NCBI GenBank assembly: GCA_023259115.1
Contig: JAHFQW010000003.1
Span: forward strand, 46,346 to 110,345
Length of the DNA stretch: 64,000 nucleotides
Direction: 5' to 3'
Origin: an archaeon
Lineage (GTDB): Archaea; Nanobdellota; Nanobdellia; Woesearchaeales; GW2011-AR9
Shown here: positions 1 through 64,000 of the stretch, piece by piece
Layout: the number at the start of each line of letters is the position of its first letter
How positions within the stretch are numbered: the stretch's first letter is position 1
The notes under the pieces: model-generated
What the model saw: only the letters and a program-made list of their open reading frames with translations
What the model was told of the DNA's origin: nothing
The model's database searches: none
Made by a program: the position numbers and the translations under genes

Positions 1-230
1 GTGAGGATGCTATCAATGGTTGTTGCGGGGTACTTTTCTTTTCCATCAATAACTATAGCATCATGTTCACGACTATTATGTGCATGATTATACGCAAGAG
101 GCTGGAGATTATAATATTGAGCACGTTTGAGTTCTTGGATTAACCCTTCAGTTTTACCACCATTCATAGGAGCAAAGAAACCTATAGTAGAACCGCGCAG
201 GCGAGTGGTGGGAATTTCGCGAAGGTCCAT
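1..230 (-). CDS. tdk: Thymidine kinase, N-terminal part (gene runs off window start)
   Basis: Minus-strand translation from the ATG at 230: MDLREIPTTRLRGSTIGFFAPMNGGKTEGLIQELKRAQYY... The GFFAPMNGGKTEGLIQ segment matches the TK P-loop region (E. coli YFYYSAMNAGKSTALLQ). No stop before position 1. Confidence 0.5.
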   Translation of the reverse strand, partial: MDLREIPTTRLRGSTIGFFAPMNGGKTEGLIQELKRAQYYNLQPLAYNHAHNSREHDAIVIDGKEKYPATTIDSIL

Positions 231-303
231 ACCTCTGATTAAAAAAAAACGTATTAATAAATCTATAGTATGGAAGAATAGTGATGTTGTATTACATAAA
301 AAC

Positions 304-314
304 CTATATATATT
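304..314 (+). promoter_or_regulatory. TATA-like box (CTATATATATT) about 25 nt upstream of the rad50 start
   Basis: AT-rich TATA-like element at the archaeal -26 position relative to the ATG at 334; no SD-like leader visible. Confidence 0.4.
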
Positions 315-333
315 CTTTTAAGACAAAATAGCT

Positions 334-2745
334 ATGCTTTTACATAAGATTACGCTGACAAATATTAGATCGTATCAAAAAGAGACGATTGTGTTTCCGG
401 CAGGCTCAATTCTGTTGTCAGGAGATATTGGGTCGGGGAAGTCTTCGATTCTTCTGGGAGTGGAATTTGCGTTGTTTGGAGCGTCACGACCGGATTTGCC
501 GGCAGAAGCGTTGCTGCGTAGAGGTGTGACGCAAGGATCGGTGGAGTTAGAATGCACGATTAATGGAAAGAATGTGGTTATCAAACGAAATTTAAAGAAA
601 GAAAATGAGGCAATTAAGCAAGTTGCAGGGTATATTATTATTAATGATGTGAAAAAAGAATTGACGCCAGTGGAGTTGAAAGCGGAAGTGATTGGACTAT
701 TGGGATATCCCGAGGATGTGTTGAGTAAGAATAAGAATTATATTTTTCGTTTTACGGTGTATACGCCACAAGAAGAGATGAAGTATATTTTGCAGGAGAA
801 TGCGGAAACAAGACTGGATGTGCTGCGCCGTGTGTTTAATGTTGATAAATATAAGAATATTCGCGAAAATGTGCAGATGTATCTGCGGCAGCTGCGGGTG
901 GTGATGGCGCAGATTGAGGGATTGGTGGCGCCACTGGAACAGTATGGGGTACAGAGGCAGCAAATAGGAGAAGAGAAGAAAAAAGCAGACGAAGGGTTAG
1001 AAAAAATTATGCCGGCGTGGAGGCAGATACAACGAGTGGTTGAAGAGAAACGAGAAGAGTTAGAGAAGATGGAAAAAATACAGCGATTGCGGCAAGAGTT
1101 AGTGCAACAAGAGCAGATGATGATTGCGGGAGTGAATCAGAAAAAAATATTCTTGGAGAGATTACAAGGACAATGCCGCGAGATTCTAGGGGAGTTAAAT
1201 GCGCTCCAGATTCCAGAGGGAAGAGAGATGGGGCAAGTGGTGGAAGAAATACGACGAGCGGAGATTGAGAAGAATCATTTGATGCAGCGCCGTAGTAATG
1301 TGGGTGAGCGATTGAGACAAATTGTGCAGCGTATCACATTGTTAACAGAAGAGGTTACAACATTGGAGCGACAAGTGGGGTTTATTGATGAGAAAGAGAA
1401 CGCATTGCAGCAACTGATGAGCGAGACTGAGGGAAAGGAGGAATTGCGTCAGAAGAAGAACCAGGTGGATGAACTGCTGGAGAAGACGTTAGAGTTAATG
1501 ACAAAGAATAAGACGCTATTGGATGCGGGAAAAGAATTGCAGTTGAAAATTATAGGGTTACATGAATGTCCCACTTGTTTACAGGAGGTGACAAATGAAC
1601 ATAAAGAGAGAATTGTTGTGAGTGAACAGCAGAGAATTTCCGTGGCGGAGAGTTTATTGCAAGAATTGCAACATAAACGAGAGCAAGTTTTGGGACAAAG
1701 AGAAGAGATAAGAATAAAATTAGAGCAATTAATGGTGAGAGAAGCGATGATAATGCAGATACGTTTGGAGCTTACACATTTACGTGAGATGAAGCGCAGT
1801 TTGGGTGATAAACAAGAAAGGTTACGGCAGTTGGCACAGGAAAATACTTTTTTAAATGAACAGTGGCAAGGATTAGAACGTGAAGGGAATGTGGAAGAGT
1901 GGCTGCGCAAGATTAGAGCATTGCAGGAATTACAACAATTGTTATTGAAACAGCAGTATTTACAGAATACACAGAGGGGTTTGCAAGAACAGGAACAGGC
2001 TCTGTTGAGAGAGATTGAGCAGTTGCAAATTGATACAGGGGTAGTGCGGTCACAAAAAGAGGGGATGATGGATTATAGTGGGAGAATTGTTTTATTGAGG
2101 CAGGAATTACTCAATGAGATAGCAAAAGAGAGAGAAGGGGCAGTTGAGGTGTCAAAAATTCAAATGCTTCTTGAAACGATACACCAAAGAGAGGGGGAAA
2201 TTATATCTACAATAGAGAGGCTAGAACAGGAGAAGCGCAGACTTGTGAGAACAAAAGAGTTGTATAGTTGGCTTGAGGACTATTTTGTGCCATTAACGTA
2301 TACGATTGAGAAGCATATTATGGTGAGGATTCATCGGTTGTTTTCGGAGTTATTTGCGGAGTGGTTTTCTATTCTGATTGAAGATGAGAATGTGTATGCA
2401 CGAATTGATGATGCGTTTACGCCAATTATTGAACAGAATGGTTATGAAGTGGGATTTAGTATGTTGAGTGGAGGGGAGAGGACGTCTGCGGCGTTGGCGT
2501 ATCGTTTGGCACTCAATAGGGTGATTCATGATATATTGCAGGAGGTACATACGAAGAGCTTATTAATTTTAGATGAGCCAACAGATGGGTTTAGTTCTGA
2601 GCAACTTGATAAAGTGCGCGATGTGCTGGAGAGAATGCCGCTCGAGCAGACAATTATTGTGTCACATGAGCCAAAGATTGAGACGTTTGTGGAGCATGTG
2701 ATACGCGTTCGCAAGAATGGGCATGTGAGTGTGGTTGGAGGGTGA
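334..2745 (+). CDS. rad50: DNA double-strand break repair Rad50 ATPase
   Basis: Walker A GDIGSGKSSIL; long central coiled coil with a CPTC zinc hook (ECPTCLQEV); ABC signature SGGERTSAALAYRLAL; Walker B LILDEPTDGF; D-loop/H-loop VSHEP. Confidence 0.9.
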   Translation: MLLHKITLTNIRSYQKETIVFPAGSILLSGDIGSGKSSILLGVEFALFGASRPDLPAEALLRRGVTQGSVELECTINGKNVVIKRNLKKENEAIKQVAGYIIINDVKKELTPVELKAEVIGLLGYPEDVLSKNKNYIFRFTVYTPQEEMKYILQENAETRLDVLRRVFNVDKYKNIRENVQMYLRQLRVVMAQIEGLVAPLEQYGVQRQQIGEEKKKADEGLEKIMPAWRQIQRVVEEKREELEKMEKIQRLRQELVQQEQMMIAGVNQKKIFLERLQGQCREILGELNALQIPEGREMGQVVEEIRRAEIEKNHLMQRRSNVGERLRQIVQRITLLTEEVTTLERQVGFIDEKENALQQLMSETEGKEELRQKKNQVDELLEKTLELMTKNKTLLDAGKELQLKIIGLHECPTCLQEVTNEHKERIVVSEQQRISVAESLLQELQHKREQVLGQREEIRIKLEQLMVREAMIMQIRLELTHLREMKRSLGDKQERLRQLAQENTFLNEQWQGLEREGNVEEWLRKIRALQELQQLLLKQQYLQNTQRGLQEQEQALLREIEQLQIDTGVVRSQKEGMMDYSGRIVLLRQELLNEIAKEREGAVEVSKIQMLLETIHQREGEIISTIERLEQEKRRLVRTKELYSWLEDYFVPLTYTIEKHIMVRIHRLFSELFAEWFSILIEDENVYARIDDAFTPIIEQNGYEVGFSMLSGGERTSAALAYRLALNRVIHDILQEVHTKSLLILDEPTDGFSSEQLDKVRDVLERMPLEQTIIVSHEPKIETFVEHVIRVRKNGHVSVVGG

Positions 2746-2854
2746 GAGAATTGGTTGAGGAATTAAAAATGAGTATATATTATAATCTCTCTATTTAGTT
2801 GTGATGGTTATATAGGGGAAATGTTTAAATAAATAGTTTTTAAGCGTTGAGATA

Positions 2855-3457
2855 ATGGTTTCTGATGAGCAAAGGAGAATTACTGAATTTGAACAAAAAG
2901 GAGCAAGCACGGATTTATATCGTATTTTAAATGGATTACAACAAGAATATAGAATAGCTCCAGGAGAGCAAGAGGATGTGACTTCGGAGGAGATTATTCC
3001 CGGATTGAATAATGAAGAAATTGGATTGATTTATGCGATTAGCGTGTTAAAACATATTCCTGGACGATTTTGGCTCAGTAATATGGATGGTCAAATTGAT
3101 CAGTTGCGTGAGGCAAAGCGTTTTTACCAAGAGAAAACAAGAATTAGGTTATACCAAGCGTTGCATGAGTTGAATCCGGATTTAAACACGATTTCGCGCA
3201 GTGAACGTTTAGAAGAGTATAGATTGGAAAAGAGCGGACTTGTGGCAATTCCCGTTGTTCGCTCTTCTTCTATTGAATATGTGGTGCATGCGTTATTGAC
3301 AAAATCAGGGCCATTTGAGAGGATTGGTGATGCAGTTATAAAAGGTTCCCAGAGTTATGTACAAGAGAAACCAGCAGAAGTAGGATATACAAAATATAAA
3401 ATATTTTTGGAGTATCAAAGGATTCAGAGAGAGCTTGAGAAGAAATTAGAACTGTAA
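2855..3457 (+). CDS. Hypothetical protein (200 aa)
   Basis: Clean ORF directly downstream of rad50 on the same strand. No recognisable motif; too small for NurA/HerA. Confidence 0.4.
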   Translation: MVSDEQRRITEFEQKGASTDLYRILNGLQQEYRIAPGEQEDVTSEEIIPGLNNEEIGLIYAISVLKHIPGRFWLSNMDGQIDQLREAKRFYQEKTRIRLYQALHELNPDLNTISRSERLEEYRLEKSGLVAIPVVRSSSIEYVVHALLTKSGPFERIGDAVIKGSQSYVQEKPAEVGYTKYKIFLEYQRIQRELEKKLEL

Positions 3458-3531
3458 TATTAATGGAATATTAGTGCTAAAAAAATAGGAATAATAGAAT
3501 TACGATTAATTATAATAACGAGAGAATATAC

Positions 3532-4887
3532 ATGTCTAAACGCTACCTTCTGGATACAAATGTGTTTATGCGTGATCCGAGAGCGTTGTTTGCATTTCAG
3601 GAACATGATGTGTATGTATCATCTGGGGTACTGCAAGAGTTGGATAAGTTTAAGAAGGGTAACGAAGAACAAAATATCAATGCACGTCTAGCGAATAGGC
3701 AGTTAGCGGGTCTTATGCGGGAGTTAGGACAATATTCTAAAGAGGAGAGAAGACAAAAAATAAATGAAGGGATTCCTCTAGGGGAGGGATTAGGGAGATT
3801 ATACTTTTTGGCGTTAGAAGAGAATGTAATGTTTAGTTATGCAGATCCAGAATTATTATATCAACTTAAAAAAGATGAACAATTGAAGAAAGAATCAGAA
3901 TTGATTTTAGTGAGTAATGATACAAGTCTGCGGCTGCAGGCATTTGCGCAGGGATATTTTGCAGAAGAGTATCGCCATGATCGGGATATTAAAGATTTAC
4001 ATGAATTACTGGATATGCCTGAGAGAATTACGCTTGAGGCAGATGATGTCATTCAATTACGACAGGAGAGAAGTTTATCTATCCCTAAAGGAATTTTGCA
4101 ATTTAACAAACCCCTATTTAATAATCAATATCTTTATGTTGAAGGGGATACGTTGCTGCTGCGATATAAAGAAGCACATTTGGAACATACTTTTGTACAG
4201 CTTCAAGATAGGCGAGGGGTTGATTCAATCTTTGGAATTTATCCAAAAAATAAAGAACAATCATACTTATCTGATCTTTGTTTGAATGATGAGATTAGAA
4301 TTGGAACGGTGTTAGGAAAAGCAGGAACAGGAAAAACGATATTAACATTGGCAGCGGCACTGCAAAAAACAATTAGAGAGAACAAATTTGATAGAATTGT
4401 GATTATTCGTCCAGTGATGGAAATTGGGGAAAAATTGGGTTTTTTACCTGGTGACATTGATGAGAAAATTGATCCGTATAAAGGTCCAATTAAAGATGCG
4501 GCAGAAGTGATTTTTTCGGGAATGCGTAAAAAAATTGGAGGAGTGGAAGAGGCGGGTTTAGAATATCTTATTGGACAAGGTAAAATTTTATTTGCACCAT
4601 TAAATTATATGCGAGGACGAAATCTGATAAAAACGTATATTATTGTGGATGAGGCGCAGAATCTCACGCCCAGTCAGGCGAAAACGCTTGCAACAAGAAC
4701 GGGACAAGATTCCAAAATTATTTTTCAAGGTGATCCGTATCAAATTGATGCGCTGCATTTGGATGAGACAAATAATGGTCTTGTGACGTTAACTAAGAAA
4801 TTGCTAGGAGAGAAGATTTTTTCTACAGTGGTGTTGAAGTCAACAGAACGCAGTGATGTGGCGGAATTGGTTGCGAGAGTTATGTGA
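3532..4887 (+). CDS. PIN-domain plus PhoH-like ATPase (YlaK/PhoL family)
   Basis: N-terminal PIN (LLDTNVFMRDPRAL); C-terminal PhoH P-loop GKAGTGKTILTLAAAL and IVDEAQNLTP. Confidence 0.8.
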   Translation: MSKRYLLDTNVFMRDPRALFAFQEHDVYVSSGVLQELDKFKKGNEEQNINARLANRQLAGLMRELGQYSKEERRQKINEGIPLGEGLGRLYFLALEENVMFSYADPELLYQLKKDEQLKKESELILVSNDTSLRLQAFAQGYFAEEYRHDRDIKDLHELLDMPERITLEADDVIQLRQERSLSIPKGILQFNKPLFNNQYLYVEGDTLLLRYKEAHLEHTFVQLQDRRGVDSIFGIYPKNKEQSYLSDLCLNDEIRIGTVLGKAGTGKTILTLAAALQKTIRENKFDRIVIIRPVMEIGEKLGFLPGDIDEKIDPYKGPIKDAAEVIFSGMRKKIGGVEEAGLEYLIGQGKILFAPLNYMRGRNLIKTYIIVDEAQNLTPSQAKTLATRTGQDSKIIFQGDPYQIDALHLDETNNGLVTLTKKLLGEKIFSTVVLKSTERSDVAELVARVM

Positions 4888-4952
4888 TTTTTTGAGAGAG
4901 AGACATTTTTTAATGCTTTTGGGGGTTGATGAGAGAAAGAGAGAAAATATAT

Positions 4953-5783
4953 TTATTCTTCCAATACTGCTTTTAATGACGCAATCCCTACTTCTAATTG
5001 TTTATCTGTTGGTTCTTTGGTGGTGAGGCGTTGCACCCAAAGTCCGGGCTGAACGATGAGTTTGATGAGGGGGTTGTTGATGTGTTTTCCACTCAGACGG
5101 ATGAATTCGTAACCAATACCTGCCAAGAGAGGGAGAAAGAGAATTCTGCCAACCAGTTTCATCCATAATGGCCCGGGGATGAAAGAGAAGACGATTATGG
5201 AGAGGATGATGATGAAAAAGAGAAAAGATGTGCCGCAACGAGGATGGAAGCGGGAGAATGATCGAACGTTTTCTACCGTGAGAGGTTTTGATGCTTCATG
5301 GCAGTAAATGGTTTTGTGTTCGGCACCGTGATATTGAAATAAGGTTTTTACGTCTTTCATAAATGAGATGAGATAGATGTAGCCAAGGAAGATTCCTAGG
5401 CGGAAGGCACCATCAAGAACGTTGAATAGAAGTCCGCTTTCATGGATGTATCGGGCAGAGAAAAAGGGGAGGAGGATGAAGAAGAGAATGGAGAAAAATA
5501 CAGAGAGAGTGATTGTGCCGATTATTTCTAAACGGGAGAGTTTTTCTTCTTGTTCTAATTGTTGATTGCTGCTCCAGAGCAATGCGCGCAGGCCATCGTA
5601 GAGAGCGTAGTATAAGCCAATAACGCCGCGGATGAAGAATTTTTGATATATTTTAGGGAATGTGGAAGATTTTTCTTTAAGGATGTTGATGTCACCTGAA
5701 GGAGTGCGGACAGCTACGGCGTAGTGCTCTTTATTGCGCATCATAACTCCTTCTACGACTGCTTGTCCGCCAACGGTTTCCAT
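4953..5783 (-). CDS. DUF1385-family membrane protein
   Basis: GGQAVVEGVMMR N-terminus and the HGAEHKTI motif typical of DUF1385/YqhQ; several hydrophobic segments. Confidence 0.6.
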   Translation of the reverse strand: METVGGQAVVEGVMMRNKEHYAVAVRTPSGDINILKEKSSTFPKIYQKFFIRGVIGLYYALYDGLRALLWSSNQQLEQEEKLSRLEIIGTITLSVFFSILFFILLPFFSARYIHESGLLFNVLDGAFRLGIFLGYIYLISFMKDVKTLFQYHGAEHKTIYCHEASKPLTVENVRSFSRFHPRCGTSFLFFIIILSIIVFSFIPGPLWMKLVGRILFLPLLAGIGYEFIRLSGKHINNPLIKLIVQPGLWVQRLTTKEPTDKQLEVGIASLKAVLEE

Positions 5784-5879
5784 ATTGTGCGGGGGGGCTT
5801 TTTGGTATATAAAGGTGATGAAGGAGAAGGGAAATTACATAAAGAGTGTTTTCCGGCTTTAGAAGAGTTTGAATAATTA

Positions 5880-6215
5880 ATCTTTTTCAATGAAAATGAA
5901 AAATAATATTTTCAAGAGTAAAAATCACATTGAGTGTTCAAATAGACTATTGATTTTTACTTGTCAAACTCCTCTAAGAAGTACTTTGAATATAGATAAC
6001 TGTGTAGAAGATATAATATTTGACACAGTTATCTAATACAAGAAAATAAATAAACGATTTATTTTCCACAAGACAAAACAGCGATTTTGTCTGTGCACAA
6101 ATAGGATAGTTTTCCTATTTTGTGTGTACAGAAATACGATAGTTTTCGTATTTCTTGTAAATAAACTGTGGTTTATTATATTGATGAATAGAGGGGTTAT
6201 TCAAAGTTCCTTTTA
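5880..6215. repeat. Mosaic intergenic hairpin-repeat locus A
   Basis: Ordered modules: conserved 11-bp-stem hairpin AGTAAAAATCA...TGATTTTTACT (5917-5961); palindrome AAGTACTTTGAATAT; AGATAACTGTGT/ACACAGTTATCT hairpin (5992-6033); four tandem short hairpins (6042-6066, 6071-6092, 6099-6120, 6130-6155; two share the loop TAGTTT); TTTATTATATTGATGAATAGAGGGGTTATTCAAAGT tail abutting the stop of the 6217 gene. Confidence 0.6.
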
Positions 6216-6216
6216 C

Positions 6217-6939
6217 CTATTTTGCTTCAGATTTAAGTCCTTGCACTTTGTAGAGTAGCATTAATTCATTGGCGAAATTAAGTGTACTATTTCGTTCGAA
6301 TGGTTGGGTGAAATCTATCCTAATTTGGTGTTTTTGAAGTAGGGTTAGTTCATATTGCTGAAGAATTTTGCCCATTTCAGCATCAGGAATTTTCTCTGCT
6401 TGGATAAGTGCGATTCCGTATTGACTACCCCAATCACAGTGACCACCATATTGGGTATGGTCAGGTTGAGCGAGCCAGAGGCGGGCATTTACATAAGGAA
6501 AAGTAGGGTAAGCGTTGCGTTCCTCATCATAATCTTTTTTATTATCTATTCGCCATCCTTTTTTTGGTTCTTCAAAAGGGTTGCCAGGTACATTTTTCCA
6601 TGCGTCTTTGGTTGCGTTTACTCTTTTTCCTTCATCGAAGTTATACACTCTATTTACTTTTTGCACAGAAAGATAGAGTGCATTAAAATGATTTGATGGA
6701 GTGATTGTTTTTAAGACTTCATTGAATCCTATTGTTCCGAATTGGCGAGCATGTCTATCGAAGTATTTTTGATCTTTTCCTTTTACGAAGAATTCTATTT
6801 CTTCATGATCTTCACTTATTTTTTGCCAGACTCGCTCATCAAGAGTTAGCATTTTTACTAATTGGGTATATTTAATACCCTCCATTTCGTTGGCTTCTTC
6901 TTGGGTTCTGTACATTGGTTTGTATATTGTGGGCGTCAT
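6217..6939 (-). CDS. Hypothetical protein (240 aa)
   Basis: Long clean ORF with no confident family assignment. Flanked on both sides by repeat loci. Confidence 0.4.
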   Translation of the reverse strand: MTPTIYKPMYRTQEEANEMEGIKYTQLVKMLTLDERVWQKISEDHEEIEFFVKGKDQKYFDRHARQFGTIGFNEVLKTITPSNHFNALYLSVQKVNRVYNFDEGKRVNATKDAWKNVPGNPFEEPKKGWRIDNKKDYDEERNAYPTFPYVNARLWLAQPDHTQYGGHCDWGSQYGIALIQAEKIPDAEMGKILQQYELTLLQKHQIRIDFTQPFERNSTLNFANELMLLYKVQGLKSEAK

Positions 6940-7070
6940 CTTTTTTCCTCCGATTTTTATTTATTTTTACTATTACTAAATAATTACATTATACCTTTAT
7001 TAATATTTATCCTCCCAAAAGAGAGTATTTATGGAAAGATTAAAAAAGACAAAGCGATTTTAGAGGAAAT

Positions 7071-7799
7071 ATGGATACCTCCATACTGGAAGATTTAGGT
7101 TTAACTCAGGCAGAGATTAAAGTGTATGTCTGTTTGTTAGAATTGGGTTCGGCAAATGCAGGGCATATTTTAAAGAGCTCAGGCATACAAAATTCGGTGA
7201 TGCATCGAGCATTAAATTCGTTGATGGAGAAAGGTTTGATTAATTATATTTTTGAGGGAAAACGTAAATTATATCAAGCGACAAAGCCAGAGACGTTTTT
7301 TACGTTTATGGATAATAAGAAGAAGAGATTTGAGCAATTACTGCCAGAATTGAAATCAAAAGAGCATTTTGCAGGCGCTCATGAAATGGCGACGATTTAC
7401 CGAGGCATACGAGGGGTGAATGAAGTGTATAAGCAGTTACGAGAAGCAAAAGGAAAAGAGTATTTATCGTTTGGTGGCGGGGGACAGTGCGAGAAGAGAA
7501 TGGGCACAGCATGGTGGCAGAATCATCATTTGAATCGGATTGCGTTAAAATTGCCATCACGTCAAGTGTTTGATGAAACGGTACGAAGGTTTGGTGCAAA
7601 TTTAGTTAAGAATAAGATTTCAGAAGTACATTATGTTCCAGCGGAACTAGCGCAATTCCAAGAAACAGTTATTGTAGGTGATTTGGTAGCAATTACGATA
7701 TTTACGGAAAATCCCTATAGTCTTTTAATTGAAGATAAACTTGTTTCTGCAGGGTATAAAAAATATTTTGAATTGTTATGGAAAATGGGACAAAAATAA
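7071..7799 (+). CDS. TrmB-like HTH transcriptional regulator
   Basis: N-terminal winged-HTH LGLTQAEIKVYVCLLELGSANAGHILKSSGIQNSVMHRALNSLMEKGLI resembles archaeal TrmB-family regulators; C-terminal sensor-like domain. Confidence 0.55.
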   Translation: MDTSILEDLGLTQAEIKVYVCLLELGSANAGHILKSSGIQNSVMHRALNSLMEKGLINYIFEGKRKLYQATKPETFFTFMDNKKKRFEQLLPELKSKEHFAGAHEMATIYRGIRGVNEVYKQLREAKGKEYLSFGGGGQCEKRMGTAWWQNHHLNRIALKLPSRQVFDETVRRFGANLVKNKISEVHYVPAELAQFQETVIVGDLVAITIFTENPYSLLIEDKLVSAGYKKYFELLWKMGQK

Positions 7800-7807
7800 T
7801 GTTCTAT

Positions 7808-7959
7808 AGTAATGGTGAATAATTTTCGAATTCGAGTCACTCCGTTCGTGATAAAGTCACTAGCGTTCCTCAAGTCACTGACGTTTGTGACTTGCTTATC
7901 AGCAAGTAATGTTGCTGATGCAACACTTTGCTGAAGCAAAGCTTTGTTCACCATTACTC
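7808..7959. promoter_or_regulatory. Inverted-repeat-bounded hairpin cluster with three iteron-like direct repeats
   Basis: 12-bp perfect IR AGTAATGGTGAA (7808-7819) / TTCACCATTACT (7948-7959). Inside it: AGTCACTNNCGTTY x3 with starts at 7835, 7855, 7873; palindromes TCGAATTCGA and CAAAGCTTTG; hairpins ATCAGCAA..TTGCTGAT and CTTTGC..GCAAAG. Confidence 0.45.
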
Positions 7960-7961
7960 AT

Positions 7962-8010
7962 AAGTATAGAGGGGTTTGATTAACCATATAAGACTTGCCA
8001 AAGTCCTCTA
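7962..8010. repeat. GAGGGGTTTGATTAACC...CAAAGTCCTCTATA repeat element
   Basis: Same 5' module as the elements at 11591 and 28340; imperfect inverted arms TAGAGGGGTTTG / CAAAGTCCTCTA. Confidence 0.5.
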
Positions 8011-8122
8011 TAAATGAAATTTTGAGATTTTTGCGGGTATTGATGTTTATCTTTTGAAGTGGTGAATAAATCACCAAGTCTGGTTTAATAATCTTTATAA
8101 ATCTGTAAAGAGTAATAGGAGA

Positions 8123-8776
8123 ATGCACGTGCCTGATGTTCCCTATATGCCGCTGAGGCTGGATTGTGAGGAGAAAGATTTTCTTGATTCGTTAGAAGGA
8201 AAGATAAATCATATTCTTATTGTACGAAAAGAAGAGAAGAGCTTATCGGTTCTAGGATATACTGGTGGATCGATGAGATTTGTTCATTATGAACCATACG
8301 TTGAGGAACGTGATGTGAAAGAATATGTGCGGATAGATTGGCATCGAGGTACGGGAGAAGTAAATGAAGCAAGAGAAGAGGGGGTTTATTATCTTACTAA
8401 TAAAGAATTGCTGCTTTCTGCATGTACGTTAAATATGTATAGTATTGTTCGTTTGTTATTACCACAACAGCGAGAGCGAGAGGAGAAGCAAACATTATTT
8501 TATGCAACAGCTCTGGAGTATTTGAGAAGAAATAAAGCAGAGCTGGAGAGAGAAGTGAAACAAATTCCGATTTATGAAGGGTCGTTGGTTGATTTGGAAA
8601 GAAGGCTTGGGAGGGTATTGGATTTTATGGATACGGGAAAGCCGGAACAATTTTTGAAAGCGAAGGATACGTTTTGGCTTCGGGTGGAAGCAGCACGATT
8701 GGGTGCGGATATGGTGATACAGTATACACCGGGTTCTGCTATTGGAACGCCAGTGAGATTTCGAGAGAGATTATGA
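8123..8776 (+). CDS. Hypothetical protein (217 aa)
   Basis: Clean ORF divergent from polB; no motif recognised. Confidence 0.4.
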   Translation: MHVPDVPYMPLRLDCEEKDFLDSLEGKINHILIVRKEEKSLSVLGYTGGSMRFVHYEPYVEERDVKEYVRIDWHRGTGEVNEAREEGVYYLTNKELLLSACTLNMYSIVRLLLPQQREREEKQTLFYATALEYLRRNKAELEREVKQIPIYEGSLVDLERRLGRVLDFMDTGKPEQFLKAKDTFWLRVEAARLGADMVIQYTPGSAIGTPVRFRERL

Positions 8777-8824
8777 ACAAATGCGAGAAAGTAGAGCAAG
8801 AGCACAAAAGATATTTTGATGATT

Positions 8825-11293
8825 TTAAAAGAAGTTACCCAAGCCTTTCTGCGAACTTTCTTTGAAGATGTCTTCTTGGGAATAACCTAGCACGGCAAAG
8901 AGGGGAGCGACGGCGGGAAGGAGTTGGTTGTTGAGGTAGTAGTTGGCATCGTATTCTCCCTGTTTGACTTCCTGGGGAATTTTCGCTCGATCACGGACTA
9001 AACCTGTGCCTTTGACGAGGATATATTCAATAATAGTTCCGGGGGGGATTTTTTCACCACGTGATGCAAGCTGTTGAGCGATGGCGATGTGAGGCCCAAT
9101 AGAGGTGTAGGCAGTGAGTTCACGGGTGATTTGGGTTTTGATAATTAGTTGATCTAGAGGTATTTTGCCTGCCAGGAGGTCTTTGACGGTTTGACGGATG
9201 GTTTGGAAGGCTTCGTCTATTTTATCGGTGAGAATGAGCCGGAGAATATGTTGCTGGGTTTGTTTAGCGAAGAGAGACCAATTTCTTCTTATTGTTTCAA
9301 ATCCGGTGATTTTCATTTTGCCGTTTATGTCAAGGAGAGCATATTTCTTTTTTGCGCCTTTGTCTGTACCTTTGATGGCGACAAAAATGCCGCGAGTGTA
9401 TTGACCATCGCATTCGAGTTCCATTTGACTGGGAAGAGATTTATTGATGTCGTGCATGAATTCAAGTGCTTGGGTGAATGGTTTATTTTGGAGGAGGATA
9501 AAACAGGAATCGGTGTCGGCGTAAATGACTTTGAAGCCATGTTGCTCGGCTTGATGGATGGTTTGTTTGATATAATTTCGGGCATAGGCAGTGGTTGAGG
9601 CAGTGCATTCAATACAGTACCATCTTGCGCCGTAGAAGCCAAGGTAGCCATAAAATGAGTTGGCAAGAATTTTTAATGAATAGGTGCGGGCTTGAAGCAA
9701 GGTTGTGTCTTCGCCACGTTTTTTGGCTTCTTGGAGCAGACGTTTTTGCTGGGTGCGCAGGGTTAAGAGTTCGTCAAGTACGGTTGGGATGAATTTGCGT
9801 TCTTTTTTGCAGAACCAGTAGTCTGGCTGTTCAGGAACGTGAGGGAGATTTTTACAACAAGAGCAGCGAAAACTTTCAGGACCGATGTTATGAGCGCTGA
9901 TGATACTAGGATAGAGCGAGCGGAAGTCGAAGACGACAATGTCTTTATAGATGCCTGGTGTTGGTTCAAATACGAACGCGCCTTGAACTGATTCTGCCAT
10001 GCGCTGGTTGAGTTCTTGATCATCTGGTTTGTTGGGAGCGATTTCGTTGTATTCGATGGCACGTTTGAGTATGTAACTTTCTACTAATCTGGAGAAACGC
10101 ATTCTGATGACATCAAATAAGGGAACGCCGATGGTTTTAGAGAATTCAATGATGTCAAAGAGGAGTTTGGTTGTGAGTTTATGGGTTAAAACGGAGTCGT
10201 GAAGGTTATAGGCGCAGTAGTGTTCTAGTTTCTCTGGTTGGTTATCCCAGGTGTGGGCTAATTGATTGAGGTCAACGACATGTTTTTTGTGTCCGAGGAG
10301 TTCGTTTGAGACGGCATCTAGTGAGAAAGATTCGATTTTGAGGTCTTTGCCAAAGATGTTTTTGATGAATTTGAAGATGTCGATGTGAAGTATGCCGGCA
10401 ATTCTGGTTTCGCTGTCTTTGAGATCTGTTATTTTGCCGGTGTCGAGTTCGGAGTAGTCTTTTCCAAGATCTAGTTTGAGGTTGTGGATGTTGGCGCGGG
10501 TTTTGATGTAGGGGAAGTCGAAGCCATCGGTGAAGTATCCGGTGATGATTTCGGCGTTATATTCGATAATGAGATCACGTGCACGTTGGAGAAGAGCTTT
10601 TTCATCTGCGACAAATTCGATGTAGGATTCTGTGGTTTGAAATTTTTTCCAGGTGAGGACTTTGCGAAATTCTTGACCGGCTTGATTGACGCCATATAAT
10701 GAGAGCATGAGAATGGGATTTTTTTGCGGATTGATTTCTTTTTTTTCTGCGTAGGTTTCGATGTCGAGCGCAAGTATGTTCCAATGCGCAGCGGTTTCTT
10801 TGGTGAGTTGTTTTAATGAAGTGGCTTTAAAGAGGGGGGTGCGATAGCTTGGGTCTTTGATGAAATTGCCTTCGACTTCGGTTAAGGTCATGGGGGTGAG
10901 CTGGAGGTCGCGAAGGAATCGATGAGTGAATAAGATGTCACGTTCATGGCAGGTGTAACTTTTATTGGCGAGTTCTTTGGCGATTAAGGGAACGGCGCGA
11001 GGGTAGTTAACATAGACTTTGAGGAATGGTTGAGGAGTGCCCAGAAGCTTTTTTGTGGTTTCTTCCCAACGCAAGACGCGAGCAGGTTCGGGGGAGGTGT
11101 CAACGGAGATGGTTTTGAGAATGTCGATTAAGGGAGGGAGGGAGACATTTTTGAGCGAGATGTAGAAGTAGGGGGTGTAGGGGTGTTGAATGGTTATGAG
11201 TTCGTTTTGGGAGGTTTTAGCGTAGAGAATGATATAGACTATACCCTCTTTGTATTTATACTGGAAGTCGTAGGGGTAGCAGGAGAGTTGCAT
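8825..11293 (-). CDS. polB: Family B DNA polymerase
   Basis: Exo I LALDIETY; motif B KILANSFYGYLG; motif C YADTDSCFI (a YGDTDS variant); 822 aa. Confidence 0.9.
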   Translation of the reverse strand: MQLSCYPYDFQYKYKEGIVYIILYAKTSQNELITIQHPYTPYFYISLKNVSLPPLIDILKTISVDTSPEPARVLRWEETTKKLLGTPQPFLKVYVNYPRAVPLIAKELANKSYTCHERDILFTHRFLRDLQLTPMTLTEVEGNFIKDPSYRTPLFKATSLKQLTKETAAHWNILALDIETYAEKKEINPQKNPILMLSLYGVNQAGQEFRKVLTWKKFQTTESYIEFVADEKALLQRARDLIIEYNAEIITGYFTDGFDFPYIKTRANIHNLKLDLGKDYSELDTGKITDLKDSETRIAGILHIDIFKFIKNIFGKDLKIESFSLDAVSNELLGHKKHVVDLNQLAHTWDNQPEKLEHYCAYNLHDSVLTHKLTTKLLFDIIEFSKTIGVPLFDVIRMRFSRLVESYILKRAIEYNEIAPNKPDDQELNQRMAESVQGAFVFEPTPGIYKDIVVFDFRSLYPSIISAHNIGPESFRCSCCKNLPHVPEQPDYWFCKKERKFIPTVLDELLTLRTQQKRLLQEAKKRGEDTTLLQARTYSLKILANSFYGYLGFYGARWYCIECTASTTAYARNYIKQTIHQAEQHGFKVIYADTDSCFILLQNKPFTQALEFMHDINKSLPSQMELECDGQYTRGIFVAIKGTDKGAKKKYALLDINGKMKITGFETIRRNWSLFAKQTQQHILRLILTDKIDEAFQTIRQTVKDLLAGKIPLDQLIIKTQITRELTAYTSIGPHIAIAQQLASRGEKIPPGTIIEYILVKGTGLVRDRAKIPQEVKQGEYDANYYLNNQLLPAVAPLFAVLGYSQEDIFKESSQKGLGNFF

Positions 11294-11584
11294 GGGGATT
11301 TTTTGATTGATGATTTATATAAAGTTATGGGGCTATTTTTTAAGAATATGTTTTTCAAGAGTGACAACTAATATTTATAAATACAAAGAGTTTTATGGTT
11401 CTTATGGCAAATGAAAAGAAACTATTGAATGTGACGCAGAAGTTTGTGATGAATATGCTGGAGAATACGCAGAAAACAGGAGATGTGCGAGCACATTCGG
11501 CAAATGATAATGTGAATCCTTCTGATATTGATAAAGTGATGATGAATCTGAAGAAAGGGGTTTTAAGGACGAAGTAGAAAAATA

Positions 11585-11695
11585 ATTTTTATAGAGGGGT
11601 TTGATTAACCATCTAAAATTCCTCAAACCCATTTAAGAAGTACTTTGAATGTTAATGAATATAGGGGTTATTCAAAGTCTTCTATAATCTTATTA
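11585..11695. repeat. Intergenic repeat element (GAGGGGTTTGATTAACC + ACTTTGAAT/ATTCAAAGT palindrome)
   Basis: ATAGAGGGGTTTGATTAACCATCTAAAATTCCTCAAACCC...AAGTACTTTGAATGTTAATGAATATAGGGGTTATTCAAAGT lies downstream of the 3' end of the minus-strand gene at 11712. Confidence 0.5.
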
Positions 11696-11711
11696 GGATT
11701 AGTTTGCTTTC

Positions 11712-13064
11712 TCACTCAAATAACAACATCTGCTCTTTGAGATAATCAAAGACTTTGGGTACTTTGTTGATGGCGTTTAGTCTATGCATATGACGATGTC
11801 TGATTTTTTTGGTTTGTTCGGTGGTGAGGCCAGAGCTGATGTTGTAGGTTATTTTGGGATCTAACACGGTACGTTTTTTTTCATTAATATTACTTATCTG
11901 ATATTGTGCTGGATTGTCATAAATGGTGCTGCCTTGTTGAAGACCAAAGATGCTGGAGCAGATAAGATCGATGTTGTCTTTTTGCTCTGTGAGGAAATCA
12001 AATGAGGACATGACTTCTTCTTTTGTTTCCGTGGGAAAGCCAAACATGATATAGACCATATTTTTGATGCCGGTGGTGTGGCTGGTGCTCAGTACGCTTG
12101 GGATGTCTTGAATATGTGTGCCTTTTTTCATTAAATCTAAAATACGTTGGTTGGCGGATTCGACACCCCAGCACACCGTATGTAAACCGGCGGCATGGAG
12201 TTCTGAGAGTGCGGGGATGAGATCTTTGGTGGGACGTAATTGCACCCACCATTTGACGTTGAGGGGCTTTAGGGCAGAAGCGAGATGGAGCAGACGTTTT
12301 GTGGAGATCATGTCATCAATGAAGTAAATATATTTTATGTTGTGATTTTGAATGGTTTGGATAATTGTGTCAATAGGATATTCAGCGTAGGGGACTTTAG
12401 CGTAGTGGGTGCAAAATGTGCAGAGTTTATAGAAGCAAGTGGTGGTGGTTTTGAGAGGGTAGATGGGTTTTGCGGAGAGGTAGTGTTGTGTGTGAAAGTC
12501 ACTAAAATCTGGAGGAAGGGCTATTGTTGCAGGTGGTTTCGCGTGGATATGTTGAGTTTGTAAGTACGTGATTAATTCTTGTTCGTTTTTGAGGTAGATG
12601 GCACTTTTTTTGAGATTGGTTGTGACAGCGGGACCACCCACGATTATGGGGATGTTGAGTGTGGAGAGGGCGTTGATGAGGGCTTGGGTGTAGAAACATT
12701 GAGAGTTGTAGACTAGGCTTATGGCGATGAAGTTGGGCTTTTTTTCTTTGATGTGGTGGACTAAATTTTGTAGGTGGTCGGGAGGTTGTGAGGCGATAAT
12801 CTGTTTGTGGTTTTTGTTGTAGAGTTCTCTTGATTCATTTTCGAATTGTTGTAAGAGTTCACCATAGGCCGTGATGCCTTGTTGGTAAGCAGATTGGATG
12901 TTTTGGTAGTAAGTGGGAAATTGCAGGGTGTGAAAATACGCGTTGAGGTCAAGACATTGGATGTCGAGATCAAGTGCGGCGTTCAGATTGCTTTTGAGTG
13001 CGGCAAGCGAGTAGGGCATGGCAGTAGGAGTACAGAAAGGTGGGTAAAGGAGGAGGAGTTTCAT
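11712..13064 (-). CDS. B12-binding-domain / radical-SAM-like protein
   Basis: N-terminus resembles B12-binding radical-SAM N-domains (KLLLLYPP...). The Cys cluster CFYKLCTFC is Cx4Cx2C, not the canonical Cx3Cx2C. Confidence 0.45.
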   Translation of the reverse strand: MKLLLLYPPFCTPTAMPYSLAALKSNLNAALDLDIQCLDLNAYFHTLQFPTYYQNIQSAYQQGITAYGELLQQFENESRELYNKNHKQIIASQPPDHLQNLVHHIKEKKPNFIAISLVYNSQCFYTQALINALSTLNIPIIVGGPAVTTNLKKSAIYLKNEQELITYLQTQHIHAKPPATIALPPDFSDFHTQHYLSAKPIYPLKTTTTCFYKLCTFCTHYAKVPYAEYPIDTIIQTIQNHNIKYIYFIDDMISTKRLLHLASALKPLNVKWWVQLRPTKDLIPALSELHAAGLHTVCWGVESANQRILDLMKKGTHIQDIPSVLSTSHTTGIKNMVYIMFGFPTETKEEVMSSFDFLTEQKDNIDLICSSIFGLQQGSTIYDNPAQYQISNINEKKRTVLDPKITYNISSGLTTEQTKKIRHRHMHRLNAINKVPKVFDYLKEQMLLFE

Positions 13065-13140
13065 TTGGTTTATTGGTTCAATGGTTTCTATAAATACTTT
13101 TAGGCAAATCTTTATTAATCTTGAAAATATGATTTAAATT

Positions 13141-13638
13141 ATGTCTATCAAAATTCTGATTACAGGGGGGACGTTTGATAAAGTGTATAATGAGCTTAAA
13201 GGGACGTTGACGTTTCGAGAGACGCATATTCGAGAGATGCTTAAGTTGGGAAGGGTGAATGCGCCTGTTGATGTGGAGAAGGTAGAGATGATTGATAGTT
13301 TAGATATGACCTTGAAAGATAGAGTGAAGATTTTTGAATATTGTCGTAAATCTAAAGAAAAACAGATTGTAATTACGCATGGCACGGATACGATGGTGCA
13401 AACAGCGATATTGTTAGGAAAAGAAATGAAGAAGTTACGAGGGAAAACGATTGTGCTCACGGGAGCGATTATTCCGTATGCATTTGGGAGTTCGGATGGG
13501 TTGTTTAATCTAGGTTGTGCGATGGGGTTTGTACAGGCGATGCCTAGCGGGGTGTATATTGCGATGAATGGGAAATGTTTTACATGGCAGAATGTGCGCA
13601 AAAATAAACGCAGAGGAGTTTTTGAGGAGAAGAGGTAG
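13141..13638 (+). CDS. Asparaginase-family protein, N-terminal domain only
   Basis: ILITGGTFDK and VITHGTDTMVQTA match the L-asparaginase / GatD N-domain signatures. Only 165 aa, so the C-domain is absent. Confidence 0.6.
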   Translation: MSIKILITGGTFDKVYNELKGTLTFRETHIREMLKLGRVNAPVDVEKVEMIDSLDMTLKDRVKIFEYCRKSKEKQIVITHGTDTMVQTAILLGKEMKKLRGKTIVLTGAIIPYAFGSSDGLFNLGCAMGFVQAMPSGVYIAMNGKCFTWQNVRKNKRRGVFEEKR

Positions 13639-13679
13639 GTTAAAGAATTACAAAAATATTTTCAAATAAAGAATTTGAC

Positions 13680-14354
13680 ATGATTCCAAGAGGATCGGTG
13701 TTAGTAAATACGAGTTATATTCAATTCAAAAAAAGCGATAATTATTTTAAATGGGCAAGATTTGGTGAATGTATGGATATCACACAAGCATTTTTATCTG
13801 GAATAAAAGATTGTGAAGAATTTCCTGAAGCATTGGAAATAGTTAAAGGAAATTCTTCTGGAAAAATTTGGCTTATTGGAGGATTTGTTTATAGAACGAT
13901 AGCAAGTCAATTATACGGATTGCCAAAACCAGAAGTAGATTTGGATTTTGTTGTAGAATATCCTGTATCGGATTTTAATTTACCTTCTGGTTGGAGAGCT
14001 GATAAAAATAGATTTAGCAATCCAAAATTAGTGAATGGCAAAAAGCAAATAGATTATGTTCATTTAGGAAATATTTACTCAATTCTCCAAAGACAGATTG
14101 AACCTACGATTGAAATTTTTTTGACAGGTGTTCCTTTAACAGTTCAATCTGTTGCTTATGATGTTAATGAAAATAGAGTCATTGGAGAAATTGGGATTGA
14201 TGCTTTACAAAGAAGAGTTGTTGAAGTAAATGATTTGCTTTTTGCCGAATATGCTGCAAAAAAGAAAAACAAATCCCTCCACGAAATGATACAAGAGAAA
14301 GCTGATGGATTAGGATTTACGCCAATTTTTCCTGAACGCAAATCTTGCCCTTAA
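13680..14354 (+). CDS. Putative nucleotidyltransferase-fold protein
   Basis: LIGGFVYRTIAS...EVDLDFVV resembles a pol-beta-type NTase GG...DxD core. Weak. Confidence 0.3.
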   Translation: MIPRGSVLVNTSYIQFKKSDNYFKWARFGECMDITQAFLSGIKDCEEFPEALEIVKGNSSGKIWLIGGFVYRTIASQLYGLPKPEVDLDFVVEYPVSDFNLPSGWRADKNRFSNPKLVNGKKQIDYVHLGNIYSILQRQIEPTIEIFLTGVPLTVQSVAYDVNENRVIGEIGIDALQRRVVEVNDLLFAEYAAKKKNKSLHEMIQEKADGLGFTPIFPERKSCP

Positions 14355-14698
14355 TTTATTTGGAAATCGCTTTTTCTGAACTCTGAAATTTCCCTCCGGG
14401 ATGTTGCACTAAATTTCAGCCCTACAGGTAATATAACAGGAATTTCCATACGTTTAGTGAAAGTGTTTGATGAAAAAGATTTTATGGCATGGATCAAGAG
14501 AGGGAATAATTTTGCCATTTTTGATTATTCTGTTAGTGAGGATTACTATAAAAATTTAAGACATTTGAAGAGGGTAATCTTTCCTAAAGTAATTGCAGGG
14601 ATGACCCTGGAAGCTACGCAAAGGTTAAGTGTAACTGTTATTGAGAATATAAAATCGTATTTAACTCATAAACCAATTAATGTTTTGAATATTTAAGT

Positions 14699-15256
14699 TC
14701 AGGGTAATCGTTTGAGTGATTTTAACAGGTAACTATCTGGTGCGGGAGATTCTTTGGGTTTTGAGGAGGGTTGGGATGTGGATTCAGAGGATGGTTGTTG
14801 TAATTGTGAATTTTCTTCTGGTGTTGCGGGTTGTTGTTTGTGTTCGCGTTTGAGTTCGTCTTGAAGGGCGGTGAATGTGGTTTCTAAGTCAACTTCGCTG
14901 AGGGGTTTTGGCTGCCATTGAAGTGGGAGAGTATCGTTTTCTTTACGAGGGATGATTTCGAGCGCGACGTGGGGAACTTTTTGTCCGCCGGCGAGGCCGT
15001 TTTGAATGATGATGTTAGTTCCTTGGATGCCAAGGGTGTCAAAAGAGGCGATACTGACTTTGTTGGCGAGCAGAGAGCATTTTTGCAGAAGCTTGGGAGG
15101 AATCATTTCGACAATGGTGAAGTGTTGTTTAGGGATGACGGTTATTTGGCCCGGGGTTAAAACCATGTCTTTGACAACGATGAGCGTATCGCTATCTTCG
15201 TAGAGGATAGAGGCGTTGGTTTTTTGTTCAACAATTTCGCAATAGTCGCATTTCAT
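14699..15256 (-). CDS. HIT-family protein with degenerate histidine triad and a P/S/Q-rich tail
   Basis: N-terminal CDYCEI; HIT-like segment PHVALEIIPRKEND (HxAxExx instead of HxHxHxx); low-complexity C-terminus. Confidence 0.55.
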   Translation of the reverse strand: MKCDYCEIVEQKTNASILYEDSDTLIVVKDMVLTPGQITVIPKQHFTIVEMIPPKLLQKCSLLANKVSIASFDTLGIQGTNIIIQNGLAGGQKVPHVALEIIPRKENDTLPLQWQPKPLSEVDLETTFTALQDELKREHKQQPATPEENSQLQQPSSESTSQPSSKPKESPAPDSYLLKSLKRLP

Positions 15257-15292
15257 GGTTTGTTTTTGATATTTATTTGAATATTTTGATAT

Positions 15293-16048
15293 TTATTTGA
15301 ATAAGTTGGCGATGTCATCTAAGGAGACGGATTCTTTTGGGCGGGTCGATGGTTCTGATTCTTCAGGTGATGATTCTTTTGGTTTCTTGATTTTTTTTGG
15401 GGATATTGATTGAGCAGATGTCTGCGGCAGGGGAGAGGGGGAAGATAATGGTTGTTCTGGTTGTGCGGGAATAGAGGGAGTTGGAGGAGGAGAAGATAAT
15501 TCGAGGGATTCTGGAAGTGATTCTTGTGGTGTTTGATTTGGGATGCCGAGCAGTTCGTTGAGGCGTCCTTGGATGGCTTGAGCTATATTTTGTTGATAGG
15601 TTTTGTCTAGTAGTTTTTCTTCTGCGCCGAGTAAGTTATCTCCTTCTTTTCGGGGGATAACGTGGATGAGAAAATGTTGGGCACGCTGACCGGCTGCGAG
15701 ACCATTGGCAATGAAAATATTTGTGCCCGATACTTTGAGAGAACGTAATTGGAGTTGTGACATTTGCTGGGCAATGATGAAGAGGTGGCCGATTAATGGG
15801 TCGGGTAATTGGGGCATGATGGCGTAGTGAATTTTGGGGAGAATGAGAATATGTCCTTTCGCGGCGGGATTAATGTCGAGAATAGAGAGGGAGTGTTCAT
15901 CTTCATGAATTATTTTGGAAGGGATTTTTTTGGAGATGATTTGACAGAAAATACATTGTTGTTTTTGGAGTTCTGCGAGCTGCTCTGGCGACATATTTTT
16001 TATTTTTTCTTCCAGAGCTTTACGCTGTTCTTCGGTCATTTCGGGCAT
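15293..16048 (-). CDS. HIT-family protein paralog with N-terminal coiled segment and a P/S-rich tail
   Basis: CIFCQII (classic Hint N-terminus); QHFLIHVIPRKEGDN has the middle His replaced by Leu; P/S-rich C-terminus. Confidence 0.55.
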   Translation of the reverse strand: MPEMTEEQRKALEEKIKNMSPEQLAELQKQQCIFCQIISKKIPSKIIHEDEHSLSILDINPAAKGHILILPKIHYAIMPQLPDPLIGHLFIIAQQMSQLQLRSLKVSGTNIFIANGLAAGQRAQHFLIHVIPRKEGDNLLGAEEKLLDKTYQQNIAQAIQGRLNELLGIPNQTPQESLPESLELSSPPPTPSIPAQPEQPLSSPSPLPQTSAQSISPKKIKKPKESSPEESEPSTRPKESVSLDDIANLFK

Positions 16049-16187
16049 GGTTTAGGAGGGGTGGGAGAGGTTTATAAAAGTATGGGGGTGTTTTAATTAT
16101 TATTAACTAGTAGTTATTTTAGGAAGATTTATAAATGGTTGTTGCTATTATAACGAAGGACACAAAATATTTAGTATATGAACAAAA

Positions 16188-16808
16188 ATGACAAATGAAA
16201 AATATTGTATAGGAAGACCTGAACACATTTCACCAGAATTGGCGAGAACTATTGATGATACGATTTTGGTTGAGTTTTATAATACGGGAAAAGTGAGTTT
16301 GCCAGAAGCGGCACAAAAACAATCGCTTCATGGAATGTATGTTTTAAATAGCTCATTATTAACTAGATTACAGCCAGATTGGGGAAGGATTAGTTTTGAG
16401 ACTATGGGATTTCTTGATGAGCCATATGGCTGTGTCACGGGTATTGAACAACAAGGAGGATATATTATTGAATATAATTCGTTTCGTAATGGTGCATCAA
16501 TATCTTTTCTAATTACTCCAGAGGCAGAGGGGAATATGAAACATAAAGTTGAAAAAAATAAGCAACCAAGTAGGTATGGGCTTAAGGAAAAGAAAGAATT
16601 TCCTATTGTTATTCCGCCAGGGTGGAGTATGTCTGTTATACACCAAGTAATGAGAGGTCTTGCATCTAAACGAGTAACAGATTTTAAGATACGCGATGGA
16701 CCAGCACGCGATGCCCCTCTAGAAGTTGAGTTGCCAGAACTGGAAAAATTTGCTCAAGAAGGATGGCATTTGCCATATGAAAATCTGCGATTATATAATG
16801 AAAAATGA
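16188..16808 (+). CDS. Hypothetical protein (206 aa)
   Basis: Clean ORF; no motif recognised. Confidence 0.4.
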   Translation: MTNEKYCIGRPEHISPELARTIDDTILVEFYNTGKVSLPEAAQKQSLHGMYVLNSSLLTRLQPDWGRISFETMGFLDEPYGCVTGIEQQGGYIIEYNSFRNGASISFLITPEAEGNMKHKVEKNKQPSRYGLKEKKEFPIVIPPGWSMSVIHQVMRGLASKRVTDFKIRDGPARDAPLEVELPELEKFAQEGWHLPYENLRLYNEK

Positions 16809-17187
16809 TAAGTTAGGGCAAACTCTTCCATAAGTAATGAAAGTATTTTTTATAATTCTCTGCGAGTGATGTATGAGTTATGACAAAGGCAATAGGTTTT
16901 TCTAACCAGAGTACGTTGGCTATGGTGTCGCCATAGATGTAGATTACATTGGGTCCAGCGAGTATTTATCTTGAACGTGGGGAAGATAGGCAAAAGAGAT
17001 TATACCAATGGGATACGTTTCGATCTGTTTCTTGTTGTGCAGAAGAGGCGCTAGAAATTACACGGGCAGAATTTCAAGAATTAATTACACCCCTCAAAAA
17101 TGATTTGCAATTGTTTTATGATAAAGAAAAATGGCGAGCGTGTGAACCTAAAAAGTAAGGTGATAATGGTCTACTTGTAATAGATAA

Positions 17188-18270
17188 TCATTTTTTCAAA
17201 AACTCTTTGACGTTCTTAAAATCGACTTTGATGATTTGAGAAAATGAAAGGGAATAGGTGGTCATTTTATTTTCTTAATTTCTTTTTTTGGAGGAAGAAA
17301 ATTTTCTCCGGTCACAACATTTTTTCCGGTCTTTTCTTCAAGTTCTATTCGTGCATTCTTAGCAATTTTGCCGCCTTTCTTGCTAGCAATAGTATTTTCT
17401 GGCATGCCTTGGGCATTCATTGTTTGTGCAATTTGCCTCGTTGATAATTCTGCAAGTGCGGTAAAAACCAGTTCTGCTTCATTCATATGATCACGAAGAT
17501 TCTGATTTTTTAGTCCTTTCAAGTCTTTATGTTCTTTAACATTAACTCCTGACCATTCTTCGTGGATGATATTAGTTAATATGGCATATTCTTCATCTTT
17601 TGTAACATCATGATCTTTCCAATAGTCTGTGAGCTTATTTCTAATCTCTTGACTCATCATTCGCTGCTGGATCCACTTCTCACTGCGTCCAAGCTTTTGC
17701 CAATTGTCTCTAGCTCTATCTAAAGATAATGATGGATCTGCTAGCTCTTTCATACGTTCATATCCCACCTTAGCAAGCCATAATTTTATAGGCTCAGCTT
17801 TGGGAGAAGGAATAGACTGAATTAGACGCAATAGAATATCTGGACTAGCCACATCTGTCTCACGCATCTTCCCATCTTGTGCGGGTAATTTCAACTGGTC
17901 ACAATTTGTGACCACTTCACTCCCTTCATTTTTTAAACGATTTTTAAGAGTAGTCCAGTAAGATTTTGCTTTATCATAATCCGTTTGTTGTGTTAAAACT
18001 GCCACAATATCAATTACGGAAAAATACCATGTTTCTGTCTTCTCATCGTAGTATCTTCTTATCTTATAATTTTCAAATATTGTTAAGTTATTTACCATCT
18101 TTACAACCTCAAAAACATAATAATTTCATGTCCAGTTATTATTGATGCTTAAAAAAGAGGTGAACATTAAAAAGATTACCTCCTTGAAAATCATAATTAT
18201 TAAAATTTTATCCCCGCTATATTCATTTTTTCAAAAACTCTTTGACGTTCTTAAAATCGACTTTGATGAA
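17188..18270. mobile_element. Putative integrated or degenerate mobile element flanked by 47-bp perfect direct repeats
   Basis: TCATTTTTTCAAAAACTCTTTGACGTTCTTAAAATCGACTTTGATGA occurs at 17188-17234 and again at 18224-18270. The second copy is the 3' coding end (…KVDFKNVKEFLKK*) of rnhC; the first is a partial duplicate of it. The only complete gene between them is dinD-like. Confidence 0.45.
17262..18098 (-). CDS. DinD-like / Bro-N (KilA-N) domain protein
   Basis: N-terminal FENYKIRRYYDEKTETWYFSVIDIVAVLT is Bro-N-like. C-terminal half aligns with E. coli DinD (KGLKNQNLRDHMNEAELVFTALAEL vs KGLKKNQKILDHMGSTELAANLFRATQ). Confidence 0.65.
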   Translation of the reverse strand: MVNNLTIFENYKIRRYYDEKTETWYFSVIDIVAVLTQQTDYDKAKSYWTTLKNRLKNEGSEVVTNCDQLKLPAQDGKMRETDVASPDILLRLIQSIPSPKAEPIKLWLAKVGYERMKELADPSLSLDRARDNWQKLGRSEKWIQQRMMSQEIRNKLTDYWKDHDVTKDEEYAILTNIIHEEWSGVNVKEHKDLKGLKNQNLRDHMNEAELVFTALAELSTRQIAQTMNAQGMPENTIASKKGGKIAKNARIELEEKTGKNVVTGENFLPPKKEIKKIK

Positions 18271-19038
18271 TTGTGCGAATGAGTGGTTACGTTTTTTGAG
18301 TTCTTCTACTGCGGGTAGAACGTGTGTGCTGCCTTTGGGAAGTGTAAATCCGGCTAATGAACTGAGGTAGTTGAGTTGATGGAGTGCGGCGGCTCTGGCG
18401 AGGATGGATGCGGCGGCGACTTCGACATATTTGGATTCGGCTTTTTCTTCACAGTTGTTTCCTGCTTGGCAGCCGGGGTATTTATCTACAATGTGTTTCC
18501 CGGGTTTGAGATATCTGGCGCAGTCATCATGGAGTTTATTTAGGAGATGGGTGATGTTGTGATGTATTAGGTAGTTGTTATATTCTTCGGGGAGAAGGCT
18601 GATAATTTCACAGGGGACGAGGTGTTTAATTTTTTCGGCGAGAGGGAGAATTTCGGTATCGCTGAGCGTTTTGCTATCGGCAACGCCGAGTTCTTTGAGT
18701 TTTTTTCTGGTGTCATTATCGGCTTTTACCGCAGCTACAACGATGCCACCAAACGTGTCACCTTTCAATGATTCATCACTGCCAATGATGATGCCGGTTT
18801 CTTGGGTGAAGTGTTGGGAAGATTGTTTTTGACCAATATGATGTTTTTCTAGTTCGGGAAGAAGGGATTTGATATGTTGAGGAGAGCCTTGGAGGAGAAG
18901 TTTTCCGGAGGTGTAGAGAATTAATGTGACACCTAATTTTGTTAAACGCAGTTGTTCGTATAAAGAGGTGGGTTCTTGTTGGATGCAGCCTTTGAGTTTT
19001 TGCAAGTCCTCTTTTTGAACGTGATCGAAGACAGTCAT
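18223..19038 (-). CDS. rnhC: Ribonuclease HIII (bacterial type)
   Basis: N-terminal domain plus catalytic IIGSDESLKGDTFGGIVVAAV, LGVADSKTL, VAAASILARAAAL and GFTLPKG align closely with B. subtilis RNase HIII. Confidence 0.8.
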   Translation of the reverse strand: MTVFDHVQKEDLQKLKGCIQQEPTSLYEQLRLTKLGVTLILYTSGKLLLQGSPQHIKSLLPELEKHHIGQKQSSQHFTQETGIIIGSDESLKGDTFGGIVVAAVKADNDTRKKLKELGVADSKTLSDTEILPLAEKIKHLVPCEIISLLPEEYNNYLIHHNITHLLNKLHDDCARYLKPGKHIVDKYPGCQAGNNCEEKAESKYVEVAAASILARAAALHQLNYLSSLAGFTLPKGSTHVLPAVEELKKRNHSFAQFIKVDFKNVKEFLKK

Positions 19039-19168
19039 GGAGTCAGGGAAGATGCACGAGAATAAAAAGGTATGGGGAGATTACTGAGAAGGTTATGCTG
19101 ATGAGGTTAAGCTTATGATGATATGCTTATGAGGTTAAGCTGAAGAGGATGATGCTGATTACTTTAGT

Positions 19169-20236
19169 TCAATATTCGGTTAATTTCTTATTGGAATTAT
19201 AGGTAACAATTGTACTATTTCCTTCTTTGCCCGTGGTTTTTTCTGTGTTGATGAATTTGGCTTCGGTTAGTTTAAGAATACGGCGCTGGAAGCTTTTGTA
19301 ACTCAGAAGGTTGCCTTGTTCGAGGTAGTGGGTGTAGAGTTCGCCTATTTTTTGACCGCTTTTTTCACGAATGAGGTCAAGAATGTTTTTGAGATCGTCA
19401 TCAAGTGTTTCGGTGGGGTTGATATGAAATTCATCCACTTTTTTCATGGCGCCAGCAACGTGCTGCAGGGTGATTTTACGGGAGCTTTGGTCTTCCGCAA
19501 GAGAACCGGCTTCGCGCATGAGATACAAACCAATACGAACGTCTTTGAGTTCGGTGCAGCGCTCAACTATTTCTTTGAAGGCGTCATTGTCCCAGCAGTC
19601 TTGCACAAAGGCGTAGTCGCGGCGTTGTTTGAGAATGGAGGCGATTTCTGATTCGTTGTAGGGGCGAAAGATGAGAAATTCCGGAGAGAGACGGGAGCGG
19701 ATACGTTCATCTAATTCAGAATAACTATCGCGGTAGTTTGTGATTAGGAAGATAGATTTGCGATAGATGTCTTCTAAGAGGGCGTAGAGAAAATCGGTTT
19801 CTTCAAGTTTATCTACTTCGTCAAAGATGAAGACGACAGATGTTTTGTTGAGTTTGGTTTTAATTAGATCGAGAAGTTCGGTTGTGCGTTTGTTTTGCAG
19901 AAATTTGAAGCCAAGATCATCACATAATTTGGAGTAAATTTTGAAGGAGGTGTTTTCTTTCCAGCAGTTGATATAGAGAGGTGTGACATCTTGAGTGGTT
20001 TCTTCTAATTCTCGCAGAACGTGTTTACAAGCCGTGGTTTTACCAATACCAGGAGGGCCGGAAATGAAGAGATTTCTTCCGGGCAGACTTTGCAGAAGGG
20101 GTTTTATGGCAACGGCGAAGCGTTGTTGTTCGTTTTCTCGGGCGAATAAGATTTTTGGCTGGAAATCGTAGCTGAGAAAGAGGGTATCGCGAAAAAGAGA
20201 TTCACCAGATTTGAGCATATCTTTGAAGAGAGACAT
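19169..20236 (-). CDS. Orc1/Cdc6 replication initiator
   Basis: AAA+ Walker A ISGPPGIGKTTACKHVLREL; Walker B IFDEVD; C-terminal winged helix; N-terminal ...RENEQQRF typical of Cdc6. Confidence 0.85.
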   Translation of the reverse strand: MSLFKDMLKSGESLFRDTLFLSYDFQPKILFARENEQQRFAVAIKPLLQSLPGRNLFISGPPGIGKTTACKHVLRELEETTQDVTPLYINCWKENTSFKIYSKLCDDLGFKFLQNKRTTELLDLIKTKLNKTSVVFIFDEVDKLEETDFLYALLEDIYRKSIFLITNYRDSYSELDERIRSRLSPEFLIFRPYNESEIASILKQRRDYAFVQDCWDNDAFKEIVERCTELKDVRIGLYLMREAGSLAEDQSSRKITLQHVAGAMKKVDEFHINPTETLDDDLKNILDLIREKSGQKIGELYTHYLEQGNLLSYKSFQRRILKLTEAKFINTEKTTGKEGNSTIVTYNSNKKLTEY

Positions 20237-20304
20237 TTGGTTTTAGGTAGAGAGGGTGTTTATATTAATTGTGTGTGTGAAGACGTTCTTTAGAAGATAT
20301 CGGG

Positions 20305-20420
20305 TTCTTATAGATAATTCTGCTGATTAGATTATATTTGGCAGAATTATCTAATACACGAAAATAAACACCGATTTATTTTCGGTACAGAAATGTGATG
20401 GTTCTCACATTTCTTGTAAG
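20305..20420. repeat. Mosaic hairpin-repeat locus B, directly upstream of orc1/cdc6
   Basis: TAGATAATTCTGC / GCAGAATTATCTA 13-bp IR around an AT-rich 17-nt spacer (20311-20353); CGAAAATAAA / TTTATTTTCG hairpin (20359-20384); AGAAATGTGA / TCACATTTCT hairpin (20389-20414). Homologous to modules in locus A. Confidence 0.55.
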
Positions 20421-20488
20421 TAAATTCTGTTGATAATGATTATCATAGATAATACGAAAAATTAGCCTAATTAACAGAATGGACTATA

Positions 20489-21784
20489 TTATTTCTTTTG
20501 TTTGATTTCTTTGATGCCATTCATGTAGGGCCAGAGAGCTTTGGGGATCTTTACAGTGCCTTCTTTGGTTTGATAGTTTTCCAGAATGGCAACGATGGGT
20601 CTTGTATCGGTCATAGCAGTATTATTCAACATATGGATATATTCTTTCTTGCCCTCTTTTGTGAGGTATTTTGTGTTAAGGGTGACGGCTTGATAATTAG
20701 TGCAGTTACTGCAGGAGGTTACTTCACGGTAATTGCCTTTTTTATCATTCTGTCCAGGCATCCAGGCTTCAATGTCGTATTGGAGAGCTTGTTTATTACC
20801 TAAATCGCCGGTACAGATTTGCACCACTCGAAAGGGGATGCCTAATTCTTCAAACATGTCTTCGGAATTTTGCTGTAGTTCTTGGAAATAAGTATAGGAT
20901 TCGGTGGGTTTACAGTAGACTATCTGTTCTACTTTGTTGAATTGATGGACGCGAAAAATGCCTTTATCATCACGGCCATGGGCGCCGAGTTCTTTTCTGA
21001 AACAGGCACTAAGGCCACAGATTTTCAAAGGTAGTTCGTCTTGGGTGAGGACTTGGTCTTTTTTTAATGCGACAAGGGGATGTTCAGAGGTGCCAATGAG
21101 ATACAAGTCTTCATCTTCAATTTTGTAAATGGTATCTTTAAATTCGCTTAAATTAACACCGCCTTCTAATGCGGCTTTGTTTAACATGTAGGGCGTTTGG
21201 ATGAGAGTGTATTTTTTCTTAAGTAAACGGTCAATGGCGAAGCGCTGTAGTGCTTGACTGAGAAGAACGGCTTCATTTTTGAGATAGTAAAAACGAGCAC
21301 CGGAGTTCTGGGCGGCGGTGTCTAAATCGATTAGATCTAAATCGAGGCCGAGTTCGATATGGTCTTTGATGGGGAAATTAAATTTAGGGATAGTGCCTAC
21401 TTTTTTAATTTCTTTGTTTTGGGAATCATCTTTGCCATCAGGAACGGAGGCGTGAAGAATATTGCCGATTTGCTTGAGGAGGGTATTGCGTTCTTTGAGT
21501 GAGGAGTCTACTTTGTCTTGGGTTTCTTTAAGGGTGTTGATGACGTTGCGCATTTCTTGGATTTTTTCATCTGCGAGAGCATTTTTTTTGTCTTTTTTGG
21601 CTTTATTTATTTCTTCTGAAACGAGATTGCGCTGGCGGTTGAGTTCTTCGAGAGTTTTAAGGGATGTTTTCCAGTTGTCATCTAGTTTTAATACTTGGTC
21701 AACGATAGATATATCGTGGTGACGTCTCTGTTCGGATTGTTTTACTACATCGGGATGTTCACGCACAAAGTGGATGTCTAGCAT
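20489..21784 (-). CDS. serS: Seryl-tRNA synthetase
   Basis: N-terminal coiled-coil arm; class II core motifs (FRKELGAHGRDDKGIFRVHQF, GSGLAxxR-like tail); 431 aa. Confidence 0.9.
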   Translation of the reverse strand: MLDIHFVREHPDVVKQSEQRRHHDISIVDQVLKLDDNWKTSLKTLEELNRQRNLVSEEINKAKKDKKNALADEKIQEMRNVINTLKETQDKVDSSLKERNTLLKQIGNILHASVPDGKDDSQNKEIKKVGTIPKFNFPIKDHIELGLDLDLIDLDTAAQNSGARFYYLKNEAVLLSQALQRFAIDRLLKKKYTLIQTPYMLNKAALEGGVNLSEFKDTIYKIEDEDLYLIGTSEHPLVALKKDQVLTQDELPLKICGLSACFRKELGAHGRDDKGIFRVHQFNKVEQIVYCKPTESYTYFQELQQNSEDMFEELGIPFRVVQICTGDLGNKQALQYDIEAWMPGQNDKKGNYREVTSCSNCTNYQAVTLNTKYLTKEGKKEYIHMLNNTAMTDTRPIVAILENYQTKEGTVKIPKALWPYMNGIKEIKQKK

Positions 21785-21987
21785 GAATGAGGGGGAGAGG
21801 GGGATTTATATAAAGGTTACTTTCAGGTTTTTGTGAAAAAGAAGGGAACGGTGGAAGGTTGGGATATTTAAATGGGTGAGAGAGAGATGGTTGAGAAAGA
21901 CTTAAAGAGAGAGATGACCCAAAAGTATATAAAGCGAAAAATAATCCTACGAGCATATCAATTAGTTGGTTGTAAAAAGAGGGTACG

Positions 21988-23550
21988 ATGATTCATAAGA
22001 GGTATTTAGGGTTTTTAGTGTTGATGTTACTAGTTCTTGTGCCAGTTGTGATGGCGGATAGCCAAGTTAAAGGAGGGCCAGGAGCAAATAGCGGCGTTCC
22101 GTGTACTAAAGATGGTGATTGTGTGCAGACGTGTAGTACTCTTTCTATAGCAGGTACGTGTTATTGTGAACAGACTTCAAAAACTTGTTTTCTAAAAGAA
22201 GCACCAGCATCTTCACCTTCAATAAATACTTCAACATCATTAAATCAAACAGCGGTAAAGCTTGCAAGTGAGAAAGCCGAAAAAGCACTGCAACAGGCAC
22301 AGCAAAGTGCAGCAGCAATTGAAGAAGTGCAACAAGGTGTATCTACAGTGCAAGAAGGAGTTTCTGCATTAGAAACAAAATCACAGGATTTAGATACGAG
22401 AGTCAAGACGTTAGAGGATAGTTCTACAAATGTGCAACAACAAATTACACTGCTCAAAGCGAGTGTGGATTCGATGAGTGGTCAGCAGGCTCAGGTGCAA
22501 CAGGATGTTGCGGGTGTGAGTTCGAAGTTGTCAACGGGACTGGCGACGTTACAGAGTAGTGTGGATACAAAGACGAAAGAGTTGAATACGAAAATTAAGT
22601 CAGTGGATACAAAGTTAGAGGATGAGAAGAGTTCACGAGAAACGTTGAGTTATGTGTTCTTTATTTTACTGGCGCTCGCGGCAATTTTAGGTGTAGGATA
22701 TTATGTTACGCAGGTGAGAGGTGTTGGTAAATCGAAGAATGTGAGTATGGTTAATGATGAGATGGTGTCATATATTGGCAAACATATCAAAGAGGGAAAG
22801 AAGTATGTGAATATTAAAGATAATTTGTTGAAAGTGGGCTGGGCGGCGGAAGAGATTGAGGGTGCGTTTAAAGAGGCTCTGCGACAGAATTATCCGCAAG
22901 CACTCAAGGGAAATGGGGCAGGGGTTGGCAAAGAGAGTGCAACACAACAACGCAAAATGATGGGAATTATTGGAATGGTGTTGGTAGTTGTGGCGATTGG
23001 CGCGTTCTTTTTGATTAAAGGAAGTACGGGACATGCGATTTATATTCAATCTGAGGCGGAGTTACAAAAAGCGGTTAAAGATGGGTTAGATACGAATTTA
23101 GCAAAGAGCACACTTTATCTTTTAGTTGATTTTGCAAATATCTGTGTGCAGGTGGATGAGGGAAAGAATAGTGTGTCATACCAAGTGATTAAAACAAGTG
23201 CAGGACATATTACTTTAGATGCGCCACAACCGTGTGATTGGAGTGCAAAGTATGATTTTGCCGTGAAGTTTACGAGTCTTGAGGCGTATAGTTTATTGAT
23301 GGATAATGTGAATTGTGCATTGGCAACAAAAGTACATTTAGTGAAAGGAGTGTATGTGTTACCCTCAAAGTATGTATTGAGCGGATTCAAGCCAAATGAT
23401 ACAGAAAATTTAGGCAAATTCTGTCCAGTACTGGCAAGTTGTTTATCAAAAGATCAGTTTGCAAAGCTGGGTTTTACGTGTGAAGAAGTACCCGCACAAG
23501 ATTATAAAGTGGGTAAGGTGGAGAGTACGGCTGGGGAAGTTGCAAAATAA
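21988..23550 (+). CDS. Cys-rich, coiled-coil membrane / surface protein
   Basis: Signal peptide (LVLMLLVLVPVVMA); Cys-rich module; Q/S-rich coiled coil; two predicted TM helices (YVFFILLALAAILGVGYYV and IIGMVLVVVAIGAFFLI). Confidence 0.35.
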   Translation: MIHKRYLGFLVLMLLVLVPVVMADSQVKGGPGANSGVPCTKDGDCVQTCSTLSIAGTCYCEQTSKTCFLKEAPASSPSINTSTSLNQTAVKLASEKAEKALQQAQQSAAAIEEVQQGVSTVQEGVSALETKSQDLDTRVKTLEDSSTNVQQQITLLKASVDSMSGQQAQVQQDVAGVSSKLSTGLATLQSSVDTKTKELNTKIKSVDTKLEDEKSSRETLSYVFFILLALAAILGVGYYVTQVRGVGKSKNVSMVNDEMVSYIGKHIKEGKKYVNIKDNLLKVGWAAEEIEGAFKEALRQNYPQALKGNGAGVGKESATQQRKMMGIIGMVLVVVAIGAFFLIKGSTGHAIYIQSEAELQKAVKDGLDTNLAKSTLYLLVDFANICVQVDEGKNSVSYQVIKTSAGHITLDAPQPCDWSAKYDFAVKFTSLEAYSLLMDNVNCALATKVHLVKGVYVLPSKYVLSGFKPNDTENLGKFCPVLASCLSKDQFAKLGFTCEEVPAQDYKVGKVESTAGEVAK

Positions 23551-23725
23551 TTGTTATACGCAATTCAAAAAATACTTTTCTAACGGATAATAATGGAGAT
23601 AGGCTTTCAAAACATAGATAAATTTGATTTTTTCTTTTATTTTTAGAGGGGGATAAAATGTGTTTTCTTCATTTCATTCCAAAAACGTACTTATTTATAA
23701 ACTTTTAATTATTAAGGATTATATT

Positions 23726-24292
23726 ATGAGAAAACTAATCATGTGGAACGTAATCACTCTCGATGGATACTTCGAGGGTGAGAAAAATTGGGACTTGAGT
23801 TTTCATGAACTTGTCTGGGGCAAGGAGCTTGAGGAGTTAAGCCTCATCCAGTTAAAATCAGCCGACATGCTTGTGTTTGGTTCGACGACATACAAAGGCA
23901 TGGCAGATTATTGGTCAAAGGCAGAAGGGGCAGAAGGAGAAATCGCCAAATTCATGAATGGGATTCAAAAGGTCGTCTGTTCATCAACACTCAAAACTGC
24001 CGACTGGAACAACACATTAATTGTAAAAGATGCTGTGGCTGAAATTCCTAAATTGAAACAGCAAGGCAACGGAGATATGTTTGTGTTTGGCAGCGGTAAA
24101 CTCTCGAAGTCCTTGATGAAAGCAGAGCTGTTTGATGAATTTCGTTTATGTATTGCACCATTATTTTTGGGAAAGGGGAAACTGTTGTTCAATCAAGGTA
24201 TCCCCCATAAAAAACTTAAACTACTTGAAACACGTCCACTTGTTACGGGAGGTATCATCCTTCGGTATGCTCCAGATGGAAAAACTGAATGA
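23726..24292 (+). CDS. Dihydrofolate-reductase-like protein (RibD C-terminal domain family)
   Basis: MRKLIMWNVITLDGYF... start and LVFGSTTY / FVFGSGKL motifs typical of the RibD_C / YwjB family. Start trimmed to the M at 23726. Confidence 0.6.
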   Translation: MRKLIMWNVITLDGYFEGEKNWDLSFHELVWGKELEELSLIQLKSADMLVFGSTTYKGMADYWSKAEGAEGEIAKFMNGIQKVVCSSTLKTADWNNTLIVKDAVAEIPKLKQQGNGDMFVFGSGKLSKSLMKAELFDEFRLCIAPLFLGKGKLLFNQGIPHKKLKLLETRPLVTGGIILRYAPDGKTE

Positions 24293-24510
24293 TAATCTGA
24301 GTTGAAAGTTTTTTGAAAAATGAAATTCGCCCCTAACCTCTCTTTCATTTTTCAAATAGGAAAAAATCAAATTCATATTTTAGAGGAAAGCCGGTTCTAT
24401 GGGTGAGGACGAAAAATATTTTTTGAACTCACTCCGCTTCGCTCGTGCCGCGCTCTCCTCCTTTCAGTCGTCGGGGCGTATAATAGGAATTCCTTAAGAT
24501 AATAAATGTT

Positions 24511-24825
24511 TTAAGCCATTTCGGCTATGTATCGACGTAGGTCGAAGTCAAAGCGCGAAGCGAATTCTTTGGCGATATGAGGATTTTTTTCTTCGAGGTA
24601 GTGGTAGATGTCTTTACTAAAACAATGAGCGCAAATGGCCATTTGTTTGCGGCAGAAAATGCATTGGGTGTTGCCTGCGAGTTGGAAACCTTGAATCTGT
24701 CTTGCGAGATGGGGAGATTTTTCAGAGATACTGATACGCATACTCGCGGCTAAACATTCGGTACAGATGGGATTTGTTATTACCTCATCACATTCGATAC
24801 AGCAGTTAAATGATGCTTGTTCCAT
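24511..24825 (-). CDS. Cys-rich zinc-ribbon-like small protein
   Basis: Multiple CxxC pairs (CCIECDEV...CTEC, CIFCRK...CAHC). Confidence 0.35.
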   Translation of the reverse strand: MEQASFNCCIECDEVITNPICTECLAASMRISISEKSPHLARQIQGFQLAGNTQCIFCRKQMAICAHCFSKDIYHYLEEKNPHIAKEFASRFDFDLRRYIAEMA

Positions 24826-24931
24826 ATGTATTCACCCCCGTGTGCAAAAGATGAGATGGAAAAAGCGGGAGAAATATATATGCTTTGCCTATTTAGAATA
24901 TAGTGGGTATATACTTTTGAGGAATAGAAAG

Positions 24932-25492
24932 TTATGGTTTTAGTTTATGGTAGATCCATTTCAAAGTATCGTTTACTTCTTGGTCATTATCTAGTAAGAG
25001 ATATTCAACACCAGAGTTTAAAGCATTAGATTCCCATTGTTCTACATCGTGCAGTCGGTGTTCAATGGTTTCTGGGCTATCACCACGTCTTTGCATGCGC
25101 TCTTTGAGAATAGGTAGAGGGGGTGATTTAATGAAAAAATGTTGAACGATGTTTTTTCCAACGTATTCTACTAAAATAGGTACGACTTCGGGAACAAGAA
25201 TCATGATAGAATATTCTCCCACTGATGCGGCAGAGGCTTTATCAATTGATGCAAATGTTGTTCCATAGCAGTTTTGGGCATAGGTTGTTTTCCAAATAAA
25301 CTGGTGTTGATTATTCCTAAAGGCAAATTCTTCCAATGAAAGATATTGATATTCGCCCGCAAGATCAGAAGGACGCGGGGGACGAGTGGTGATGCTTGTT
25401 ATCAATGAGAAATGAGGGTTGTTAAGTAATTCTTTTGCAAGGGTACTTTTACCTGTCCCAGATGCGCCGGTAAAAGTTATGATTTTTGGCAT
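24932..25492 (-). CDS. gmk: Guanylate kinase (bacterial/eukaryotic type)
   Basis: P-loop FTGASGTGKST; signature ITSITTRPPRPSDLAGEYQYLSLEEF (cf. SVTTRSPREGEVNGVDYFF); lid region SPPLPILKERMQRRG. Confidence 0.75.
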   Translation of the reverse strand: MPKIITFTGASGTGKSTLAKELLNNPHFSLITSITTRPPRPSDLAGEYQYLSLEEFAFRNNQHQFIWKTTYAQNCYGTTFASIDKASAASVGEYSIMILVPEVVPILVEYVGKNIVQHFFIKSPPLPILKERMQRRGDSPETIEHRLHDVEQWESNALNSGVEYLLLDNDQEVNDTLKWIYHKLKP

Positions 25493-25592
25493 ATTGTCAG
25501 AAGTTGTTTGTTAATTTAAATGGTTTGTGGGTCTTGACCCATTCAGTTTAGAGTTATATATCTGAGGAATCCACTAAAGGTTGGCGAAATCT

Positions 25593-25602
25593 TTATAAAT
25601 AC
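25593..25602 (+). promoter_or_regulatory. TATA box (TTTATAAATA) upstream of rpl44e
   Basis: 22-31 nt upstream of the ATG at 25624. Confidence 0.4.
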
Positions 25603-25623
25603 ACTGCTTTCTCAAAAGATACC

Positions 25624-25932
25624 ATGAAAATTCCTAAGACAATGAAGAGATATTGTAAGTATTGTAAGAAGCATACGGAGCAAAAAGTTGCTCAAAATAA
25701 AAAGAAAGCAGCAAGTTCATTGAGTTATGGTTCAAAGATTCGCGCACGGTTACGAGGACGGGCACGAGGTGTGGGTAATTTAGGACGTTATTCAAAACCG
25801 GCGGTCACAAAGTTTAAACGAACGGGTGCGAAAAATACGAAAAAAACAGATTTACGTTATACTTGTTCAGTGTGTAAGAAGATGAGTAGTCAACCAGAAG
25901 GAATCCGTGCGAAGCGGGTGGAGTTTGTCTAA
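25624..25932 (+). CDS. rpl44e: Ribosomal protein L44e
   Basis: KIPKTMKRYCKYCKKHTEQK...CSVCKK zinc-ribbon L44e signature. Confidence 0.9.
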   Translation: MKIPKTMKRYCKYCKKHTEQKVAQNKKKAASSLSYGSKIRARLRGRARGVGNLGRYSKPAVTKFKRTGAKNTKKTDLRYTCSVCKKMSSQPEGIRAKRVEFV

Positions 25933-25933
25933 G

Positions 25934-26116
25934 ATGAAAGATAGAACGTTACGAAGCAAATTCATTAAAGTGCGCTGTTCTAAGTGTAAGAATGAGCAGA
26001 TTATTTTTGGTAATGCGAGTACGATTGTACCTTGTTTAGTGTGCAATAAAGAAGTGGCATATCCTACGGGTGGAAAGTCACGCATTTCGGCGCGCGTTCT
26101 TGAGATTTTGGAATAA
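25934..26116 (+). CDS. rps27e: Ribosomal protein S27e
   Basis: FIKVRCSKCKNEQIIFGNASTIVPCLVCNKEVAYPTGGKSRIS zinc-ribbon S27e. Start set to MKDRTL immediately after the L44e stop. Confidence 0.85.
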   Translation: MKDRTLRSKFIKVRCSKCKNEQIIFGNASTIVPCLVCNKEVAYPTGGKSRISARVLEILE

Positions 26117-26179
26117 TTTTTTTTAATTTAGGTTTATTTTAAGAAGAGGTAGTTACTATTTGGTTTTGAGGAGATTTTT

Positions 26180-26322
26180 AAATGAACGGGGCTAATATGA
26201 AACCCTCCCGCTCACTTGCTCCAATCAATGTACATTTGAATGGAGCACCGGGTGTTGTCTGACGAGACACCAGACTAGTTCGCTGGCCCTGTGGCGAGGG
26301 TTTCATATTAGCAAATGAACGG
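26180..26322. mobile_element. MITE-like insertion (family 1) between rps27e and the aIF2-alpha gene
   Basis: 17/18-bp terminal inverted repeats GCTAATATGAAACCCTC (26191-26207) / GAGGGTTTCATATTAGC (26296-26312). Perfect 10-bp direct repeat AAATGAACGG immediately outside both ends (26180-26189 and 26313-26322). Body is 122 bp, GC-richer and structured. Confidence 0.55.
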
Positions 26323-26359
26323 AAAACATTTATAAATGAACCATCGTACGAGAAGTAAT

Positions 26360-27139
26360 ATGCTCTATAAACGAAAAGGATTGCCGGAAGTGGATGAGAT
26401 TGTTCTTTGTAAAGTGAGCAAGATTTTTCCCAACGCGGTTTTTGTTGATTTGTTGGAATATGCGGATTCGGGAATTGTTCATATTTCAGAAGTAAGCCCG
26501 GGACGAATTAGAAATTTACGAGATTATGTTTCGGTGGATAGACAAATTGTATGTAAAGTGTTGCGTATTGATTATACAAATAGACATATTGATTTATCTT
26601 TACGAAGGGTTAATTCTACAGAGAGACAACAGAAGCTTGAGGATATTAAACAGGAGTTGAAAGCGGAGCTGCTAATCAAAAATATTGCAACCAAACTGCA
26701 TTTAGAGATGGAGAAGTTGTATGCGGAGGTTGCACCTAAAATTCTGAAAGAATATCAGTTTATGTACTTAGCGTTTAAAGAAGTGGTGAGTGGGGAGTTA
26801 AATTTAGAGAAGTTAGGAATTGAGAAGAAGGTGGCACAAGAGATATCTGATGCAGTGGTAGATAAGTTTAAGCCGAAAAAGATTATGATTAAGAGTTTAG
26901 TGACATTACAGACGTATGCAACGGATGGGGTTGAGAAGATTAAGAAAGTGCTTGCGGAAATTGAAAAAATTTCTCCCACGGTGCATTTATTATACTTAGG
27001 AGGGGGACGGTTTAAAGTGGATATTGAGGATATTGATTATAAACCAGCAGAGAAGAATTTAAAACGCATTCAAGAGATTCTAGACAAGTTTACGGATAAG
27101 TTATCAATAGCAACATTGGAGAGAGAAGGGACGGAATAG
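26360..27139 (+). CDS. Translation initiation factor 2 alpha subunit
   Basis: S1 domain (LPEVDEIVLCKV...GIVHISEV) followed by the aIF2-alpha core. Start trimmed to MLYKRKG, 24 nt after TTTATAAAT at 26328. Confidence 0.85.
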   Translation: MLYKRKGLPEVDEIVLCKVSKIFPNAVFVDLLEYADSGIVHISEVSPGRIRNLRDYVSVDRQIVCKVLRIDYTNRHIDLSLRRVNSTERQQKLEDIKQELKAELLIKNIATKLHLEMEKLYAEVAPKILKEYQFMYLAFKEVVSGELNLEKLGIEKKVAQEISDAVVDKFKPKKIMIKSLVTLQTYATDGVEKIKKVLAEIEKISPTVHLLYLGGGRFKVDIEDIDYKPAEKNLKRIQEILDKFTDKLSIATLEREGTE

Positions 27140-27146
27140 ATACAAT

Positions 27147-27326
27147 ATGGTTGAACATATTCTACGATGCGCAACGTGTGTTAAATATACGCTAGAAGAG
27201 GTATGTAGTAGTTGTGGAAGTAGGACTATGATTGTGAAGCCTGCTAAGTTTTCTTTAGATGATAAATATGCGACATATCGCAGAACAGTGAAGTTACCCG
27301 AGTGGCAAGCAAGAGGATGGTATTAG
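27147..27326 (+). CDS. nop10: H/ACA RNP protein Nop10 (59 aa; absent from the ORF track)
   Basis: Hand translation: MVEHILRCATCVKYTLEEVCSSCGSRTMIVKPAKFSLDDKYATYRRTVKLPEWQARGWY. CxxC...CxxC zinc ribbon plus the DDKY motif of Nop10, in the expected position after the aIF2-alpha gene. Confidence 0.75.
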   Translation: MVEHILRCATCVKYTLEEVCSSCGSRTMIVKPAKFSLDDKYATYRRTVKLPEWQARGWY

Positions 27327-27457
27327 GAATAGGAGATATTCTCTATTGAAAAGCGCTAAGCGGAGATGATGGATGGAGGGAGATAGTGTTATTAACTCTG
27401 TGTAATACGTACGTGAGATACGAAGCTTTTTAAAGTTGATTTTCTTCCTTATAGGGT

Positions 27458-28324
27458 ATGGATAAGTTTGTAAACTCATTTGATCGTACCAGGTTGTATT
27501 ATAATTATTCTCAAGGGAAAAATCCCCATACGTTGGTGTTTTTGCATGGTGTGGGCAGCAATTGGACAATTTGGAAAAAAGAGTTAGATTTTTTTCAAGG
27601 AAAAGAGTTTTCTACATTGGCGTTGGATTTACGAGGCCATGGGGCATCGCAATATCATGATGCATTTGAAAAATATAAAATACAGTATTTTTCCAGGGAT
27701 GTGAACACGATTTTACGTATGGAAAATATTAATCAGTTTTCATTGGTGGGACATAGTATTGGAGGAGGTGTTGCGATTAATTATGTGATGCGCTACAAGT
27801 CAGTGTTTCCAAGTTCGTTGATTTTAATTGATTCGGCGAGTACATATCCGTTTGATCATAATAGGCTGCTGAATATGAGCCCGTATTTGACGCATTTTTT
27901 GAGGTTTATTGCAAGTCATCCGCCGACACTGCACAAACATTTTTTGCATTTTAAAGATGTTGATTTGTCGGTGAATGGAATTAAAAATGATTTACATTTA
28001 ATTTCTCATTTATTGCATTTTACGCCGCTGCGATCGCTGGTTCGAGCATTGGATAATTTAGAGGCGTATGTGTTTCATAATCAGAAGAAAATTGATACGG
28101 CACTGCATAATTTACGTATACCAACCCTTGTGATTTCTGGCCAGTATGATGCGACGGTTCCTGTGAAGTTTGCGAAAATGATTAAACGATTGAACCAAGA
28201 TGCGCAGCTGAAAATTATTAGAGGAGGGCATCATACGGTGATGGTGGAAAAACCGGAGCAGGTGAATACAACGATTTATAATTTTTTGCAGAAGCAGGTG
28301 TTGTTGAAATCGCTACAAAATTGA
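27458..28324 (+). CDS. Alpha/beta-fold hydrolase
   Basis: LVFLHGVGSNWTIW; nucleophile elbow GHSIGGG; C-terminal His region. Confidence 0.7.
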   Translation: MDKFVNSFDRTRLYYNYSQGKNPHTLVFLHGVGSNWTIWKKELDFFQGKEFSTLALDLRGHGASQYHDAFEKYKIQYFSRDVNTILRMENINQFSLVGHSIGGGVAINYVMRYKSVFPSSLILIDSASTYPFDHNRLLNMSPYLTHFLRFIASHPPTLHKHFLHFKDVDLSVNGIKNDLHLISHLLHFTPLRSLVRALDNLEAYVFHNQKKIDTALHNLRIPTLVISGQYDATVPVKFAKMIKRLNQDAQLKIIRGGHHTVMVEKPEQVNTTIYNFLQKQVLLKSLQN

Positions 28325-28335
28325 AAGAATGGTTG

Positions 28336-28690
28336 AGATATAGAGGGTTTTGATTAACCCTATAATACTTGTCAAAACCCTCTAAGAATTACTTTGAATA
28401 TTGATAAATAGATGGGTTATTCAAAGTCCTCTATAGTAGAATTCCATGATATTCGAACACAAGAAAATGAATAATAATCATTTTCTGTGCAGAAATAAAG
28501 TAGTTTCTTTATTCAACGAAAATGGAAAATAACATTTTTAAGAGTAAAAATCCATTGATTTTATTGAATGATTCGCAGATTTGCGATTGGGATTTTTACT
28601 TCTTGTATTTGTGGAATTCTACTAATAAGTAAATATCCCTAATTATGTTCGAGAGCTAGGGATATTTACTATAAGAGAGGGAAAGAATAT
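28336..28690. repeat. Mosaic intergenic hairpin-repeat locus C
   Basis: AGAGGGTTTTGA / TCAAAACCCTCT hairpin; ATTACTTTGAATA...GGGTTATTCAAAGT palindrome; TAGTAGAATTCCA and its inverse TGGAATTCTACTA; hairpins AGAAAATGA / TCATTTTCT and AGAAATAAAG-TAGTTT-CTTTATT; conserved module AGTAAAAATCC...GGATTTTTACT (28544-28600); AGTAAATATCCCTA / TAGGGATATTTACT (28627-28670). Confidence 0.6.
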
Positions 28691-28771
28691 TTAATGGAAG
28701 GTATGTTTAACTATTTTCTAGTGGTGTAGTGACAAAAATTATATATAACACCTTGTTTTTTAGGAATTGAT

Positions 28772-29953
28772 ATGATCCCTGTACATTTATTACGAAGGAT
28801 TTTAGCATTCTCGTTGCTGGCAGCCCCACTGGTCACTTTTGGGCAAGAAAAAGAGAGCTTACCAAATAATGATCCGGAAAATATTGATACAGAAGATGCA
28901 GGAAGACAATTGATTTACAAGAAAAAAATGCCTTATTCAGTGGTGGGAGTTTTAGGAGCGGATAGAGTATTGGGTACAACAGATACATGGACGGTGCCCG
29001 TGGTTCGTTTAACGGGATATAAAGAGATGGGAAAGAGTTGTGTTGATGTGCTAGTACAAGCGGATACGTTAGCGGCGTTTGCACAGGTGGAATGTCGAGG
29101 AAAAGTGGGATTTGGTGCAAGAACGCATTATGATTATGTTGCACAGGGAGATTATAGGCATTTTGATGATTTAGGAAGACGATTGAGAGAGAAAGAAGTA
29201 AAGGCAAATGTGTTGGAACAGGATTTATTTCTCAGTGGAAATCTGGGTAGAATTGTTGGGAGAGGAACGTTGGGGATAGGTAATAAATGGTATGGTGCAC
29301 AAGAAAAAACTACTATAGTGGTGCCGGCAGCACATGGAGTACGAGATGTTATACTGGATGTAGGATATCAAGATGTTGAAATTAAAGATATTGTGATTAA
29401 AGAGGGTTTAGAAGGAGCTGTACAGTTGGCATGGCAACAAAGGGAAGGCTATCAAGATACATTGCGCGCATTTGTGTATGGGGGATGGTTTGTTAATTCA
29501 GCGCAAAATACAAATATAAAAATTGAAGCTAGAGCGGGTATTGAGAAGGGAGCAGATAGAGAGAATGGGTGGTATTTAGGTTCTTTTATGAGCAGACAGG
29601 CGCCAGCTCCGGGGTGGAATTATATGGAGATACGACATTCGCCGTTTGCACAACTACAAGCAAGTGTGGGATTTGCGTTAGGAAGAAGTTATAGGTTGGA
29701 ACCGGGAATGAGCGCAATTATGTTATTTTCTCCAAATTTGGTGAAAGAGGGGGATGGATTGAGTGGATTACATCCAAGTGCATTTGCAGTGTTTACAGGT
29801 AAGATTGCAGGGATTGTGCCGTTTGGTATTAAATATGGATATGCACCGCGAACGAGTGTGTTGGATGGCGGACATGAAGTGTTTGGCTATGTGGGGTTTG
29901 CGTTGAATAAATTGGAACCAGATACTAATAGAAGTAGAAGAGATAAGAAGTAA
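28772..29953 (+). CDS. Secreted hypothetical protein (393 aa)
   Basis: N-terminal signal peptide (ILAFSLLAAPLVTFG); Gly/aromatic-rich, beta-rich-looking sequence; no TM helix. Confidence 0.35.
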   Translation: MIPVHLLRRILAFSLLAAPLVTFGQEKESLPNNDPENIDTEDAGRQLIYKKKMPYSVVGVLGADRVLGTTDTWTVPVVRLTGYKEMGKSCVDVLVQADTLAAFAQVECRGKVGFGARTHYDYVAQGDYRHFDDLGRRLREKEVKANVLEQDLFLSGNLGRIVGRGTLGIGNKWYGAQEKTTIVVPAAHGVRDVILDVGYQDVEIKDIVIKEGLEGAVQLAWQQREGYQDTLRAFVYGGWFVNSAQNTNIKIEARAGIEKGADRENGWYLGSFMSRQAPAPGWNYMEIRHSPFAQLQASVGFALGRSYRLEPGMSAIMLFSPNLVKEGDGLSGLHPSAFAVFTGKIAGIVPFGIKYGYAPRTSVLDGGHEVFGYVGFALNKLEPDTNRSRRDKK

Positions 29954-29959
29954 AGAAGT

Positions 29960-30005
29960 GTAATCTTTTGTTTATTATATTGATGAATATAAATGTTATT
30001 CAAAG
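29960..30005. repeat. TTTATTATATTGATGAATA...GTTATTCAAAGT 3'-end element
   Basis: Near-identical to the tail at 6165-6208; abuts the stop (TAA read on the minus strand at 30006-30008) of the minus-strand gene. Confidence 0.45.
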
Positions 30006-31514
30006 TTAATTATAATGGTTTTTAATTTTACTTTGATAGGGATATTTTTCGTTAGTGTAGAGAAGAATGTCAGGGGTGGCTAACTGGGGAAATTTTTGAT
30101 AACTAGCACGATAGCCTTGATTTACCTCTTGCAAAGTTTTCATAATTAATTGGGTGTATTTTTGTTTGAGCAAATGAGTGGGGATGATATTAGGTTTTAA
30201 TTGAATTTCAATCTGCAAGCAACGATTGTGATTTGTATCAAAGATACTTTGAAATTTAAAGTTGCCTGTAGTTTGTGTTTCGATTTGAGGGTTGCGATAG
30301 ATGCATTCTTGGATGTTTTCAGGATAGATGAGGAAAGCGTTGAAGTTGACAGGGCCATTTTTTCTGCCAACAATATAAAGAAAAGGAAGAGGAAGGTTAA
30401 GTTGGCGGTGAATTTTGTGTTTAGCAAGAATTTTTTGCATGGAAGCGTGGGAGATGGTGCCTCCTTCATCTTCGAGGTTATATTTCATGACGGGCTGTGC
30501 GGCTTCAGGTAGGATTGTGGTGAAGACCAGTTCTTTTTTTTCGTTGGCGTAGACAAATAAATTGAGAGGGTATTGAAAGAGCATGGGAGTTTCTTGTACA
30601 TCTCCGAAGAGTTCTTGACGTAAAGTGTGGTTTTTATCAGCTAGACGACGAATGAAAACAGTGTTATCATTTTCCATACCACCTAGAATACCGATGTCAG
30701 AGGCGCCAAAACCGGAGCGGACTTTGCCTTTAATTTGTTTTTGAAGATATGTACGCCAAGATTCGGGAAAATCTTCGCCACCACCAATAAAGTGAAGGGT
30801 ATATTTTTTAAGTGGGAATTTACGGGTTATGGCGTCGTCAACGAAGTTTTTGATGAATGGAGGGTAGCCGGTAATGATGATTTGTTCGTAGCTGCTGCCA
30901 ATATCAAGAATGGTTTGAAATATTTCGTCTTTATCTGGCCCAACATTAATGACGGGACAATGCCAGGAAGCTAATTCATTGAAATTTATACCAGTAACCC
31001 AGCTGCCAAGAATAAAGCCATTGATGATTAATGTTTTTTTTTTATCCGTTTTGAAATTTTCATCGAGGGCAATACTCAGAGCGGTTTTACCAAAGAGGTC
31101 TTCATTGTGGGAACGAACCCAATAACATTGTTTGCCAGAGTGACCGGAACTTTTGACAATCATACTAATATTGTGATAGTCACCGTTAATACACATGTCA
31201 CACATATCATGGGCTTTAAAGATATAATTTTTTTTGTTGGTTTCGGGAGCAAGGGTGAGAAAGTCATGTAGTGTTTTAATTTGTTGAGGGTTGCAGTGAT
31301 GTTGGGTGAGAAATTTTTTGTATTGAGGGATACGCTGGGCATTGAGATGAAAAGTGTAGAGGAGATATTTTTCTTGAAGAAGCTCAATGGTATCGGGAGA
31401 GGTGTTAAAAAATGTTTCTTTAAATTTAGGATAATTTTTGGTCTGCTGATTCATCAAGGGATGGAGCAGAGACATGGAGACGGTTTTGATGGTGGAATTA
31501 AGAAGAAAAGACAT
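30006..31514 (-). CDS. Adenylate-forming enzyme (PaaK / F390-synthetase-like)
   Basis: SSGHSGKQ approximates the AMP-binding motif (S/T)SG(S/T)TGxPK; overall PaaK-like architecture at about 500 aa. Weak. Confidence 0.4.
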   Translation of the reverse strand: MSFLLNSTIKTVSMSLLHPLMNQQTKNYPKFKETFFNTSPDTIELLQEKYLLYTFHLNAQRIPQYKKFLTQHHCNPQQIKTLHDFLTLAPETNKKNYIFKAHDMCDMCINGDYHNISMIVKSSGHSGKQCYWVRSHNEDLFGKTALSIALDENFKTDKKKTLIINGFILGSWVTGINFNELASWHCPVINVGPDKDEIFQTILDIGSSYEQIIITGYPPFIKNFVDDAITRKFPLKKYTLHFIGGGEDFPESWRTYLQKQIKGKVRSGFGASDIGILGGMENDNTVFIRRLADKNHTLRQELFGDVQETPMLFQYPLNLFVYANEKKELVFTTILPEAAQPVMKYNLEDEGGTISHASMQKILAKHKIHRQLNLPLPFLYIVGRKNGPVNFNAFLIYPENIQECIYRNPQIETQTTGNFKFQSIFDTNHNRCLQIEIQLKPNIIPTHLLKQKYTQLIMKTLQEVNQGYRASYQKFPQLATPDILLYTNEKYPYQSKIKNHYN

Positions 31515-31523
31515 AGAAAAACC

Positions 31524-31877
31524 TCATAAATTTTTGATGAAACGATTTTTTTTATCGACTAGGATACATTTGGGTTTTATTGCAGAAGTGGAGAGGGTGT
31601 AGGCCATGATGATAATTTCTTCACCTCTCTTTATCATGTGAGAACAAGCACCATTAACACAGATAATGCCAGAGCCGCGCTTTCCTTTGATGACGTAGGT
31701 TTCGATACGGTTACCGGAGGTGTTGCTTACAATCTGCACACGTTCGCCAGGCCAGATGTTAGTGCGTTTTAAGAGGTCTTCATCGATGGTTATACTGCCA
31801 ATGTAATGAAGATTTGCTTCAGTTACCATGGCTTTATGAATCTTGGATTTTAAGAGAAAGCGTTGCATTAGTATCAC
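31524..31877 (-). CDS. panD: Aspartate 1-decarboxylase, pyruvoyl-dependent (bacterial type)
   Basis: KSKIHKAMVTEANLHYIGSITIDEDLL with the Gly-Ser self-cleavage site; GSGIICVNGA; 117 aa. Confidence 0.8.
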   Translation of the reverse strand: MILMQRFLLKSKIHKAMVTEANLHYIGSITIDEDLLKRTNIWPGERVQIVSNTSGNRIETYVIKGKRGSGIICVNGACSHMIKRGEEIIIMAYTLSTSAIKPKCILVDKKNRFIKNL

Positions 31878-31946
31878 CTTTGTGATGTTTGAATGTGTTA
31901 GCCTTCAAAAAGCTTATTCACCATTTATAGATAGTAAAGAATACAA

Positions 31947-33908
31947 ATGTTTATAAATAAAATAGTCTATTTAGAGGAAATGGTAGAGATAGGGTTGCAA
32001 AGAGTGCTTTCTATAGAGGAATTAGTACAAGAATGGGGAAAACCAAGAGAACATCCTACTTTTAATTCCCAAGAAGCGGCAAGCCATCGAACGTGGCTGG
32101 CGATTTCTAATTATGTGGCCTATCATGATGCACGAAAGCTAAATGCATTGTTTCAAGGGATAGATTTTCCACATATGCAGCTGTCAACGCAGAATATTTC
32201 TTTTCCAAGTACGTTAGAAGAAGTAATGACGCCAGATACACGCAGGAAATTTGCGTATTTACGAGAAAATCCTCGGTTGTATGGTAGTATGCAGACACGA
32301 TTACAATTATTTCAAAATATTGTGGACGCGATGGATGATGAGACGGCAAATTTTCGGGTGGGGAGAAATATTCGTGTGAATAAGGATATGGGAACGTTGA
32401 AATTAACATTGGAGTCAGGGGTTAAAGGATTATTGAAAGTATTTGGAGCGAATCCGGCGAAGATTTTGGCGAAGAGAATGACGGATGCAAATCGGGCATT
32501 GAATACGTTTTTAGATACACGAGTGGCACAGTATGGTTCTAATTTTATGGATGTACGAGTGGAATATTTCGATTTGAAAGATGTGAGTGTGGAAGGTGAT
32601 CATTATACTTTAGGTACGATTTTAGGCGGCTTGGAGACGATTTCGGCGTATAAACAAGTAGAGATTACAGCGTTGCAAACGCCATTTGATGCACAAGTTG
32701 AGGGAGTGAAAGCACGGATGTATGAGCCAGGCATGAGATATGTGTTTGAAAATTATGTACATGATCCAACAAGCCCGGTATTTTTGTATCGCTATACTTT
32801 TCAAGAGCCAGCACAGTTTGTGAAAAGAGTGCTGCGAGCGGTAGGAGATTTAGCACGAAATAATTTGCCTTCGAGAATGACGCGAGCGGAGATGCAAGAA
32901 GAGGGACAACAAAGACAATTGTTGAACCAGGTGCGAGAATTAGATGAACGGGCGTTGAGTGAATATAAAGCACAGGTAGAGGCCCAGAGTGCACGCGCGG
33001 ATGCGGCGGAAGCGAGAGCAAGTCAAGCTGAGATGCTGGTTGTGGCAGAGAGGGCAAAAGTTGAAGCCACGGAAGCAAGAAGAACATTGGAGGAGAGTGT
33101 GAGCGGCGTGAATCAGGTATTTGGAGAGATGCGTACATTAGCACATGATAGCAAGAATTATGCTCTGGCGCTACGAGCACAGAGCTGTGATTTACTTAAA
33201 GTGAGTATGGAACAACTGCCAGAGGATTTACAAGTGAAGTACAATGGATTGTTTGAGACGGATGAAACGCTTCTACAAGGGTTAGAACAGATGAAAAATG
33301 ATCTTTCTATTCCAGATGAAGTTAAAACGGTGGTAGATCATGCTACAAAAACAATTGAGTTTATACGTTATGTGGCGGAGCATACACAGAGATCGTTGGA
33401 AACGCTTGATGGAATCATTTCAAATGAGCGTTTAATTATGGCAGGAGGAATTCCGGTGGATATTCAACGTGTGCCGTATGAGAGAGTTATTCGACCAGTG
33501 GCGGAGAATGTTAAATTGATCTATCCGAACGTGAGAATTGAGTATAATTTGCCGGAAGGGTTACTAGTTGATGCGGATCAAAGATTAATGAAGGTGGCGA
33601 TGGTAAATTTGTTGAGTAATGCAGTGGAGGCGTCGTTGCCTGATGGGCGTGTGAAAGTGGATGTGGCACAACGAACACGAGGAGAACGGACGTTTACGAT
33701 TATTGATTTGTATCAGAGTGGGTATATTCCACCGGAAATTGTGGAAAAATTGAATAGGGCGGAGAAGTTTACAACCAAAGAGCAAGGGAATGCGACGGGT
33801 GCGGCGGCAAGTTATAATATTATCACGGGACCGCATAATGGGAAGTTGACGTATGAGAGTTTAGGTCCAGGAGAGGAGTTTGGTGGACGGATACGAATTG
33901 TGATTTGA
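31947..33908 (+). CDS. Cytoplasmic histidine-kinase-like protein (HATPase_c C-terminus)
   Basis: C-terminal N-box NLLSNAVEAS and GxG-like G-boxes; candidate H-box RTLAHDSKNYALAL preceded by a long coiled coil; no TM segments. Confidence 0.45.
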   Translation: MFINKIVYLEEMVEIGLQRVLSIEELVQEWGKPREHPTFNSQEAASHRTWLAISNYVAYHDARKLNALFQGIDFPHMQLSTQNISFPSTLEEVMTPDTRRKFAYLRENPRLYGSMQTRLQLFQNIVDAMDDETANFRVGRNIRVNKDMGTLKLTLESGVKGLLKVFGANPAKILAKRMTDANRALNTFLDTRVAQYGSNFMDVRVEYFDLKDVSVEGDHYTLGTILGGLETISAYKQVEITALQTPFDAQVEGVKARMYEPGMRYVFENYVHDPTSPVFLYRYTFQEPAQFVKRVLRAVGDLARNNLPSRMTRAEMQEEGQQRQLLNQVRELDERALSEYKAQVEAQSARADAAEARASQAEMLVVAERAKVEATEARRTLEESVSGVNQVFGEMRTLAHDSKNYALALRAQSCDLLKVSMEQLPEDLQVKYNGLFETDETLLQGLEQMKNDLSIPDEVKTVVDHATKTIEFIRYVAEHTQRSLETLDGIISNERLIMAGGIPVDIQRVPYERVIRPVAENVKLIYPNVRIEYNLPEGLLVDADQRLMKVAMVNLLSNAVEASLPDGRVKVDVAQRTRGERTFTIIDLYQSGYIPPEIVEKLNRAEKFTTKEQGNATGAAASYNIITGPHNGKLTYESLGPGEEFGGRIRIVI

Positions 33909-34013
33909 AGTTTTCTTTACTGTTTTAATTAGGAGTTAAGCTTATTGAAACATTTCAACAGTTCTAAAAAAGATTAGAAAGAAAGTGGAATGTACACCCA
34001 AAGTTAAAAAACA

Positions 34014-34508
34014 TTAACGATTGATTGGTTTTACTTTATGGGCATAAATAGCATCAATTGTTGCTACTAACGCTTGGCCGTAACTCTGTATATTTACTGT
34101 TTTTCGATCACCGCTCACCGCTTTTTCTAGACCATAAACCCTAAATTGATCAATATCTAAGCAGAGGTCTGGTGAAGTTAATTGATTCCTTAGACTTGTT
34201 GCGACAAGAACTTGTTCTAACCCAGGAAGCTGGGATTTTTCTTTGTTTAATAATGTAAGAACGTTTAAACCAGAATAATTTAATGTGACTTTTTCAAGAG
34301 TTTTACTATCAGTATAATCTTTGAAGTTTAAATCCATCACAATGAGGTCGTCTGTTGTGAGATTTGCACGTTTCCAATAGTCTATGGCGAATATATTACT
34401 TAATTTGGCAATAAAAGGAGTATATCCTCTTGTGGTGAGCATTACTTGCGCTTCACTCAAAAGGGTGCGATCGTCTTCACATAATATAATTCGGCCTGGT
34501 TTAATCAT
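34014..34508 (-). CDS. Atypical receiver-domain (CheY-like) protein
   Basis: IILCEDD N-terminus; DLIVMDLNFKDY (phospho-Asp position); LVATS; conserved Lys (VYGLEKA). Confidence 0.45.
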   Translation of the reverse strand: MIKPGRIILCEDDRTLLSEAQVMLTTRGYTPFIAKLSNIFAIDYWKRANLTTDDLIVMDLNFKDYTDSKTLEKVTLNYSGLNVLTLLNKEKSQLPGLEQVLVATSLRNQLTSPDLCLDIDQFRVYGLEKAVSGDRKTVNIQSYGQALVATIDAIYAHKVKPINR

Positions 34509-34622
34509 GGTAATTCCTCATGTTGTTAAAAAAGTGTTACTTTTAAGTAGAAAACTTTTTTAGTATATAAAGATTATTATTTTTGAAAGTACATATTGTA
34601 AAATAGTCAAAATAATGGTGAT

Positions 34623-35162
34623 TTAACGAGGAATTTCTGATTTATCACGCCACCCGTAGTTTAATGGGTGGATTCTTTCTTGCTTAGGATCAGCATAGAT
34701 GTCTTTGATGCGCTGGACCAAACTTTCACCATAATTGATGACTTTGCCTCTTGCGTCTATGCCTTTTGCTAGACCGTAGACGTCAAATCCTTCGATTTTG
34801 GCGATATCCCAGCTCGGATTTCTTGGATCAATCTCGCGAACGTTGCTCGTGGCGATGAGAACACGTTCTAATTCTAATACATAGCCTTGTTGTTTACATT
34901 GTTCCAGACGAGCTAAGATGTCTTTACCTGAGCACACGAGAGCCGCTTTTTGTTGGGTTGTAGGATCTCGGTATTCTTTAAAATTTAAATCAAGAACAAT
35001 GAGATCATCTGTTTGGATATGAAGGTTCATCCAGTAATGGGTATCTGAAGCTTCTGCTAAATCGACTTGTTCAAAACGATATTTATCTACGTGCCATAAT
35101 TCGCTCATCGCACCATTTACTAAATCAAGTTCATCTTCAGCGATATAGATTGTAGGGCTCAT
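34623..35162 (-). CDS. Atypical receiver-domain protein (paralog of 34014)
   Basis: IYIAEDE; DLIVLDLNFKEY; LIATS; VYGLAKG. Clear paralogy to the neighbouring gene. Confidence 0.45.
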   Translation of the reverse strand: MSPTIYIAEDELDLVNGAMSELWHVDKYRFEQVDLAEASDTHYWMNLHIQTDDLIVLDLNFKEYRDPTTQQKAALVCSGKDILARLEQCKQQGYVLELERVLIATSNVREIDPRNPSWDIAKIEGFDVYGLAKGIDARGKVINYGESLVQRIKDIYADPKQERIHPLNYGWRDKSEIPR

Positions 35163-35264
35163 CTGTGTATGAAATAAATTGAGAGGAGAGTATAAAAAGA
35201 TTATGAGAATTCAATAGATAGGTTTGAGAGGAAAAATATAGAATGAAGAAAAATACTTTATTTT

Positions 35265-35295
35265 GGTACAGAAAACAATTTTTTTTCTTGTATGA
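35265..35295. repeat. TACAGAAA...TTTCTTGTA hairpin module (short-stem copy)
   Basis: GGTACAGAAAACAATTTTTTTCTTGTATG shares its flanks with the hairpins at 6127-6159 and 20386-20417. Confidence 0.4.
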
Positions 35296-35337
35296 TGGCG
35301 AATGTTAAATGATTAATTATTTAATTTTGCCACGATA

Positions 35338-36555
35338 CTATAAGTATATCTTCCCTCTTAATTTCTCTGCAGCAATGATTCTTTTTAATGCATAGAGGTA
35401 GGTGGCGGTGCGAAAGTTGTAAGATTTATTTTTGGACTCTTCCCAGATGTTGTTAAATGCTCTCTGCATTTTGTCTTTTAAACGCAGAGCAACTTCTTCT
35501 TCACGCCAGTAGAATCCCTGATTATTCTGCACCCATTCAAAGTAGGAAACGGTGACGCCACCACTATTGGCTAAGACGTCAGGAATGACAAAGACTTTTT
35601 GTTGATGTAAGATTTCATCTGCTTCAAGAGTGGTAGGTCCGTTGGCGAGTTCGAGAATGATTTGAGCGTTGATGTATTTGGCGTTGTCTTTGGTGATGAT
35701 GTTACCCAGAGCGGCGGGAATGAGGATGGCGCAACCAATGGTTACTAATTTTTCGTTGGTGAGACGTTCGGCGGTGAGATAATTGACAACAGAACCGGTT
35801 TTTTGTTTTATTTCGATGACTTTTTCGATATCTACGCCATTGCGATTTAAGATGGCGCCATGAGAATCAGAAACGCCGATAATTTTAAAGCCGCGTTGCG
35901 CGAGGAGATGCGCAATGTTCATGCCGGCGTTGCCAAAGCCTTGGATGATAACGGTTTTTTGGGAGATATGTAATTGTTCAATTGCTTCTTCAAGAATAAA
36001 TACGCCGCCGAGAGCGGTGGCAATGTCACGAATAAGAGAACCGCCTAATTCTAGAGGCTTGCCGGTGATCATGCCTGGTGAAGAAGTTTGAGTGAGGGTT
36101 TCGTATTCATCTAACATCCACGCCATGATTTGAGGAGTGGTGTAGACATCGGGGGCAGGAATATCTTTGGTTGGGCCAAGATCTTTGTAGAATGCACGAA
36201 TGTATTGACGACTGAGTTGCTGGAGATCTTTTTGAGAGAGTTGTTTTGAATCTAGGGTTATACCGCCTTTGGCGCCGCCAAATGGAATATCAGCGATGGC
36301 AGTCTTTAAAGTCATCCAGAAGGCTAATGATTTTACTTCGTCGAGTGAGATGTGGGGATGAAAGCGAATGCCGCCTTTGTAGGGGCCTCGAGCGTTATTG
36401 AATTGAACTCGAAATGCGGGGTATTTTTTGCCGTTGATGTTGAGTGTTTTTTGCAGAATTTTGTTTGGTCTTTTGAGTGATTTGAGTTGGTCGGAAGAGA
36501 GATTAGCTAGAGGGGCTATTTTATCTAAGAATTGTTCAACCTCTTTGAATGACAT
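35338..36555 (-). CDS. gdhA: Glutamate dehydrogenase
   Basis: Glu/Leu/Phe/Val dehydrogenase signature PFGGAKGGI; Rossmann fold GFGNAG. Confidence 0.85.
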   Translation of the reverse strand: MSFKEVEQFLDKIAPLANLSSDQLKSLKRPNKILQKTLNINGKKYPAFRVQFNNARGPYKGGIRFHPHISLDEVKSLAFWMTLKTAIADIPFGGAKGGITLDSKQLSQKDLQQLSRQYIRAFYKDLGPTKDIPAPDVYTTPQIMAWMLDEYETLTQTSSPGMITGKPLELGGSLIRDIATALGGVFILEEAIEQLHISQKTVIIQGFGNAGMNIAHLLAQRGFKIIGVSDSHGAILNRNGVDIEKVIEIKQKTGSVVNYLTAERLTNEKLVTIGCAILIPAALGNIITKDNAKYINAQIILELANGPTTLEADEILHQQKVFVIPDVLANSGGVTVSYFEWVQNNQGFYWREEEVALRLKDKMQRAFNNIWEESKNKSYNFRTATYLYALKRIIAAEKLRGKIYL

Positions 36556-36642
36556 AGAATGGTTTGGGGGAGGTTGATTATAAATTTTATGATATTGCAG
36601 ATTTTTTGTATTGATAAGTAGAGGGGTTATTCAAGCACTTAT

Positions 36643-37929
36643 TTACAAAAACTTTCCTCTGACTAATTTCTTGGCAACTTTTTTGAGATGGTTTGTGTAG
36701 GCAGCCATATCAGCGATAGGTTTTTGGGCAACACCAGAATCCATGGCCGCTTTGGCAACAGCAGGAGCAACATGATAGAGAACACGTGGATCAAATGGCT
36801 TAGGTATGATGTAATCTGGACCAAATTCAAAATTTTGGTTATAGGCTTTGGTGACTTCTTTTGGTACGGTTTTGTGAGCGAGTTTAGCTAATGCTTTTAC
36901 TGCGGCGACTTTCATTTCAGTGTTTATAGTGGTGGCTCTGACATCGAGAGCAGCACGGAAGATGAAGGGGAAACCTAAGACGTTATTGACTTGATTGGGA
37001 TAATCAGATCTACCTGTTGCCATAATGCAATTAGGGACGGCTTGTTTTGCATCTACGTATGAAATCTCAGGAATAGGATTGGCCATGGCAAAAATAATGG
37101 GCTGTGTATTCATGGATTGAATCATCTCTTTTGTGACGATGTTGGCTTGGGAGACACCGACGAATATGTCTGCGCCAACCAATGCTTCTGCAAGAGTGCG
37201 TTTTGTGGTGCCTTGAGCAAAGGCAATTTTATATTTGTTGAGATCAGAACGAGAAGTGGTGAGTATACCTTGGCTATCAACCATTAAGATATGTTCACGT
37301 TTGACGCCAAGATGAATGAACATGTTAGCGCAGGCGATAGCAGCGGCACCAGCACCAGAGAAGACAACATGAACTTGATTGATTTTTTTTCCGGTGATTT
37401 CTATGGCGTTGAGTAGAGCGGCAGTGCTGATAATGGCGGTGCCGTGTTGGTCATCGTGGAAGATGGGAATTTTTAATTGTTTGATGAGCTCTTCTTCGAT
37501 GTAGAAACATTCGGGAGCTTTGATATCTTCTAAATTAATACCGCCGAAAGTTGGTTCTAATGACGCGATGGTATGAACGAGTTTTTCTTGATCTGATTCG
37601 TTGATTTCGATGTCGAATGCGTCAATGTTGGCGAAACGTTTGAAGAGGACGGCTTTGCCTTCCATGACAGGTTTACCTGCGAGAGGTCCGATGTTACCTA
37701 GGCCTAGAACTGCGGTGCCGTTGGTGATTACCCCTACAAGATTACTTTTGTTGGTGTATTTATACGCATCAGAAGGATTTGCTTTGATTTCTAAACAGGG
37801 TTGAGCGACACCAGGAGTGTAGGCTAAAGAGAGTTCTTGTGCGGTGGTGCAAGGTTTTGTGGGAATGATAGACGTTTTACCGGGAAGAGGATGCTCGTGA
37901 TAGTCTAGAGGTGATTGGTTATTAGTCAT
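36643..37929 (-). CDS. NAD(P)-dependent malic enzyme
   Basis: [15 protein letters not shown]; dinucleotide-binding fold [10 protein letters not shown]; about 430 aa, the short malic-enzyme form. Confidence 0.85.
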
Positions 37930-38046
37930 ATTGAAAGAGAGTTCGGAGAGGGTATATTAAAGTTGTGGCAAAAAGATACGGGTTATTCTTCTGGTTACGA
38001 GAGAGGGCAAAAAATGGGGGAAGAGTATATCAAAACAGATGAAACA

Positions 38047-38829
38047 TTATTGGCGTAATTTGTTTTCTCTTTCCAATCGTTGAATAAGATTTGATACTCT
38101 CCCCTCAGGGATAGATGAATCTATTGATCTGAATGTAGCTTCAATGCCTGGAGTGGAAGAATATAATTGGTCTAATATTTCTCCTAGAGAATTGCTTTTC
38201 CATTGGATAATTGAAGAAGCGGTGCCTTGAGGGTGTTTCAAAGAGAATTGTACTTCCAGGTGATAGGAATCATCGCCATCTTGTCGAGAAACTTGAACAA
38301 TATCTTCCATAGTCTCAATGCCACAGATTTGCACGGAATCAGGGATAATGTGGTTATCATAATGAGGATAGGGCAATGTTCCTTCTTTTAATTTAGACCA
38401 TATTCGGCCACGTTTCTCACCGACAAATCTTATTTCTGTTTCACTTTTGGCGTGAAAATAGGTGGGTTCATAACTATTTAAATTTATTTTTGCACTATAT
38501 GCACCAAGAGCGTCAGAGGTGAAATTGGTTAGTTTAATGCTTATATTTCCATCATCAACACGATACGCTCCCCAGATTCTCTTTTCTTCGGTTTTGCCTT
38601 CTTCTGTAGGTGAAAAATGGATTACACCATCTTTTGCAGGAAAATGACCACAGCGCCATGGACCAAATTTAGATATTTTGCCCAACCCATATACTTCCAT
38701 ACTACCTAAAGCGCTATTTGGCGAATGGGGAGAAAAATCAGAGAGACGAACGCCACCAATCACCATTCCATTTCGTTGAAATGCTATTTCTTTATTGTTT
38801 CTTAAATATAATGAAATGTTTGTGTCCAT
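38047..38829 (-). CDS. Hypothetical protein (260 aa), last gene of the ABC-transporter operon
   Basis: Clean ORF; no motif recognised. Confidence 0.4.
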   Translation of the reverse strand: MDTNISLYLRNNKEIAFQRNGMVIGGVRLSDFSPHSPNSALGSMEVYGLGKISKFGPWRCGHFPAKDGVIHFSPTEEGKTEEKRIWGAYRVDDGNISIKLTNFTSDALGAYSAKINLNSYEPTYFHAKSETEIRFVGEKRGRIWSKLKEGTLPYPHYDNHIIPDSVQICGIETMEDIVQVSRQDGDDSYHLEVQFSLKHPQGTASSIIQWKSNSLGEILDQLYSSTPGIEATFRSIDSSIPEGRVSNLIQRLERENKLRQ

Positions 38830-38908
38830 AGAATCACTCTCACGATGTTTATGTTGGCTTTTTAGGTGTGTTTGGAAGAAATCAATGTCTATTTAAAGAT
38901 TTATGAAA

Positions 38909-39475
38909 TCAAGAATATACCAATTCTATGACATCGCCAGCTTGGGGAGAATAGTCAAAGGCATAAGATTCTTTGTTGTTGATAATTAAAGACGCTTTAT
39001 GGCCTTCTTTGGTACAGTACGCTTGGTCAATAGTGAGGCATTGACTGTTGATTTTGAGATTGATTTTTTCAAAGATTTGAGTTAAGGTGAGGCCTTGGGC
39101 GTAGACTTTTACGGTCTCTTTATCAAAGGTGACAAAGAAGTTTTTGGTGTTGGCGCGAGCGGCAAAATCAATGGGTTTTGTTTCAATGGTGGCACGCAGA
39201 GTAAAAGTAATGGGGGTTTGTGTAAAAGAATAATAACTATTTTGATTGCAAACGTTTTGCTGGCATAAATTTTGAGAGCAAAGAATGGCAACAGGTTGGG
39301 AATCGCACGTTAACGCACAATCGGTATCGGTTTGGCATACTCGAGGTTCAACAGGGGTATTTTGTGCGGGACCGATATTATTGAGAAAAATAGGAACGGT
39401 GAATCCTATGACCACGAGAACTAGAAAAATAATCATGAGTACTTTTATGATGAATTGTTTACGTTGTGCTTTCAT
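38909..39475 (-). CDS. Small Cys-rich membrane-anchored / secreted protein
   Basis: N-terminal TM anchor (IIKVLMIIFLVLVVIGF); six or more cysteines in the mature part. Confidence 0.35.
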   Translation of the reverse strand: MKAQRKQFIIKVLMIIFLVLVVIGFTVPIFLNNIGPAQNTPVEPRVCQTDTDCALTCDSQPVAILCSQNLCQQNVCNQNSYYSFTQTPITFTLRATIETKPIDFAARANTKNFFVTFDKETVKVYAQGLTLTQIFEKINLKINSQCLTIDQAYCTKEGHKASLIINNKESYAFDYSPQAGDVIELVYS

Positions 39476-39559
39476 AGAGATAGCAAAAAAAGAAAGAGAA
39501 TAAAAAGGTTTCTCTTATTTTTGGGAAGTGATTGGGGTGTAGGTTATTTTTTACACAAC

Positions 39560-40813
39560 CTATTCTACAACTAATGTGCCAGACATGCCACGCCAATCTT
39601 CACAGCTGCTACAAGTATAGGTAAAAGTGCCTTTGGTTAGGGCATCAAATTCTATAGTAGTTGGTCCGGAAATCTCTTTTTGAACACCCAAGTCTTTTAT
39701 AGCGAAAGTGAATGCAATGTTTTCTGGCCGCAGGGTTAAAATGACGTGATCGTTTTGTTTGACAATAATTTTATCAGAGCTGAAAAACCATTTTTTTGCA
39801 CCTAATGAGACTTGGTGAGGATATGTTTTTACTGAAGTTGTTGATGTGCTGGAAGTTGAGGTCGGTGATGAAGTGGAGGCCTGAGCTTGCGTACTTGTTG
39901 ATGTACTTGGTGCTGTACCTTGAGTACTAATAGGGGGTGTAGATGTGCTGGCGGGTTTTGTTGCAGCTGTTGAAGATACATTGGTTGTTTTTGAAGTTGT
40001 GGATGTTGTTTTCGATGCAGATGAATCTTTTATGTTAGATGTAGATGAACTGGCAGATTTTGGATCTGCTTTTGAAGTATCTGAAACAGATTTTGAAACA
40101 GAATTATCTGAGGCAGTTAAATCGAAGCCTTGCGGAAAGAATAATTTACCATCTTTTGTGACGTAAGAGTCGACATCTTGACCGGCGACAGATAAAGTTA
40201 CTTTGTAAAAATTGCCGACATCAATGGTCTTTTTGGCAACGGCGGTAAAAGGAGGCTGCAAGAGCTTAGTGTTGACATACGTTAAAGCTTTTGCCTGTGC
40301 GTCGTTTAATGAGAGGGTTTGAAGGGGGGTTTCTTTGGTAAATCTAAAACCTTGCGTAAAAACGGCAAAGATGAGTAAGATTATCAAAATCCCGGTGAAT
40401 GCTTGCCAGGTAGAGGCATCTTTAAAGAAACTCTCATTGTCAGATGCAGGTTTACTTTTCTCTTCTGCCCAAGGGTTCACGGGGGAGGTGATATCTAAGC
40501 CGGAGGTTTTGATGGATTTGACTTCTTTGAGCTCTTCTTTGGCAGAGCTGATAGTCATTTCTTCATCAGTGTATGTTTCAACTTTGATCGGATCCATTTT
40601 GACTTCTGGGGTTTTAGCTTTTCCTGATTTGACACTAACTTTGGCAAGTGCTTCTTTTGCGGCTAATTCTTTGGCAGATTTTTCGGCGATGCGTTTTAGG
40701 GCTAGCGCTTTACGTTCATGTTTAGCTTTGAGTACCATATGTTCCTCCGGGGTTTCGTCCTCGACAAATTCTTCACTATAATCATTGAGCTCGTCTAGTT
40801 GTTTTTGCTCCAT
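39560..40813 (-). CDS. Membrane protein with S/T-rich linker and a C-terminal cupredoxin-like domain lacking a full copper site
   Basis: Acidic N-terminus; TM helix (ILIILLIFAVF); S/T low-complexity stretch; C-terminal FTYTCSSCEDWRGMSGTLVV resembles the cupredoxin C..H..M loop but lacks the His. Confidence 0.4.
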   Translation of the reverse strand: MEQKQLDELNDYSEEFVEDETPEEHMVLKAKHERKALALKRIAEKSAKELAAKEALAKVSVKSGKAKTPEVKMDPIKVETYTDEEMTISSAKEELKEVKSIKTSGLDITSPVNPWAEEKSKPASDNESFFKDASTWQAFTGILIILLIFAVFTQGFRFTKETPLQTLSLNDAQAKALTYVNTKLLQPPFTAVAKKTIDVGNFYKVTLSVAGQDVDSYVTKDGKLFFPQGFDLTASDNSVSKSVSDTSKADPKSASSSTSNIKDSSASKTTSTTSKTTNVSSTAATKPASTSTPPISTQGTAPSTSTSTQAQASTSSPTSTSSTSTTSVKTYPHQVSLGAKKWFFSSDKIIVKQNDHVILTLRPENIAFTFAIKDLGVQKEISGPTTIEFDALTKGTFTYTCSSCEDWRGMSGTLVVE

Positions 40814-40965
40814 CGATTTTCACCTTTTTTAAAGTTGAAAAGTGAGGAGGAAGAATAATTTATAAAGATTTAGCTAGTTTAACAGTTAGTTTTAACTCTA
40901 TTTATTTTTGGGAAAAGTGTAAAAAAAATGTTGAAAATTATTTATTGATTGATTGATTCGAGAAA

Positions 40966-41682
40966 TTATTTATTGGTTATGCTGACAATTTTTCCATCAC
41001 GAAGGGAAATAGTTCGCTGGGCATGACGAACTAATGATTGGTCGTGCGTGACTAAGATTATGGTTTTTTTTTCTTTTTCGTGCAAGGTGGTTAAGAGTTC
41101 CATGATTTGTTTACCGGATTGGGAATCGAGGTTGCCAGTTGGTTCATCAGCTAAGATTATCTCGGGATTGTTTACTAACGCTCGAGCAATGGCAACACGC
41201 TGCTGCTGGCCACCAGATAATTCGTTGGGACGATGATGCATTCTATCGGCTAATCCCACAAGGGCGAGTAATTCTTTGGCACGCTCGATACGTTGTGTTT
41301 GGGGAACATTTTGAAAAATGGTTGGGAGGATGACATTTTCGAGGGCACTGAGAGTGTGGATGAGGTTGAATTGTTGGAAAACAAAGCCAATTTTTTTTCC
41401 ACGTAATTGAGCCAGAGCCGATTCGGAGAGATGACTGAGGTCTTTTTTTTCAAGCAGGATATGACCGCGAGTGGGAATGTCGAGAATGCCGACAAGATTC
41501 ATTAACGTTGATTTACCGCTTCCAGAGGGGCCTAAGATTGTGACAAATTCTCCTTTATAAATTGATACAGAGACGCCTCTGAGTACATCAAGTGATTCCG
41601 AACCCATTTGGTAGGTTTTCCAAACATCTTGTAACTCGAGGAGGATTTCTTTTTTGGGGAAATGGGTTTTTGCAGAGTTCAT
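40966..41682 (-). CDS. ABC transporter ATP-binding protein (MacB/LolD family)
   Basis: Walker [10 protein letters not shown]; signature [15 protein letters not shown]; Walker [12 protein letters not shown]. Confidence 0.85.
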
Positions 41683-41772
41683 GTTGAATTCTATTTTTCT
41701 ATTTGAGTATATTAATATTTAACGAATTGTGAGGATTATTCAAAGTTCTCTATAAATATTTATTCTAAATAT

Positions 41773-42990
41773 TCATTCGTACCTCAAACTATCTATAGCA
41801 TTGAGTTTAGAGGCTTTGCGAGCAGGGGTGAAGCCGGATATGCAGCCAATGATGAATGAGAAAAAGATGATGGCGAGCAGTTGTGTCCATTGAAATTGGA
41901 TGACAAGTAGTGATCCGATAAATTGGCTAAATATATATTCAATGATTTTGGCAAAGAGCATGCCTATGAGAACTCCGAGAATACCACCAATAAGACCATA
42001 TAAGCCTGATTCAATTAGAAATAAAGTTAAGATTTGCCGGTTGGTGGCGCCGATGGCTTTAAACAGGCCAATTTCTTTGGTGCGCTGCAGAACGGCGGTG
42101 AACATGGTGTTCATGATACCAATACCTCCGACAAAGAGAGAAATGGCGGCGATGCCTATGAGTACAACTTGGACGATGTTAAGAACGGTGTCAAAAGTAG
42201 AGACGAGTTGCTGGGGTGTTTGAATACTGAAGTCTTCTTTATCTTCTTTGAGGTGACGCGATTTGCGAAGTTCTTTTTTTATTTTTGCGTCCATGAGATT
42301 AAGGTCTTCTCCGGGATTGATTTGGACGAAAATAAGACCTAACTCATTGTTTTTTTGAAATAATTCTTGATAGGTGTCTATTGGAATGATGGCGGATTTA
42401 TCATCTTGGGGAGAGCCGGTTTTTTGCCAGAAGCCAATTATTTTGAATTCGTGTTCTTTAATGAGGATTTTATTTCCCAACGAGATATCTTTACCAAAGA
42501 GGTCGGGATTGGTATATTCACTGCCTAGAACGACTTTATAACGATCCCCGGAGGCAATATTACGTCCTTGGGCAATTTTATAACTTTGAGCACTGTTAAT
42601 GAGAGTATTTTCCTCTTTGTTGGTGGGAAAACCGTCTACAAAAAAGTAGCGTGCCTCGTTGTTGAATTCGATTTTACTGCTGCTGTATAAGAAGCCGGCG
42701 GCTTGTTTTACTCCGGATACTTTGCGGATAACATCCATGTCATGGGTGGTTATTTTTATCGCGTCAATGGAGAGACCGGCTGTGAGAGGATTTCCTTTGG
42801 CGGTGATGATTAATTTGTCGTTGCCTAATGCGGAAACTTGGCCGGTGATGGCTTGTTGAAGGCCTTGGCCAAGATTGATTAAAGAAACAACGGAGGCAAT
42901 GCCTATAATGATCCCAAAGAGAGTGAGAAGGGAGCGAAGTTTACGATTATGCATCTCTTTCCAGGGGATGAGGAAGTAGTCTTTGATCAT
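41773..42990 (-). CDS. ABC transporter permease, FtsX / MacB-like
   Basis: N-terminal TM helix, large extracytoplasmic domain, C-terminal 3-TM FtsX domain (QRTKEIGLFKAIGAT). Confidence 0.8.
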   Translation of the reverse strand: MIKDYFLIPWKEMHNRKLRSLLTLFGIIIGIASVVSLINLGQGLQQAITGQVSALGNDKLIITAKGNPLTAGLSIDAIKITTHDMDVIRKVSGVKQAAGFLYSSSKIEFNNEARYFFVDGFPTNKEENTLINSAQSYKIAQGRNIASGDRYKVVLGSEYTNPDLFGKDISLGNKILIKEHEFKIIGFWQKTGSPQDDKSAIIPIDTYQELFQKNNELGLIFVQINPGEDLNLMDAKIKKELRKSRHLKEDKEDFSIQTPQQLVSTFDTVLNIVQVVLIGIAAISLFVGGIGIMNTMFTAVLQRTKEIGLFKAIGATNRQILTLFLIESGLYGLIGGILGVLIGMLFAKIIEYIFSQFIGSLLVIQFQWTQLLAIIFFSFIIGCISGFTPARKASKLNAIDSLRYE

Positions 42991-43066
42991 GTGGTTTATG
43001 GTCTGTTGTTTTTTTTATGATTAGTTTTATTATATTATGATGATATCGTGATGATATTTTACGATA

Positions 43067-44278
43067 TTACTTACGCAAGGCATCGATGACTTGGAGTTGC
43101 GCGGCTTGTTTAGCAGGGAGAACACCGGAGATAATCCCCACACTAAATGAGAATAATAGGGCGGAGAGAAGCAGCCAGGAGGATATTTCGGCGTGGATTA
43201 AGACTGATTCAAATATTTGATAGGTGATAAATTCGACTAGTTTACTGATGAGGATACCTAGAGTTACGCCGATGATACCTCCTAAAAGACCAAGCATGCC
43301 GGATTCTATGAGGAAGAGGATAAGAATTTCTCGACGTGTGGCGCCGATGGCTTTGAGCAGGCCGATTTCTTTGGTGCGTTCTAACACGGCGGTGTACATG
43401 GTGTTCATGATGCCAACGCCTCCAACAAGTAAAGAGATACTGGCGATGCCTATGAGAACTCCTTCGATTATGAGAAGAATGGTATTAAATGTGGCAATAA
43501 GAGTTTGCGGAGTTTGAATGATGAAATCTTCTTTGCTCTTCTCTACATTACGGGATTTACGTAGTTCTTTTTTAAGTGAATCGGCAACGCTTGCAAGATC
43601 GGCGCTTTTTTGAATGCGAATGGCAATAATATCATAATCATCTTTAATTCCAAGCAGAGAACGGTAAGATTCCTCGGGAATAACGAGGGTGTCATCACGC
43701 TGGGGATTACCTGATTTTTTTAAAATGCCCACAATAGTAAATTGTTTTTGCTGGAGGAGAATTTTATCACGCAAAATGGGATCATGTTCAAAAAAGCCGT
43801 GCGCGAGATTATATCCTATTAAGACGCCAGGGCTGTTTTTTTCAGGAAATTTGCCTTCTTGAATTTGATAATCGTTTGCTTCGATTACGAGGTCTTGTTC
43901 TTGGGAATTTTCGGGATAAGAAACAGCATAGGTATATTTTTGTTCGTTTTTGAATTCTAATTGAGTTATACGAATTAGACGACCAACGGCGAGATCAACG
44001 TCTTTGGTTCTATCAATGGCGATTTTATCTTTTTTTGTGAGAGGAGACGCGACAGCCGTGCCAGGGGGGCCAAAGCCTGAACCTGCGGCTTGTACGATGA
44101 GCTTATCAGAGCCGAGTTTTAAGAATTGAGACGCGATGGCGTTTTGCAGGCCTTGGGAGAGGGTGATTAAAGCGACAACGGCAGCAATACCCACAAAGAT
44201 GCCAAGCATGGTGAGCCAGGAGCGCAGTTTACGTTGTTTGACACTGCGGTAAGCTAACTTGAAATAATCTTGTATCAT
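43067..44278 (-). CDS. ABC transporter permease, FtsX / MacB-like (second copy)
   Basis: Same architecture (ERTKEIGLLKAIGAT). Start trimmed to MIQDYFKLAYR to remove the run-on into the upstream gene. Confidence 0.75.
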   Translation of the reverse strand: MIQDYFKLAYRSVKQRKLRSWLTMLGIFVGIAAVVALITLSQGLQNAIASQFLKLGSDKLIVQAAGSGFGPPGTAVASPLTKKDKIAIDRTKDVDLAVGRLIRITQLEFKNEQKYTYAVSYPENSQEQDLVIEANDYQIQEGKFPEKNSPGVLIGYNLAHGFFEHDPILRDKILLQQKQFTIVGILKKSGNPQRDDTLVIPEESYRSLLGIKDDYDIIAIRIQKSADLASVADSLKKELRKSRNVEKSKEDFIIQTPQTLIATFNTILLIIEGVLIGIASISLLVGGVGIMNTMYTAVLERTKEIGLLKAIGATRREILILFLIESGMLGLLGGIIGVTLGILISKLVEFITYQIFESVLIHAEISSWLLLSALLFSFSVGIISGVLPAKQAAQLQVIDALRK

Positions 44279-44292
44279 TGATAGTTGAAGAT

Positions 44293-45543
44293 TTATTGAT
44301 ATTTGAGGATCTTTTTGAGAGTGAGGTTGTATTTTCTGTAGGCAACATAACCACCAATGGAGAGAAAGAGTATTACGATGTAGACCCACGTGTAATTGGT
44401 GGGAATTTTTCCGTATGTTTCAAGTTGAGAAGTGGTGTAGAGGTTCATGGTTAGGTCGAATTGCTGCTGGAACTGTTTGCCATTGGCATCAAAGTATTTG
44501 AGTTTAATGGGAAGATGAAGAAGCTTTGTGTTGGGAGTGATGTAGATTTCTAATTCTTCACTTTGGGTGTCGTCGGCATCGATATTTCCTATATAAAAAT
44601 AATCGTTGGGGGAGAGAAGAGTGTATTCGTCACTTGGTAGAACATATAGTTGTAGGTAACGAATGTCGGCGGTGCCGGGATTGGCGATTTCAATGGTGAT
44701 TTTACCGTTTTCTGCGGCTTGCAAAACGGAGGTTTTTTTAATGAAAGGTTGCACTTTTGGGATGTCACCTAAAGAGATGGCGAGAAGTTCTTGGGTTGTG
44801 AATAATTTACCTTTCTCGTCATAATAGCTGATTTCAAGAGGGACTTTGTATAGGCCGGCAGCGCCTTTGGGGTCGGCGATGAGATTGAAGGTGATGGCTT
44901 TTTGATAGCCAGAGGGTAACTGAGCGATAATTCTTTCTGAAGAGGATTGGTAGGGAGCGAAAGGAATGCCTGAAGAAGTGAGATTGAGTTTGAATTTTAA
45001 ATTGCGTAAGAGAGAATCTGCAAGATTTTTGATTGTTATGGTGGCTTGCGTTGATTCACCGGGTTTGATTTGTTCAGGATCAAAGGAGATAGAGGTAATA
45101 TCTAAAATGGAGTCTTGGGTTTGAATGTGGAGGAGAAATTCGTTGTTGGTGTAACTTATGCCGGATTCACCAAATTTTACGTTGAGTTCGAGTTCGAGAT
45201 CACCTTCGGTTGCTTGTTCATCTATTTTTAATTTGTATTCAACGATAATGGCATTAGCACCGGAGTTGAGGGCACGAAGTTTACCAATATTTTTTTGAGC
45301 AACATCGCCGTATAAACTCACGGGGTATTGCGGAAGAAGGGTGACTAGGGCATCGTTATTTGTCTCACTGCCATTATTCTCAATTTTGAATTTGACGGTG
45401 ACTATATCGCCAGGCTGTACGGGGTCGGGTGTTTGTGACATTAAGGTTACGTGAATACTAGGAGTTGAGGATGTGCCGTAGGCGGAAACGAGAGGAAATA
45501 TACAGAGAACGAGGAAAATGAAGAGGGGGAATTTTTTTGCCAT
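44293..45543 (-). CDS. Exported, C-terminally anchored protein; first gene of the ABC-transporter operon
   Basis: Signal peptide (LFIFLVLCIFPLVSAYG); beta-rich repeats; C-terminal TM helix (VYIVILFLSIGGYVAY). Confidence 0.35.
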   Translation of the reverse strand: MAKKFPLFIFLVLCIFPLVSAYGTSSTPSIHVTLMSQTPDPVQPGDIVTVKFKIENNGSETNNDALVTLLPQYPVSLYGDVAQKNIGKLRALNSGANAIIVEYKLKIDEQATEGDLELELNVKFGESGISYTNNEFLLHIQTQDSILDITSISFDPEQIKPGESTQATITIKNLADSLLRNLKFKLNLTSSGIPFAPYQSSSERIIAQLPSGYQKAITFNLIADPKGAAGLYKVPLEISYYDEKGKLFTTQELLAISLGDIPKVQPFIKKTSVLQAAENGKITIEIANPGTADIRYLQLYVLPSDEYTLLSPNDYFYIGNIDADDTQSEELEIYITPNTKLLHLPIKLKYFDANGKQFQQQFDLTMNLYTTSQLETYGKIPTNYTWVYIVILFLSIGGYVAYRKYNLTLKKILKYQ

Positions 45544-45625
45544 GTTATACCACGCTGCTTTTTGATGAGAGATTTAAGAGAGGTTTATTTATAAATGTTA
45601 TTGGAGATGAGGAAGAGAACAAAAG

Positions 45626-46630
45626 TTATTTTGCGGATGAAGAAGTTGCTGCGGTGTAGCGTTGCGTTAAAAGATGTTGCATGTAGGCTTTATCGGTGAG
45701 ACCGGTTTGTTTGTTGAGGATGCAATCGCTGTGTGGATGATTGAAATAAGGTTCAGTGTAGCGAGATTGGGTGAAATCGCACGTGGGATTGATGACACGA
45801 TGGATGGTTGCGGGTAAATTAGTTTTAATCTCTAATTTTTGGCCAATATTGATGACGGTGCTGTTTTTAATGTGAGGGATGTCTTGCCATTCACCATCAA
45901 TGAGCACTTGCAGACCTTTATTTGGTTCGTATAATGATGTTTTAAAGTTGCTATCTTTGTGTGAGCCTGCACGAATGGCTTTGGGCTGAGCGCTAGGTTG
46001 TGCAAGATCGTTGAGCATTTCTGTTGCAAGAGATTCAGAGATAGGAGAGAGGGGAGTATGGCAATAGTGAGTTAATAAATTGAGAAGGTATTGTTTGGAG
46101 GGGTAAAAATTAAGACGCATGACACTATTGCCTCCGGTGGCATCTTCTTTGAGCTCATCTTGGGGGAAGCCAAGGTATTGGGCGATGGCTTGCAGAAGAA
46201 GATGAGATTTTTCTTCTTGCAGATGATACGCGGCAAGGAGAGTTGACTTAAATTGAGGAAGAATATTTGAGGAAGGCCAGATGTTGGCATCATATCGGGA
46301 GTCGTTTTCTCGACCAAATTCGAAGTATTCTTTGAGATCAGGATATTTTTCGCCTAGAGCGGTCTCGCCACCAAGGGGTATGAAGCCACGTTCACCACGA
46401 GTTTGGGGGAGGAATAGATGCATTTTTTGTTCAAATGAGATGGTTTCAAAGAAGAGATGTTCTTGCTTGCGAACTTGAGACATGATGTTCTCCAAGCCTA
46501 CATTTTTACAGACAACAAAACCGGTTTGTTTTAATGATTTGCCAATGCCATCAATGAAACAATTTTTTATCTGTGATGAGGAAGAGAGGTAATCTTGAAA
46601 GTTGAGAATACGTACTTCTTGTGCATCCAT
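45626..46630 (-). CDS. 2-oxoglutarate / Fe(II)-dependent oxygenase superfamily protein
   Basis: HKD...H facial-triad spacing (RAGSHKDSNF ... ATIHRV) and VMRLNFYP region typical of 2OG-FeII_Oxy. Confidence 0.55.
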   Translation of the reverse strand: MDAQEVRILNFQDYLSSSSQIKNCFIDGIGKSLKQTGFVVCKNVGLENIMSQVRKQEHLFFETISFEQKMHLFLPQTRGERGFIPLGGETALGEKYPDLKEYFEFGRENDSRYDANIWPSSNILPQFKSTLLAAYHLQEEKSHLLLQAIAQYLGFPQDELKEDATGGNSVMRLNFYPSKQYLLNLLTHYCHTPLSPISESLATEMLNDLAQPSAQPKAIRAGSHKDSNFKTSLYEPNKGLQVLIDGEWQDIPHIKNSTVINIGQKLEIKTNLPATIHRVINPTCDFTQSRYTEPYFNHPHSDCILNKQTGLTDKAYMQHLLTQRYTAATSSSAK

Positions 46631-46719
46631 TAGACAGAAGGTCGAGCGGGGATTTATATGTTTTATGGGAATGGAGTAGAAAGATGAGCATGGGAGAATA
46701 AGGGGAATAAGGGAGAGGG

Positions 46720-46898
46720 GAGTTTAAGTATGTATTAAGTTAGGTAACAGAAAGTGAGGGCAGGCCGTCTGCTGTGGCGAAAATGATATGTTTTTCGATG
46801 ATTTTCGCTTCTTAACCTTATCTTACGAATGGTATAGCACAGCAGACATCTTGGCCAAGCCCGCACTTTTAATGTGAACTTAATACATACGAGTTTAA
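46720..46898. mobile_element. MITE (family 2, copy a) with 14-bp TIRs and 8-bp target-site duplication
   Basis: TIR GTATGTATTAAGTT (46728-46741) / AACTTAATACATAC (46877-46890). TSD GAGTTTAA at 46720-46727 and 46891-46898. Internal long imperfect hairpin GTGAGGGCAGGCCGTCTGCTGTG...CACAGCAGACATCTTGGCCAAGCCCGCAC. Confidence 0.6.
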
Positions 46899-46913
46899 GA
46901 AAGGTATATAAAC

Positions 46914-47420
46914 GTGAAAAAAATGATTGTGACCATGACGTGGTTATCAATGTTCGGGGGTTGGGGAAGTGGAAAAAATTCTACGAATTCTACGAAGAAG
47001 AGTGATTCGGAGGCGCAATTACGGGGGTTTATTTTAGATATTCGTACATATATCAACAAGAGATTGTATAATCCTGATTCTGAGCTGGTGCCGCTGCAGT
47101 TTTTGGATCGATCAACACGAGAAAATGCGGCAAATTCAACGGCAACGGTACAGCATTTTTTTGAGAGAACAAAAGAACAGTTGCAGACCTATAAAAGTGT
47201 TATTAGTGCAATAGCTGTACCAGAACAGGACCGCTTCTCACGAAATGCGAAAATAAAAACGGTAGAGGTATTGGAGGGGATGATGGGGCATTGTCAATTT
47301 TTTTATGATCGAGCAGAGTCGTATAGGACATATCAACAAGATGGAACGGTGAAGAGATTATTGAATCATACTATTAAAAATTATCTGGCAACGCTGGAGA
47401 TGTTTTCTGAGGTTAATTAA
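46914..47420 (+). CDS. Hypothetical protein (168 aa) bracketed by two MITEs
   Basis: ORF starts 15 bp after MITE 2a; MITE 2b begins 1 bp after its stop. No recognisable domain. Confidence 0.35.
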   Translation: MKKMIVTMTWLSMFGGWGSGKNSTNSTKKSDSEAQLRGFILDIRTYINKRLYNPDSELVPLQFLDRSTRENAANSTATVQHFFERTKEQLQTYKSVISAIAVPEQDRFSRNAKIKTVEVLEGMMGHCQFFYDRAESYRTYQQDGTVKRLLNHTIKNYLATLEMFSEVN

Positions 47421-47421
47421 T

Positions 47422-47664
47422 TTTTTAGAGTATGTATTGAAGTCTGGTTACAAAAAGTGCTGGCAGGCCGTCTGGTACTTGAGCAAGCAAGAGCGTTGCG
47501 AGCTCTTGCAAGTCACAGCAAAAATTAGCCCTCGGATCCGCGGTTCCTTGCAGTGTCTCTCGATTGTTTTTGCGTTTTAATCTTGTCTGACGAGTAGCGT
47601 AGTGCGACAGACATCTTGGCCAAGCCAGCACTTTTTCAGGTAAACTTAATACATACTTTTTAGA
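47422..47664. mobile_element. MITE (family 2, copy b) with TIRs and 8-bp target-site duplication
   Basis: TIR GTATGTATTGAAGT (47430-) / AACTTAATACATAC (47643-47656). TSD TTTTTAGA at 47422-47429 and 47657-47664. Internal hairpin GTGCTGGCAGGCCGTCTG...CAGACATCTTGGCCAAGCCAGCAC carries a compensatory change relative to copy a. Confidence 0.6.
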
Positions 47665-47701
47665 GAAAAGTATATAAAAAGCAAGTGGTTAGTGATTAAA
47701 G

Positions 47702-48136
47702 ATGGTGTTAAAAGAGATGTTTTCATTTGGGCAAAAGAAGGTGATTGAGTTAGATCCATACCAAGATTTGAAAGAGCGGGTGCAAGATGCGAATTCTTAT
47801 GTTATGAACAAGATTGGGGATCCGAAGGCGGAAATGTTTCAATTGCAGTTAGGGATTGTGCCAAAAGAGAGGATACAACGTTTTTTTTATGATGTGGGAA
47901 GCAATTTGGAGAGGCATCGAGAGAGTGTGAAAGCGGAATTGCTTAGGCATAATCCTATGACGTTTCCCATTGATAAGAGAGAAGTGATTAAAGCACTGGG
48001 TGATTTGCGCGAGATGTGCAAACATTTGGAGGAGAATCCTCAGCATTTTCGGGTGCGGACAACGGAGTTGCAGCATAAAGCACAAAATTATATGAAAGCG
48101 GCGGATGTGTACCGCAACTTATCTACTCGAAGATAG
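47702..48136 (+). CDS. Hypothetical protein (144 aa), possibly HEPN-like
   Basis: Alpha-helical. Weak similarity to the C-terminus of the preceding 168-aa protein. Lies upstream of an NTase gene, the usual HEPN/MNT arrangement. No firm motif. Confidence 0.3.
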   Translation: MVLKEMFSFGQKKVIELDPYQDLKERVQDANSYVMNKIGDPKAEMFQLQLGIVPKERIQRFFYDVGSNLERHRESVKAELLRHNPMTFPIDKREVIKALGDLREMCKHLEENPQHFRVRTTELQHKAQNYMKAADVYRNLSTRR

Positions 48137-48178
48137 TTAACAAAGCTTAATAATGTTCTAAACGCTTCTTAGTATGGT

Positions 48179-48988
48179 ATGGAGTTTAAGATTTATAAAA
48201 AAGAGAATGAAAATATTCATCGCTACCCTAGCGATGATATTAAGACGGCGCAGATTTTTTGTGAAGAGCTGCAGAAAGAGTTAGCGGATTTTTTGGTGGC
48301 AGTTGTGGTGTTTGGGAGTTCGGTGCGTCGAGAGAATACAAGCAAGAGTGATATTGATGTGCTGGTTATTACGGATGATACGGAATATGCGATTACGGAG
48401 CCGTTAATTGAGGGGTATCGCATTATTGTGGAGAATCTAATCACAAAGATTTCGTTGAAGCTACATGTGACATCGATGACGTTTACGTCGTTTTGGGAGC
48501 ATGTGAAGTCGGGGGATCCGGTGGTTGTGAATATTTTACGGGATGGGATTGCGCTGCATGATAGAGGGTGTTATAATCCACTGCAGATATTATTGAAACA
48601 AGGAAGAATTCGACCCTCGGAGGAGAGTATTTGGCGATATTTTGGCCGAGCGCCTAAAACGTTATTGAATTCGCGCTGGCATGTGTTGCAAGCGACACTT
48701 GATTTGTATTGGACAGTGATTGATTCGGCGCATGCGGCACTGATGCGTAAAGGAGAGATTCCACCTACACCAGAACATGTGGCGGATATGTTAGATAAAG
48801 TGTATGTACAGCATAAGTTACTGGAGCCAAAGTATGTGGAGATGATGCGACGATTCTATAAGATGAGCAAGATGATTTCTCATCGTGAGATCAAAGAGTT
48901 AAGAGGAGAGGAGTATGAGCAGTATTATCAGCAAGCGGATGAGTTTGTACGCAGAATGAAGAAGTTGATTGAGAAGGGTGTGTATTGA
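48179..48988 (+). CDS. Nucleotidyltransferase-domain protein (MNT-like N-terminus, helical C-terminal extension)
   Basis: VAVVVFGSSVRRENTSKSDIDVLVITDD is the minimal NTase GS...DxD motif; about 150 aa of helical C-terminal extension. Confidence 0.55.
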   Translation: MEFKIYKKENENIHRYPSDDIKTAQIFCEELQKELADFLVAVVVFGSSVRRENTSKSDIDVLVITDDTEYAITEPLIEGYRIIVENLITKISLKLHVTSMTFTSFWEHVKSGDPVVVNILRDGIALHDRGCYNPLQILLKQGRIRPSEESIWRYFGRAPKTLLNSRWHVLQATLDLYWTVIDSAHAALMRKGEIPPTPEHVADMLDKVYVQHKLLEPKYVEMMRRFYKMSKMISHREIKELRGEEYEQYYQQADEFVRRMKKLIEKGVY

Positions 48989-49125
48989 ATTCATTTCTGT
49001 ATTTAGTTGATACATTTTAGTTGATGAATACATGTTTCTCTTGAAAGAGAGTAACGTAATAATCATCATTACAAATAAAAACCGATTAGAAATAAAAACC
49101 TTTAAGTATTGTTCTTTCTTTCTTA

Positions 49126-50841
49126 TTGTTTATGGAAGATAGTAAGAAAGAAGTAGTTTTGAAGTATGTTCTGAAGAATGCATTGGAGTTTAGCGGACGT
49201 GCGAATAGTAAAGTGGTATTGGGGGCGGTGCTCAAAGAGGATGGGACGCTCAAGAGTGATGTTCCTGCGCTAATGAACGAGATTGAGACAATTATTAAGG
49301 AAGTGCAAAGCCAGAGTGTAGAGATGATTCGTCAACGGTTACTCGCTGTTGCACCAGAGTTATTGCAGGCAAAAGTGGAGGACAAAGTTGAGGGGCCACT
49401 CAAACCGTTACCTAATGCGGTGATGGGAAGTGTGGTATTGCGTATTGCACCATCGCCAAGTGGACCCCTTCATATTGGACATGCGTATGGAGTGTCGCTG
49501 AATTATGAATATGCAAAGATGTATCATGGTAAGTTGATTTTACGAATTGAAGATACGAATGCAGAGAATATTTATCCAGGGGCGTATGAGTTAATTGAGC
49601 GAGATGCGCAGTGGTTGACGGAAAATGGAATTAGCCAGGTGGTTGTGCAATCGGCACGTTTGGGAACCTATTATGATTATGCGGAGAAGTTAGTGCAAGC
49701 GGGAAAGGCGTATATTTGCACGTGTGCGGCAGATGTGTGGCGGGAAATGAAAAATAGGGGGGAGGCGTGTGCTTGTCGAGGGTTACTTGTGGAAGAGCAG
49801 AGGGTGAGGTACGCAAAGTTGTTTAGCTCGTATGCGGAAGGAGAAGCAGTTGTTCGGTTAAAGACAGATATTCAACATAAAAATCCGGCGATGCGTGATT
49901 TTGGGATTATGCGTATTGTTGAGCATGTGCATCCACGTACAGGGAAAGAACAGAGGGTGTGGCCATTGATGGTGTATTCTGTGGCGATTGATGATCATGA
50001 GTTAGGTGTTACACATGTGTTGAATGGGAAAGATCATGCGGATAATGCGGCAAAAGAAAAAATGATTATGGATTGTTTTGGATGGAAGCATCCTGAGTAC
50101 AAGCATTGGGGCAGGATTAATTTTGAGGGCTATGATTTGAGTACGACCAAGACGCGTATGGCAATTGAGAGAGGAGAGTTTCGCGGATGGGATGATATTC
50201 GATTGCCTTTTATGCCGGCACTGCGCAAGCGAGGGTTTCAGGCAGCGGCGTTTCGTACATTTGCACTAGAGATCGGGTTGAGTTTAAATGATAAAACAGT
50301 GGCTTGGGAAGAATTTTGGAAAAGTATTTTTGCATTTAACAAGGATATTGTGGAGAGTGCGGCAAATCGGTATTATTTTGTGGATGATCCTGTGAAAATT
50401 AAAGTGGAGAAGTTTGACGGCAGAGAGATTTTACTGGATTTACATCCAGATTATCCGGCAAGAGGAAAACGAAAGTTTATTGTGAAAAATGATTTTTATG
50501 TTTCTTCTCGAGATATAGAGAAGATGTCAGAAGGACCAGTACATCGATTGATGGATTGCTGTAACATGGCGTTGCGAGAAGGAAAGTGGTATTTTACATC
50601 GCAGGGATATGAAGATTATAAAGACTCAGATAAAAAGGGGATAATTATTCATTGGCTGCCGGCAGAAGAGTTTATCAAAGCAGAAGTGTTGCTGGAGAAT
50701 GGAGAGGTGGCTCGAGGATATGCGGAACGAGCATTGTTATATCGCAAAGTGGGGGAAGTTGTGCAGTTGGAGCGACGATACTTTGCGTGCATTCAAGAGA
50801 TTAAAGATGACAAAGTGGTGCTTTGGTATTTGCATAAGTGA
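49126..50841 (+). CDS. gltX: Glutamyl-tRNA synthetase (archaeal type)
   Basis: Class I HIGH motif (PSGPLHIGHAYG); archaeal/eukaryotic-type catalytic core and anticodon-binding domain; 571 aa. Confidence 0.85.
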   Translation: MFMEDSKKEVVLKYVLKNALEFSGRANSKVVLGAVLKEDGTLKSDVPALMNEIETIIKEVQSQSVEMIRQRLLAVAPELLQAKVEDKVEGPLKPLPNAVMGSVVLRIAPSPSGPLHIGHAYGVSLNYEYAKMYHGKLILRIEDTNAENIYPGAYELIERDAQWLTENGISQVVVQSARLGTYYDYAEKLVQAGKAYICTCAADVWREMKNRGEACACRGLLVEEQRVRYAKLFSSYAEGEAVVRLKTDIQHKNPAMRDFGIMRIVEHVHPRTGKEQRVWPLMVYSVAIDDHELGVTHVLNGKDHADNAAKEKMIMDCFGWKHPEYKHWGRINFEGYDLSTTKTRMAIERGEFRGWDDIRLPFMPALRKRGFQAAAFRTFALEIGLSLNDKTVAWEEFWKSIFAFNKDIVESAANRYYFVDDPVKIKVEKFDGREILLDLHPDYPARGKRKFIVKNDFYVSSRDIEKMSEGPVHRLMDCCNMALREGKWYFTSQGYEDYKDSDKKGIIIHWLPAEEFIKAEVLLENGEVARGYAERALLYRKVGEVVQLERRYFACIQEIKDDKVVLWYLHK

Positions 50842-50934
50842 ATGGTTGAGTAATGAGATTGAGAGTGATTGGTGAATAGGAAAATGATGTTTAGAGAAGT
50901 TTGATTAAAAAGAGAGCGCAAAGGAGGGGGAATT

Positions 50935-51555
50935 ATGGGAAAAATAAGTCGAGATACGCCATTGGCGGAAATTACATTACGTCGTTATGAAAAACCTACG
51001 ATGAACGATAGAGAACTTGTGCGAAAGTTTTGTTTGTCGGTAGGGTTATTACAGCCAGGAGATTCTCGGGACGTAGTGGTTGATGTGTTCCATGTACTAT
51101 TGCAAGCAAAAGGCAGACGGGAAGAGCTGCATTCTGAAGAAATTAAGAATAATGTGATGGATAATCGAAAGCAGGGGGGATTGCCGATGCTGGGAATTGC
51201 ATCTTCGAATATTCGAAGGCAGTTGAAGCGATTGAAAGATTTGTATTTGATTGAGACGAATGCGAATTTGTATAGAGTTACAGAGTTTGGGCATTTATCA
51301 GAAGTATTTGAGGAGAAGGTGCAAAATTTTATTTTAAGTTCGGTTATGTCGCGGGTGAAGGATTATTTGCAGAAAATGGATGAGGAGTTTCCTGCGGGAG
51401 CGCATAGTGTTGTGCAGAAGAGTGTGGCGCAAGGTGGAGGAGTTGAGGGATTAGGAGCATTAAAAGAGAGAGGAGCATATGATAAGTATGATAAAGTACA
51501 TATTCAATCGGACTTTTTGGTGATGGTGAAGAGCGCGATGCGACGAAAAGAGTGA
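50935..51555 (+). CDS. Hypothetical protein, possibly winged-helix
   Basis: IRRQLKRLKDLYLIETNANLYRVTEFG resembles a wHTH recognition helix plus wing. Weak. Confidence 0.3.
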   Translation: MGKISRDTPLAEITLRRYEKPTMNDRELVRKFCLSVGLLQPGDSRDVVVDVFHVLLQAKGRREELHSEEIKNNVMDNRKQGGLPMLGIASSNIRRQLKRLKDLYLIETNANLYRVTEFGHLSEVFEEKVQNFILSSVMSRVKDYLQKMDEEFPAGAHSVVQKSVAQGGGVEGLGALKERGAYDKYDKVHIQSDFLVMVKSAMRRKE

Positions 51556-51652
51556 AGAGTGATTTAGAGGAGTAGGAATACATGATGACCTGTTGTTTTT
51601 GTTATACCTATTCTATTCTGTAAATCATTAAAAAGCAGATGTTTATTTTTGG

Positions 51653-53407
51653 TTGCTGATGGCGTTTGATGAAAAATTACAGAGAGTATATAGGCAGAGA
51701 CGAGAGGAGGCGTGGTTGAAATCTCGTATGATTGAGGGGATACCAAGTTTGCAAGATGATTTTTCTGAAGTGAGACATTGCGTAGTTTCTTCTGAGGAAG
51801 GAATTGAGGCGTTAGTGGGAGATGCGCAAGTTATTTTGATGACGGGAGGATATTTTGGGGATGAAGCGAAAGGAAAATGGGGGAATGCGCTGGCAACAAA
51901 AGTGGACATGGTGGTGCGACCTAATTCGGGAGCAAATACGGGACGAACTATTTGTTACAAAGCAGAGAAGTTGAGTTTACATCTGGTACCAACGGGGTTG
52001 CTTGAAGGGATAAGAGCGATTATTGGATCTGAGACGGTTGGGGATCCGATTAGTTTAGATGAAGAGGAGTTGGCGTTATTTCGAGCGAGGGAAATTGATT
52101 ATAGTTTGCTGGAGGTGGGAAATTTTTTTATTACAACACCGTATCACCGCATTATGGATGTGCTGGGGAGCGCATTGAATGGTTCGACGGGAGTGGGGAT
52201 TATGCCAACGCATAAGTCTATTAAAGGAAAATCGTGTCCCAGACTAGATGATTTGTTTAATAGCTCTACTCATTTACGAAGAGTTCTTTCAAAAGATCAT
52301 GAGAATTATGAAGGCTTTTTGGAGACAAAATTATTGAATCGAGATATGGTAGTTGAGCGTCTTTTAGAAATACAACAACGAAATAGACGAATAGTGCCAG
52401 AGTATGTTTTAGAGTTTGCCAAGTCGCGTGAACCAATTGAATTTTTAAATGAGTTATACGCAGAAAGAGTAGTGAGAAATATACATTTTCCCAAACGGGT
52501 GGATGCGAGTTATGAAGTGAAGAGAGCGCTACAACGAGGAGAGCGGGTGTTATTAGAAGTGACACAGAGTTATCTCTTGAGCAATGCACGGCAACAAGGA
52601 TATCGCTATTCGACATCGGCAGATGTGACGGCGTTAGGGGCGTTGACGTCACTGGGGATTTCTCCGATGCGCTATTCTACGCGGGTGATTAATGTGAATA
52701 AGTTTCCTGGAGCGTCACGAGTGGGACCGGGAGATATTCCAGGTTCTTTTGTGGCACAAAATCATTTTGCGGAGAATAAGATTACGTCACTGAGCGAGTT
52801 AGGAGAGGCTTGTGTTGATTTTAATGCGATTTGTCAGATGTATTTTAGTGCGATTGGGAAGAATGGGATTTTGCAACCGGTTACCTATACAGATGCAACG
52901 GGAACGTATGAAATTGGAGAAGCGATGGCGATTGCCAATGCGCGTACGTTTGATGAGAGAGGAGCAACAACGGGCAAGCCACGGATTACGGGTTTATTTG
53001 ATTGTGTGTTGGGCAGACTCGTGGCAGAGGAACAAGGACCGTATACGGTTATTTCTTGCATGGATAGAGGAAATGTGTGTGACAAAGTGGGATTGGTGGT
53101 AGGGTATGTGGTGTCGTTACCAGAAGAGGTTGAGAGGATTGATTGTAATGGAATGATGTATACAACGGGCAAAGTGATTGTGCCTGGAGATCAAGTACCA
53201 ACAAGTGATGTACTGCAGTATTGTGTGCCAATTATTAAAGTGATGGAAGGTTGGAAGAGCACGCCACTTGGGAATTTGCATCCAGGAGAAGAGCTGCCTT
53301 TGGCAGTTTCTAGTGTTATTGGGGCAATTGAGAAATATACGGGATTTTTGGTTATGGCAATTGGAACGGGACCGGAAACCAATGAGGCGTTGTATTTGAA
53401 GCGGTAA
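51653..53407 (+). CDS. Adenylosuccinate-synthetase-like protein (divergent PurA family, 584 aa)
   Basis: GDEAKGKW (vs GDEGKGK); SGANTGRT in place of GGHNAGHT; NGSTGVGIMPTH (vs IGTTGRGIGPAY); GATTGKPRITGLFD (vs GATTGRRRRTGWLD); IGTGPETNE (vs ISTGPDRTE). Has an N-terminal extension and internal insertions. Confidence 0.55.
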   Translation: MLMAFDEKLQRVYRQRREEAWLKSRMIEGIPSLQDDFSEVRHCVVSSEEGIEALVGDAQVILMTGGYFGDEAKGKWGNALATKVDMVVRPNSGANTGRTICYKAEKLSLHLVPTGLLEGIRAIIGSETVGDPISLDEEELALFRAREIDYSLLEVGNFFITTPYHRIMDVLGSALNGSTGVGIMPTHKSIKGKSCPRLDDLFNSSTHLRRVLSKDHENYEGFLETKLLNRDMVVERLLEIQQRNRRIVPEYVLEFAKSREPIEFLNELYAERVVRNIHFPKRVDASYEVKRALQRGERVLLEVTQSYLLSNARQQGYRYSTSADVTALGALTSLGISPMRYSTRVINVNKFPGASRVGPGDIPGSFVAQNHFAENKITSLSELGEACVDFNAICQMYFSAIGKNGILQPVTYTDATGTYEIGEAMAIANARTFDERGATTGKPRITGLFDCVLGRLVAEEQGPYTVISCMDRGNVCDKVGLVVGYVVSLPEEVERIDCNGMMYTTGKVIVPGDQVPTSDVLQYCVPIIKVMEGWKSTPLGNLHPGEELPLAVSSVIGAIEKYTGFLVMAIGTGPETNEALYLKR

Positions 53408-53454
53408 ATAAATGAGGTTGTTCTTTAATTGTTTTTGAAGAAGTAATAATTCTT

Positions 53455-53500
53455 ATAGATAATTCTGTGAGTGATATTACATTTTTGTACAGAATTGTCC
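53455..53500. repeat. ATAGATAATTCTGT...ACAGAATTGTCC hairpin module (third copy)
   Basis: Same family as 5992-6033 and 20311-20353: 12-13-bp inverted arms around an AT-rich 19-nt spacer. Confidence 0.45.
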
Positions 53501-53534
53501 ATAATAATAAGAAATAAAAAATGAAAATAAAAAC

Positions 53535-53798
53535 TTAAATAATATCTTCTTCAGCAACGACGATGAAATCGCCGGTGGCAATGACCGCAGAGAAAGGAAT
53601 CAAGACTTGGCCTTCTTTGGTGCGTTCTAATTCCATGCGTTCGGTATAAGTGGTAGGATTGCGCAAGACGACGTGAATTAATTCACCTGAGCCGACTTCG
53701 AAAATCATGTCACCAACTTCTCCGAATTTCTTGCCTGATTTTGATACTACGGTTTTCCCGAGTAATTCCTTAGAAAAAAGCTTGTCTTTTTCTGCCAT
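53535..53798 (-). CDS. PRC-barrel domain protein
   Basis: LLGKTVVSKSGKKFGEVGDMIFEVGSGELIHVVL matches archaeal stand-alone PRC-barrel proteins of about 85 aa. Confidence 0.6.
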   Translation of the reverse strand: MAEKDKLFSKELLGKTVVSKSGKKFGEVGDMIFEVGSGELIHVVLRNPTTYTERMELERTKEGQVLIPFSAVIATGDFIVVAEEDII

Positions 53799-53889
53799 AA
53801 TAATCCAACCTCATTTTTTATTTATTTTCTAGTGATATTGACTAAGAGGCAGAGGAGAAAGTGACTATATAAAGTTTACGGTGATGGAT

Positions 53890-54035
53890 TAGTTATTGTG
53901 CTGTTTCTATAGTAGAATCCCATGATTTTTTGAGCATTTGTGGAATTCTACTAAGAAGTACTTTGAATATTGAGGATTATATGGGTTATTCAAAGTTCTC
54001 TATAGTAGAATCCCATGATTTTCAAACATATTCTA
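53890..54035. repeat. Mosaic hairpin-repeat locus D
   Basis: TCTATAGTAGAATCCCATGATTTT appears twice (53921 and 54013), bracketing TGTGGAATTCTACTA (its inverse) and the AAGTACTTTGAATATTGAGGATTATATGGGTTATTCAAAGT palindrome. Confidence 0.55.
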
Positions 54036-54123
54036 ACAGAAGGAGGTAGAGGGAAATTGAGGTGTATAGGGAATGAAGATGTATAAAATGGCGCGTCTAG
54101 AGTAAAATGATATAAGATTCTGC

Positions 54124-54504
54124 TTATTTGATGGGGGCGGAGAGGTAATTATCATAGAAGACGTTGCGAATGTCTTTTTTGAGGTCGCGCGCGATGCCTT
54201 GGAACAGATTGGCATCAAGACGGCTTTTCTGGAATAAGGACATGCGAACTTTGGATTCGACTTCACGGCTGATTTTGTCCATTAATTTGGCAGGATCGTT
54301 GCCGCCTTTGCGGAGTTCTCGGCCAAGAATGCCATGCTGCTCTTTAAATGCGTCCATGAAGGAGGTGAGGAATTCGTTTTGGTATTTAGATACGCCAATG
54401 AAGTTGGATTCGTTACCGGTGATGACGATGTTTTTTCTTGATGCGCGATTGAACGATTTTAATAGGCTTAGTTCAAATTCGGTTAAGAACGATTGGGTTA
54501 TCAT
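54124..54504 (-). CDS. Hypothetical protein (126 aa)
   Basis: Clean ORF; no motif recognised. Confidence 0.35.
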   Translation of the reverse strand: MITQSFLTEFELSLLKSFNRASRKNIVITGNESNFIGVSKYQNEFLTSFMDAFKEQHGILGRELRKGGNDPAKLMDKISREVESKVRMSLFQKSRLDANLFQGIARDLKKDIRNVFYDNYLSAPIK

Positions 54505-54684
54505 TAGGAATCACACTCTTTTTGGTTTTTTATTATCTGATTAGTTATCTGATTAGTTTACTATATGTTTGTGTTTAATTAAGAGAATTATATAAACTTT
54601 ATGCGGATGGAGAAGATAGGTTCATGGGGAATTAAAAGATATTTTTGAGGAATATTAATAAATAAGACGAGTTGTAATTTAATT

Positions 54685-55491
54685 ATGTGGGTTTACAATC
54701 TTGATCCGGTGCTTGTGCACTTAGGGCCAGTTGAAATACGATGGTATGGGTTAGTGTATGTGGCGGGGTTCTTTTTTGCAGTCTGGTGGTTGCATTATAT
54801 GGCGAAAAGAGGGCAAGTTGAGTTGAGCTCGGATGATATTTGGGATATGTTGTTTTATTTGATGATAGGGGTATTGATCGGTTCGCGGTTGTTTGAGGTG
54901 TTTTGGGAGCCGAGTTATTATTTGAGCAATCCGCTGCGATTTTTGAAGATTTGGGAAGGAGGGATGAGTTTTCATGGAGGATTTGTGGGGATTATTACGG
55001 CAACAGGGTGGTATTGTCGGAAGAAGAAGATGAATTTTTGGAAGATTGCGGATGCGATGAGTTTTCCAACTCTGTTGGCGTTGGCATTGGGACGGGTGGC
55101 AAATTTTGTTAATGGTGAATTAGTAGGACGAGTGTGGGGTGGTTCTTGGTGTGTGGTGTTTCCAGATTATGATATGCAATGTCGACATCCATCCATTTTA
55201 TATGCGGCGGGGCAGAGATTAGTTGTTGCGGTGTGGCTGGCATGGTTGACGGTGCGTTGGGAGTTTAGGGCAGGATTTATTTTTTGGAATTTTGTTTTGC
55301 TGGAAGGAATGGGTAGATTTATTATTGATTTTTGGCGAGAGGATACGTTGTATTATGGGTTTACGATGGGGCAGATATTTAGTGCGATGATGGTTGTTGT
55401 GGCGGTGTGGATGTTGGTTTTGAGGCATCGAGGGGATGTGAAGCGGTTGTTTTTGAATAGGAAAGAGCTTGAGAGATTAGAAGAAGCCTGA
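54685..55491 (+). CDS. lgt: Prolipoprotein diacylglyceryl transferase (bacterial Lgt)
   Basis: LGPVEIRWYGLVYVAGFFFAVWW (cf. IGPVALHWYGLMYLVGF); WEGGMSFHGG (identical to the E. coli WDGGMSFHGG core); GRVANFVNGELVGR; HPSILYAA (cf. HPSQLYE). Confidence 0.8.
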   Translation: MWVYNLDPVLVHLGPVEIRWYGLVYVAGFFFAVWWLHYMAKRGQVELSSDDIWDMLFYLMIGVLIGSRLFEVFWEPSYYLSNPLRFLKIWEGGMSFHGGFVGIITATGWYCRKKKMNFWKIADAMSFPTLLALALGRVANFVNGELVGRVWGGSWCVVFPDYDMQCRHPSILYAAGQRLVVAVWLAWLTVRWEFRAGFIFWNFVLLEGMGRFIIDFWREDTLYYGFTMGQIFSAMMVVVAVWMLVLRHRGDVKRLFLNRKELERLEEA

Positions 55492-55579
55492 AGGATAGAA
55501 GATGTGTGTTCTTGATGTTTTGTAAGATAGAGAGAGAGGAATATTTTGAGAAACTATTATAAAGTAGTTATCGGTTGGG

Positions 55580-57397
55580 TTGAGCATGGTTGATTTGGCA
55601 GGATTGATTGCATCTTACAACGGATTGGATTATGTGTATAGCGCAAAACCGGGAAAGTATACTTTTGTAGCGCCGAGTTCTTTTACAGAAAATGGTCTGA
55701 GGCAGAGAGGGGGGAGAGTTGTAGTTATAGAACAGGGAGAGAATTGTATTACTTCTCTGGTTATGGATAATGGGCATGGTTCAGCGATTATTACACCAAA
55801 TAATAAGGGGCAGACGTATATGGTATTGAGGTATGTACCTTATATTGTGAATATTGTTGAAAAAAAAGGAAAAAATGCGTCTTTACAAGAATGTAAAATA
55901 ATTCCCACAACGCTCTATGATGTGGAATTAGTCAAAGTGATAAGTGATGTAGGGGTTTTTGAAGAGCGGTGTGAAAAAGAGTTTGAACAGTGTACCTTTG
56001 CCGCGATGCGAAGTGGTTTTTTATCACAGTTATTATTACCTAAAACGAAGACAGCAACACTTTCAAGAAAAGTGGATCTGAATTCATTAGATTTGTTGAT
56101 GCAAGAAGCTCGGCGATATAAACTCTTAGATCATGAGCTGGAATTTATTGTTGGCCAACGGCGAGATTATGTGAAAAGAATGATGGACACAGCGCTGGCA
56201 AATTTAGTTTTTTTGCAAAAAGATACACCCCATTTTACGCAATTATGGGCAGATGTGAGAAGAGTATTAAGAGAAATACCTCTTCCTACGACACCAGATG
56301 AAATGAGGGAAGTTGAGAAGTATTACAAACCAGAAGTGAGACGCTATTTTGATCTAAAAGGAGCTACTTTTTTTACTGATGTGAAAGAGCATCGCTACAT
56401 TTTGAATTTATTTCTAGCATCAGAAGGCAGAGATATGAAGAGATTTGGTTCATTACAGTGGCAAGAAGAGGTGTATGGAGAGATAATACCATCGGTGCAA
56501 CACTATGTGGATAGCCAAAAAGCGATGTTTGAAGGGGGGGGAAAAACTCTCCCTGCAATACTCTTAGAGCAAACAAGATTATTAGATGTTTATCATCGCG
56601 CTAAAACACAATATCAAGAAATGATTAATCTTTTTGTAGCGCATAATATTCGTTTAGTGTTTAACCGAGCATTGCCGTTCATTAAGAAAGGAAAAGATAC
56701 GACGGAAGCAATGGCCAATGGCATGGTTGGCTTACGCAAGGCGGCGATGAAATATAAATGGGAGCGAGGGTATAAATTTTCAACCTATGCGGCGTGGTGG
56801 ATCAGACAAAATATTGATCGAGAAGATATGGATACAGGGGAGACGATTCGCAAGCCGGTGCATCTGCGTACGTTCTTAGATAAGTTGCATTATGTACAAG
56901 GAAGATTTTGGCAACAGCAATGCCGATATCCTACTTTGGAGGAATTAGCAGAAATAGTTGATGCGCCTGTACGCAGGATCAAACGGGCGTTAGAGAGTCC
57001 GGGTGAATGCCGATCACTCTATGATAAAGTGGGTGATCTAGATGATCGAGATGGAGCATCAGTTATTGATTTTATTGATGGAAGTGATGCAGAGCAGTTG
57101 AGAGGATTTGTACATGTGCCTTTAGATGTACATACGGCGGCTGAGGGAAGTAATATGGGTTTAAAAGTGCACCAGATGTTAATATTATTAACCCCTAGAG
57201 AGGAATCTGTGATACGCTATCGTTTCGGGATTGGTGTAGAAGAGAAGACACTTGAAGAGGTGGGACAGATGATGGGGCTTACGCGGGAGCGGATTAGACA
57301 AATTGAGATGATCGTAATTAAAAAATTAGGTAGGCGATTGGAGAGTAGAGGTATTACGGCGGATTATTTGGATAGAGAGAGGAATAAAGAGACTTGA
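55580..57397 (+). CDS. Sigma-70-family (primary-like) sigma factor with an approximately 350-aa N-terminal extension of unknown nature
   Basis: Region 2: NIRLVFNRALPFIKKGKDTTEAMANGMVGLRKAAMKYKWERGYKFSTYAAWWIRQNI (RGYKFSTYA[T/A]WWIRQ is the group 1/2 sigma hallmark). Region 3 start: IRKPVHL. Region 4.2: LLTPREESVIRYRFGIGVEEKTLEEVGQMMGLTRERIRQIEMIVIKKL. Confidence 0.75.
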   Translation: MSMVDLAGLIASYNGLDYVYSAKPGKYTFVAPSSFTENGLRQRGGRVVVIEQGENCITSLVMDNGHGSAIITPNNKGQTYMVLRYVPYIVNIVEKKGKNASLQECKIIPTTLYDVELVKVISDVGVFEERCEKEFEQCTFAAMRSGFLSQLLLPKTKTATLSRKVDLNSLDLLMQEARRYKLLDHELEFIVGQRRDYVKRMMDTALANLVFLQKDTPHFTQLWADVRRVLREIPLPTTPDEMREVEKYYKPEVRRYFDLKGATFFTDVKEHRYILNLFLASEGRDMKRFGSLQWQEEVYGEIIPSVQHYVDSQKAMFEGGGKTLPAILLEQTRLLDVYHRAKTQYQEMINLFVAHNIRLVFNRALPFIKKGKDTTEAMANGMVGLRKAAMKYKWERGYKFSTYAAWWIRQNIDREDMDTGETIRKPVHLRTFLDKLHYVQGRFWQQQCRYPTLEELAEIVDAPVRRIKRALESPGECRSLYDKVGDLDDRDGASVIDFIDGSDAEQLRGFVHVPLDVHTAAEGSNMGLKVHQMLILLTPREESVIRYRFGIGVEEKTLEEVGQMMGLTRERIRQIEMIVIKKLGRRLESRGITADYLDRERNKET

Positions 57398-57488
57398 GTT
57401 TATCTCTTGTATTTTTTGATTGAGTAACATTTATTAACAAAAAGAGGATTTGATCAAATAGAAGTAAAGATTAATTTGAGGTGTCTCT

Positions 57489-57938
57489 ATGAAAAAAATA
57501 ATTTTAGGAATAACTTTGATGATGGTGTTGTTTGTGGCGGCGTGTAGTACACCGCAAGCAGAGACGACATCGAGTACGGTGCCCGTACAGAAAGCGGCAG
57601 TGCCTGCGACTCCAGCTGTTTCTGAGAATTCAAGCAATTTGGTGAGCGCGCCAGAATCAGCGAGTAGTGCTGAGGTGAAGAGCAATCCATCGACCACAAC
57701 GGTGAGTATTAAAGGGTTTAAGTTCCAACAAAACACGGTGGAAATTAACGCAGGAGATACTATTGAATGGGTAAATGAGGATAGTGCACCACATACGGTG
57801 ACTTTTGAGGATACGAATATTTTAGATGAGAAATTGTCTTCAAAGGGTAAAGTGAGCCACACGTTTACAGAGAAGGGAACGTTTGAATACCACTGTTCAT
57901 TTCATCCAAATATGAAAGGCATTGTTGTTGTGAAGTGA
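57489..57938 (+). CDS. Cupredoxin (plastocyanin/amicyanin-like blue copper protein) with a bacterial-type lipobox signal
   Basis: Signal ...VLFVAAC (lipobox VAAC); S/T/P linker; C-terminal copper site H(PHTVTF)...EYHCSFHPNMKGIVVV (His, Cys, His, Met). Confidence 0.7.
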   Translation: MKKIILGITLMMVLFVAACSTPQAETTSSTVPVQKAAVPATPAVSENSSNLVSAPESASSAEVKSNPSTTTVSIKGFKFQQNTVEINAGDTIEWVNEDSAPHTVTFEDTNILDEKLSSKGKVSHTFTEKGTFEYHCSFHPNMKGIVVVK

Positions 57939-58097
57939 ATGATGTGAGAAGAAGAATTTTTCTTTTATTTATTTTTTCTAGTTCAGTTTACTTTTAGACT
58001 AAATGGAGAGGTTTAATTTTAAAAAAAAAAGATAAAAAAAATAAGATTTATTCAATGTTCTTTATGATTTCGCTATAAAGAGGTTATTCAAAGTCTT

Positions 58098-58238
58098 TTA
58101 TAATCTTTTTTTCATTTTGGCTAAGAGGATATAATCTTCTTTTGTGCCACTGCCGCCTTTGCATTTGAGCTCGAGGGCAGCGACTTCGGCTTTGACATCT
58201 TTTAATCGTTTTTCAACGTCTTTTTTGCTCATGGTCAT
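58098..58238 (-). CDS. Small basic coiled protein (46 aa; absent from the ORF track)
   Basis: Hand translation: MTMSKKDVEKRLKDVKAEVAALELKCKGGSGTKEDYILLAKMKKRL, followed by the GTTATTCAAAGT-type 3' element. Function unknown. Confidence 0.3.
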   Translation of the reverse strand: MTMSKKDVEKRLKDVKAEVAALELKCKGGSGTKEDYILLAKMKKRL

Positions 58239-58334
58239 GGTAGTTCACCTTTGTTGTTTGAATTTGTTATATTATTGAGGAGTTATATCATGCTTAGTTA
58301 TAAGTGTTTGGAGAGGGAAGAGAGATAGGGCTTT

Positions 58335-58934
58335 TTAAATTCTTTGAGTGAAATACGCGGGAATTTCTTGTTGAAGAAGAGTATCAATGTGTTGTTCTAG
58401 TTGAGGATTGTTGAGCAGATGGTGGGTTCTTGGTTGCGTACGGTCATTTATCCAATAGGAGTGCCAAGGGGTTGTGCGAATGAATTGTCTGGCGAACTCT
58501 TCGTTTATTTCCAGGCAACCACGCAGAACGAGGTCGAGGTAGGTTTGGGTAATAGGGTTATTTTGGGAGGGAAATTGAGGTGAATTGGGGATGTATGTCC
58601 AGACTGATTTTTGGGGGATATTTTTTTTCTGAGAAAATGATAGGATATTGCTGGGAAAAATAGTTTGGCGTTGATAACTTCTTTCTCGGAAATCGAGTTC
58701 TTCTAATTCTTCAGGGGATACGGGAAAGATGAGGCCTGTACATTCATGACCTGATTGAGGGGTTACTCCGAGTACGGTGAATGAGCGCAAGTTAGAACGA
58801 ACATTCCATTGGCGTTGGAAATTTTTGATAGTAACAGGATAGATTTCTCTGGAATGAGGAAGAGTAAGAGAGCGGTTGTGTGTATCTATTAAACTGCCGT
58901 AGCCAAAGATATAGTTTTGTGCCATTGTTGTCAT
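58335..58934 (-). CDS. Gamma-glutamyl cyclotransferase-like (AIG2/GGCT fold) protein
   Basis: YIFGYGSLI matches the YGSL GGCT motif; catalytic Glu candidate in ...PEELEELD. Confidence 0.55.
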   Translation of the reverse strand: MTTMAQNYIFGYGSLIDTHNRSLTLPHSREIYPVTIKNFQRQWNVRSNLRSFTVLGVTPQSGHECTGLIFPVSPEELEELDFRERSYQRQTIFPSNILSFSQKKNIPQKSVWTYIPNSPQFPSQNNPITQTYLDLVLRGCLEINEEFARQFIRTTPWHSYWINDRTQPRTHHLLNNPQLEQHIDTLLQQEIPAYFTQRI

Positions 58935-59013
58935 TATTGAGAATAAGTAGAGTGTTTTTTGGTTTTGGAATTTTTTTTAGATTGGATTTTACTTCTGGTT
59001 GTATTTATGGGAT

Positions 59014-60777
59014 TTAGTTATAATACCATTTGTTTTCGACGCGTTGTTCACGATCTTTGACAGAGTCTGGTTTATTGACACGAGGGCGATGGGATAAGAG
59101 GTCTCGACGCAGAGTTATGTTGAGTTCTTGCAAGAAGAGGTTCATGCCATCAGCCATGCTAAATGGGCCGCGCAAGGTGCCACTCTTGGCAGGAATTCCT
59201 GTGAAGACCATGAGGCGATCAGAGAGGTAGTCGAGAAATAAGAGGTCGTGATCGACGACGAGAATGGTTAAGTCGCGTTCGTAGGCAATGTTTTTGATGA
59301 TTTTGGAGATTAAGAGACGTTGTTCAACGTCGAGATAGGCGGATGGTTCGTCTAATAGGAAGAGCTGTGCATCCTGGGATAAACAGTAGGCGATGGAAAC
59401 GCGCTGGAGTTGGCCGCCGGAGAGTTCGGATAATTTTTGAGCGAAGAGGGATTCGAGGTTTAATGGTTTTATGAGCTGGTTGGTGTATTTTTCGTTGGCG
59501 CGAGTGAGAAAGTCAGAGACGAGGACATCGGATTCGGTTTCTAGATATTGTGGTTTATATGCGACTTTGACTTCACAGCTGAGTTCGCCAGAATCGGGTT
59601 TGATCAAACCGGCGAGCATTTTGATGAATGAGGTTTTGCCAATACCATTTTCGCCTAAGATGCCGATGATTTCGTTTTTGTTGAGACTGCCAGATTCGCT
59701 GTTTAATGTGAAGTTGCCTAATTGTTTGTGGAGGTTATTCCAAGAAAGAAGAGGGGTGCGGATGCCTTTTTTGTTATCTAGGCCCTTATCAAAACTTATG
59801 GCGCGGTCACGAATGCGCATGTTTTCTTCTTTCAAAAAGCCCTCTAAGAACGCGTTGATGCCTTCGCGGCTGGTTTTGAGACCAGAGACGATACCAAAAG
59901 CGCCTTCGGCACCATACATGATGTTGATGACATCGGTCATGAAATCGAGAATGATTAAGTCGTGCTCAACGACGAGAGTGGCAACTTGGGGTGTTGTGAG
60001 ATTGCGAATGAATCGGGAAGTGTTGATGCGTTGTTTGATATCCAGAAATGAGGTTGGTTCGTCGAAGAGGTAGAGGTTAGCGGATTTGAGGGAGGCGGCG
60101 GCAATGGCGGCGCGTTGAAGTTCTCCGCCGGAGATGGTGGTGATGGGGTTGTCTAGAAAGTTTGTGAGTTGGAGCTGTTCACTGATTTTTTGGAGGTTAT
60201 TGTCTTTGTCGACTTTTTGGAGAAGTTCACGAACGGTGCCGGAGAATTGTTTAGGAATCAAATCAACTTGCTGGGGTTTATAGGAAAAGGTAATTTTATT
60301 TTGATGTAATTGTTCAATGAATTTTTGCATCTCGGTGCCTTTGAAGTAGGCGAGGATCTCTTTGAATTCAGGTGGTTTTTGCCAGTTGCCAAGATTAGGT
60401 TGAATGATGTTGGAGAGAACTTTAAATGCGGTGGATTTGCCTAACCCGTTTCTGCCAACGATGCCAGTTACTTGACCAAAGAGGGGAGTGGGGAGTGAGT
60501 AGAGTTCGAATAAATTTTCACCATAGCGATGCAGAGGAGAGCGGTTTAATGTTTCAGGGAGATTAATGATTTCAATGGCACCAAAAGGACAGCGTTTCGG
60601 ACAGATGCCACAGCCGGTGCAGAGGAATTCGTCGATTCTGGCTTTTGTGGTTATGGGGTCAGGGGTGATACAATCAACACCGGCGCGGTTGACAGGGCAT
60701 AATTTAGCACAGAGATAGTTGCCACATTCATTAGGATGGCATTTGTTGCGATCAATTATGGCTATACGTTTGCGCAT
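59014..60777 (-). CDS. abcE1: ABCE1 / RNase L inhibitor ribosome-recycling ATPase
   Basis: N-terminal twin 4Fe-4S domain (CHPNECGNYLCAKLCPV; CTGCGICPKRCPFGAIE) plus two ABC cassettes (GRNGLGKST / GENGIGKTS; LSGGELQR / LSGGQLQR). Start trimmed to MRKRIAIIDRNKC at 60777, removing an 84-aa spurious extension. Confidence 0.9.
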   Translation of the reverse strand: MRKRIAIIDRNKCHPNECGNYLCAKLCPVNRAGVDCITPDPITTKARIDEFLCTGCGICPKRCPFGAIEIINLPETLNRSPLHRYGENLFELYSLPTPLFGQVTGIVGRNGLGKSTAFKVLSNIIQPNLGNWQKPPEFKEILAYFKGTEMQKFIEQLHQNKITFSYKPQQVDLIPKQFSGTVRELLQKVDKDNNLQKISEQLQLTNFLDNPITTISGGELQRAAIAAASLKSANLYLFDEPTSFLDIKQRINTSRFIRNLTTPQVATLVVEHDLIILDFMTDVINIMYGAEGAFGIVSGLKTSREGINAFLEGFLKEENMRIRDRAISFDKGLDNKKGIRTPLLSWNNLHKQLGNFTLNSESGSLNKNEIIGILGENGIGKTSFIKMLAGLIKPDSGELSCEVKVAYKPQYLETESDVLVSDFLTRANEKYTNQLIKPLNLESLFAQKLSELSGGQLQRVSIAYCLSQDAQLFLLDEPSAYLDVEQRLLISKIIKNIAYERDLTILVVDHDLLFLDYLSDRLMVFTGIPAKSGTLRGPFSMADGMNLFLQELNITLRRDLLSHRPRVNKPDSVKDREQRVENKWYYN

Positions 60778-60901
60778 AGGCTCGATAAGAGAAGGTGGTT
60801 TTATATGTTTTGTGGTTGAGAATGTTAGGAGAGGAGGAGTGTAGATTAGATGGGAAGAAATTGGATAGGATGAAAAGAGGAGATAGGATGAAAAAAAGAG
60901 T

Positions 60902-61726
60902 TTACTTTTGCAAATGAGAAGGAAGAAGAATATGAGGTTGTTTGGCGCGATGATAGAGCAGGGCGGTGAAAGGGTTTTGGGAGAAATCTTGTTCTTGTTC
61001 AGGGGTGAGACTAGCAACAGCATCAACAAAATGACTCAAATATTCAGGATTAAAAATAGGATCGTCTTCGGTTATGAGTTCGTCATAGGCATCAAAATAA
61101 TTTCCTACATCGGCTTTTTCGCGGCAATAACGTTCAAATGAGCTTTTTGTGAGGGGCAGAACCATTTTGAGGAAGGATTGGCCGACTTTGATTGATTCTT
61201 CATCGGTGCTCAGAAATCCATGGCGACGATAGAAATCAATTACGGGTTTCCAGGCGTAGGTGATAATGGAGTGGTCTTCAGGAGTGTGAGCGAGAAGGTT
61301 TAAGAGGAGTTTTGTGCTAATGCCGGTTTTACGATAGTCATTGCCAACATAGAGCATATCAAGATAGACGCATTTTTTGTATTCACGCGTGGGTTCAATG
61401 GCGTACCAGAGTGCGGCAGCAAGGCGATGCTGGTCTTTACCGATAAGGACTTCAGTTTCAAGGGTGTGGTCTTTTGAGGACTTTTTACGTCCAAAGAGTT
61501 CACGATAATATAAATCTTCTAAACGATGCACCAAGTCGTCATCGGGGGTTGCTTCTTCGATTGTAATAGAAAGAGAGGTTTTGATTTTTGCCTGTGGTTT
61601 TACCAAAGCAAGTGTGTCTTGGTATTCCGTTTGGGTGATGAGTCCATCTTTAAGATCCCGACGCAGCATGGCGAGATAACGATCCACTTTTTGTGTGTCA
61701 TCTAATTGAGTGAAGGGGGTAGGCAT
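60902..61726 (-). CDS. GNAT-family N-acetyltransferase domain protein
   Basis: YLDMLYVGNDYRKTGISTKLL fits the GNAT motif A (R/Q-x-x-G-x-G/A); N-terminal helical extension. Confidence 0.5.
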   Translation of the reverse strand: MPTPFTQLDDTQKVDRYLAMLRRDLKDGLITQTEYQDTLALVKPQAKIKTSLSITIEEATPDDDLVHRLEDLYYRELFGRKKSSKDHTLETEVLIGKDQHRLAAALWYAIEPTREYKKCVYLDMLYVGNDYRKTGISTKLLLNLLAHTPEDHSIITYAWKPVIDFYRRHGFLSTDEESIKVGQSFLKMVLPLTKSSFERYCREKADVGNYFDAYDELITEDDPIFNPEYLSHFVDAVASLTPEQEQDFSQNPFTALLYHRAKQPHILLPSHLQK

Positions 61727-61851
61727 AGCGTGTTAAATGAGAAGCTATTTATAAACTTTTCTATTTTTATTACTTATTAGGAGTCACATAATAATTAGGA
61801 ATCACATAATAGGCACAATTCTTATATACTTGTTATTACTAATGTATAGTT

Positions 61852-62802
61852 ATGATGAACTATGCCCCTAAAACGTTGATTACTCATCCTTTGTTTTTAA
61901 GTGATGATTTACCGGAAGAGTCTGTAGAACGCACCGGAAGATTGGAAATATTATTGGAAGATGTGCCTTCTATCCAGCAGTTATTAGAGCAGGAAGAGGT
62001 GCTGGAGGGAGAAATTCATTTGGTGCGTGCGGCTAATGGAGAAGTGTACTTGCCTTTGTTTCATAACCCAGGATATATTGATGAGGTAAGAGAGATGTGT
62101 GCTTCTTTACGAGATAGAGAATATGCACAGATTAATGATACATGCCTTAATAAAGATAGTTATACTCTCGCCTGCTACGCTGTAGGCGCTACCATCCAAG
62201 CTGCACGCCTAGCCAAAGAAGGTAAAAAGTCATTTGCCGTGGTGCGCCCACCTGGACATCATGCATATGCGGATAAAGGAGATGGGTTTTGTATTTTTAA
62301 TAATGTGGCGATTGCGACAGAGTATTTACGACGAAGAGGAGAGAAAGTGTTGATTGTTGATGTAGATTTACATGTGGGTGATGGCACGTTATCATATGTA
62401 GAAGGAAAAGAGAAAGTGTTTTATTATTCGATGGGACAAGAAGAGTTGTGGCCGCATATTGATGCGAGCGAGGAGAGAGAGAATGTGAAACTGGAATTTT
62501 TGCCGGAGGGGATAACAGATGATTTGTATATTTCTGCTCTGGAGAAGACATTAATGCCAGTGTTACGTGATTTTAAACCGGATATTATTGCGGTGAGCGC
62601 GGGGTTTGATACGTTTGCAACGGATTATGTGGATTATCGTGATACCTTTAAAGGAGGATTTTGTTTGTCACCAAGAGTCTATAAATCGTTGTGGAAGATG
62701 TTAGATGAGTCGTTGATTCCGTATTTTGCGGTGCTGGAGGGAGGGTATAATCCGGTAAGCGTGTGTACGGGTGTGTTGAGTTTTTTTGAGAAAGAAAAGT
62801 GA
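61852..62802 (+). CDS. Histone deacetylase / acetoin-utilisation (AcuC) family deacetylase
   Basis: VVRPPGHHAYADKGDGFCIFNNVAIA; DVDLHVGDGT; SAGFD. Zinc-dependent HDAC fold. Confidence 0.8.
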   Translation: MMNYAPKTLITHPLFLSDDLPEESVERTGRLEILLEDVPSIQQLLEQEEVLEGEIHLVRAANGEVYLPLFHNPGYIDEVREMCASLRDREYAQINDTCLNKDSYTLACYAVGATIQAARLAKEGKKSFAVVRPPGHHAYADKGDGFCIFNNVAIATEYLRRRGEKVLIVDVDLHVGDGTLSYVEGKEKVFYYSMGQEELWPHIDASEERENVKLEFLPEGITDDLYISALEKTLMPVLRDFKPDIIAVSAGFDTFATDYVDYRDTFKGGFCLSPRVYKSLWKMLDESLIPYFAVLEGGYNPVSVCTGVLSFFEKEK

Positions 62803-62839
62803 AGATTTTTTATAAGGTAATGGTTTTTCAATACAAATA

Positions 62840-63001
62840 ATGGCAAAATGCAATATCTGTGGGAATAAGTTGAAAGAATTATTTTTAGAGAAAGTGAAGG
62901 GAGGGGTGGTGTATAAGCCGGGTTCTTCAAAGCAATATATGGTGTGTTTTGAGTGTCAGAAGAAGTTTAGTTCTAAAGAAGAGATAATTGAGAGGTTGTA
63001 A
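62840..63001 (+). CDS. Small zinc-ribbon protein (53 aa; absent from the ORF track)
   Basis: Hand translation: MAKCNICGNKLKELFLEKVKGGVVYKPGSSKQYMVCFECQKKFSSKEEIIERL. Contains CxxC...CxxC. Confidence 0.35.
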   Translation: MAKCNICGNKLKELFLEKVKGGVVYKPGSSKQYMVCFECQKKFSSKEEIIERL

Positions 63002-63014
63002 TTATTGTACAAAA

Positions 63015-63698
63015 ATGGTGTCAGAAAAAGAATTATTATTGCAACGTGTTGGGAGAGATACATTATTTAGACAATCACCAGGCACAACACATAAAGAGGT
63101 ATTGATGGCAATGAGTAAAGTAGACCGAGCATGCTTTCTGCGGGGAAAAGAGTTGGCGCGCGCGTATTGGGATGTTCCTCGTTCTATAGGTTTTGAGCAA
63201 ACGTGTTCGCAACCCTCCACGCTTGCGACGCTATTACAGTTGCTAGATATTCATCCTGGTCAGCGGATTTTGGAGATTGGCACAGGATGCGGCTATGCGG
63301 CAACGATTGCGGCAGAAATGGCGGGGGAGCAGGGGTATGTTGTGAGTGTTGAGCGTATTTTGGATTTGGTGAAATTAGCGCAAGAAAATGCCTTCCACTA
63401 TTTTGGAGCAGAGTGGAAACAGAGAATGGATATAGTGTATGAGGATGGGAGTAGAGGAGGGAAGAGAAATGAGAAATATGATAGGATTTTCTTTTCGGCG
63501 GGAACAGAACAAGATTTTGATTTGAGTCCGTTTGAACAATTGCTGCAAAAAGAGGCAGGTGTAATAGTTGCGGTGCACTCTGGAGATGTATATCATTTAG
63601 GGCCAATGAGGAAATATGTGTATGTGAAAGAGAAGTTGCAGGAGAGCATAGATTATGGAAGGTTTTGTTTTGTGGGATTGAGAGAAAACACGATTTAA
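63015..63698 (+). CDS. pcm: Protein-L-isoaspartate O-methyltransferase
   Basis: SAM-binding motif I ILEIGTGCGYAATIAAEM; post-I and motif II spacing typical of PIMT. Start trimmed to MVSEKELL. Confidence 0.75.
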   Translation: MVSEKELLLQRVGRDTLFRQSPGTTHKEVLMAMSKVDRACFLRGKELARAYWDVPRSIGFEQTCSQPSTLATLLQLLDIHPGQRILEIGTGCGYAATIAAEMAGEQGYVVSVERILDLVKLAQENAFHYFGAEWKQRMDIVYEDGSRGGKRNEKYDRIFFSAGTEQDFDLSPFEQLLQKEAGVIVAVHSGDVYHLGPMRKYVYVKEKLQESIDYGRFCFVGLRENTI

Positions 63699-63771
63699 TT
63701 GGGAAGGGTAGAATGTTGAATAATCAAGTAGAATGATTTAAAAAGAAATTCTGAATTTTCTAGTGTTAGAT

Positions 63772-63912
63772 GCCCTTGTAGCTTAGTGGTGGAGCGGCGG
63801 TTTCGTATGCCTTGCTAAAATGTGCTGAATGAACCGCAGGCCGTGGGTTCAAATATACTTGTCATGTCTCTTAGGTTGGATGTGATGAGAGTTGAGAGTC
63901 CCACCAAGGGCT
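63772..63912 (+). tRNA. tRNA-Thr (anticodon CGU) with two introns: canonical 37/38 and a non-canonical T-arm intron
   Basis: Acceptor GCCCTTG / CAAGGGC (63772-78 / 63905-11). D-arm GCTT-AGTGGTG-GAGC. Anticodon stem GCGGT / ACCGC with loop TTCGTA (anticodon CGT). 24-nt intron TGCCTTGCTAAAATGTGCTGAATG. Variable loop AGGCC. T-stem GTGGG, T-loop TTCAAAT, then a 45-nt insertion before CCCAC. Discriminator T; CCA not encoded. Confidence 0.65.
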
Positions 63913-64000
63913 TATTTTTATTTTCTTTGGTAGAGGATAGAAATGTTCTTAAATAGGCTATTGTTTTTAATGAAAATGGCTAAACAGACGGATTTACCAA

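Follow-up and report, generated by a model that had tools for sequence, protein, structure and literature searches.

The window analysed here was a stretch of 64,000 nucleotides of DNA from a Woesearchaeales archaeon. A homologue of the lipoprotein enzyme Lgt, a sigma-70 family protein, and a blue copper protein were encoded one after another on the plus strand, as the sequence-only reading had described. The features of the locus were as follows.

53535..53798, minus strand: PRC-barrel protein gene (Pfam PRC), a conserved gene anchoring the Lgt neighbourhood on its left side
54124..54504, minus strand: conserved 126-aa soluble protein, divergent from lgt, with orthologues beside Lgt in loci L083, L084, L099, and L183
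54652..54665, plus strand: A/T-rich TATA-like element ATATTAATAAATAA, a putative archaeal promoter, about 25–33 nt upstream of the lgt ATG
54685..55491, plus strand: lgt, prolipoprotein diacylglyceryl transferase homologue, 268 aa, 7-TM
55556..55563, plus strand: ATTATAAA, a putative archaeal TATA box, at −30 to −23 of the sigma ATG
55586..57397, plus strand: RpoD-derived sigma-70 family protein, 603 aa, assigned from domains and alignment
57412..57417, plus strand: T6 run, a possible archaeal oligo-T terminator, 15 nt past the stop codon of sigma
57478..57483, plus strand: GAGGTG, Shine-Dalgarno-like motif, 6–11 nt upstream of the cupredoxin ATG
57489..57938, plus strand: type-1 (blue) copper cupredoxin, 149 aa, predicted lipoprotein (Pfam Cupredoxin_1, Copper-bind)
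57489..57545, plus strand: Sec-type signal peptide ending in the lipobox V-A-A-C, with the Cys19 codon at 57543–57545
58098..58238, minus strand: conserved 46-aa ORF that bounds the variable slot on the right
59014..60777, minus strand: RLI/ABCE1, the conserved right anchor (NCBIfam NF009945, 795 bits, cutoff 469)

Identity of the Lgt homologue

The window Lgt scored 224.9 bits against the Pfam LGT profile (cutoff 24.9), with residues 8–245 aligned to profile positions 1–239 of 240, and 186.7 bits against the NCBIfam equivalog TIGR00544 'lgt' (cutoff 118.9). The sequence-only reading had allowed that a profile search might reveal another membrane protein family; the match was the LGT family. 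The sole PDB sequence match was E. coli Lgt 5AZB (E = 4.8e-35). The AF2 model (pLDDT 83, pTM 0.81) gave one significant PDB match in Foldseek, also 5AZB, with E = 8e-13 and TM 0.74/0.70.

The Lgt signature was found as G136 R137 V A N140 F V N G E145 L V G148, and R137, R211, and R218 corresponded to R143, R239, and R246 of E. coli Lgt. This signature and R211/R218 were invariant in 29/29 archaeal and 68/68 bacterial Lgts. The HGGL motif (E. coli H103) was present as MSFH97GGF, and the counterpart of E. coli Y26 was kept in W20-Y21-G22. The WEGGMSFHGG core noted earlier was present, but the supposed HWYG motif reads IRWYG; its R is the majority state in bacteria too (52/68).

Clustered at 90% identity, the close homologues (56–97% identical) fell into at least 120 separate groups, and every group with a source name was named as Woesearchaeota or Nanoarchaeota. 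The profile scores, fold, and archaeal context bore out the claim of an archaeal Lgt: the window protein is a genuine bacterial-type Lgt in a DPANN archaeon. Public pipelines already annotate these archaeal genes as Lgt.

No archaeal Lgt, Lsp, or Lnt homologues are reported in the archaeal lipoprotein literature to August 2026 (PMC6098224, PMC12462473, PMC13631571), as the sequence-only reading had supposed. The absence of these enzymes is taken there as an argument that archaeal lipids need other enzymes (AliA/AliB). No Lsp (PF01252) or Lnt was found with Pfam among the window ORFs or among the annotated neighbours in nine loci. An LspA HMM, run without a positive control, found nothing in 98 sequences (97 loci and the window). 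Window positions 40966–44281 were considered as LolCDE and rejected (lolCE 76.7 and 59.2 against 362 bits; LolD 251 against 308 bits); the best match was a generic MacB.

The conserved neighbourhood and its variable slot

RLI/ABCE1 is the archaeal and eukaryotic ribosome-recycling ATPase. The order PRC-barrel, Lgt, variable slot, RLI was found in 17 Woesearchaeal lineages, and the extended synteny was NTP-transferase, GlxRS, hypothetical protein, AdSS, PRC, Lgt, slot, RLI. The PRC-barrel gene adjoined Lgt at 72–95% identity in L083–L085, L087, L095–L097, L182, and L184, and RLI was 59–80% identical across all syntenic loci. The 126-aa protein had no Pfam or NCBIfam match. The 46-aa ORF adjoined RLI in most loci, with a GGCT gene between them in the window. 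Archaeal markers of the window included PolB, Orc1/Cdc6, Rad50, TrmB, aIF2-alpha, and RLI/ABCE1. Among the syntenic contigs were four with lengths of 1.56 Mb, 406 kb, 298 kb, and 125 kb, and in one of these the locus lay next to the ribosomal-protein/SecY operon.

The slot behind lgt held a cupredoxin or cupredoxin-like gene in 10 of the 17 lineages, with the lipobox Cys in 10/10 of these, which strengthened the earlier proposal of a lipobox cupredoxin beside Lgt as a plausible substrate. The window cupredoxin scored 47.3 bits against PF13473 and 43.9 bits against PF00127, and its copper ligands were H102 and C136-x2-H139-x2-M142. It fell under every named-subfamily equivalog cutoff (amicyanin 57.6 against 110; halocyanin domain 30.8 against 93.8). 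The signal peptide was MKKIILGITLMMVLFVAAC, with the lipobox VAAC and Cys19. A signal was counted as a bacterial-type lipoprotein signal if a positively charged n-region was followed by a hydrophobic h-region and [LVI][ASTVI][GAS]C lay within positions 15–35. The window cupredoxin fits as MKK-IILGITLMMVLF-VAAC, and so do the slot orthologues (10/10). A lipobox occurred in only one of about five secreted proteins of the window. The protein had 21 detectable relatives, the only named one being a Woesearchaeota protein, and 16/23 cupredoxin homologues overall carried the lipobox Cys.

The sigma ORF opens at TTG 55580; ATG 55586 is the likely start and was so called in two independent assemblies. 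Sigma70 regions 2, 3, and 4 were found by Pfam at residues ~350–590. The conserved motifs RGYKFSTYAAWWIRQ and TRERIRQIE, along with IRKPVH, aligned to RpoD at 1e-41, and regions 2–4 were RpoD-like (group 1/2), with the −10 melting motif and the 4.2 helix-turn-helix. The protein was not an RpoD/RpoS equivalog, since the best RpoD models gave 165–178 bits against cutoffs of 354–555. Residues ~1–125 were lineage-specific and predicted, at low confidence, to be beta-rich, and a helical spacer preceded regions 2–4. A region-1.2-like motif at ~178–187 was visible by eye only, and there was no Pfam r1_1 or r1_2 match. The N-terminus was unrelated to any family, and the ~340-residue N-terminal extension was shared by just 3 other proteins among 1.84 billion representatives. 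MzaA of the MZA anti-phage system was rejected as an identity (NCBIfam 193 bits, cutoff 800); its profile aligned only to the sigma domain, at positions 469–716 of 726.

Region 2.2 of the sigma protein was changed at the positions equivalent to E. coli Q406, E407, N409, and M413, which we take to be core-binding residues. Because these were altered while the DNA-contact residues were intact, the protein may work with a non-bacterial polymerase, a secondary and more speculative reading. No anti-sigma factor was found near the window sigma, and its archaeal context was confirmed. This sigma subfamily always lay between lgt and RLI. It occupied the slot in only 4/17 lineages, forming one subclade, where sigma was 32–37%, Lgt 58–71%, and RLI ~80% identical; the slot sigma evolved about three times faster than its neighbours.

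The lgt, sigma, and cupredoxin genes each had their own putative archaeal-type upstream element, and an operon layout was absent. Strong TTTAWATA matches in the window clustered at −28 to −32 from the ATG (15/27 strong-match genes). The lgt element ATATTAATAAATAA, a candidate promoter, was below the strong-match threshold. The position of ATTATAAA suggested that the sigma transcript would be leaderless or near-leaderless.

Proposed function and alternative readings

It is likely that an old bacterial lgt has been kept vertically in Woesearchaeota-type DPANN archaea (GTDB Nanoarchaeota), where it would lipidate the slot cupredoxin, and that no island was transferred with it. In a neighbour-joining tree with a biased bacterial sample of about 70 Lgts, the archaeal Lgts formed one clade apart from the bacterial ones. 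Because Lgts at the fixed place between the PRC-barrel and RLI genes were only 52–71% identical among lineages and formed this single archaeal clade, an old acquisition followed by vertical descent was favoured. A lipobox cupredoxin would be the most frequent occupant of the lgt–RLI gap, a variable slot into which one subclade would also have received a fast-evolving sigma-70-like gene derived from RpoD. The three genes would be separately promoted and fully adapted residents.

In the proposed mechanism, Sec would export the cupredoxin precursor. Lgt would bind an anionic glycerophospholipid via R137 and R211, the counterparts of R143 and R239 in E. coli, and would move the diradylglyceryl group from this lipid to the Cys19 thiol of the VAAC lipobox. 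The blue copper protein would then be tethered at the outer face of the membrane, and a peptidase, none of which was found here, would cleave off the signal peptide. For the transfer chemistry we extrapolate from E. coli Lgt (Mao et al. 2016, PMC4728403). The archaeal Lgt probably works as a lipoprotein transferase, and the conserved adjacency and the lipobox point to the cupredoxin as its probable substrate.

Judging from the alignment, the pocket for the glycerol of the donor lipid is remodelled in the archaeal clade. Position Y235 (E. coli numbering) was E in 26/29 archaeal Lgts and Y in 67/68 bacterial Lgts; position E243 was D in 29/29 and E in 68/68, respectively. The L6-7 loop was 5–6 residues shorter than in E. 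coli Lgt, and W256 and Y259 had no counterpart. Since Y235 and E243 of the buried H-bond network are not kept in this clade, the archaeal protein is a variant rather than a plain Lgt member. E. coli Lgt with Y235F/L/S or E243A/Q/R fails to complement, and E243D was not among the mutants tried (PMC4728403). The activity of the archaeal Lgt is not guaranteed, because both residues are replaced. The remodelling suggests adaptation to the lipid of these cells.

A tentative reading, to which we give about one chance among several, is that the Woesearchaeal Lgt has crossed the 'lipid divide' and may use archaeal sn-2,3-diether lipids (archaetidylglycerol) to anchor lipobox proteins. This reading is based on Y235E, which affects the residue H-bonding the donor glycerol C3, together with E243D, the loss of E202, and the W256/Y259 loop deletion. 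The archaetidylglycerol would possibly be scavenged from a host, and Lgt may replace or supplement AliA/AliB in this order.

It is unlikely that the homologue was retained but repurposed, for example for hydrolysing or remodelling host-derived phospholipids, with lipobox lipidation lost. That idea arises from Y235E and E243D, which change the H-bond network of the catalytic site clade-wide, at the two positions where the tested E. coli substitutions fail to complement, and the shortened L6-7 loop agrees with it. However, the HGG motif that binds the peptide, the signature motif, and the two catalytic arginines did not vary among the archaeal sequences (29/29), conserved lipobox proteins directly adjoined lgt, and further lipobox ORFs were present in related loci.

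We consider it improbable that sigma is a dedicated regulator of lgt and the cupredoxin and that the three genes form one regulatory module. The Lgt–sigma adjacency was retained in four lineages despite the divergence of sigma, with a gap of 19 nt in L099, but inherited synteny accounts for this equally well. No sigma was present at the locus in 13/17 Lgt-bearing lineages, and the cupredoxin was absent from 3/4 sigma-bearing lineages. Sigma-70-type promoter matches around the genes were not enriched (20 observed against 15.2 ± 4.4 expected), and no bacterial RNAP core gene was found in the window or the annotated neighbouring loci.

The sequence-only reading had taken the three genes for a functional bacterial module acquired laterally in a single event. 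They do lie side by side on one strand, and the best non-archaeal matches of Lgt and sigma were bacterial, at ~40% identity. Host composition was very unusual, with an extreme G-over-C strand bias, and all three genes matched it. GC3 skew was 0.86 for Lgt, 0.59 for sigma, and 0.59 for the cupredoxin, against a mean of 0.69 over 24 plus-strand genes, and codon-usage distances were within the host range. The proposed comparison of composition with the flanks did not set the genes apart, as GC content, GC3 skew, and codon usage were indistinguishable from the host. Lgt was at the same place in 17 lineages and sigma in just 4, all three genes occurred together solely in the lineage of the window, and the cupredoxin had no bacterial affinity. 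Composition, fixed locus, patchy sigma, and separate upstream elements contradict the single-module claim, and a recent joint arrival is very improbable. No tRNAs were found in the window, and no integrase or transposase nearby (Pfam, NCBIfam). A recently acquired genomic island was rejected on host-like composition, the fixed Lgt locus in 17 lineages, and the lack of nearby mobility genes and of tRNAs in the window.

There is next to no chance that mis-assembly or mis-binning attached a bacterial fragment to archaeal DNA. Contamination is common in DPANN metagenome-assembled genomes, and Lgt and sigma are typically bacterial genes, but the same junctions recurred when different runs were assembled independently and also across 17 related lineages, one of them with the 1.56-Mb contig, the genes had the extreme strand bias of the host, and archaeal markers lay within 1–2 kb to either side. 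Two sequencing runs assembled in Logan (L001, L002), an ENA assembly, and a 126-kb NCBI contig all had the same gene order; the worry that the island might lie on a separately assembled contig does not apply to identical order in independent assemblies.

Under the favoured reading of an old, vertically kept lgt, the chromosomes of a widespread archaeal order have a clearly recognisable Lgt gene at one constant position, beside which a lipobox blue copper protein is conserved. This raises the questions of which lipid a bacterial-type Lgt uses inside an archaeal cell and whether the clade-specific glycerol-binding changes are an adaptation to that lipid. The finding bears on DPANN membrane makeup and on the extent to which bacterial envelope machinery has been domesticated in archaea. 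The overlooked Lgt annotations, conserved context, and variant active site are new; the gene family itself was already known.

Comparison with known systems

The window Lgt was ~31% identical to E. coli Lgt and had the same seven-TM fold, with a TM-score of 0.74 (PDB 5AZB/5AZC; Mao et al. 2016, PMC4728403). The E. coli signature GRxxNFxNGExxG and HGG motif were present in the archaeal Lgt too, and Y26, H103, D129, R143, N146, E151, G154, R239, and R246 were kept. In contrast, E202 is A or S in the archaeal clade, the Cys156/Cys166 pair is clade-specific, and the enzyme resides in an archaeal cell bounded by just one membrane. The same role, lipidating secreted proteins of archaea at the lipobox Cys, is presumed for Haloferax volcanii AliA/AliB (arCOG02177; Hong et al. 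2025, PMC12462473).

A sigma-70 in Woesearchaeota was already published as 'fam00359' (Castelle et al. 2021, PMC8204110). Like that family and bacterial RpoD, the window sigma has regions 2, 3, and 4 and intact −10/−35 contact motifs; it differs as a subfamily with the long N-terminal extension and changed region 2.2 positions.

The His/Cys/His/Met ligand set is common to the window cupredoxin, halocyanin, amicyanin, and plastocyanin. Halocyanin and other blue copper proteins with a lipobox are classic archaeal lipoproteins. The halocyanin of Natronomonas pharaonis (Mattar et al. 1994, cited in PMC13631571) is also a small type-1 copper lipobox protein. Compared with these proteins, the window cupredoxin has a signal of the Sec type and not of the Tat type. 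Unlike halocyanin and other small blue copper proteins, the window cupredoxin is genetically linked to a bacterial-type Lgt.

Identity of the Lgt gene and integrity of its contig

ORF listing and profile searches confirmed the three same-strand genes of the sequence-only reading at 54685-57938:

54685-55491, + strand: lgt
55586-57397, + strand: sigma-70 gene
57489-57938, + strand: cupredoxin gene

The first gene is Lgt and not another membrane protein family, as was borne out by the scores of Pfam LGT (224.9 bits across the whole profile) and the NCBIfam equivalog TIGR00544 (186.7 bits; cutoff 118.9). E. coli Lgt (5AZB) was the sole PDB sequence match (4.8e-35). It was also the sole significant PDB neighbour (E = 8e-13, TM 0.74) of an AlphaFold2 model based on 22 homologues (pLDDT 83). 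Automated GenBank and IMG annotation already gives these proteins the name Lgt. The full-text literature was searched for Lgt or diacylglyceryl transferase in DPANN, Woesearchaeota or Nanoarchaeota, and no archaeal Lgt was found reported; two supplementary files of Castelle 2021 gave no match to Lgt, Lsp or fam00359. Woesearchaeota archaea have a clade-wide, vertically inherited, active-site-variant Lgt, which is moderately surprising.

The window carries archaeal markers (family-B DNA polymerase, Orc1/Cdc6, Rad50, TrmB, and aIF2-alpha). RLI/ABCE1 (59014-60777, - strand; 795 bits, cutoff 469) lies 1.1 kb from the cupredoxin gene. The closest Lgt homologues bearing a source name all had the label Candidatus Woesearchaeota or Nanoarchaeota. 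A chimeric contig was ruled out because separate assemblies show identical proteins in the same gene order: Logan assemblies of two different runs, an ENA assembly, and a 126-kb NCBI-recorded contig. With the order recurring in these four assemblies or records, the suspicion that the island might lie on a separately assembled contig does not hold.

tRNA and Rfam features were looked for in the window, and none was found. A BRO-N domain protein (17262-18098, - strand), of a family typical of viruses and mobile elements, is encoded close to RNase HII and Orc1/Cdc6, at a distance of about 1 kb. No GC-skew switch was seen at orc1/cdc6 (19169-20236, - strand).

Composition, synteny, and descent of the locus

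The sequence-only reading took Lgt, sigma, and cupredoxin for one laterally acquired bacterial island. This was wrong: the composition is host-like, the locus is conserved, and the cupredoxin is not bacterial. The + strand of the whole window contains 26.1% G and 13.9% C. The mean third-position coding-strand GC skew (GC3 skew) was +0.69 for 24 plus-strand genes and -0.58 for 29 minus-strand genes. Compared with the flanks, the three genes were not atypical; their GC3 skews of 0.86 (Lgt), 0.59 (sigma), and 0.59 (cupredoxin) indicate that they are fully host-adapted, and their codon-usage distances fell inside the spread of other plus-strand genes. In window annotation and profile searches, 54685-57938 was not bordered by a tRNA, an integrase, or a transposase.

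The asymmetry between strands is itself extreme, with a + strand GC skew of +0.305 whose sign is constant over the 64 kb. It is mutational and not coding-driven, since the GC3 skew is opposite in plus- and minus-strand genes. Extreme asymmetry was also observed in L083, L084, L087, L090, and L092 (L-numbers denote loci with Lgt homologues from the scans). For one and the same syntenic block, the skew of close relatives can take either sign (L083, -0.24), and other Woesearchaeota loci are near 0; the median absolute skew of 77 bacterial loci was 0.036. A published precedent is the CPR bacterium Ch65, one strand of which is 29.8% C and 15.0% G over the whole chromosome (PMC7143001). No report of such strand asymmetry in archaea was found in the literature.

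To study synteny, window proteins were mapped onto loci that came from one scan each of metagenomes and genomes and from look-ups of nine homologues by exact protein. The genome-contig scan with the Lgt alignment gave mostly bacterial loci among the matches listed, and at least four archaeal ones. RLI lies downstream of Lgt in 17 lineages, in which Lgt is 52-71% identical to the window Lgt. In most of them, the same PRC-barrel gene (72-95% identical) precedes Lgt, and GlxRS, a conserved hypothetical gene, and adenylosuccinate synthetase are found farther upstream. Among the syntenic loci are contigs 1.56 Mb, 406 kb, 298 kb, and 125 kb long, and in one locus the Lgt block adjoins the ribosomal-protein/SecY operon. 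In a neighbour-joining tree, Woesearchaeota/Nanoarchaeota Lgts formed one clade that excluded about 70 bacterial sequences; identity to bacterial Lgts peaked at about 40-43% among the matches listed and the tree sequences. The simplest reading of this distribution is a single old transfer followed by vertical descent.

A 46-aa coiled-coil-like ORF (MTMSKKDVEKRLKDVKAEVAALELKCKGGSGTKEDYILLAKMKKRL; 58098-58238, - strand) had no family match; at least five other Woesearchaeal lineages have an ORF called beside RLI that matches it in size, strand, and position. The adenylosuccinate synthetase (51653-53407, + strand) is unusually long, at 582-584 aa against about 416-430 profile positions. The enzyme annotated as such in L182 (5554-7698) and L184 (5516-7717) has 714-733 aa, adds HAD-hydrolase domains, and adjoins adenylosuccinate lyase.

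Putative transcription signals and the sigma gene

A strong TTTAWATA match was found in 27 window genes and lies 28 to 32 nt upstream of the ATG in 15 of them. Such a placement is expected of archaeal TATA boxes with leaderless mRNAs. The following elements were noted at the three genes:

-30 of the sigma start, + strand: ATTATAAA, putative TATA box
about -32 of the lgt start, + strand: A/T-rich TATTAATA, putative promoter element
ahead of the cupredoxin gene, + strand: GAGGTG, probable ribosome-binding motif, instead of a TATA-like element
after the sigma stop codon, + strand: T6 run

With putative archaeal signals at each gene, lgt, sigma, and cupredoxin look separately expressed. Near-consensus TTTATATA boxes stand at -28 to -32 of about 15 genes (e.g., 4953-5783, 8825-11293, and 20489-21784) and would imply mostly leaderless transcripts in the organism.

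The sigma protein has 603 aa from the ATG at 55586, a start shared with independent gene calls. Its C-terminal 250 residues hold sigma-70 regions 2, 3, and 4, and the C-terminal half aligns to RpoD (1e-41). The protein retains RGYKFSTYAAWWIRQ (-10 recognition and melting residues), and IRKPVH and TRERIRQIE (-35 contacts); all three are invariant among four sigma homologues. Near residue 180, a YKLLDHExEF motif is reminiscent of region 1.2. The positions of E. coli Q406, E407, N409, and M413, which we take to be core-binding residues of region 2.2, are A, N, M, and R. An AF2 model from a four-sequence alignment had a mean pLDDT of 58, and its beta-rich N-terminal region (about 50) was too weak to interpret.

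A full-length search of 5.8 billion proteins was dominated by bacterial RpoD, so the N-terminal half was used as the query. When residues 1-345 were searched exhaustively against 1.84 billion representatives with HMMER, just three true relatives emerged, all 650-aa sigma proteins. The two with retrievable context sit in the same slot, the variable interval between lgt and RLI. Because relatives are so few and slot-located where context was retrieved, the N-terminal extension is lineage-specific. In viral contigs scanned with sigma, the matches were confined to phage sigma domains, which reached 40% identity at most and lacked the extension. A reading of sigma as anti-phage MzaA scored under the cutoff.

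Only the window, L083, L098/L099, and L100/L101, four lineages in all, have sigma in the slot. Across these, Lgt is 58-71% and RLI about 80% identical, and sigma only 32-37%. A functional link may lie behind the conserved Lgt-sigma adjacency; inherited synteny explains it equally well. Sigma-70 promoter matches around the locus were not enriched (20 sites; 15.2 ± 4.4 expected). In L083, the closest relative, which has no cupredoxin, the sigma orthologue (3987-5902) is divided between two reading frames, one of 172 aa for the N-terminal part and one of 428 aa for the sigma part. A frameshift, a pseudogene, or a true separation of the domains could account for this. Sigma-70 in Woesearchaeota was already known, since Castelle et al. 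2021 (PMC8204110) reported such genes, with archaeal context verified and anti-sigma factors lacking. The sigma linked to Lgt in one subclade is fast-evolving and of a kind already published for Woesearchaeota.

The slot cupredoxin and the Lgt active site

The 149-aa cupredoxin has type-1 copper ligands H102, C136, H139, and M142 and the signal peptide MKKIILGITLMMVLFVAAC, whose lipobox Cys is residue 19. The co-location of a lipobox cupredoxin with Lgt therefore stands, and the pairing recurs: slot content differs among lineages, and a cupredoxin or ligand-less cupredoxin-like gene is present in 10 of 17. The bacterial origin proposed for it does not, the sole named protein among 21 detectable relatives being from Woesearchaeota. 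All ten slot genes encode a canonical lipobox (VAAC, VVAC, LVSC, ITGC, LVGC, LSSC, LVAC twice, LVSC, and IVGC). A strict lipobox filter over 276 kb of Woesearchaeal sequence retained 11 ORFs, seven of them slot cupredoxins; the others include a gene annotated with a faint thioredoxin match and a 736-aa protein. The lipobox stays while mature domains fall to 26-45% identity. This persistence is the best available evidence that Lgt would be active, with the cupredoxin as its probable substrate.

Lsp (signal peptidase II), Lnt, and Lol were not found among window ORFs and annotated neighbours, nor was any PF01252 match. An improvised HMM of three LspA sequences, run without a positive control, matched 0 of 98 (97 loci, bacterial ones included, and the window). 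A LolCDE reading of the MacB-type ABC cluster at 40966-44281 was rejected, the scores being far under the cutoffs. The wider cluster (38909-45543, - strand) encodes an ABC ATPase together with two MacB_PCD/FtsX permeases, a secreted protein of CARDB/S-layer-like type, and a further cupredoxin-like protein, which is long (39560-40813, - strand). The pair of MacB-type permease and CARDB-like protein is also found near Lgt in L004 and in another Lgt locus, P0028.

The active sites of 29 archaeal and 68 bacterial Lgts were compared. Y26, H103, D129, R143, N146, E151, G154, R239, and R246 (E. coli numbering) were invariant in both. At Y235, 26 of 29 archaeal Lgts have E and 67 of 68 bacterial Lgts have Y; at E243, all 29 have D and all 68 have E. 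Among archaeal Lgts, E202 is mostly A or S, and the L6-7 loop has 11 residues against 16-17, with the W256 and Y259 counterparts gone. A Cys156/Cys166 pair is specific to the archaeal clade. Bacterial Y235 is kept in the deepest archaeal branch (L006) and in L017; therefore, the change came after the transfer. The L017 Lgt (9998-10825; 40% identical to the window Lgt), with Y235 and E243 both bacterial-type, may stem from a separate acquisition or from a deeper branch. Its archaeal contig bears the label of an uncultured Methanosarcinales MAG and encodes aIF5A and several very acidic predicted proteins.

Three lineages (L097:18201-19286, L183:20743-end, and the P0028 locus) have geranylgeranyl-reductase-like genes 9-10 kb downstream of Lgt, a hint of isoprenoid lipids but no proof. 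The slot of L184 holds a DAGK_cat-like lipid kinase gene (12661-13695), and a slot gene of L088 (9769-10893) has a similar N-terminus. Together, these genes are possible clues to the lipid context.

In E. coli Lgt, the donor-lipid glycerol pocket comprises F102, R143, E202, Y235, R239, W256, and Y259 (Mao 2016, PMC4728403). The C3 hydroxyl is hydrogen-bonded by the Y235 hydroxyl, and Y235F/L/S and E243A/Q/R fail to complement (PMC4728403). Compared with that enzyme, the archaeal clade differs at four of the seven pocket residues, because E202, Y235, W256, and Y259 are replaced or lost. As judged from its residues, the variant pocket fits adaptation to a different donor lipid; it could also reflect an altered Lgt function. 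Halocyanin, a blue copper protein with a lipobox, is, as cited in PMC13631571, the classic archaeal lipoprotein. The window cupredoxin is likewise a blue copper protein with a lipobox, and in Woesearchaeota it is to such a protein that Lgt is linked.

Follow-up and report, generated by a model that had tools for sequence, protein, structure and literature searches.

A sigma-70 family protein of group 1/2 ancestry is encoded on a truly archaeal replicon, within the 64-kb stretch of Woesearchaeota DNA analysed here (the window), and its DNA-reading elements are strongly constrained while the bacterial core-docking signature has been largely lost. Sigma factors define initiation by bacterial RNA polymerase (RNAP) and archaea use TBP and TFB; archaeal RNAP, TBP and TFB have been reported in DPANN genomes. 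The presence of sigma-70 genes has already been recorded in DPANN genomes as family fam00359, which is prevalent in Woesearchaeota and whose function was given as unknown (Castelle et al. 2021, PMC8204110). Why many Woesearchaeota keep these genes was merely flagged as a question (PMC8204110). Judged from the conservation pattern, the protein would best be explained, with a probability a little short of even, as a domesticated, sigma-derived, sequence-specific DNA-binding factor that does not depend on a bacterial core RNAP.

The mechanical open reading frame (ORF; 55580-57397, plus strand) comprises 605 aa when read from the TTG at 55580. The ATG at 55586 was favoured as the start by gene callers and by the ortholog alignment, and the resulting 603-aa protein is identical to the database protein P0001, so called in independent assemblies. 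Pfam analysis identified Sigma70_r4 (4.1e-15; 55.5 bits vs a cut-off of 24.1), Sigma70_r2 (7.5e-09; 35.7 vs 24) and Sigma70_r3 (1.7e-06; 28.4 vs 25.3), all above the gathering cut-offs, and TIGR02937 was matched with 62.8 bits (cut-off 42.9). The best solved-structure match was RpoD (E=3.8e-41, residues 333-592), and identity to RpoD is about 41% over 250 aa. Domains for regions 2 and 4 place the protein in the sigma-70 superfamily, and region 3 between them places it in group 1/2 (RpoD-like). The sigma motifs quoted in an earlier note on this DNA, RGYKFSTYAAWWIRQNIDR (residues 394-412) and TLEEVGQMMGLTRERIRQIE (555-574), were located in the protein, which bears out the claim of a sigma-70 family gene in an archaeal chromosome. 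The label "primary-type" given there does not hold, for the protein falls below the cut-offs of the RpoD equivalogs TIGR02393 (RpoD_Cterm; 165 vs 354 bits) and NF004208 (178 vs 555 bits). For P0031, an RpoD of Woesearchaeota, the TIGR02393 score is 374.5 bits and thus above the cut-off. Nor does the window sigma behave as a housekeeping factor, being neither universal in the lineage nor slowly evolving. A GTDB genome scan with the window sigma returned only two bacterial RpoDs and no near relative, and a profile search with a four-member alignment returned only bacterial RpoDs and missed the known members themselves. The features of the locus are listed in Table 1.

Table 1. Coordinates of features at the sigma locus (positions in the window).
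Feature	Position	Strand	Evidence or remark
Conserved hypothetical gene, 126 aa (hyp126), divergent from lgt; lineage marker	54124..54504	-	Identity among relatives
lgt (prolipoprotein diacylglyceryl transferase), directly upstream of sigma	54685..55491	+	Pfam LGT 1.2e-66; TIGR00544 above cut-off
Archaeal TATA-box-like element AACTATTATAAA	55552..55563	+	Centre ~27 nt upstream of ATG 55586; predicted promoter
Sigma-70 family gene	55586..57397	+	603 aa + stop; Pfam, RpoD structure match, P0001 identity
N-terminal all-beta domain, lineage-specific, residues 1-~125	55586..55960	+	Alignment, AF2 model
Region-1.2-like motif, residues 168-194, LDLLMQEARRYKLLDHELEFIVGQRRD	56087..56167	+	hhalign, ortholog conservation
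Poorly conserved spacer, residues 196-335	56171..56590	+	17-28% identity among orthologs; no Pfam match
Sigma region 2, Pfam residues 351-410	56636..56815	+	Pfam, ortholog comparison
Sigma region 3, Pfam residues 433-492	56882..57061	+	Pfam
Conserved insertion EQLRGFVHVP, specific to the family, after region 3.2 and before region 4.1	57092..57121	+	Ortholog alignment; gap in hhalign vs RpoD
Sigma region 4, Pfam residues 535-581	57188..57328	+	Pfam, ortholog alignment
Cupredoxin with signal peptide and lipobox (LFVAAC)	57489..57938	+	Pfam, N-terminus
Highly conserved 46-aa ORF, right side of variable segment	58098..58238	-	83-87% identical across the lineage
ABCE1/RLI, archaeal marker, right-hand conserved flank	59014..60777	-	Pfam

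The archaeal neighbourhood described in the earlier note was recovered in full as regards its proteins: genes for Orc1/Cdc6, PolB, aIF2-alpha, a Rad50-like SMC, ABCE1/RLI, L44e and S27e are all present in the window. The intron-bearing tRNA listed with them was not found by ARAGORN or Rfam. The best named relatives of ABCE1 all belong to Ca. Woesearchaeota or Nanoarchaeota. No bacterial rpoA, rpoB or rpoC was found among the scanned ORFs of the 64-kb window, which therefore offers no candidate for the bacterial-type partner listed as an option in the earlier note, and no anti-sigma factor was found near the sigma gene.

Homologs with conserved synteny, for which the earlier note had proposed a search, were found in related archaeal genomes. 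The synteny is kept in four further loci, which brings the number of gene versions known at this locus to five, with the order hyp126, lgt, sigma and then the 46-aa ORF and ABCE1. The segment directly after sigma holds the cupredoxin gene in the window, an aminopeptidase gene in L011 and nothing in L006 and L008. The sigma gene is absent at the same locus in sister genomes, where lgt, the conserved left flank of the insertion, is directly adjacent to the cupredoxin gene (L014, L016, L017 and L023), which indicates that sigma was inserted beside a pre-existing lgt; a joint arrival of sigma and lgt in one bacterial block is thereby ruled out. The hyp126 protein is 77-81% identical in sigma-bearing relatives and 61-69% identical in other relatives, among which L014 and L023 are demonstrably without sigma. 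Insertion by a mobile element was also considered and rejected, as no convincing repeats flank the sigma gene; the sole flanking pair (24 nt, 79% match) lies between two hydrophobic coding stretches and probably arose by chance.

The TATA-like element upstream of the gene contains AAnTATTATAAA, which does not vary across the four orthologous loci aligned, and in L006 and L011 it falls within the 3' end of lgt. Its position suggests that it acts as the promoter of the sigma gene, and the short distance to the ATG points to a leaderless or near-leaderless transcript. The third codon positions of the gene (C 7%, G 27%) resemble those of other plus-strand genes of the window, so that the gene has the extreme, strand-specific third-position C depletion of its host. 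A recent transfer, one of the options offered in the earlier note, is refuted by this composition, by the TATA box kept in four loci and by the five versions in two old classes. That note had also suggested looking for -35/-10-like promoters; the scan for sigma-70-type promoters showed no enrichment (40 found vs 40.1 expected), and TTGACA was rather under-represented (29 observed vs 45.8 +/- 6.1). No target sites of the window sigma were identified.

From N- to C-terminus, the protein appears to consist of a novel all-beta domain in place of region 1.1, a 1.2-like motif, a variable spacer and regions 2, 3 and 4. The N-terminal part of about 350 aa, described before as having no recognisable domain, indeed has no Pfam match, and region 1.1 (PF03979, an acidic helical N-terminal domain) in particular was not matched by Pfam; the description nevertheless misses a conserved all-beta domain, the 1.2-like motif and the spacer. 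The all-beta domain carries the motifs FIASYxGL and MDxGxxSA in the ortholog alignment and was modelled by AF2 as all beta with a pLDDT of 77, fold searches with this model gave no significant match, and just three real relatives were found among 1.84 billion representative proteins. A single-sequence AF2 model of the whole protein (pLDDT 35) was too low to use. The 1.2-like motif aligned weakly with RpoD region 1.2 (hhalign E=5.5e-4, probability 30%) and is 33-61% identical among orthologs; Pfam Sigma70_r1_2 was sub-threshold in ortholog P0121 (E=0.014) and absent from the window protein. This is suggestive of a counterpart of sigma region 1.2. The spacer, between this motif and region 2, occupies the position of the non-conserved region in group 1 sigmas.

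To score conservation, the residues invariant in 15 bacterial RpoDs were taken and the share of them retained by the sigma sub-family was counted; this share was 0.30 for region 2.1, 0.35 for region 2.2, 0.83 for region 2.3, 0.75 for region 4.1 and 0.80 for region 4.2. Nearly all of these residues are present in the canonical Woesearchaeota RpoD P0031. "Nearly textbook", the wording of the earlier note, is thus apt for regions 2.3 and 4.2 only, the 2.1-2.2 signature being largely lost. The core-docking motif DLIQEGNIGLMKA of region 2.2 is replaced by EAMANGMVGLRKA in the window sigma, and the equivalents of Q406, E407 and N409 are replaced. G408, G411 and K418 do not vary, and Tyr occupies position 419 in the four aligned proteins as well as in P0031; the resulting KYxW signature, among 226 sigmas, is common to the sub-family and P0031 only. 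A neighbour-joining (NJ) tree keeps the two apart (joined in 2 of 300 bootstraps). The determinants for the -10 and -35 elements (the 2.3 aromatics, Q437, R441 and R584-Q589) are present, with the 2.3/2.4 motif RGYKFSTYAAWWIRQNIDR kept and RERIRQ invariant, and the sub-family has D, E or Q in place of T440. Perfect conservation among the aligned proteins was observed for KFSTY, WWI, the 4.2 helix-turn-helix TRERIRQIE (4/4) and the N-terminal FIASYxGL.

The sigma orthologs are only 29-37% identical overall, whereas their neighbours are 66-87% identical. The Kimura distance of sigma within one archaeal family (0.8-1.1) exceeds the median of RpoD between bacterial phyla (0.69). For the closest pair, L021 and L008, dN/dS was 0.15-0.23 for sigma, 0.04 for ABCE1 and 0.03 for hyp126, values that are rough because dS is near saturation (about 1.0-1.3), and dN of sigma was about 9 times that of ABCE1. 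Four of the five versions are intact ORFs of 603-664 aa despite about one substitution per site, and in the L021 version a frameshift within a poly-A tract breaks the ORF in two. P0121 and P0122 come from the same metagenomes and have about 35% identity to each other, and their flanks are identical over 116 nt on one side and 99.97% identical over 3329 nt on the other; as these are short-read metagenome assemblies, such long identical flanks may beyond the junction k-mer length partly reflect collapsed paths. The quartet (window, P0121)|(P0122, P0125) was recovered in 1000 of 1000 replicates and conflicts with the flank relationships. The two old sigma allele classes appear to have been kept or exchanged within and between species. 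A diversity-generating retroelement was rejected, by reasoning, as the cause of the variation: divergence extends over the full 2-kb gene, synonymous sites included, and not over a short A-biased variable region. Of the long-branch group beside the sub-family in the NJ tree, the two members checked, P0195 (a close relative of P0194) and P0211, lie on bacterial contigs; long-branch attraction probably explains this grouping, and NJ does not pin down the bacterial donor.

Taken together, the gene is a resident of a Woesearchaeota (DPANN) chromosome that descends from a bacterial group 1/2 sigma-70 factor and was inserted, in one sub-lineage, between lgt and the lipoprotein cupredoxin gene. The archaeal TBP/TFB machinery would most likely transcribe it, using the gene's own TATA box. 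Selection has retained the elements that read DNA, namely the region 2.3 aromatics that melt and bind the -10 element, Q437 and R441 (region 2.4), H455 and all of the 4.2 recognition helix, and has released the residues of regions 2.1-2.2 that dock bacterial sigmas on the beta-prime clamp. Retention of the former with loss of most of the latter makes a sigma-derived DNA-binding factor the most likely mode, presumably a regulator or DNA sensor free of bacterial core RNAP, whose other surfaces change very fast and fall into two old allele classes. A repurposed DNA-binding regulator, the best-fitting of the options in the earlier note, is supported by these kept and lost motifs. Identity, setting, residency, the pattern of conservation, the rates and the structure of the alleles were observed directly, whereas binding to DNA, freedom from bacterial RNAP and a role in regulation are inferred. 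Several points count against domestication. The retained melting residues of region 2.3 are expected of a sigma still working inside a polymerase, and the beta-flap contact residues of regions 4.1 and 4.2 are kept as well, though these are also fold-core residues. Bacterial sigma-70 on its own, with no core attached, has poor affinity for promoter DNA, and the scans of the window identified no target sites, with TTGACA if anything too rare.

A broader alternative, which we consider unlikely, is a rapidly diversifying recognition factor under balancing selection, acting either as an initiation or modulating factor on the archaeal multisubunit RNAP or as an effector or sensor against bacterial hosts or viruses; in either form it would give the sigma-70 module its first functional role outside a bacterial-type holoenzyme. 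The polymerase version, a quite unlikely one when taken singly, supposes that regions 2.1-2.2 and 4 were remodelled for the archaeal clamp coiled-coil and flap, so that the protein would direct or modulate a subset of promoters beside TBP/TFB. The kept 2.3 melting residues make most sense within a polymerase complex, the 2.2 substitutions are family-specific and not random (G408, G411, K418 and the Tyr of KYxW), purifying selection is evident (dN/dS ~0.2), an archaeal promoter is predicted upstream, and Castelle et al. (PMC8204110) ask how such sigmas are controlled if they regulate transcription. However, alleles whose flanks are nearly identical still diverge strongly in regions 2.1-2.2, which fits poorly with docking on a single conserved surface of the archaeal RNAP; the gene is missing from the locus in sister lineages, and sigma-70-type promoter motifs are not enriched. 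A true sigma for an outside bacterial RNAP, whether as an effector delivered into a bacterial host or prey or as the partner of an RNAP from a partner organism or mobile element, is conceivable by analogy with nuclear-encoded plastid sigma factors and very unlikely. The full region 2-3-4 architecture and intact -10 and -35 determinants agree with it, some Woesearchaeota have been proposed as episymbionts of bacteria (PMC8204110), and fast evolution with old allele classes resembles host-interaction genes; the novel N-terminal domain could, on the strength of its model, serve as a targeting module. Against this, the principal core-docking signature in region 2.2 is largely lost, the N-terminus MVDLAGLIASYNGL, judged by eye, is without a signal-peptide hydrophobic stretch, and no secretion-system gene was found among the scanned neighbours. 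Bacteria differ little in the helices of the beta-prime clamp, which are highly conserved, so adaptation to different hosts would not require such variation.

A role in conflict or defence, as a sensor or decoy between virus and host or symbiont and host with the sigma fold as a scaffold for recognising DNA or protein, is suggested by MzaA, the sigma-70-like component of the Mza anti-phage system and the best NCBIfam and PADLOC match (193 and 126 bits), and we give it a rather low probability. Deeply divergent alleles with near-identical flanks occur in the same metagenomes, the classes are common to several species, the content after sigma varies, and some close lineages have the gene while others lack it at the locus. 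However, the MzaA score is far under the 800-bit cut-off, and canonical P0031 matches MzaA even better than the window sigma, which marks the match as generic sigma similarity; moreover, the variable cassette is a single gene, and a defence island or Mza system was rejected because neither an Mza partner nor any other PADLOC match was found among the four nearby ORFs scanned. That the gene is a decaying, functionless relic of an old bacterial transfer is highly improbable: its very fast evolution, the lost docking signature, its absence at the locus in sister lineages and the frameshifted L021 version would fit, but the ORF is intact in four lineages, dN/dS is about 0.15-0.23, four motifs are perfectly conserved and the TATA box is conserved. 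An assembly chimera, with a bacterial fragment mis-joined to an archaeal contig, has next to no probability, and no evidence for it was found; the concern raised in the earlier note is allayed by the same junctions in two other assemblies from different runs, which match at 99.97% across both junctions, and by the conserved synteny in four further loci, the host's C3 depletion in the gene and the conserved promoter element.

The locus thus provides a concrete handle on the Woesearchaeota sigma-70 question, as evolution has in effect dissected the functions of a sigma factor: the DNA-reading elements are strongly constrained, and the core-docking signature and the remainder are free to change. 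Such a pattern predicts DNA binding without a bacterial core and allele-specific protein partners. If contact with an archaeal or bacterial-host RNAP were true, it would bear on cross-domain mixing of transcription systems and on the interplay of DPANN symbionts and their hosts.

Among known systems, the window sigma resembles RpoD/SigA and group 2 sigmas in having regions 2, 3 and 4 in order, preceded by a spacer and a putative 1.2-like motif, and RpoD/SigA in its -10 (YKFSTY..WWIRQ) and -35 (TRERIRQIE) determinants. Unlike RpoD/SigA, it falls below the equivalog cut-offs, lacks region 1.1 and most of the 2.1-2.2 signature, has T440 replaced and an extra FVHVP insertion, evolves faster and is accompanied by no bacterial core RNAP gene in the window. 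Like MzaA, it is long and joins an unrelated N-terminal part to an RpoD-like module at the C-terminus; unlike MzaA (NF041931), it scores 193 vs 800 bits and has no MzaB-E partners among its neighbours, the similarity being limited to the generic sigma module. Plastid sigmas (plant SIG1-6) are nuclear-encoded, retain the core-docking region and work with an established partner polymerase of bacterial type. The window sigma is likewise group-1-like, with a long non-conserved N-terminal extension, in a host genome using a non-bacterial RNAP; in contrast to SIG1-6, it has not retained the core-docking signature, and no partner polymerase was found among the window ORFs scanned. A parallel in setting is DPANN fam00359, as here too a bacterial sigma-70 family protein lies on a contig with Woesearchaeota marker genes, amid archaeal informational genes and with no anti-sigma factor nearby. 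"Unusual", as the earlier note put it, applies to the features of the sub-family, which appear to be new, and not to the occurrence of sigma-70 genes in Woesearchaeota, which was already published (PMC8204110). That paper gives presence only; in a comparison made with P0031, the sub-family is far more divergent than this canonical-looking RpoD, which keeps the region 2.2 motif where the sub-family has EAMANGMVGLRKA, and it is set apart by its unique N-terminal beta domain, its fixed lgt-cupredoxin locus and its two old allele classes. What appears to be new here is the insertion between lgt and cupredoxin, the conserved TATA box, the equivalog failure, the split in conservation, the fast evolution and the two allele classes.

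The sigma ORF carries Pfam matches to Sigma70_r4 (4.1e-15), r2 (7.5e-09) and r3 (1.7e-06), all above the gathering score, the top solved-structure match of its product is RpoD (E=3.8e-41, residues 333-592), and the two motifs quoted in the earlier note, RGYKFSTYAAWWIRQNIDR and TLEEVGQMMGLTRERIRQIE, were found at residues 394-412 and 555-574. The sigma-70 identity proposed there is upheld and lies far beyond chance. The earlier description of its sigma regions as nearly textbook holds for regions 2.3 and 4.2 alone, and the protein falls short of a standard RpoD, scoring 165 bits against a cut-off of 354 for the RpoD_Cterm profile and 178 against 555 for the RpoD profile. Gene callers in public assemblies start the gene at ATG 55586, giving 603 aa (database protein P0001), and the ortholog alignment begins at the same Met.

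Features of the window considered in this analysis
Feature	Coordinates	Strand	Remarks
Rad50-like SMC	334-2745		archaeal marker
Family-B DNA polymerase	8825-11293		archaeal marker
ORF	13680-14354	+	no Pfam match; GC3 0.18, skew 0.20 (atypical)
BRO-N domain ORF	17262-18098	-	virus/mobile-element associated; third-position skew -0.31
Orc1/Cdc6	19169-20236		archaeal marker
RibD_C-domain protein ORF	23660-24292	+	atypical skew 0.07
L44e and S27e	25624-26116		archaeal markers
aIF2-alpha	26336-27139		archaeal marker
ABC ATPase and two consecutive MacB_PCD/FtsX permeases	40966-44389	-	MacB/LolCDE-like bacterial-type transporter
Adenylosuccinate synthetase (AdSS)	51653-53407	+	unusually long, 582-584 aa
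hyp126, hypothetical gene	54124-54504	-	divergent from lgt
lgt	54685-55491		bacterial-type
Sigma-70 family ORF	55580-57397	+	605 aa from TTG
Cupredoxin	57489-57938		signal peptide; lipobox LFVAAC
46-aa ORF	58098-58238	-	MTMSKKDVEKRLKDVKAEVAALELKCKGGSGTKEDYILLAKMKKRL; no Pfam match
ABCE1/RLI	59014-60777		archaeal marker

All the archaeal markers in the table were confirmed, as expected of the archaeal replicon proposed earlier; the best named relatives of ABCE1 were all 'Candidatus Woesearchaeota' or 'Nanoarchaeota', and the host is therefore a DPANN archaeon of Woesearchaeota. The intron-bearing tRNA mentioned in the earlier note was not recovered, ARAGORN and Rfam (gathering or E<=0.01 thresholds) revealing no tRNA and no other Rfam family in the whole window. 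The plus strand shows an extreme asymmetry (G 26.1%, C 13.9%) that is uniform along the window; third codon positions hold about 5% C and about 32% G in plus-strand genes, and the pattern is reversed in minus-strand genes (G about 8%). Nearly all 1-kb bins have a GC skew between +0.2 and +0.5 irrespective of gene orientation, amino-acid usage varies with strand, and the cumulative skew has no turnover across the 64 kb. Strand disparity of equal size is known in CPR Microgenomates (PMC7143001), and our literature search found no report of it in Woesearchaeota. The skew sign is opposite in related loci, and the window locus is therefore inverted relative to them. The BRO-N ORF has a skew opposite to all its neighbours, suggesting recent acquisition or inversion, and the ORFs at 13680 and 23660 are possibly recent arrivals or non-genes. 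The window AdSS shares only 23-28% identity with its syntenic counterparts of 437-505 aa in three related contigs (L014, L017 and L021), pointing to substitution by another AdSS type.

Two Logan assemblies from different runs agree with the window at 99.96-99.98% over lgt, sigma, cupredoxin and ABCE1, with both junctions intact, and the sigma gene (C3 7%, G3 27%, skew 0.59) falls within the host range. A mis-joined bacterial fragment was ruled out by these independent assemblies and the host C3/G3 signature of the gene, and a recent import by its host-like third-position signature, because neither would bear the extreme host skew; the misassembly and recent transfer considered earlier were thus not borne out.

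Homologs with conserved synteny were indeed present in related archaeal genomes. Four orthologs, including that of the window, share one locus with the order 125-126-aa hypothetical (minus), lgt, sigma, 46-aa ORF (minus), ABCE1, GNAT and HDAC, and when metagenomes were scanned using the hypothetical protein as query, a fifth version came up in L021 (3064-4982, minus). In the latter the reading frame breaks at a poly-A tract, in the linker past the N-terminal domain, and the allele is left in two parts; this is either a genuine frameshift, making it a pseudogene or a split gene, or a sequencing error. The gene 3' of sigma is cupredoxin in the window, an aminopeptidase in L011 and absent from this position in L006 and L008. 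In the sister Woesearchaeota L014, L016, L017 and L023, whose ABCE1 is 73-79% identical to that of the window, lgt is directly followed by the lipobox cupredoxin with no sigma at this locus, and the window sigma sits precisely between lgt and the same cupredoxin; it was therefore inserted, in a single sub-lineage, beside an lgt-lipoprotein pair that was already there, and joint arrival of sigma and lgt was rejected. The cupredoxin lipobox of these sisters reads AGC or VGC, and the lgt-cupredoxin adjacency in sigma-less genomes suggests that a bacterial-style lipoprotein pathway works in these archaea, to which the MacB/LolCDE-like transporter is possibly tied. All four aligned loci have the motif AAnTATTATAAA 22-27 nt 5' of the start ATG, and in L006 and L011 it falls within the end of lgt; it resembles an archaeal TATA box for leaderless mRNA in sequence and position, and probably acts as promoter.

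The N-terminal 345 aa have only three real relatives among 1.84 billion representative proteins, namely the orthologs P0121, P0122 and P0125, which are sigma proteins of 648-664 aa. In the four-way ortholog alignment, the motif LDLLMQEARRYKLLDHELEFIVGQRRD (residues 168-194) aligns with RpoD region 1.2 (hhalign E=5.5e-4, probability 30%), P0121 having a sub-threshold Pfam r1_2 match at the homologous place (E=0.014). It is followed by a weakly conserved spacer (residues 196-335, identity 17-28%) and, from residue ~336 onward, by regions 2 to 4, in which an FVHVP insertion specific to the family precedes region 4.1. The extension would therefore most simply be read as a group-1-like front end with region 1.1 swapped for a new domain.

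Of the positions that never vary among 15 diverse bacterial RpoDs, the four family members retain a fraction of 0.30 in region 2.1, 0.35 in 2.2, 0.83 in 2.3, 0.46 in 2.4, 0.36 in 3.0, 0.59 in 3.1, 0.48 in 3.2, 0.75 in 4.1 and 0.80 in 4.2. All four keep Y430, W433, W434, Q437, R441, H455 and the entire R584-E591 helix; the Y425 position holds Y in all but one, which has F, and the T440 position is D, E or Q. The family has lost Q406, E407 and N409 of region 2.2 (E. coli sigma-70 numbering), along with most of region 2.1. By this measure the DNA-reading parts are strongly constrained and the signature of the main beta-prime clamp docking surface is not.

The window sigma is 29-37% identical to its relatives (just 38-60% in regions 2-4 taken alone), compared with 79-80% for ABCE1, 71-72% for lgt, 77-81% for hyp126, 68% for GNAT and 66% for HDAC; the 46-aa ORF, at 83-87% in sigma-bearing relatives and 75% in L014, is therefore better conserved than most neighbours. 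Kimura distances inside the sigma family (0.8-1.1) exceed the median of 0.69 that separates bacterial RpoDs from one phylum to another. In the most closely related pair, L021 and L008, dN/dS was 0.15-0.23 for sigma (dN 0.20-0.24) and 0.04 for ABCE1 (dN 0.026), with 0.03 for hyp126 in L021 and L006 (dN 0.036) and 0.06 and 0.13 for lgt in L021 against L011 and L006 (dN 0.06 and 0.13), all rough values at a dS of about 1. These rates indicate that the sigma gene is under selection, far less constrained than its neighbours, and not a neutral relic.

Two versions of the gene coexist, that of P0121 on contigs L005, L006 and L007 and that of P0122 on L008, L009 and L010, and JGI metagenomes 3300000571 and 3300027835 each contain both. 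L005/L006 and L008 are identical over 116 nt within lgt and 99.97% identical over 3329 nt on the ABCE1 side, although in these short-read metagenome assemblies collapsed paths could account for part of the flank identity farther from each junction than the k-mer length; the 46-aa ORF is 90% identical, the ~2.2-kb sigma segment 31-62% without blastn match, and the proteins about 35%. Contig L019 stops exactly where the haplotypes part. The quartet (window,P0121)|(P0122,P0125) was obtained in 1000/1000 bootstraps for the N-terminal and sigma halves alike, in conflict with the flanks, which group the P0121 and P0122 genomes, then that of P0125, then the window; the two allele classes are therefore older than the species, and may have been either held by selection or swapped through recombination.

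The facts to be explained are the residency of the gene in the archaeal chromosome, its archaeal-type promoter element, the constraint on DNA-contact motifs with loss of the docking signature, rapid evolution under purifying selection, absence from this locus in sister lineages, and the deep dimorphism of alleles. The simplest mechanism fitting all of these would be a sigma-derived sequence-specific DNA-binding factor free of dependence on bacterial core RNAP. Partners that change fast would be met by its remaining surfaces, namely the N-terminal domain, the spacer and regions 2.1-2.2. We hold this reading tentatively, at slightly under an even chance: the retained region 2.3 melting residues most naturally serve inside a polymerase, and window scans found no target sites. 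The check for -35/-10-like promoters gave 40 sigma-70-type motifs against 40.1 expected, with no enrichment, and TTGACA, the canonical -35 hexamer, was mildly depleted in the whole window (29 versus 45.8 +/- 6.1 in shuffles, 100 of 100 having at least 29).

Adaptation of the protein to the archaeal RNAP is unlikely, and a conflict or defence-type role equally so. Action on the RNAP of a bacterial host is more doubtful. A decaying relic, against which the dN/dS of sigma speaks, is very improbable, and with two concordant assemblies and a host-like skew a chimera deserves almost no credence.

Sigma-70 genes (fam00359) have been reported in DPANN and are especially prevalent in Woesearchaeota, with mis-binning excluded, no anti-sigma factors found and the control mechanism unclear if they regulate transcription (Castelle et al. 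2021, PMC8204110); a sigma-70 gene in an archaeal chromosome, as a bare finding, was therefore already known. In the literature consulted, no description was found of this sub-family with its new N-terminal domain, of its insertion site, of the split between retained DNA-reading and relaxed core-docking residues or of the allele dimorphism, and these features appear to be new. Woesearchaeota also have a sigma of another kind: P0031 (798 aa, L013 3809-6205) adjoins tRNA-splicing endonuclease, archaeal histone and Hjc, agrees in composition with its own contig and bears a ~330-aa C-terminal extension. Unlike the window sigma, it clears the RpoD_Cterm cut-off and retains nearly all RpoD-invariant positions, its RpoD core being almost fully canonical, region 2.2 included.

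Follow-up and report, generated by a model that had tools for sequence, protein, structure and literature searches.

A Woesearchaeota tRNA-Thr(CGU) gene with two probable bulge-helix-bulge introns, one of them in the T-loop

The question raised by this locus is whether 141 nucleotides of archaeal DNA in which standard tools find no tRNA are in fact a working tRNA gene that can be recognized once two introns have been taken out. The original prediction had proposed a tRNA-Thr(CGU) of this kind, with a 24-nt intron at the canonical 37/38 site and a 45-nt insertion in the T-arm, and had named an ARAGORN search among its checks. On the raw window (the whole 64-kb stretch of DNA that was analysed), ARAGORN called no tRNA with or without intron mode, and Rfam reported none either at the gathering threshold or at E<=5; Rfam on a 400-nt region alone, at a permissive E-value, gave a partial tRNA match of 19.7 bits covering 63772-63849. 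After in-silico removal of 24 nt following A37 and of 45 nt from the T-loop, ARAGORN identified the remaining 72-mer as tRNA-Thr(cgt). When the T-loop insert alone was removed, its intron mode returned Thr(cgt) and placed an intron of 24 nt behind gene position 36, written i(36,24), which corresponds to 37/38 and agrees with the predicted first intron. The ARAGORN check was thus negative on the raw DNA and positive on the spliced sequence. We consider it very likely that the locus is a functional tRNA-Thr(CGU) gene of a member of the Woesearchaeota (DPANN), from whose transcript two bulge-helix-bulge introns are removed to give a tRNA of 75 nt. The locus is 100% identical in two other independent assemblies (Logan L001 and L002), and the presence of the same sequence in three independent assemblies rules out an assembly artefact.

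The gene occupies positions 63772-63912 on the plus strand (141 nt) and comprises three exons that are colinear and follow one another in uninterrupted order; the two flanking elements in the following list were recognized by reading the sequence.

63737-63744, plus strand: TTTAAAAA, a putative archaeal TATA box at -35 to -28 from the mature 5' end
63772-63807, plus strand: exon 1, with the acceptor 5' strand, the D-arm, the 5' strand of the anticodon stem and the anticodon loop up to A37; the anticodon CGT lies within it at 63804-63806
63808-63831, plus strand: intron 1, 24 nt, at the canonical 37/38 site
63832-63853, plus strand: exon 2, with position 38, the 3' strand of the anticodon stem, the variable loop, the 5' strand of the T-stem and the T-loop up to A59
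63854-63898, plus strand: intron 2, 45 nt, in the T-loop at 59/60
63899-63912, plus strand: exon 3, with U60, the T-stem 3' strand CCCAC, the acceptor 3' strand CAAGGGC and the discriminator U73
63913-63924, plus strand: T-rich trailer TATTTTTATTTT, with T-runs at 63915-63924

Exon 1 is supported by ARAGORN on the spliced sequence, by the partial Rfam match and by covariation (see below). Splicing would create the junctions ...UUCGUA/AACCGC... between exons 1 and 2 and ...GGUUCAAA/UCCCAC... between exons 2 and 3. The product has an acceptor stem of 7 bp, a D-stem of 4 bp, an anticodon stem of 5 bp and a T-stem of 5 bp, and it carries the conserved tRNA nucleotides U8, A14, G18 G19, U33, G53-C61, T54 U55 C56 and A58 with a T-loop of UUCAAAU. 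The mature RNA is predicted to measure 72 nt, or 75 nt with the CCA that is absent from the gene, and not the 76 nt that had been expected.

A bulge-helix-bulge structure at each junction had been named as a further check, and a motif scan found the strict form (hBHBh') at both introns, in each case with a 4-bp central helix, two 3-nt bulges, a 5-bp outer helix and a 2-bp inner helix. For intron 1, the anticodon stem serves as outer helix and U32 U33 C34 G35 pair with UGAA of the intron; the bulges are U36 A37/U and UG/A38 (the slash marks the junction), and the inner helix consists of 2 bp (GC/GC). For intron 2, the outer helix is the T-stem and U54 U55 C56 A57 pair with UGAG of the intron, the bulges are A58 A59/U and AG/U60, and the inner side continues with 2 bp, one mismatch and then a 12-bp hairpin; the fold of T-arm and intron 2 together has a z-score of -3.0. 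The second insertion had originally been placed between the T-loop and the 3' strand of the T-stem, and while it does lie in the T-arm, its site is 59/60, inside the loop. With a T on both flanks of intron 2, placement at 59/60 or at 60/61 yields one and the same mature RNA, and it is the bulge-helix-bulge geometry that assigns the intron to 59/60.

How much weight these motifs deserve depends on how easily they arise. A loose scan (4-bp helix, flanks of at least 2 bp) found 11 motif-like arrangements within the 141-nt gene, so that loose motifs are common and a motif carries weight only through its agreement with the boundaries at which splicing restores the cloverleaf. Just two of the 11 have an outer helix of 5 bp, and these are the pair found at those boundaries. 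If each intron is shuffled with its boundaries held fixed, the strict motif arises by chance in 0.56% of cases for intron 1 and 0.73% for intron 2, or jointly in about 4e-5. The motif register is not recovered when the minimum-energy fold is computed with a nearest-neighbour model: the conformer with cloverleaf and both motifs was calculated at -40.8 kcal/mol versus -49.4 kcal/mol for the minimum (8.6 kcal/mol above it), which pairs UUC with the overlapping GAG, one register off. This counts against the two-intron reading, although energy models of this type generally penalise bulged motifs that are stabilised by protein.

The archaeal origin of the DNA, which had also been predicted, is borne out by the gene content of the window. 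It encodes a family B DNA polymerase (PolB), Orc1/Cdc6, aIF2-alpha, TrmB and ABCE1, and the named proteins that match its ABCE1 best, with 70-79% identity, come almost exclusively from MAGs of Candidatus Woesearchaeota or Nanoarchaeota; archaeal marker genes and Woesearchaeota ABCE1 matches together show that the host is archaeal and belongs to DPANN. Its GC content is about 40%. The 64-kb window contains one tRNA gene only and neither an EndA nor an RtcB gene.

Other properties of the window were recorded alongside. Its GC skew is strong and of one sign, at +0.305 over positions 1-64000 and +0.2 to +0.43 in every gene on either strand, so that minus-strand genes have C-rich coding strands, and there is no switch at the Orc1/Cdc6 gene (19169-20236); among the relatives introduced below, L105 (positions 1-20899) has a skew of -0.27 in the opposite orientation and the others are much milder. 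A bacterial-type prolipoprotein diacylglyceryl transferase (Lgt) is encoded on the plus strand at 54685-55491 (Pfam E = 1e-66) and adjoins a cupredoxin gene, an arrangement conserved in the syntenic Woesearchaeota relatives with listed gene content (L057 is outside this set). Between the two genes, the window carries a 605-aa open reading frame with Pfam sigma-70 regions 2, 3 and 4 (55580-57397, plus strand), and no sigma-70-like gene is present at this position in L105, L109, L110, L111, L113 or L114. The adenylosuccinate synthetase (51653-53407, plus strand) is 584 aa long versus 437-454 aa in L105, L109 and L110 and 607 aa in L111; its Pfam match spans residues 64-578 against a profile of 416 positions, which amounts to about 100 extra residues. 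A Bro-N domain protein, of a kind common in viruses and mobile elements, is encoded on the minus strand at 17262-18098, and one is also found in L111.

Just upstream of the tRNA lies a gene for a protein-L-isoaspartate methyltransferase (PCMT; 62988-63698, plus strand). In a collection of 5.8 billion proteins, it has no homologue above 39% identity besides itself, and its closest named matches are bacterial; homologues this distant made it unusable for fetching relatives, and ABCE1 was used instead. ABCE1 homologues and one DNA-pattern scan together brought in ten further loci. A genome scan with a 20-mer taken from the D-arm and the anticodon arm mainly picked up unrelated Thr(CGU) genes of Methanomassiliicoccales, Chloroflexota and Acidobacteriota, with only L057 and L064 being useful, and a metagenome scan for T-loop-intron orthologues with the pattern ACCGCAGGCCRTGGGTTCAAATD gave a single unrelated match in a coding region. 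The local gene order Lgt - cupredoxin - ABCE1 - ... - tRNA-Thr(CGU) is common to nine of the ten further loci, the tenth being L057, which came from the DNA-pattern scan and stands outside this comparison. One of the nine, L064 (CAYIBV010000018.1), bears the title "uncultured Methanosarcinales archaeon"; it matches the Woesearchaeota loci both in ABCE1 sequence and in the order of its genes (Lgt, cupredoxin, ABCE1, two-intron tRNA-Thr), and its label or binning is probably wrong. The tRNA genes of the eleven loci are built as follows.

Window: 37/38 intron of 24 nt; T-loop insert of 45 nt
L105: 37/38 intron of 42 nt; T-loop insert of 65 nt at the same site
L064: 37/38 intron of 58 nt; T-loop insert of 48 nt at the same site
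L057: 37/38 intron of 15 nt; no T-loop insert
L107: 37/38 intron of 38 nt; no T-loop insert
L110: 37/38 intron of 20 nt; no T-loop insert
L111: 37/38 intron of 23 nt; no T-loop insert
L112: 37/38 intron of 43 nt; no T-loop insert
L113: 37/38 intron of 14 nt; no T-loop insert
L114: 37/38 intron of 14 nt; no T-loop insert
L109: 37/38 intron of 22 nt; gene broken in the T-loop and left out of the alignment

All ten intact orthologues, the window gene included, thus have a 37/38 intron (14-58 nt), while a T-loop intron is found in three and a plain 7-nt T-loop in the other seven. L105 is the sister of the window in a neighbour-joining tree of ABCE1 (78.7% identity), and L064 is more distant (68%). 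By eye, the three T-loop introns have no evident sequence similarity to one another, except that all three keep a UGA(G/C) segment just 5' of the 3' junction that pairs with U55 C56 A57 (and U54). The motifs of L105 and L064 are relaxed, with three of the four central pairs formed or a 3' bulge of 5 nt.

When the ten genes are spliced and aligned, with exon boundaries chosen by the analyst, the cloverleaf is 99.5% paired and 11 of its 21 pairs have changed on both sides; none of 500 shuffles was as good, and controls in which the alignment was slid were 30-55% paired. The T-stem pair 50:64 is U-A in the window, A-U in L105 and U-G in L064, so that its changes compensate among the very genes that carry a T-loop intron, from which we conclude that selection maintains the stem across this intron. 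Together with the strict motifs at both junctions and the result of in-silico splicing, this covariation upholds the proposed tRNA-Thr(CGU) with two introns.

The broken orthologue bears on whether the window gene might itself be dead. In L109 (7965-8375, minus strand relative to the locus), tRNA-Thr(CGU) is cut off after GTTCAAG in the T-loop by an insert of about 410 nt that contains two small opposite-strand open reading frames of 55 and 53 aa, and a search across the 21.8-kb L109 locus did not find the 3' end of the tRNA; in L110, a near-identical relative (ABCE1 96.8% identical), the gene is intact. The L109 locus may represent a pseudogene, a split tRNA or a scar left behind by an integrated element, and it demonstrates that the gene can be hit at the T-loop site. 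By analogy, the window could hold a one-intron tRNA-Thr(CGU) gene that was inactivated by a 45-nt T-loop insertion never removed from the RNA, and its loss might be tolerated if tRNA-Thr(UGU) were able to read the ACG codon and made the gene dispensable. We regard this as improbable. The insert of the window gene builds a strict bulge-helix-bulge motif whose register agrees with the T-stem, the exons on both sides are intact, and the T-stem has undergone a compensatory change relative to L105; moreover, inserts of diverged sequence occupy one and the same nucleotide position in three lineages. The flanks of the gene are intact as well. The upstream element (TTTAAAAA, TTTTAAATA or TTTTATAAATA) recurs at equal distance in 7 of the 11 orthologous loci, and from its sequence we take it to be a putative archaeal TATA box. 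Archaeal transcription ends at oligo-T stretches, and by analogy with this general rule the T-rich trailer is likely to be a termination signal.

Even less probable, in our estimation, is that the 37/38 intron alone is spliced and that the T-loop insert stays in the RNA as an additional hairpin of an expanded, non-standard tRNA. Its stable 12-bp hairpin and the minimum-energy fold without motif register would fit such a molecule. What has been conserved speaks for removal, however: the UGA(G/C) of the central helix is retained in all three insert-bearing genes and the hairpin is not, and the other seven orthologues do with a plain 7-nt T-loop. A retained insert would also conflict with the conserved T-loop, in which T54, U55, C56 and A58 are all present; in general tRNA structure, an insert between A59 and U60 would disturb this loop and its contact with G18 G19 of the D-loop. 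A chance resemblance or an assembly chimera without any tRNA gene, as the silence of standard tools on the raw window might suggest, is refuted by the textbook cloverleaf of the spliced sequence, the covariation of ten orthologues and the identity of three independent assemblies.

Some other identities of the gene or its inserts were considered and rejected. Split or permuted tRNA genes of the Nanoarchaeum or Caldivirga type, whose exons lie at separate loci or in permuted order and are united by a bulge-helix-bulge motif that arises in trans or after circularisation, do not match a locus with all exons contiguous and ordered within 141 nt. Group I and group II introns have a self-splicing ribozyme core of hundreds of nucleotides, while the inserts measure only 24 and 45 nt, and Rfam matched no intron to them, whether its gathering threshold or a permissive E-value was applied. 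A guide RNA of the C/D box type, as in the intron of euryarchaeal tRNA-Trp, was dismissed for lack of an Rfam match and of boxes in the required order (C, D', C' and D within one intron): by reading the sequence, intron 2 has GUGAUGA without a downstream CUGA, and intron 1 has CUGA without a C box. Finally, the 9-mer ATGTG-TGA shared by both introns (8 of 9 positions identical) is at chance level by a rough estimate and no sign of intron duplication.

For a functional two-intron gene, the anatomy, motifs, conservation with covariation and archaeal host observed here can be combined with established archaeal tRNA biology (reviewed in PMC4090602 and PMC4033280), from which we infer expression, cleavage, ligation and end processing. 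A single precursor of about 141 nt plus leader and trailer would be transcribed, probably from a start downstream of the TATA box that lies around 30 nt upstream, and would end at the oligo-T stretch. Each intron would then pair with the adjoining exon loop into a bulge-helix-bulge motif, and the two motifs would stack on the stems next to them, the anticodon stem for intron 1 and the T-stem for intron 2. EndA would be expected to cut in the bulges after A37 and after nucleotide 24 of intron 1, and after A59 and after nucleotide 45 of intron 2, and the ligation of the three exons would fall to an RtcB-type enzyme. After end trimming by RNase P and RNase Z, the tRNA would reach its 75 nt through the CCA-adding enzyme.

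The original prediction had also seen in this gene a hint at a splicing endonuclease of relaxed specificity. Both motifs of the window gene are strict, and for this gene alone such an enzyme is not required. The relaxed motifs of L105 and L064 make it plausible for the lineage, and the type of endonuclease is not deducible from the tRNA. This coexistence of strict motifs in one lineage with relaxed ones in others bears on the substrate breadth that a DPANN splicing endonuclease needs.

The history of the T-loop intron invites a more speculative idea. The T-loop and 3' end of tRNA genes are a classic target of integrating elements, and an intron-less version of the gene, that of L109, was destroyed by an insert of about 410 nt exactly at the site of the T-loop intron. 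The 59/60 intron might conceivably be young, lineage-restricted and possibly mobile within the Woesearchaeales, and persist by masking the T-loop and 3' end from such elements, though we rate this scenario as unlikely. Its distribution (the window, its sister L105 and the more distant L064, with absence from seven other relatives) would fit a lineage restriction. No intron sequence was seen copied into other tRNA genes, but this observation comes from a window with a single tRNA gene. If the idea were true, the locus would offer a natural comparative system for a tRNA disruption that protects against integration. Irrespective of it, the eleven loci (ten intact ones and the broken L109) illustrate, on a small and clean scale, how a non-canonical intron can be present in some Woesearchaeota and absent from their relatives.

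The main value of the locus lies in annotation. Without an ARAGORN or Rfam tRNA in the 64-kb window, automatic annotation would make the genome appear to be devoid of tRNA-Thr(CGU), and apparent gaps of this sort have been noted for DPANN genomes (PMC5829648). In the survey by Kaneta et al. 2018 (PMC5829648), disrupted tRNA genes are described as frequent in DPANN, incomplete tRNA sets are taken to point to undetected disrupted genes and manual curation is urged, a call that a gene invisible to ARAGORN and Rfam matches well. The same survey attributes to endonuclease subunit type the smallest contribution to substrate range, and reports alpha4 EndAs with an L3 loop in the DPANN lineages rich in disrupted tRNA genes, connecting these enzymes with a rise in tRNA gene disruption. 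The gene described here resembles the disrupted DPANN tRNA genes of that work and of ARMAN-2 (Fujishima et al. 2011, PMC3239211) in belonging to the same superphylum and in having non-canonical and multiple introns. The survey, which includes one Woesearchaeota genome (RBG_13_36_6), differs from the present single-gene analysis in that its text gives proportions and not individual genes.

As had been predicted, archaeal tRNA genes with multiple introns at non-canonical sites are well precedented: position 59/60 is listed among the known archaeal non-canonical intron sites (PMC4090602), and genes with multiple introns are described above all from Thermoproteales and also from other Crenarchaeota (Sugahara et al. 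2007, 2008, cited in PMC4090602 and PMC4033280). Like those genes, as these reviews present them, the window gene combines a 37/38 intron with a non-canonical one, both bounded by bulge-helix-bulge motifs between colinear exons. It differs from them in its host, a DPANN archaeon with a GC content of about 40% and not a hyperthermophilic crenarchaeote, and in that both of its motifs are strict and not relaxed. A close parallel for the isoacceptor is Aeropyrum pernix (Hirata et al. [quoted passage not shown] Unlike the window gene, the A. pernix Thr genes have one intron each, and the non-standard one sits in the D-loop of Thr(UGU). Seen against these systems, the two-intron tRNA-Thr(CGU) gene adds to the multiple-intron archaeal tRNA genes already described and leaves the known mechanism of intron removal unchanged.
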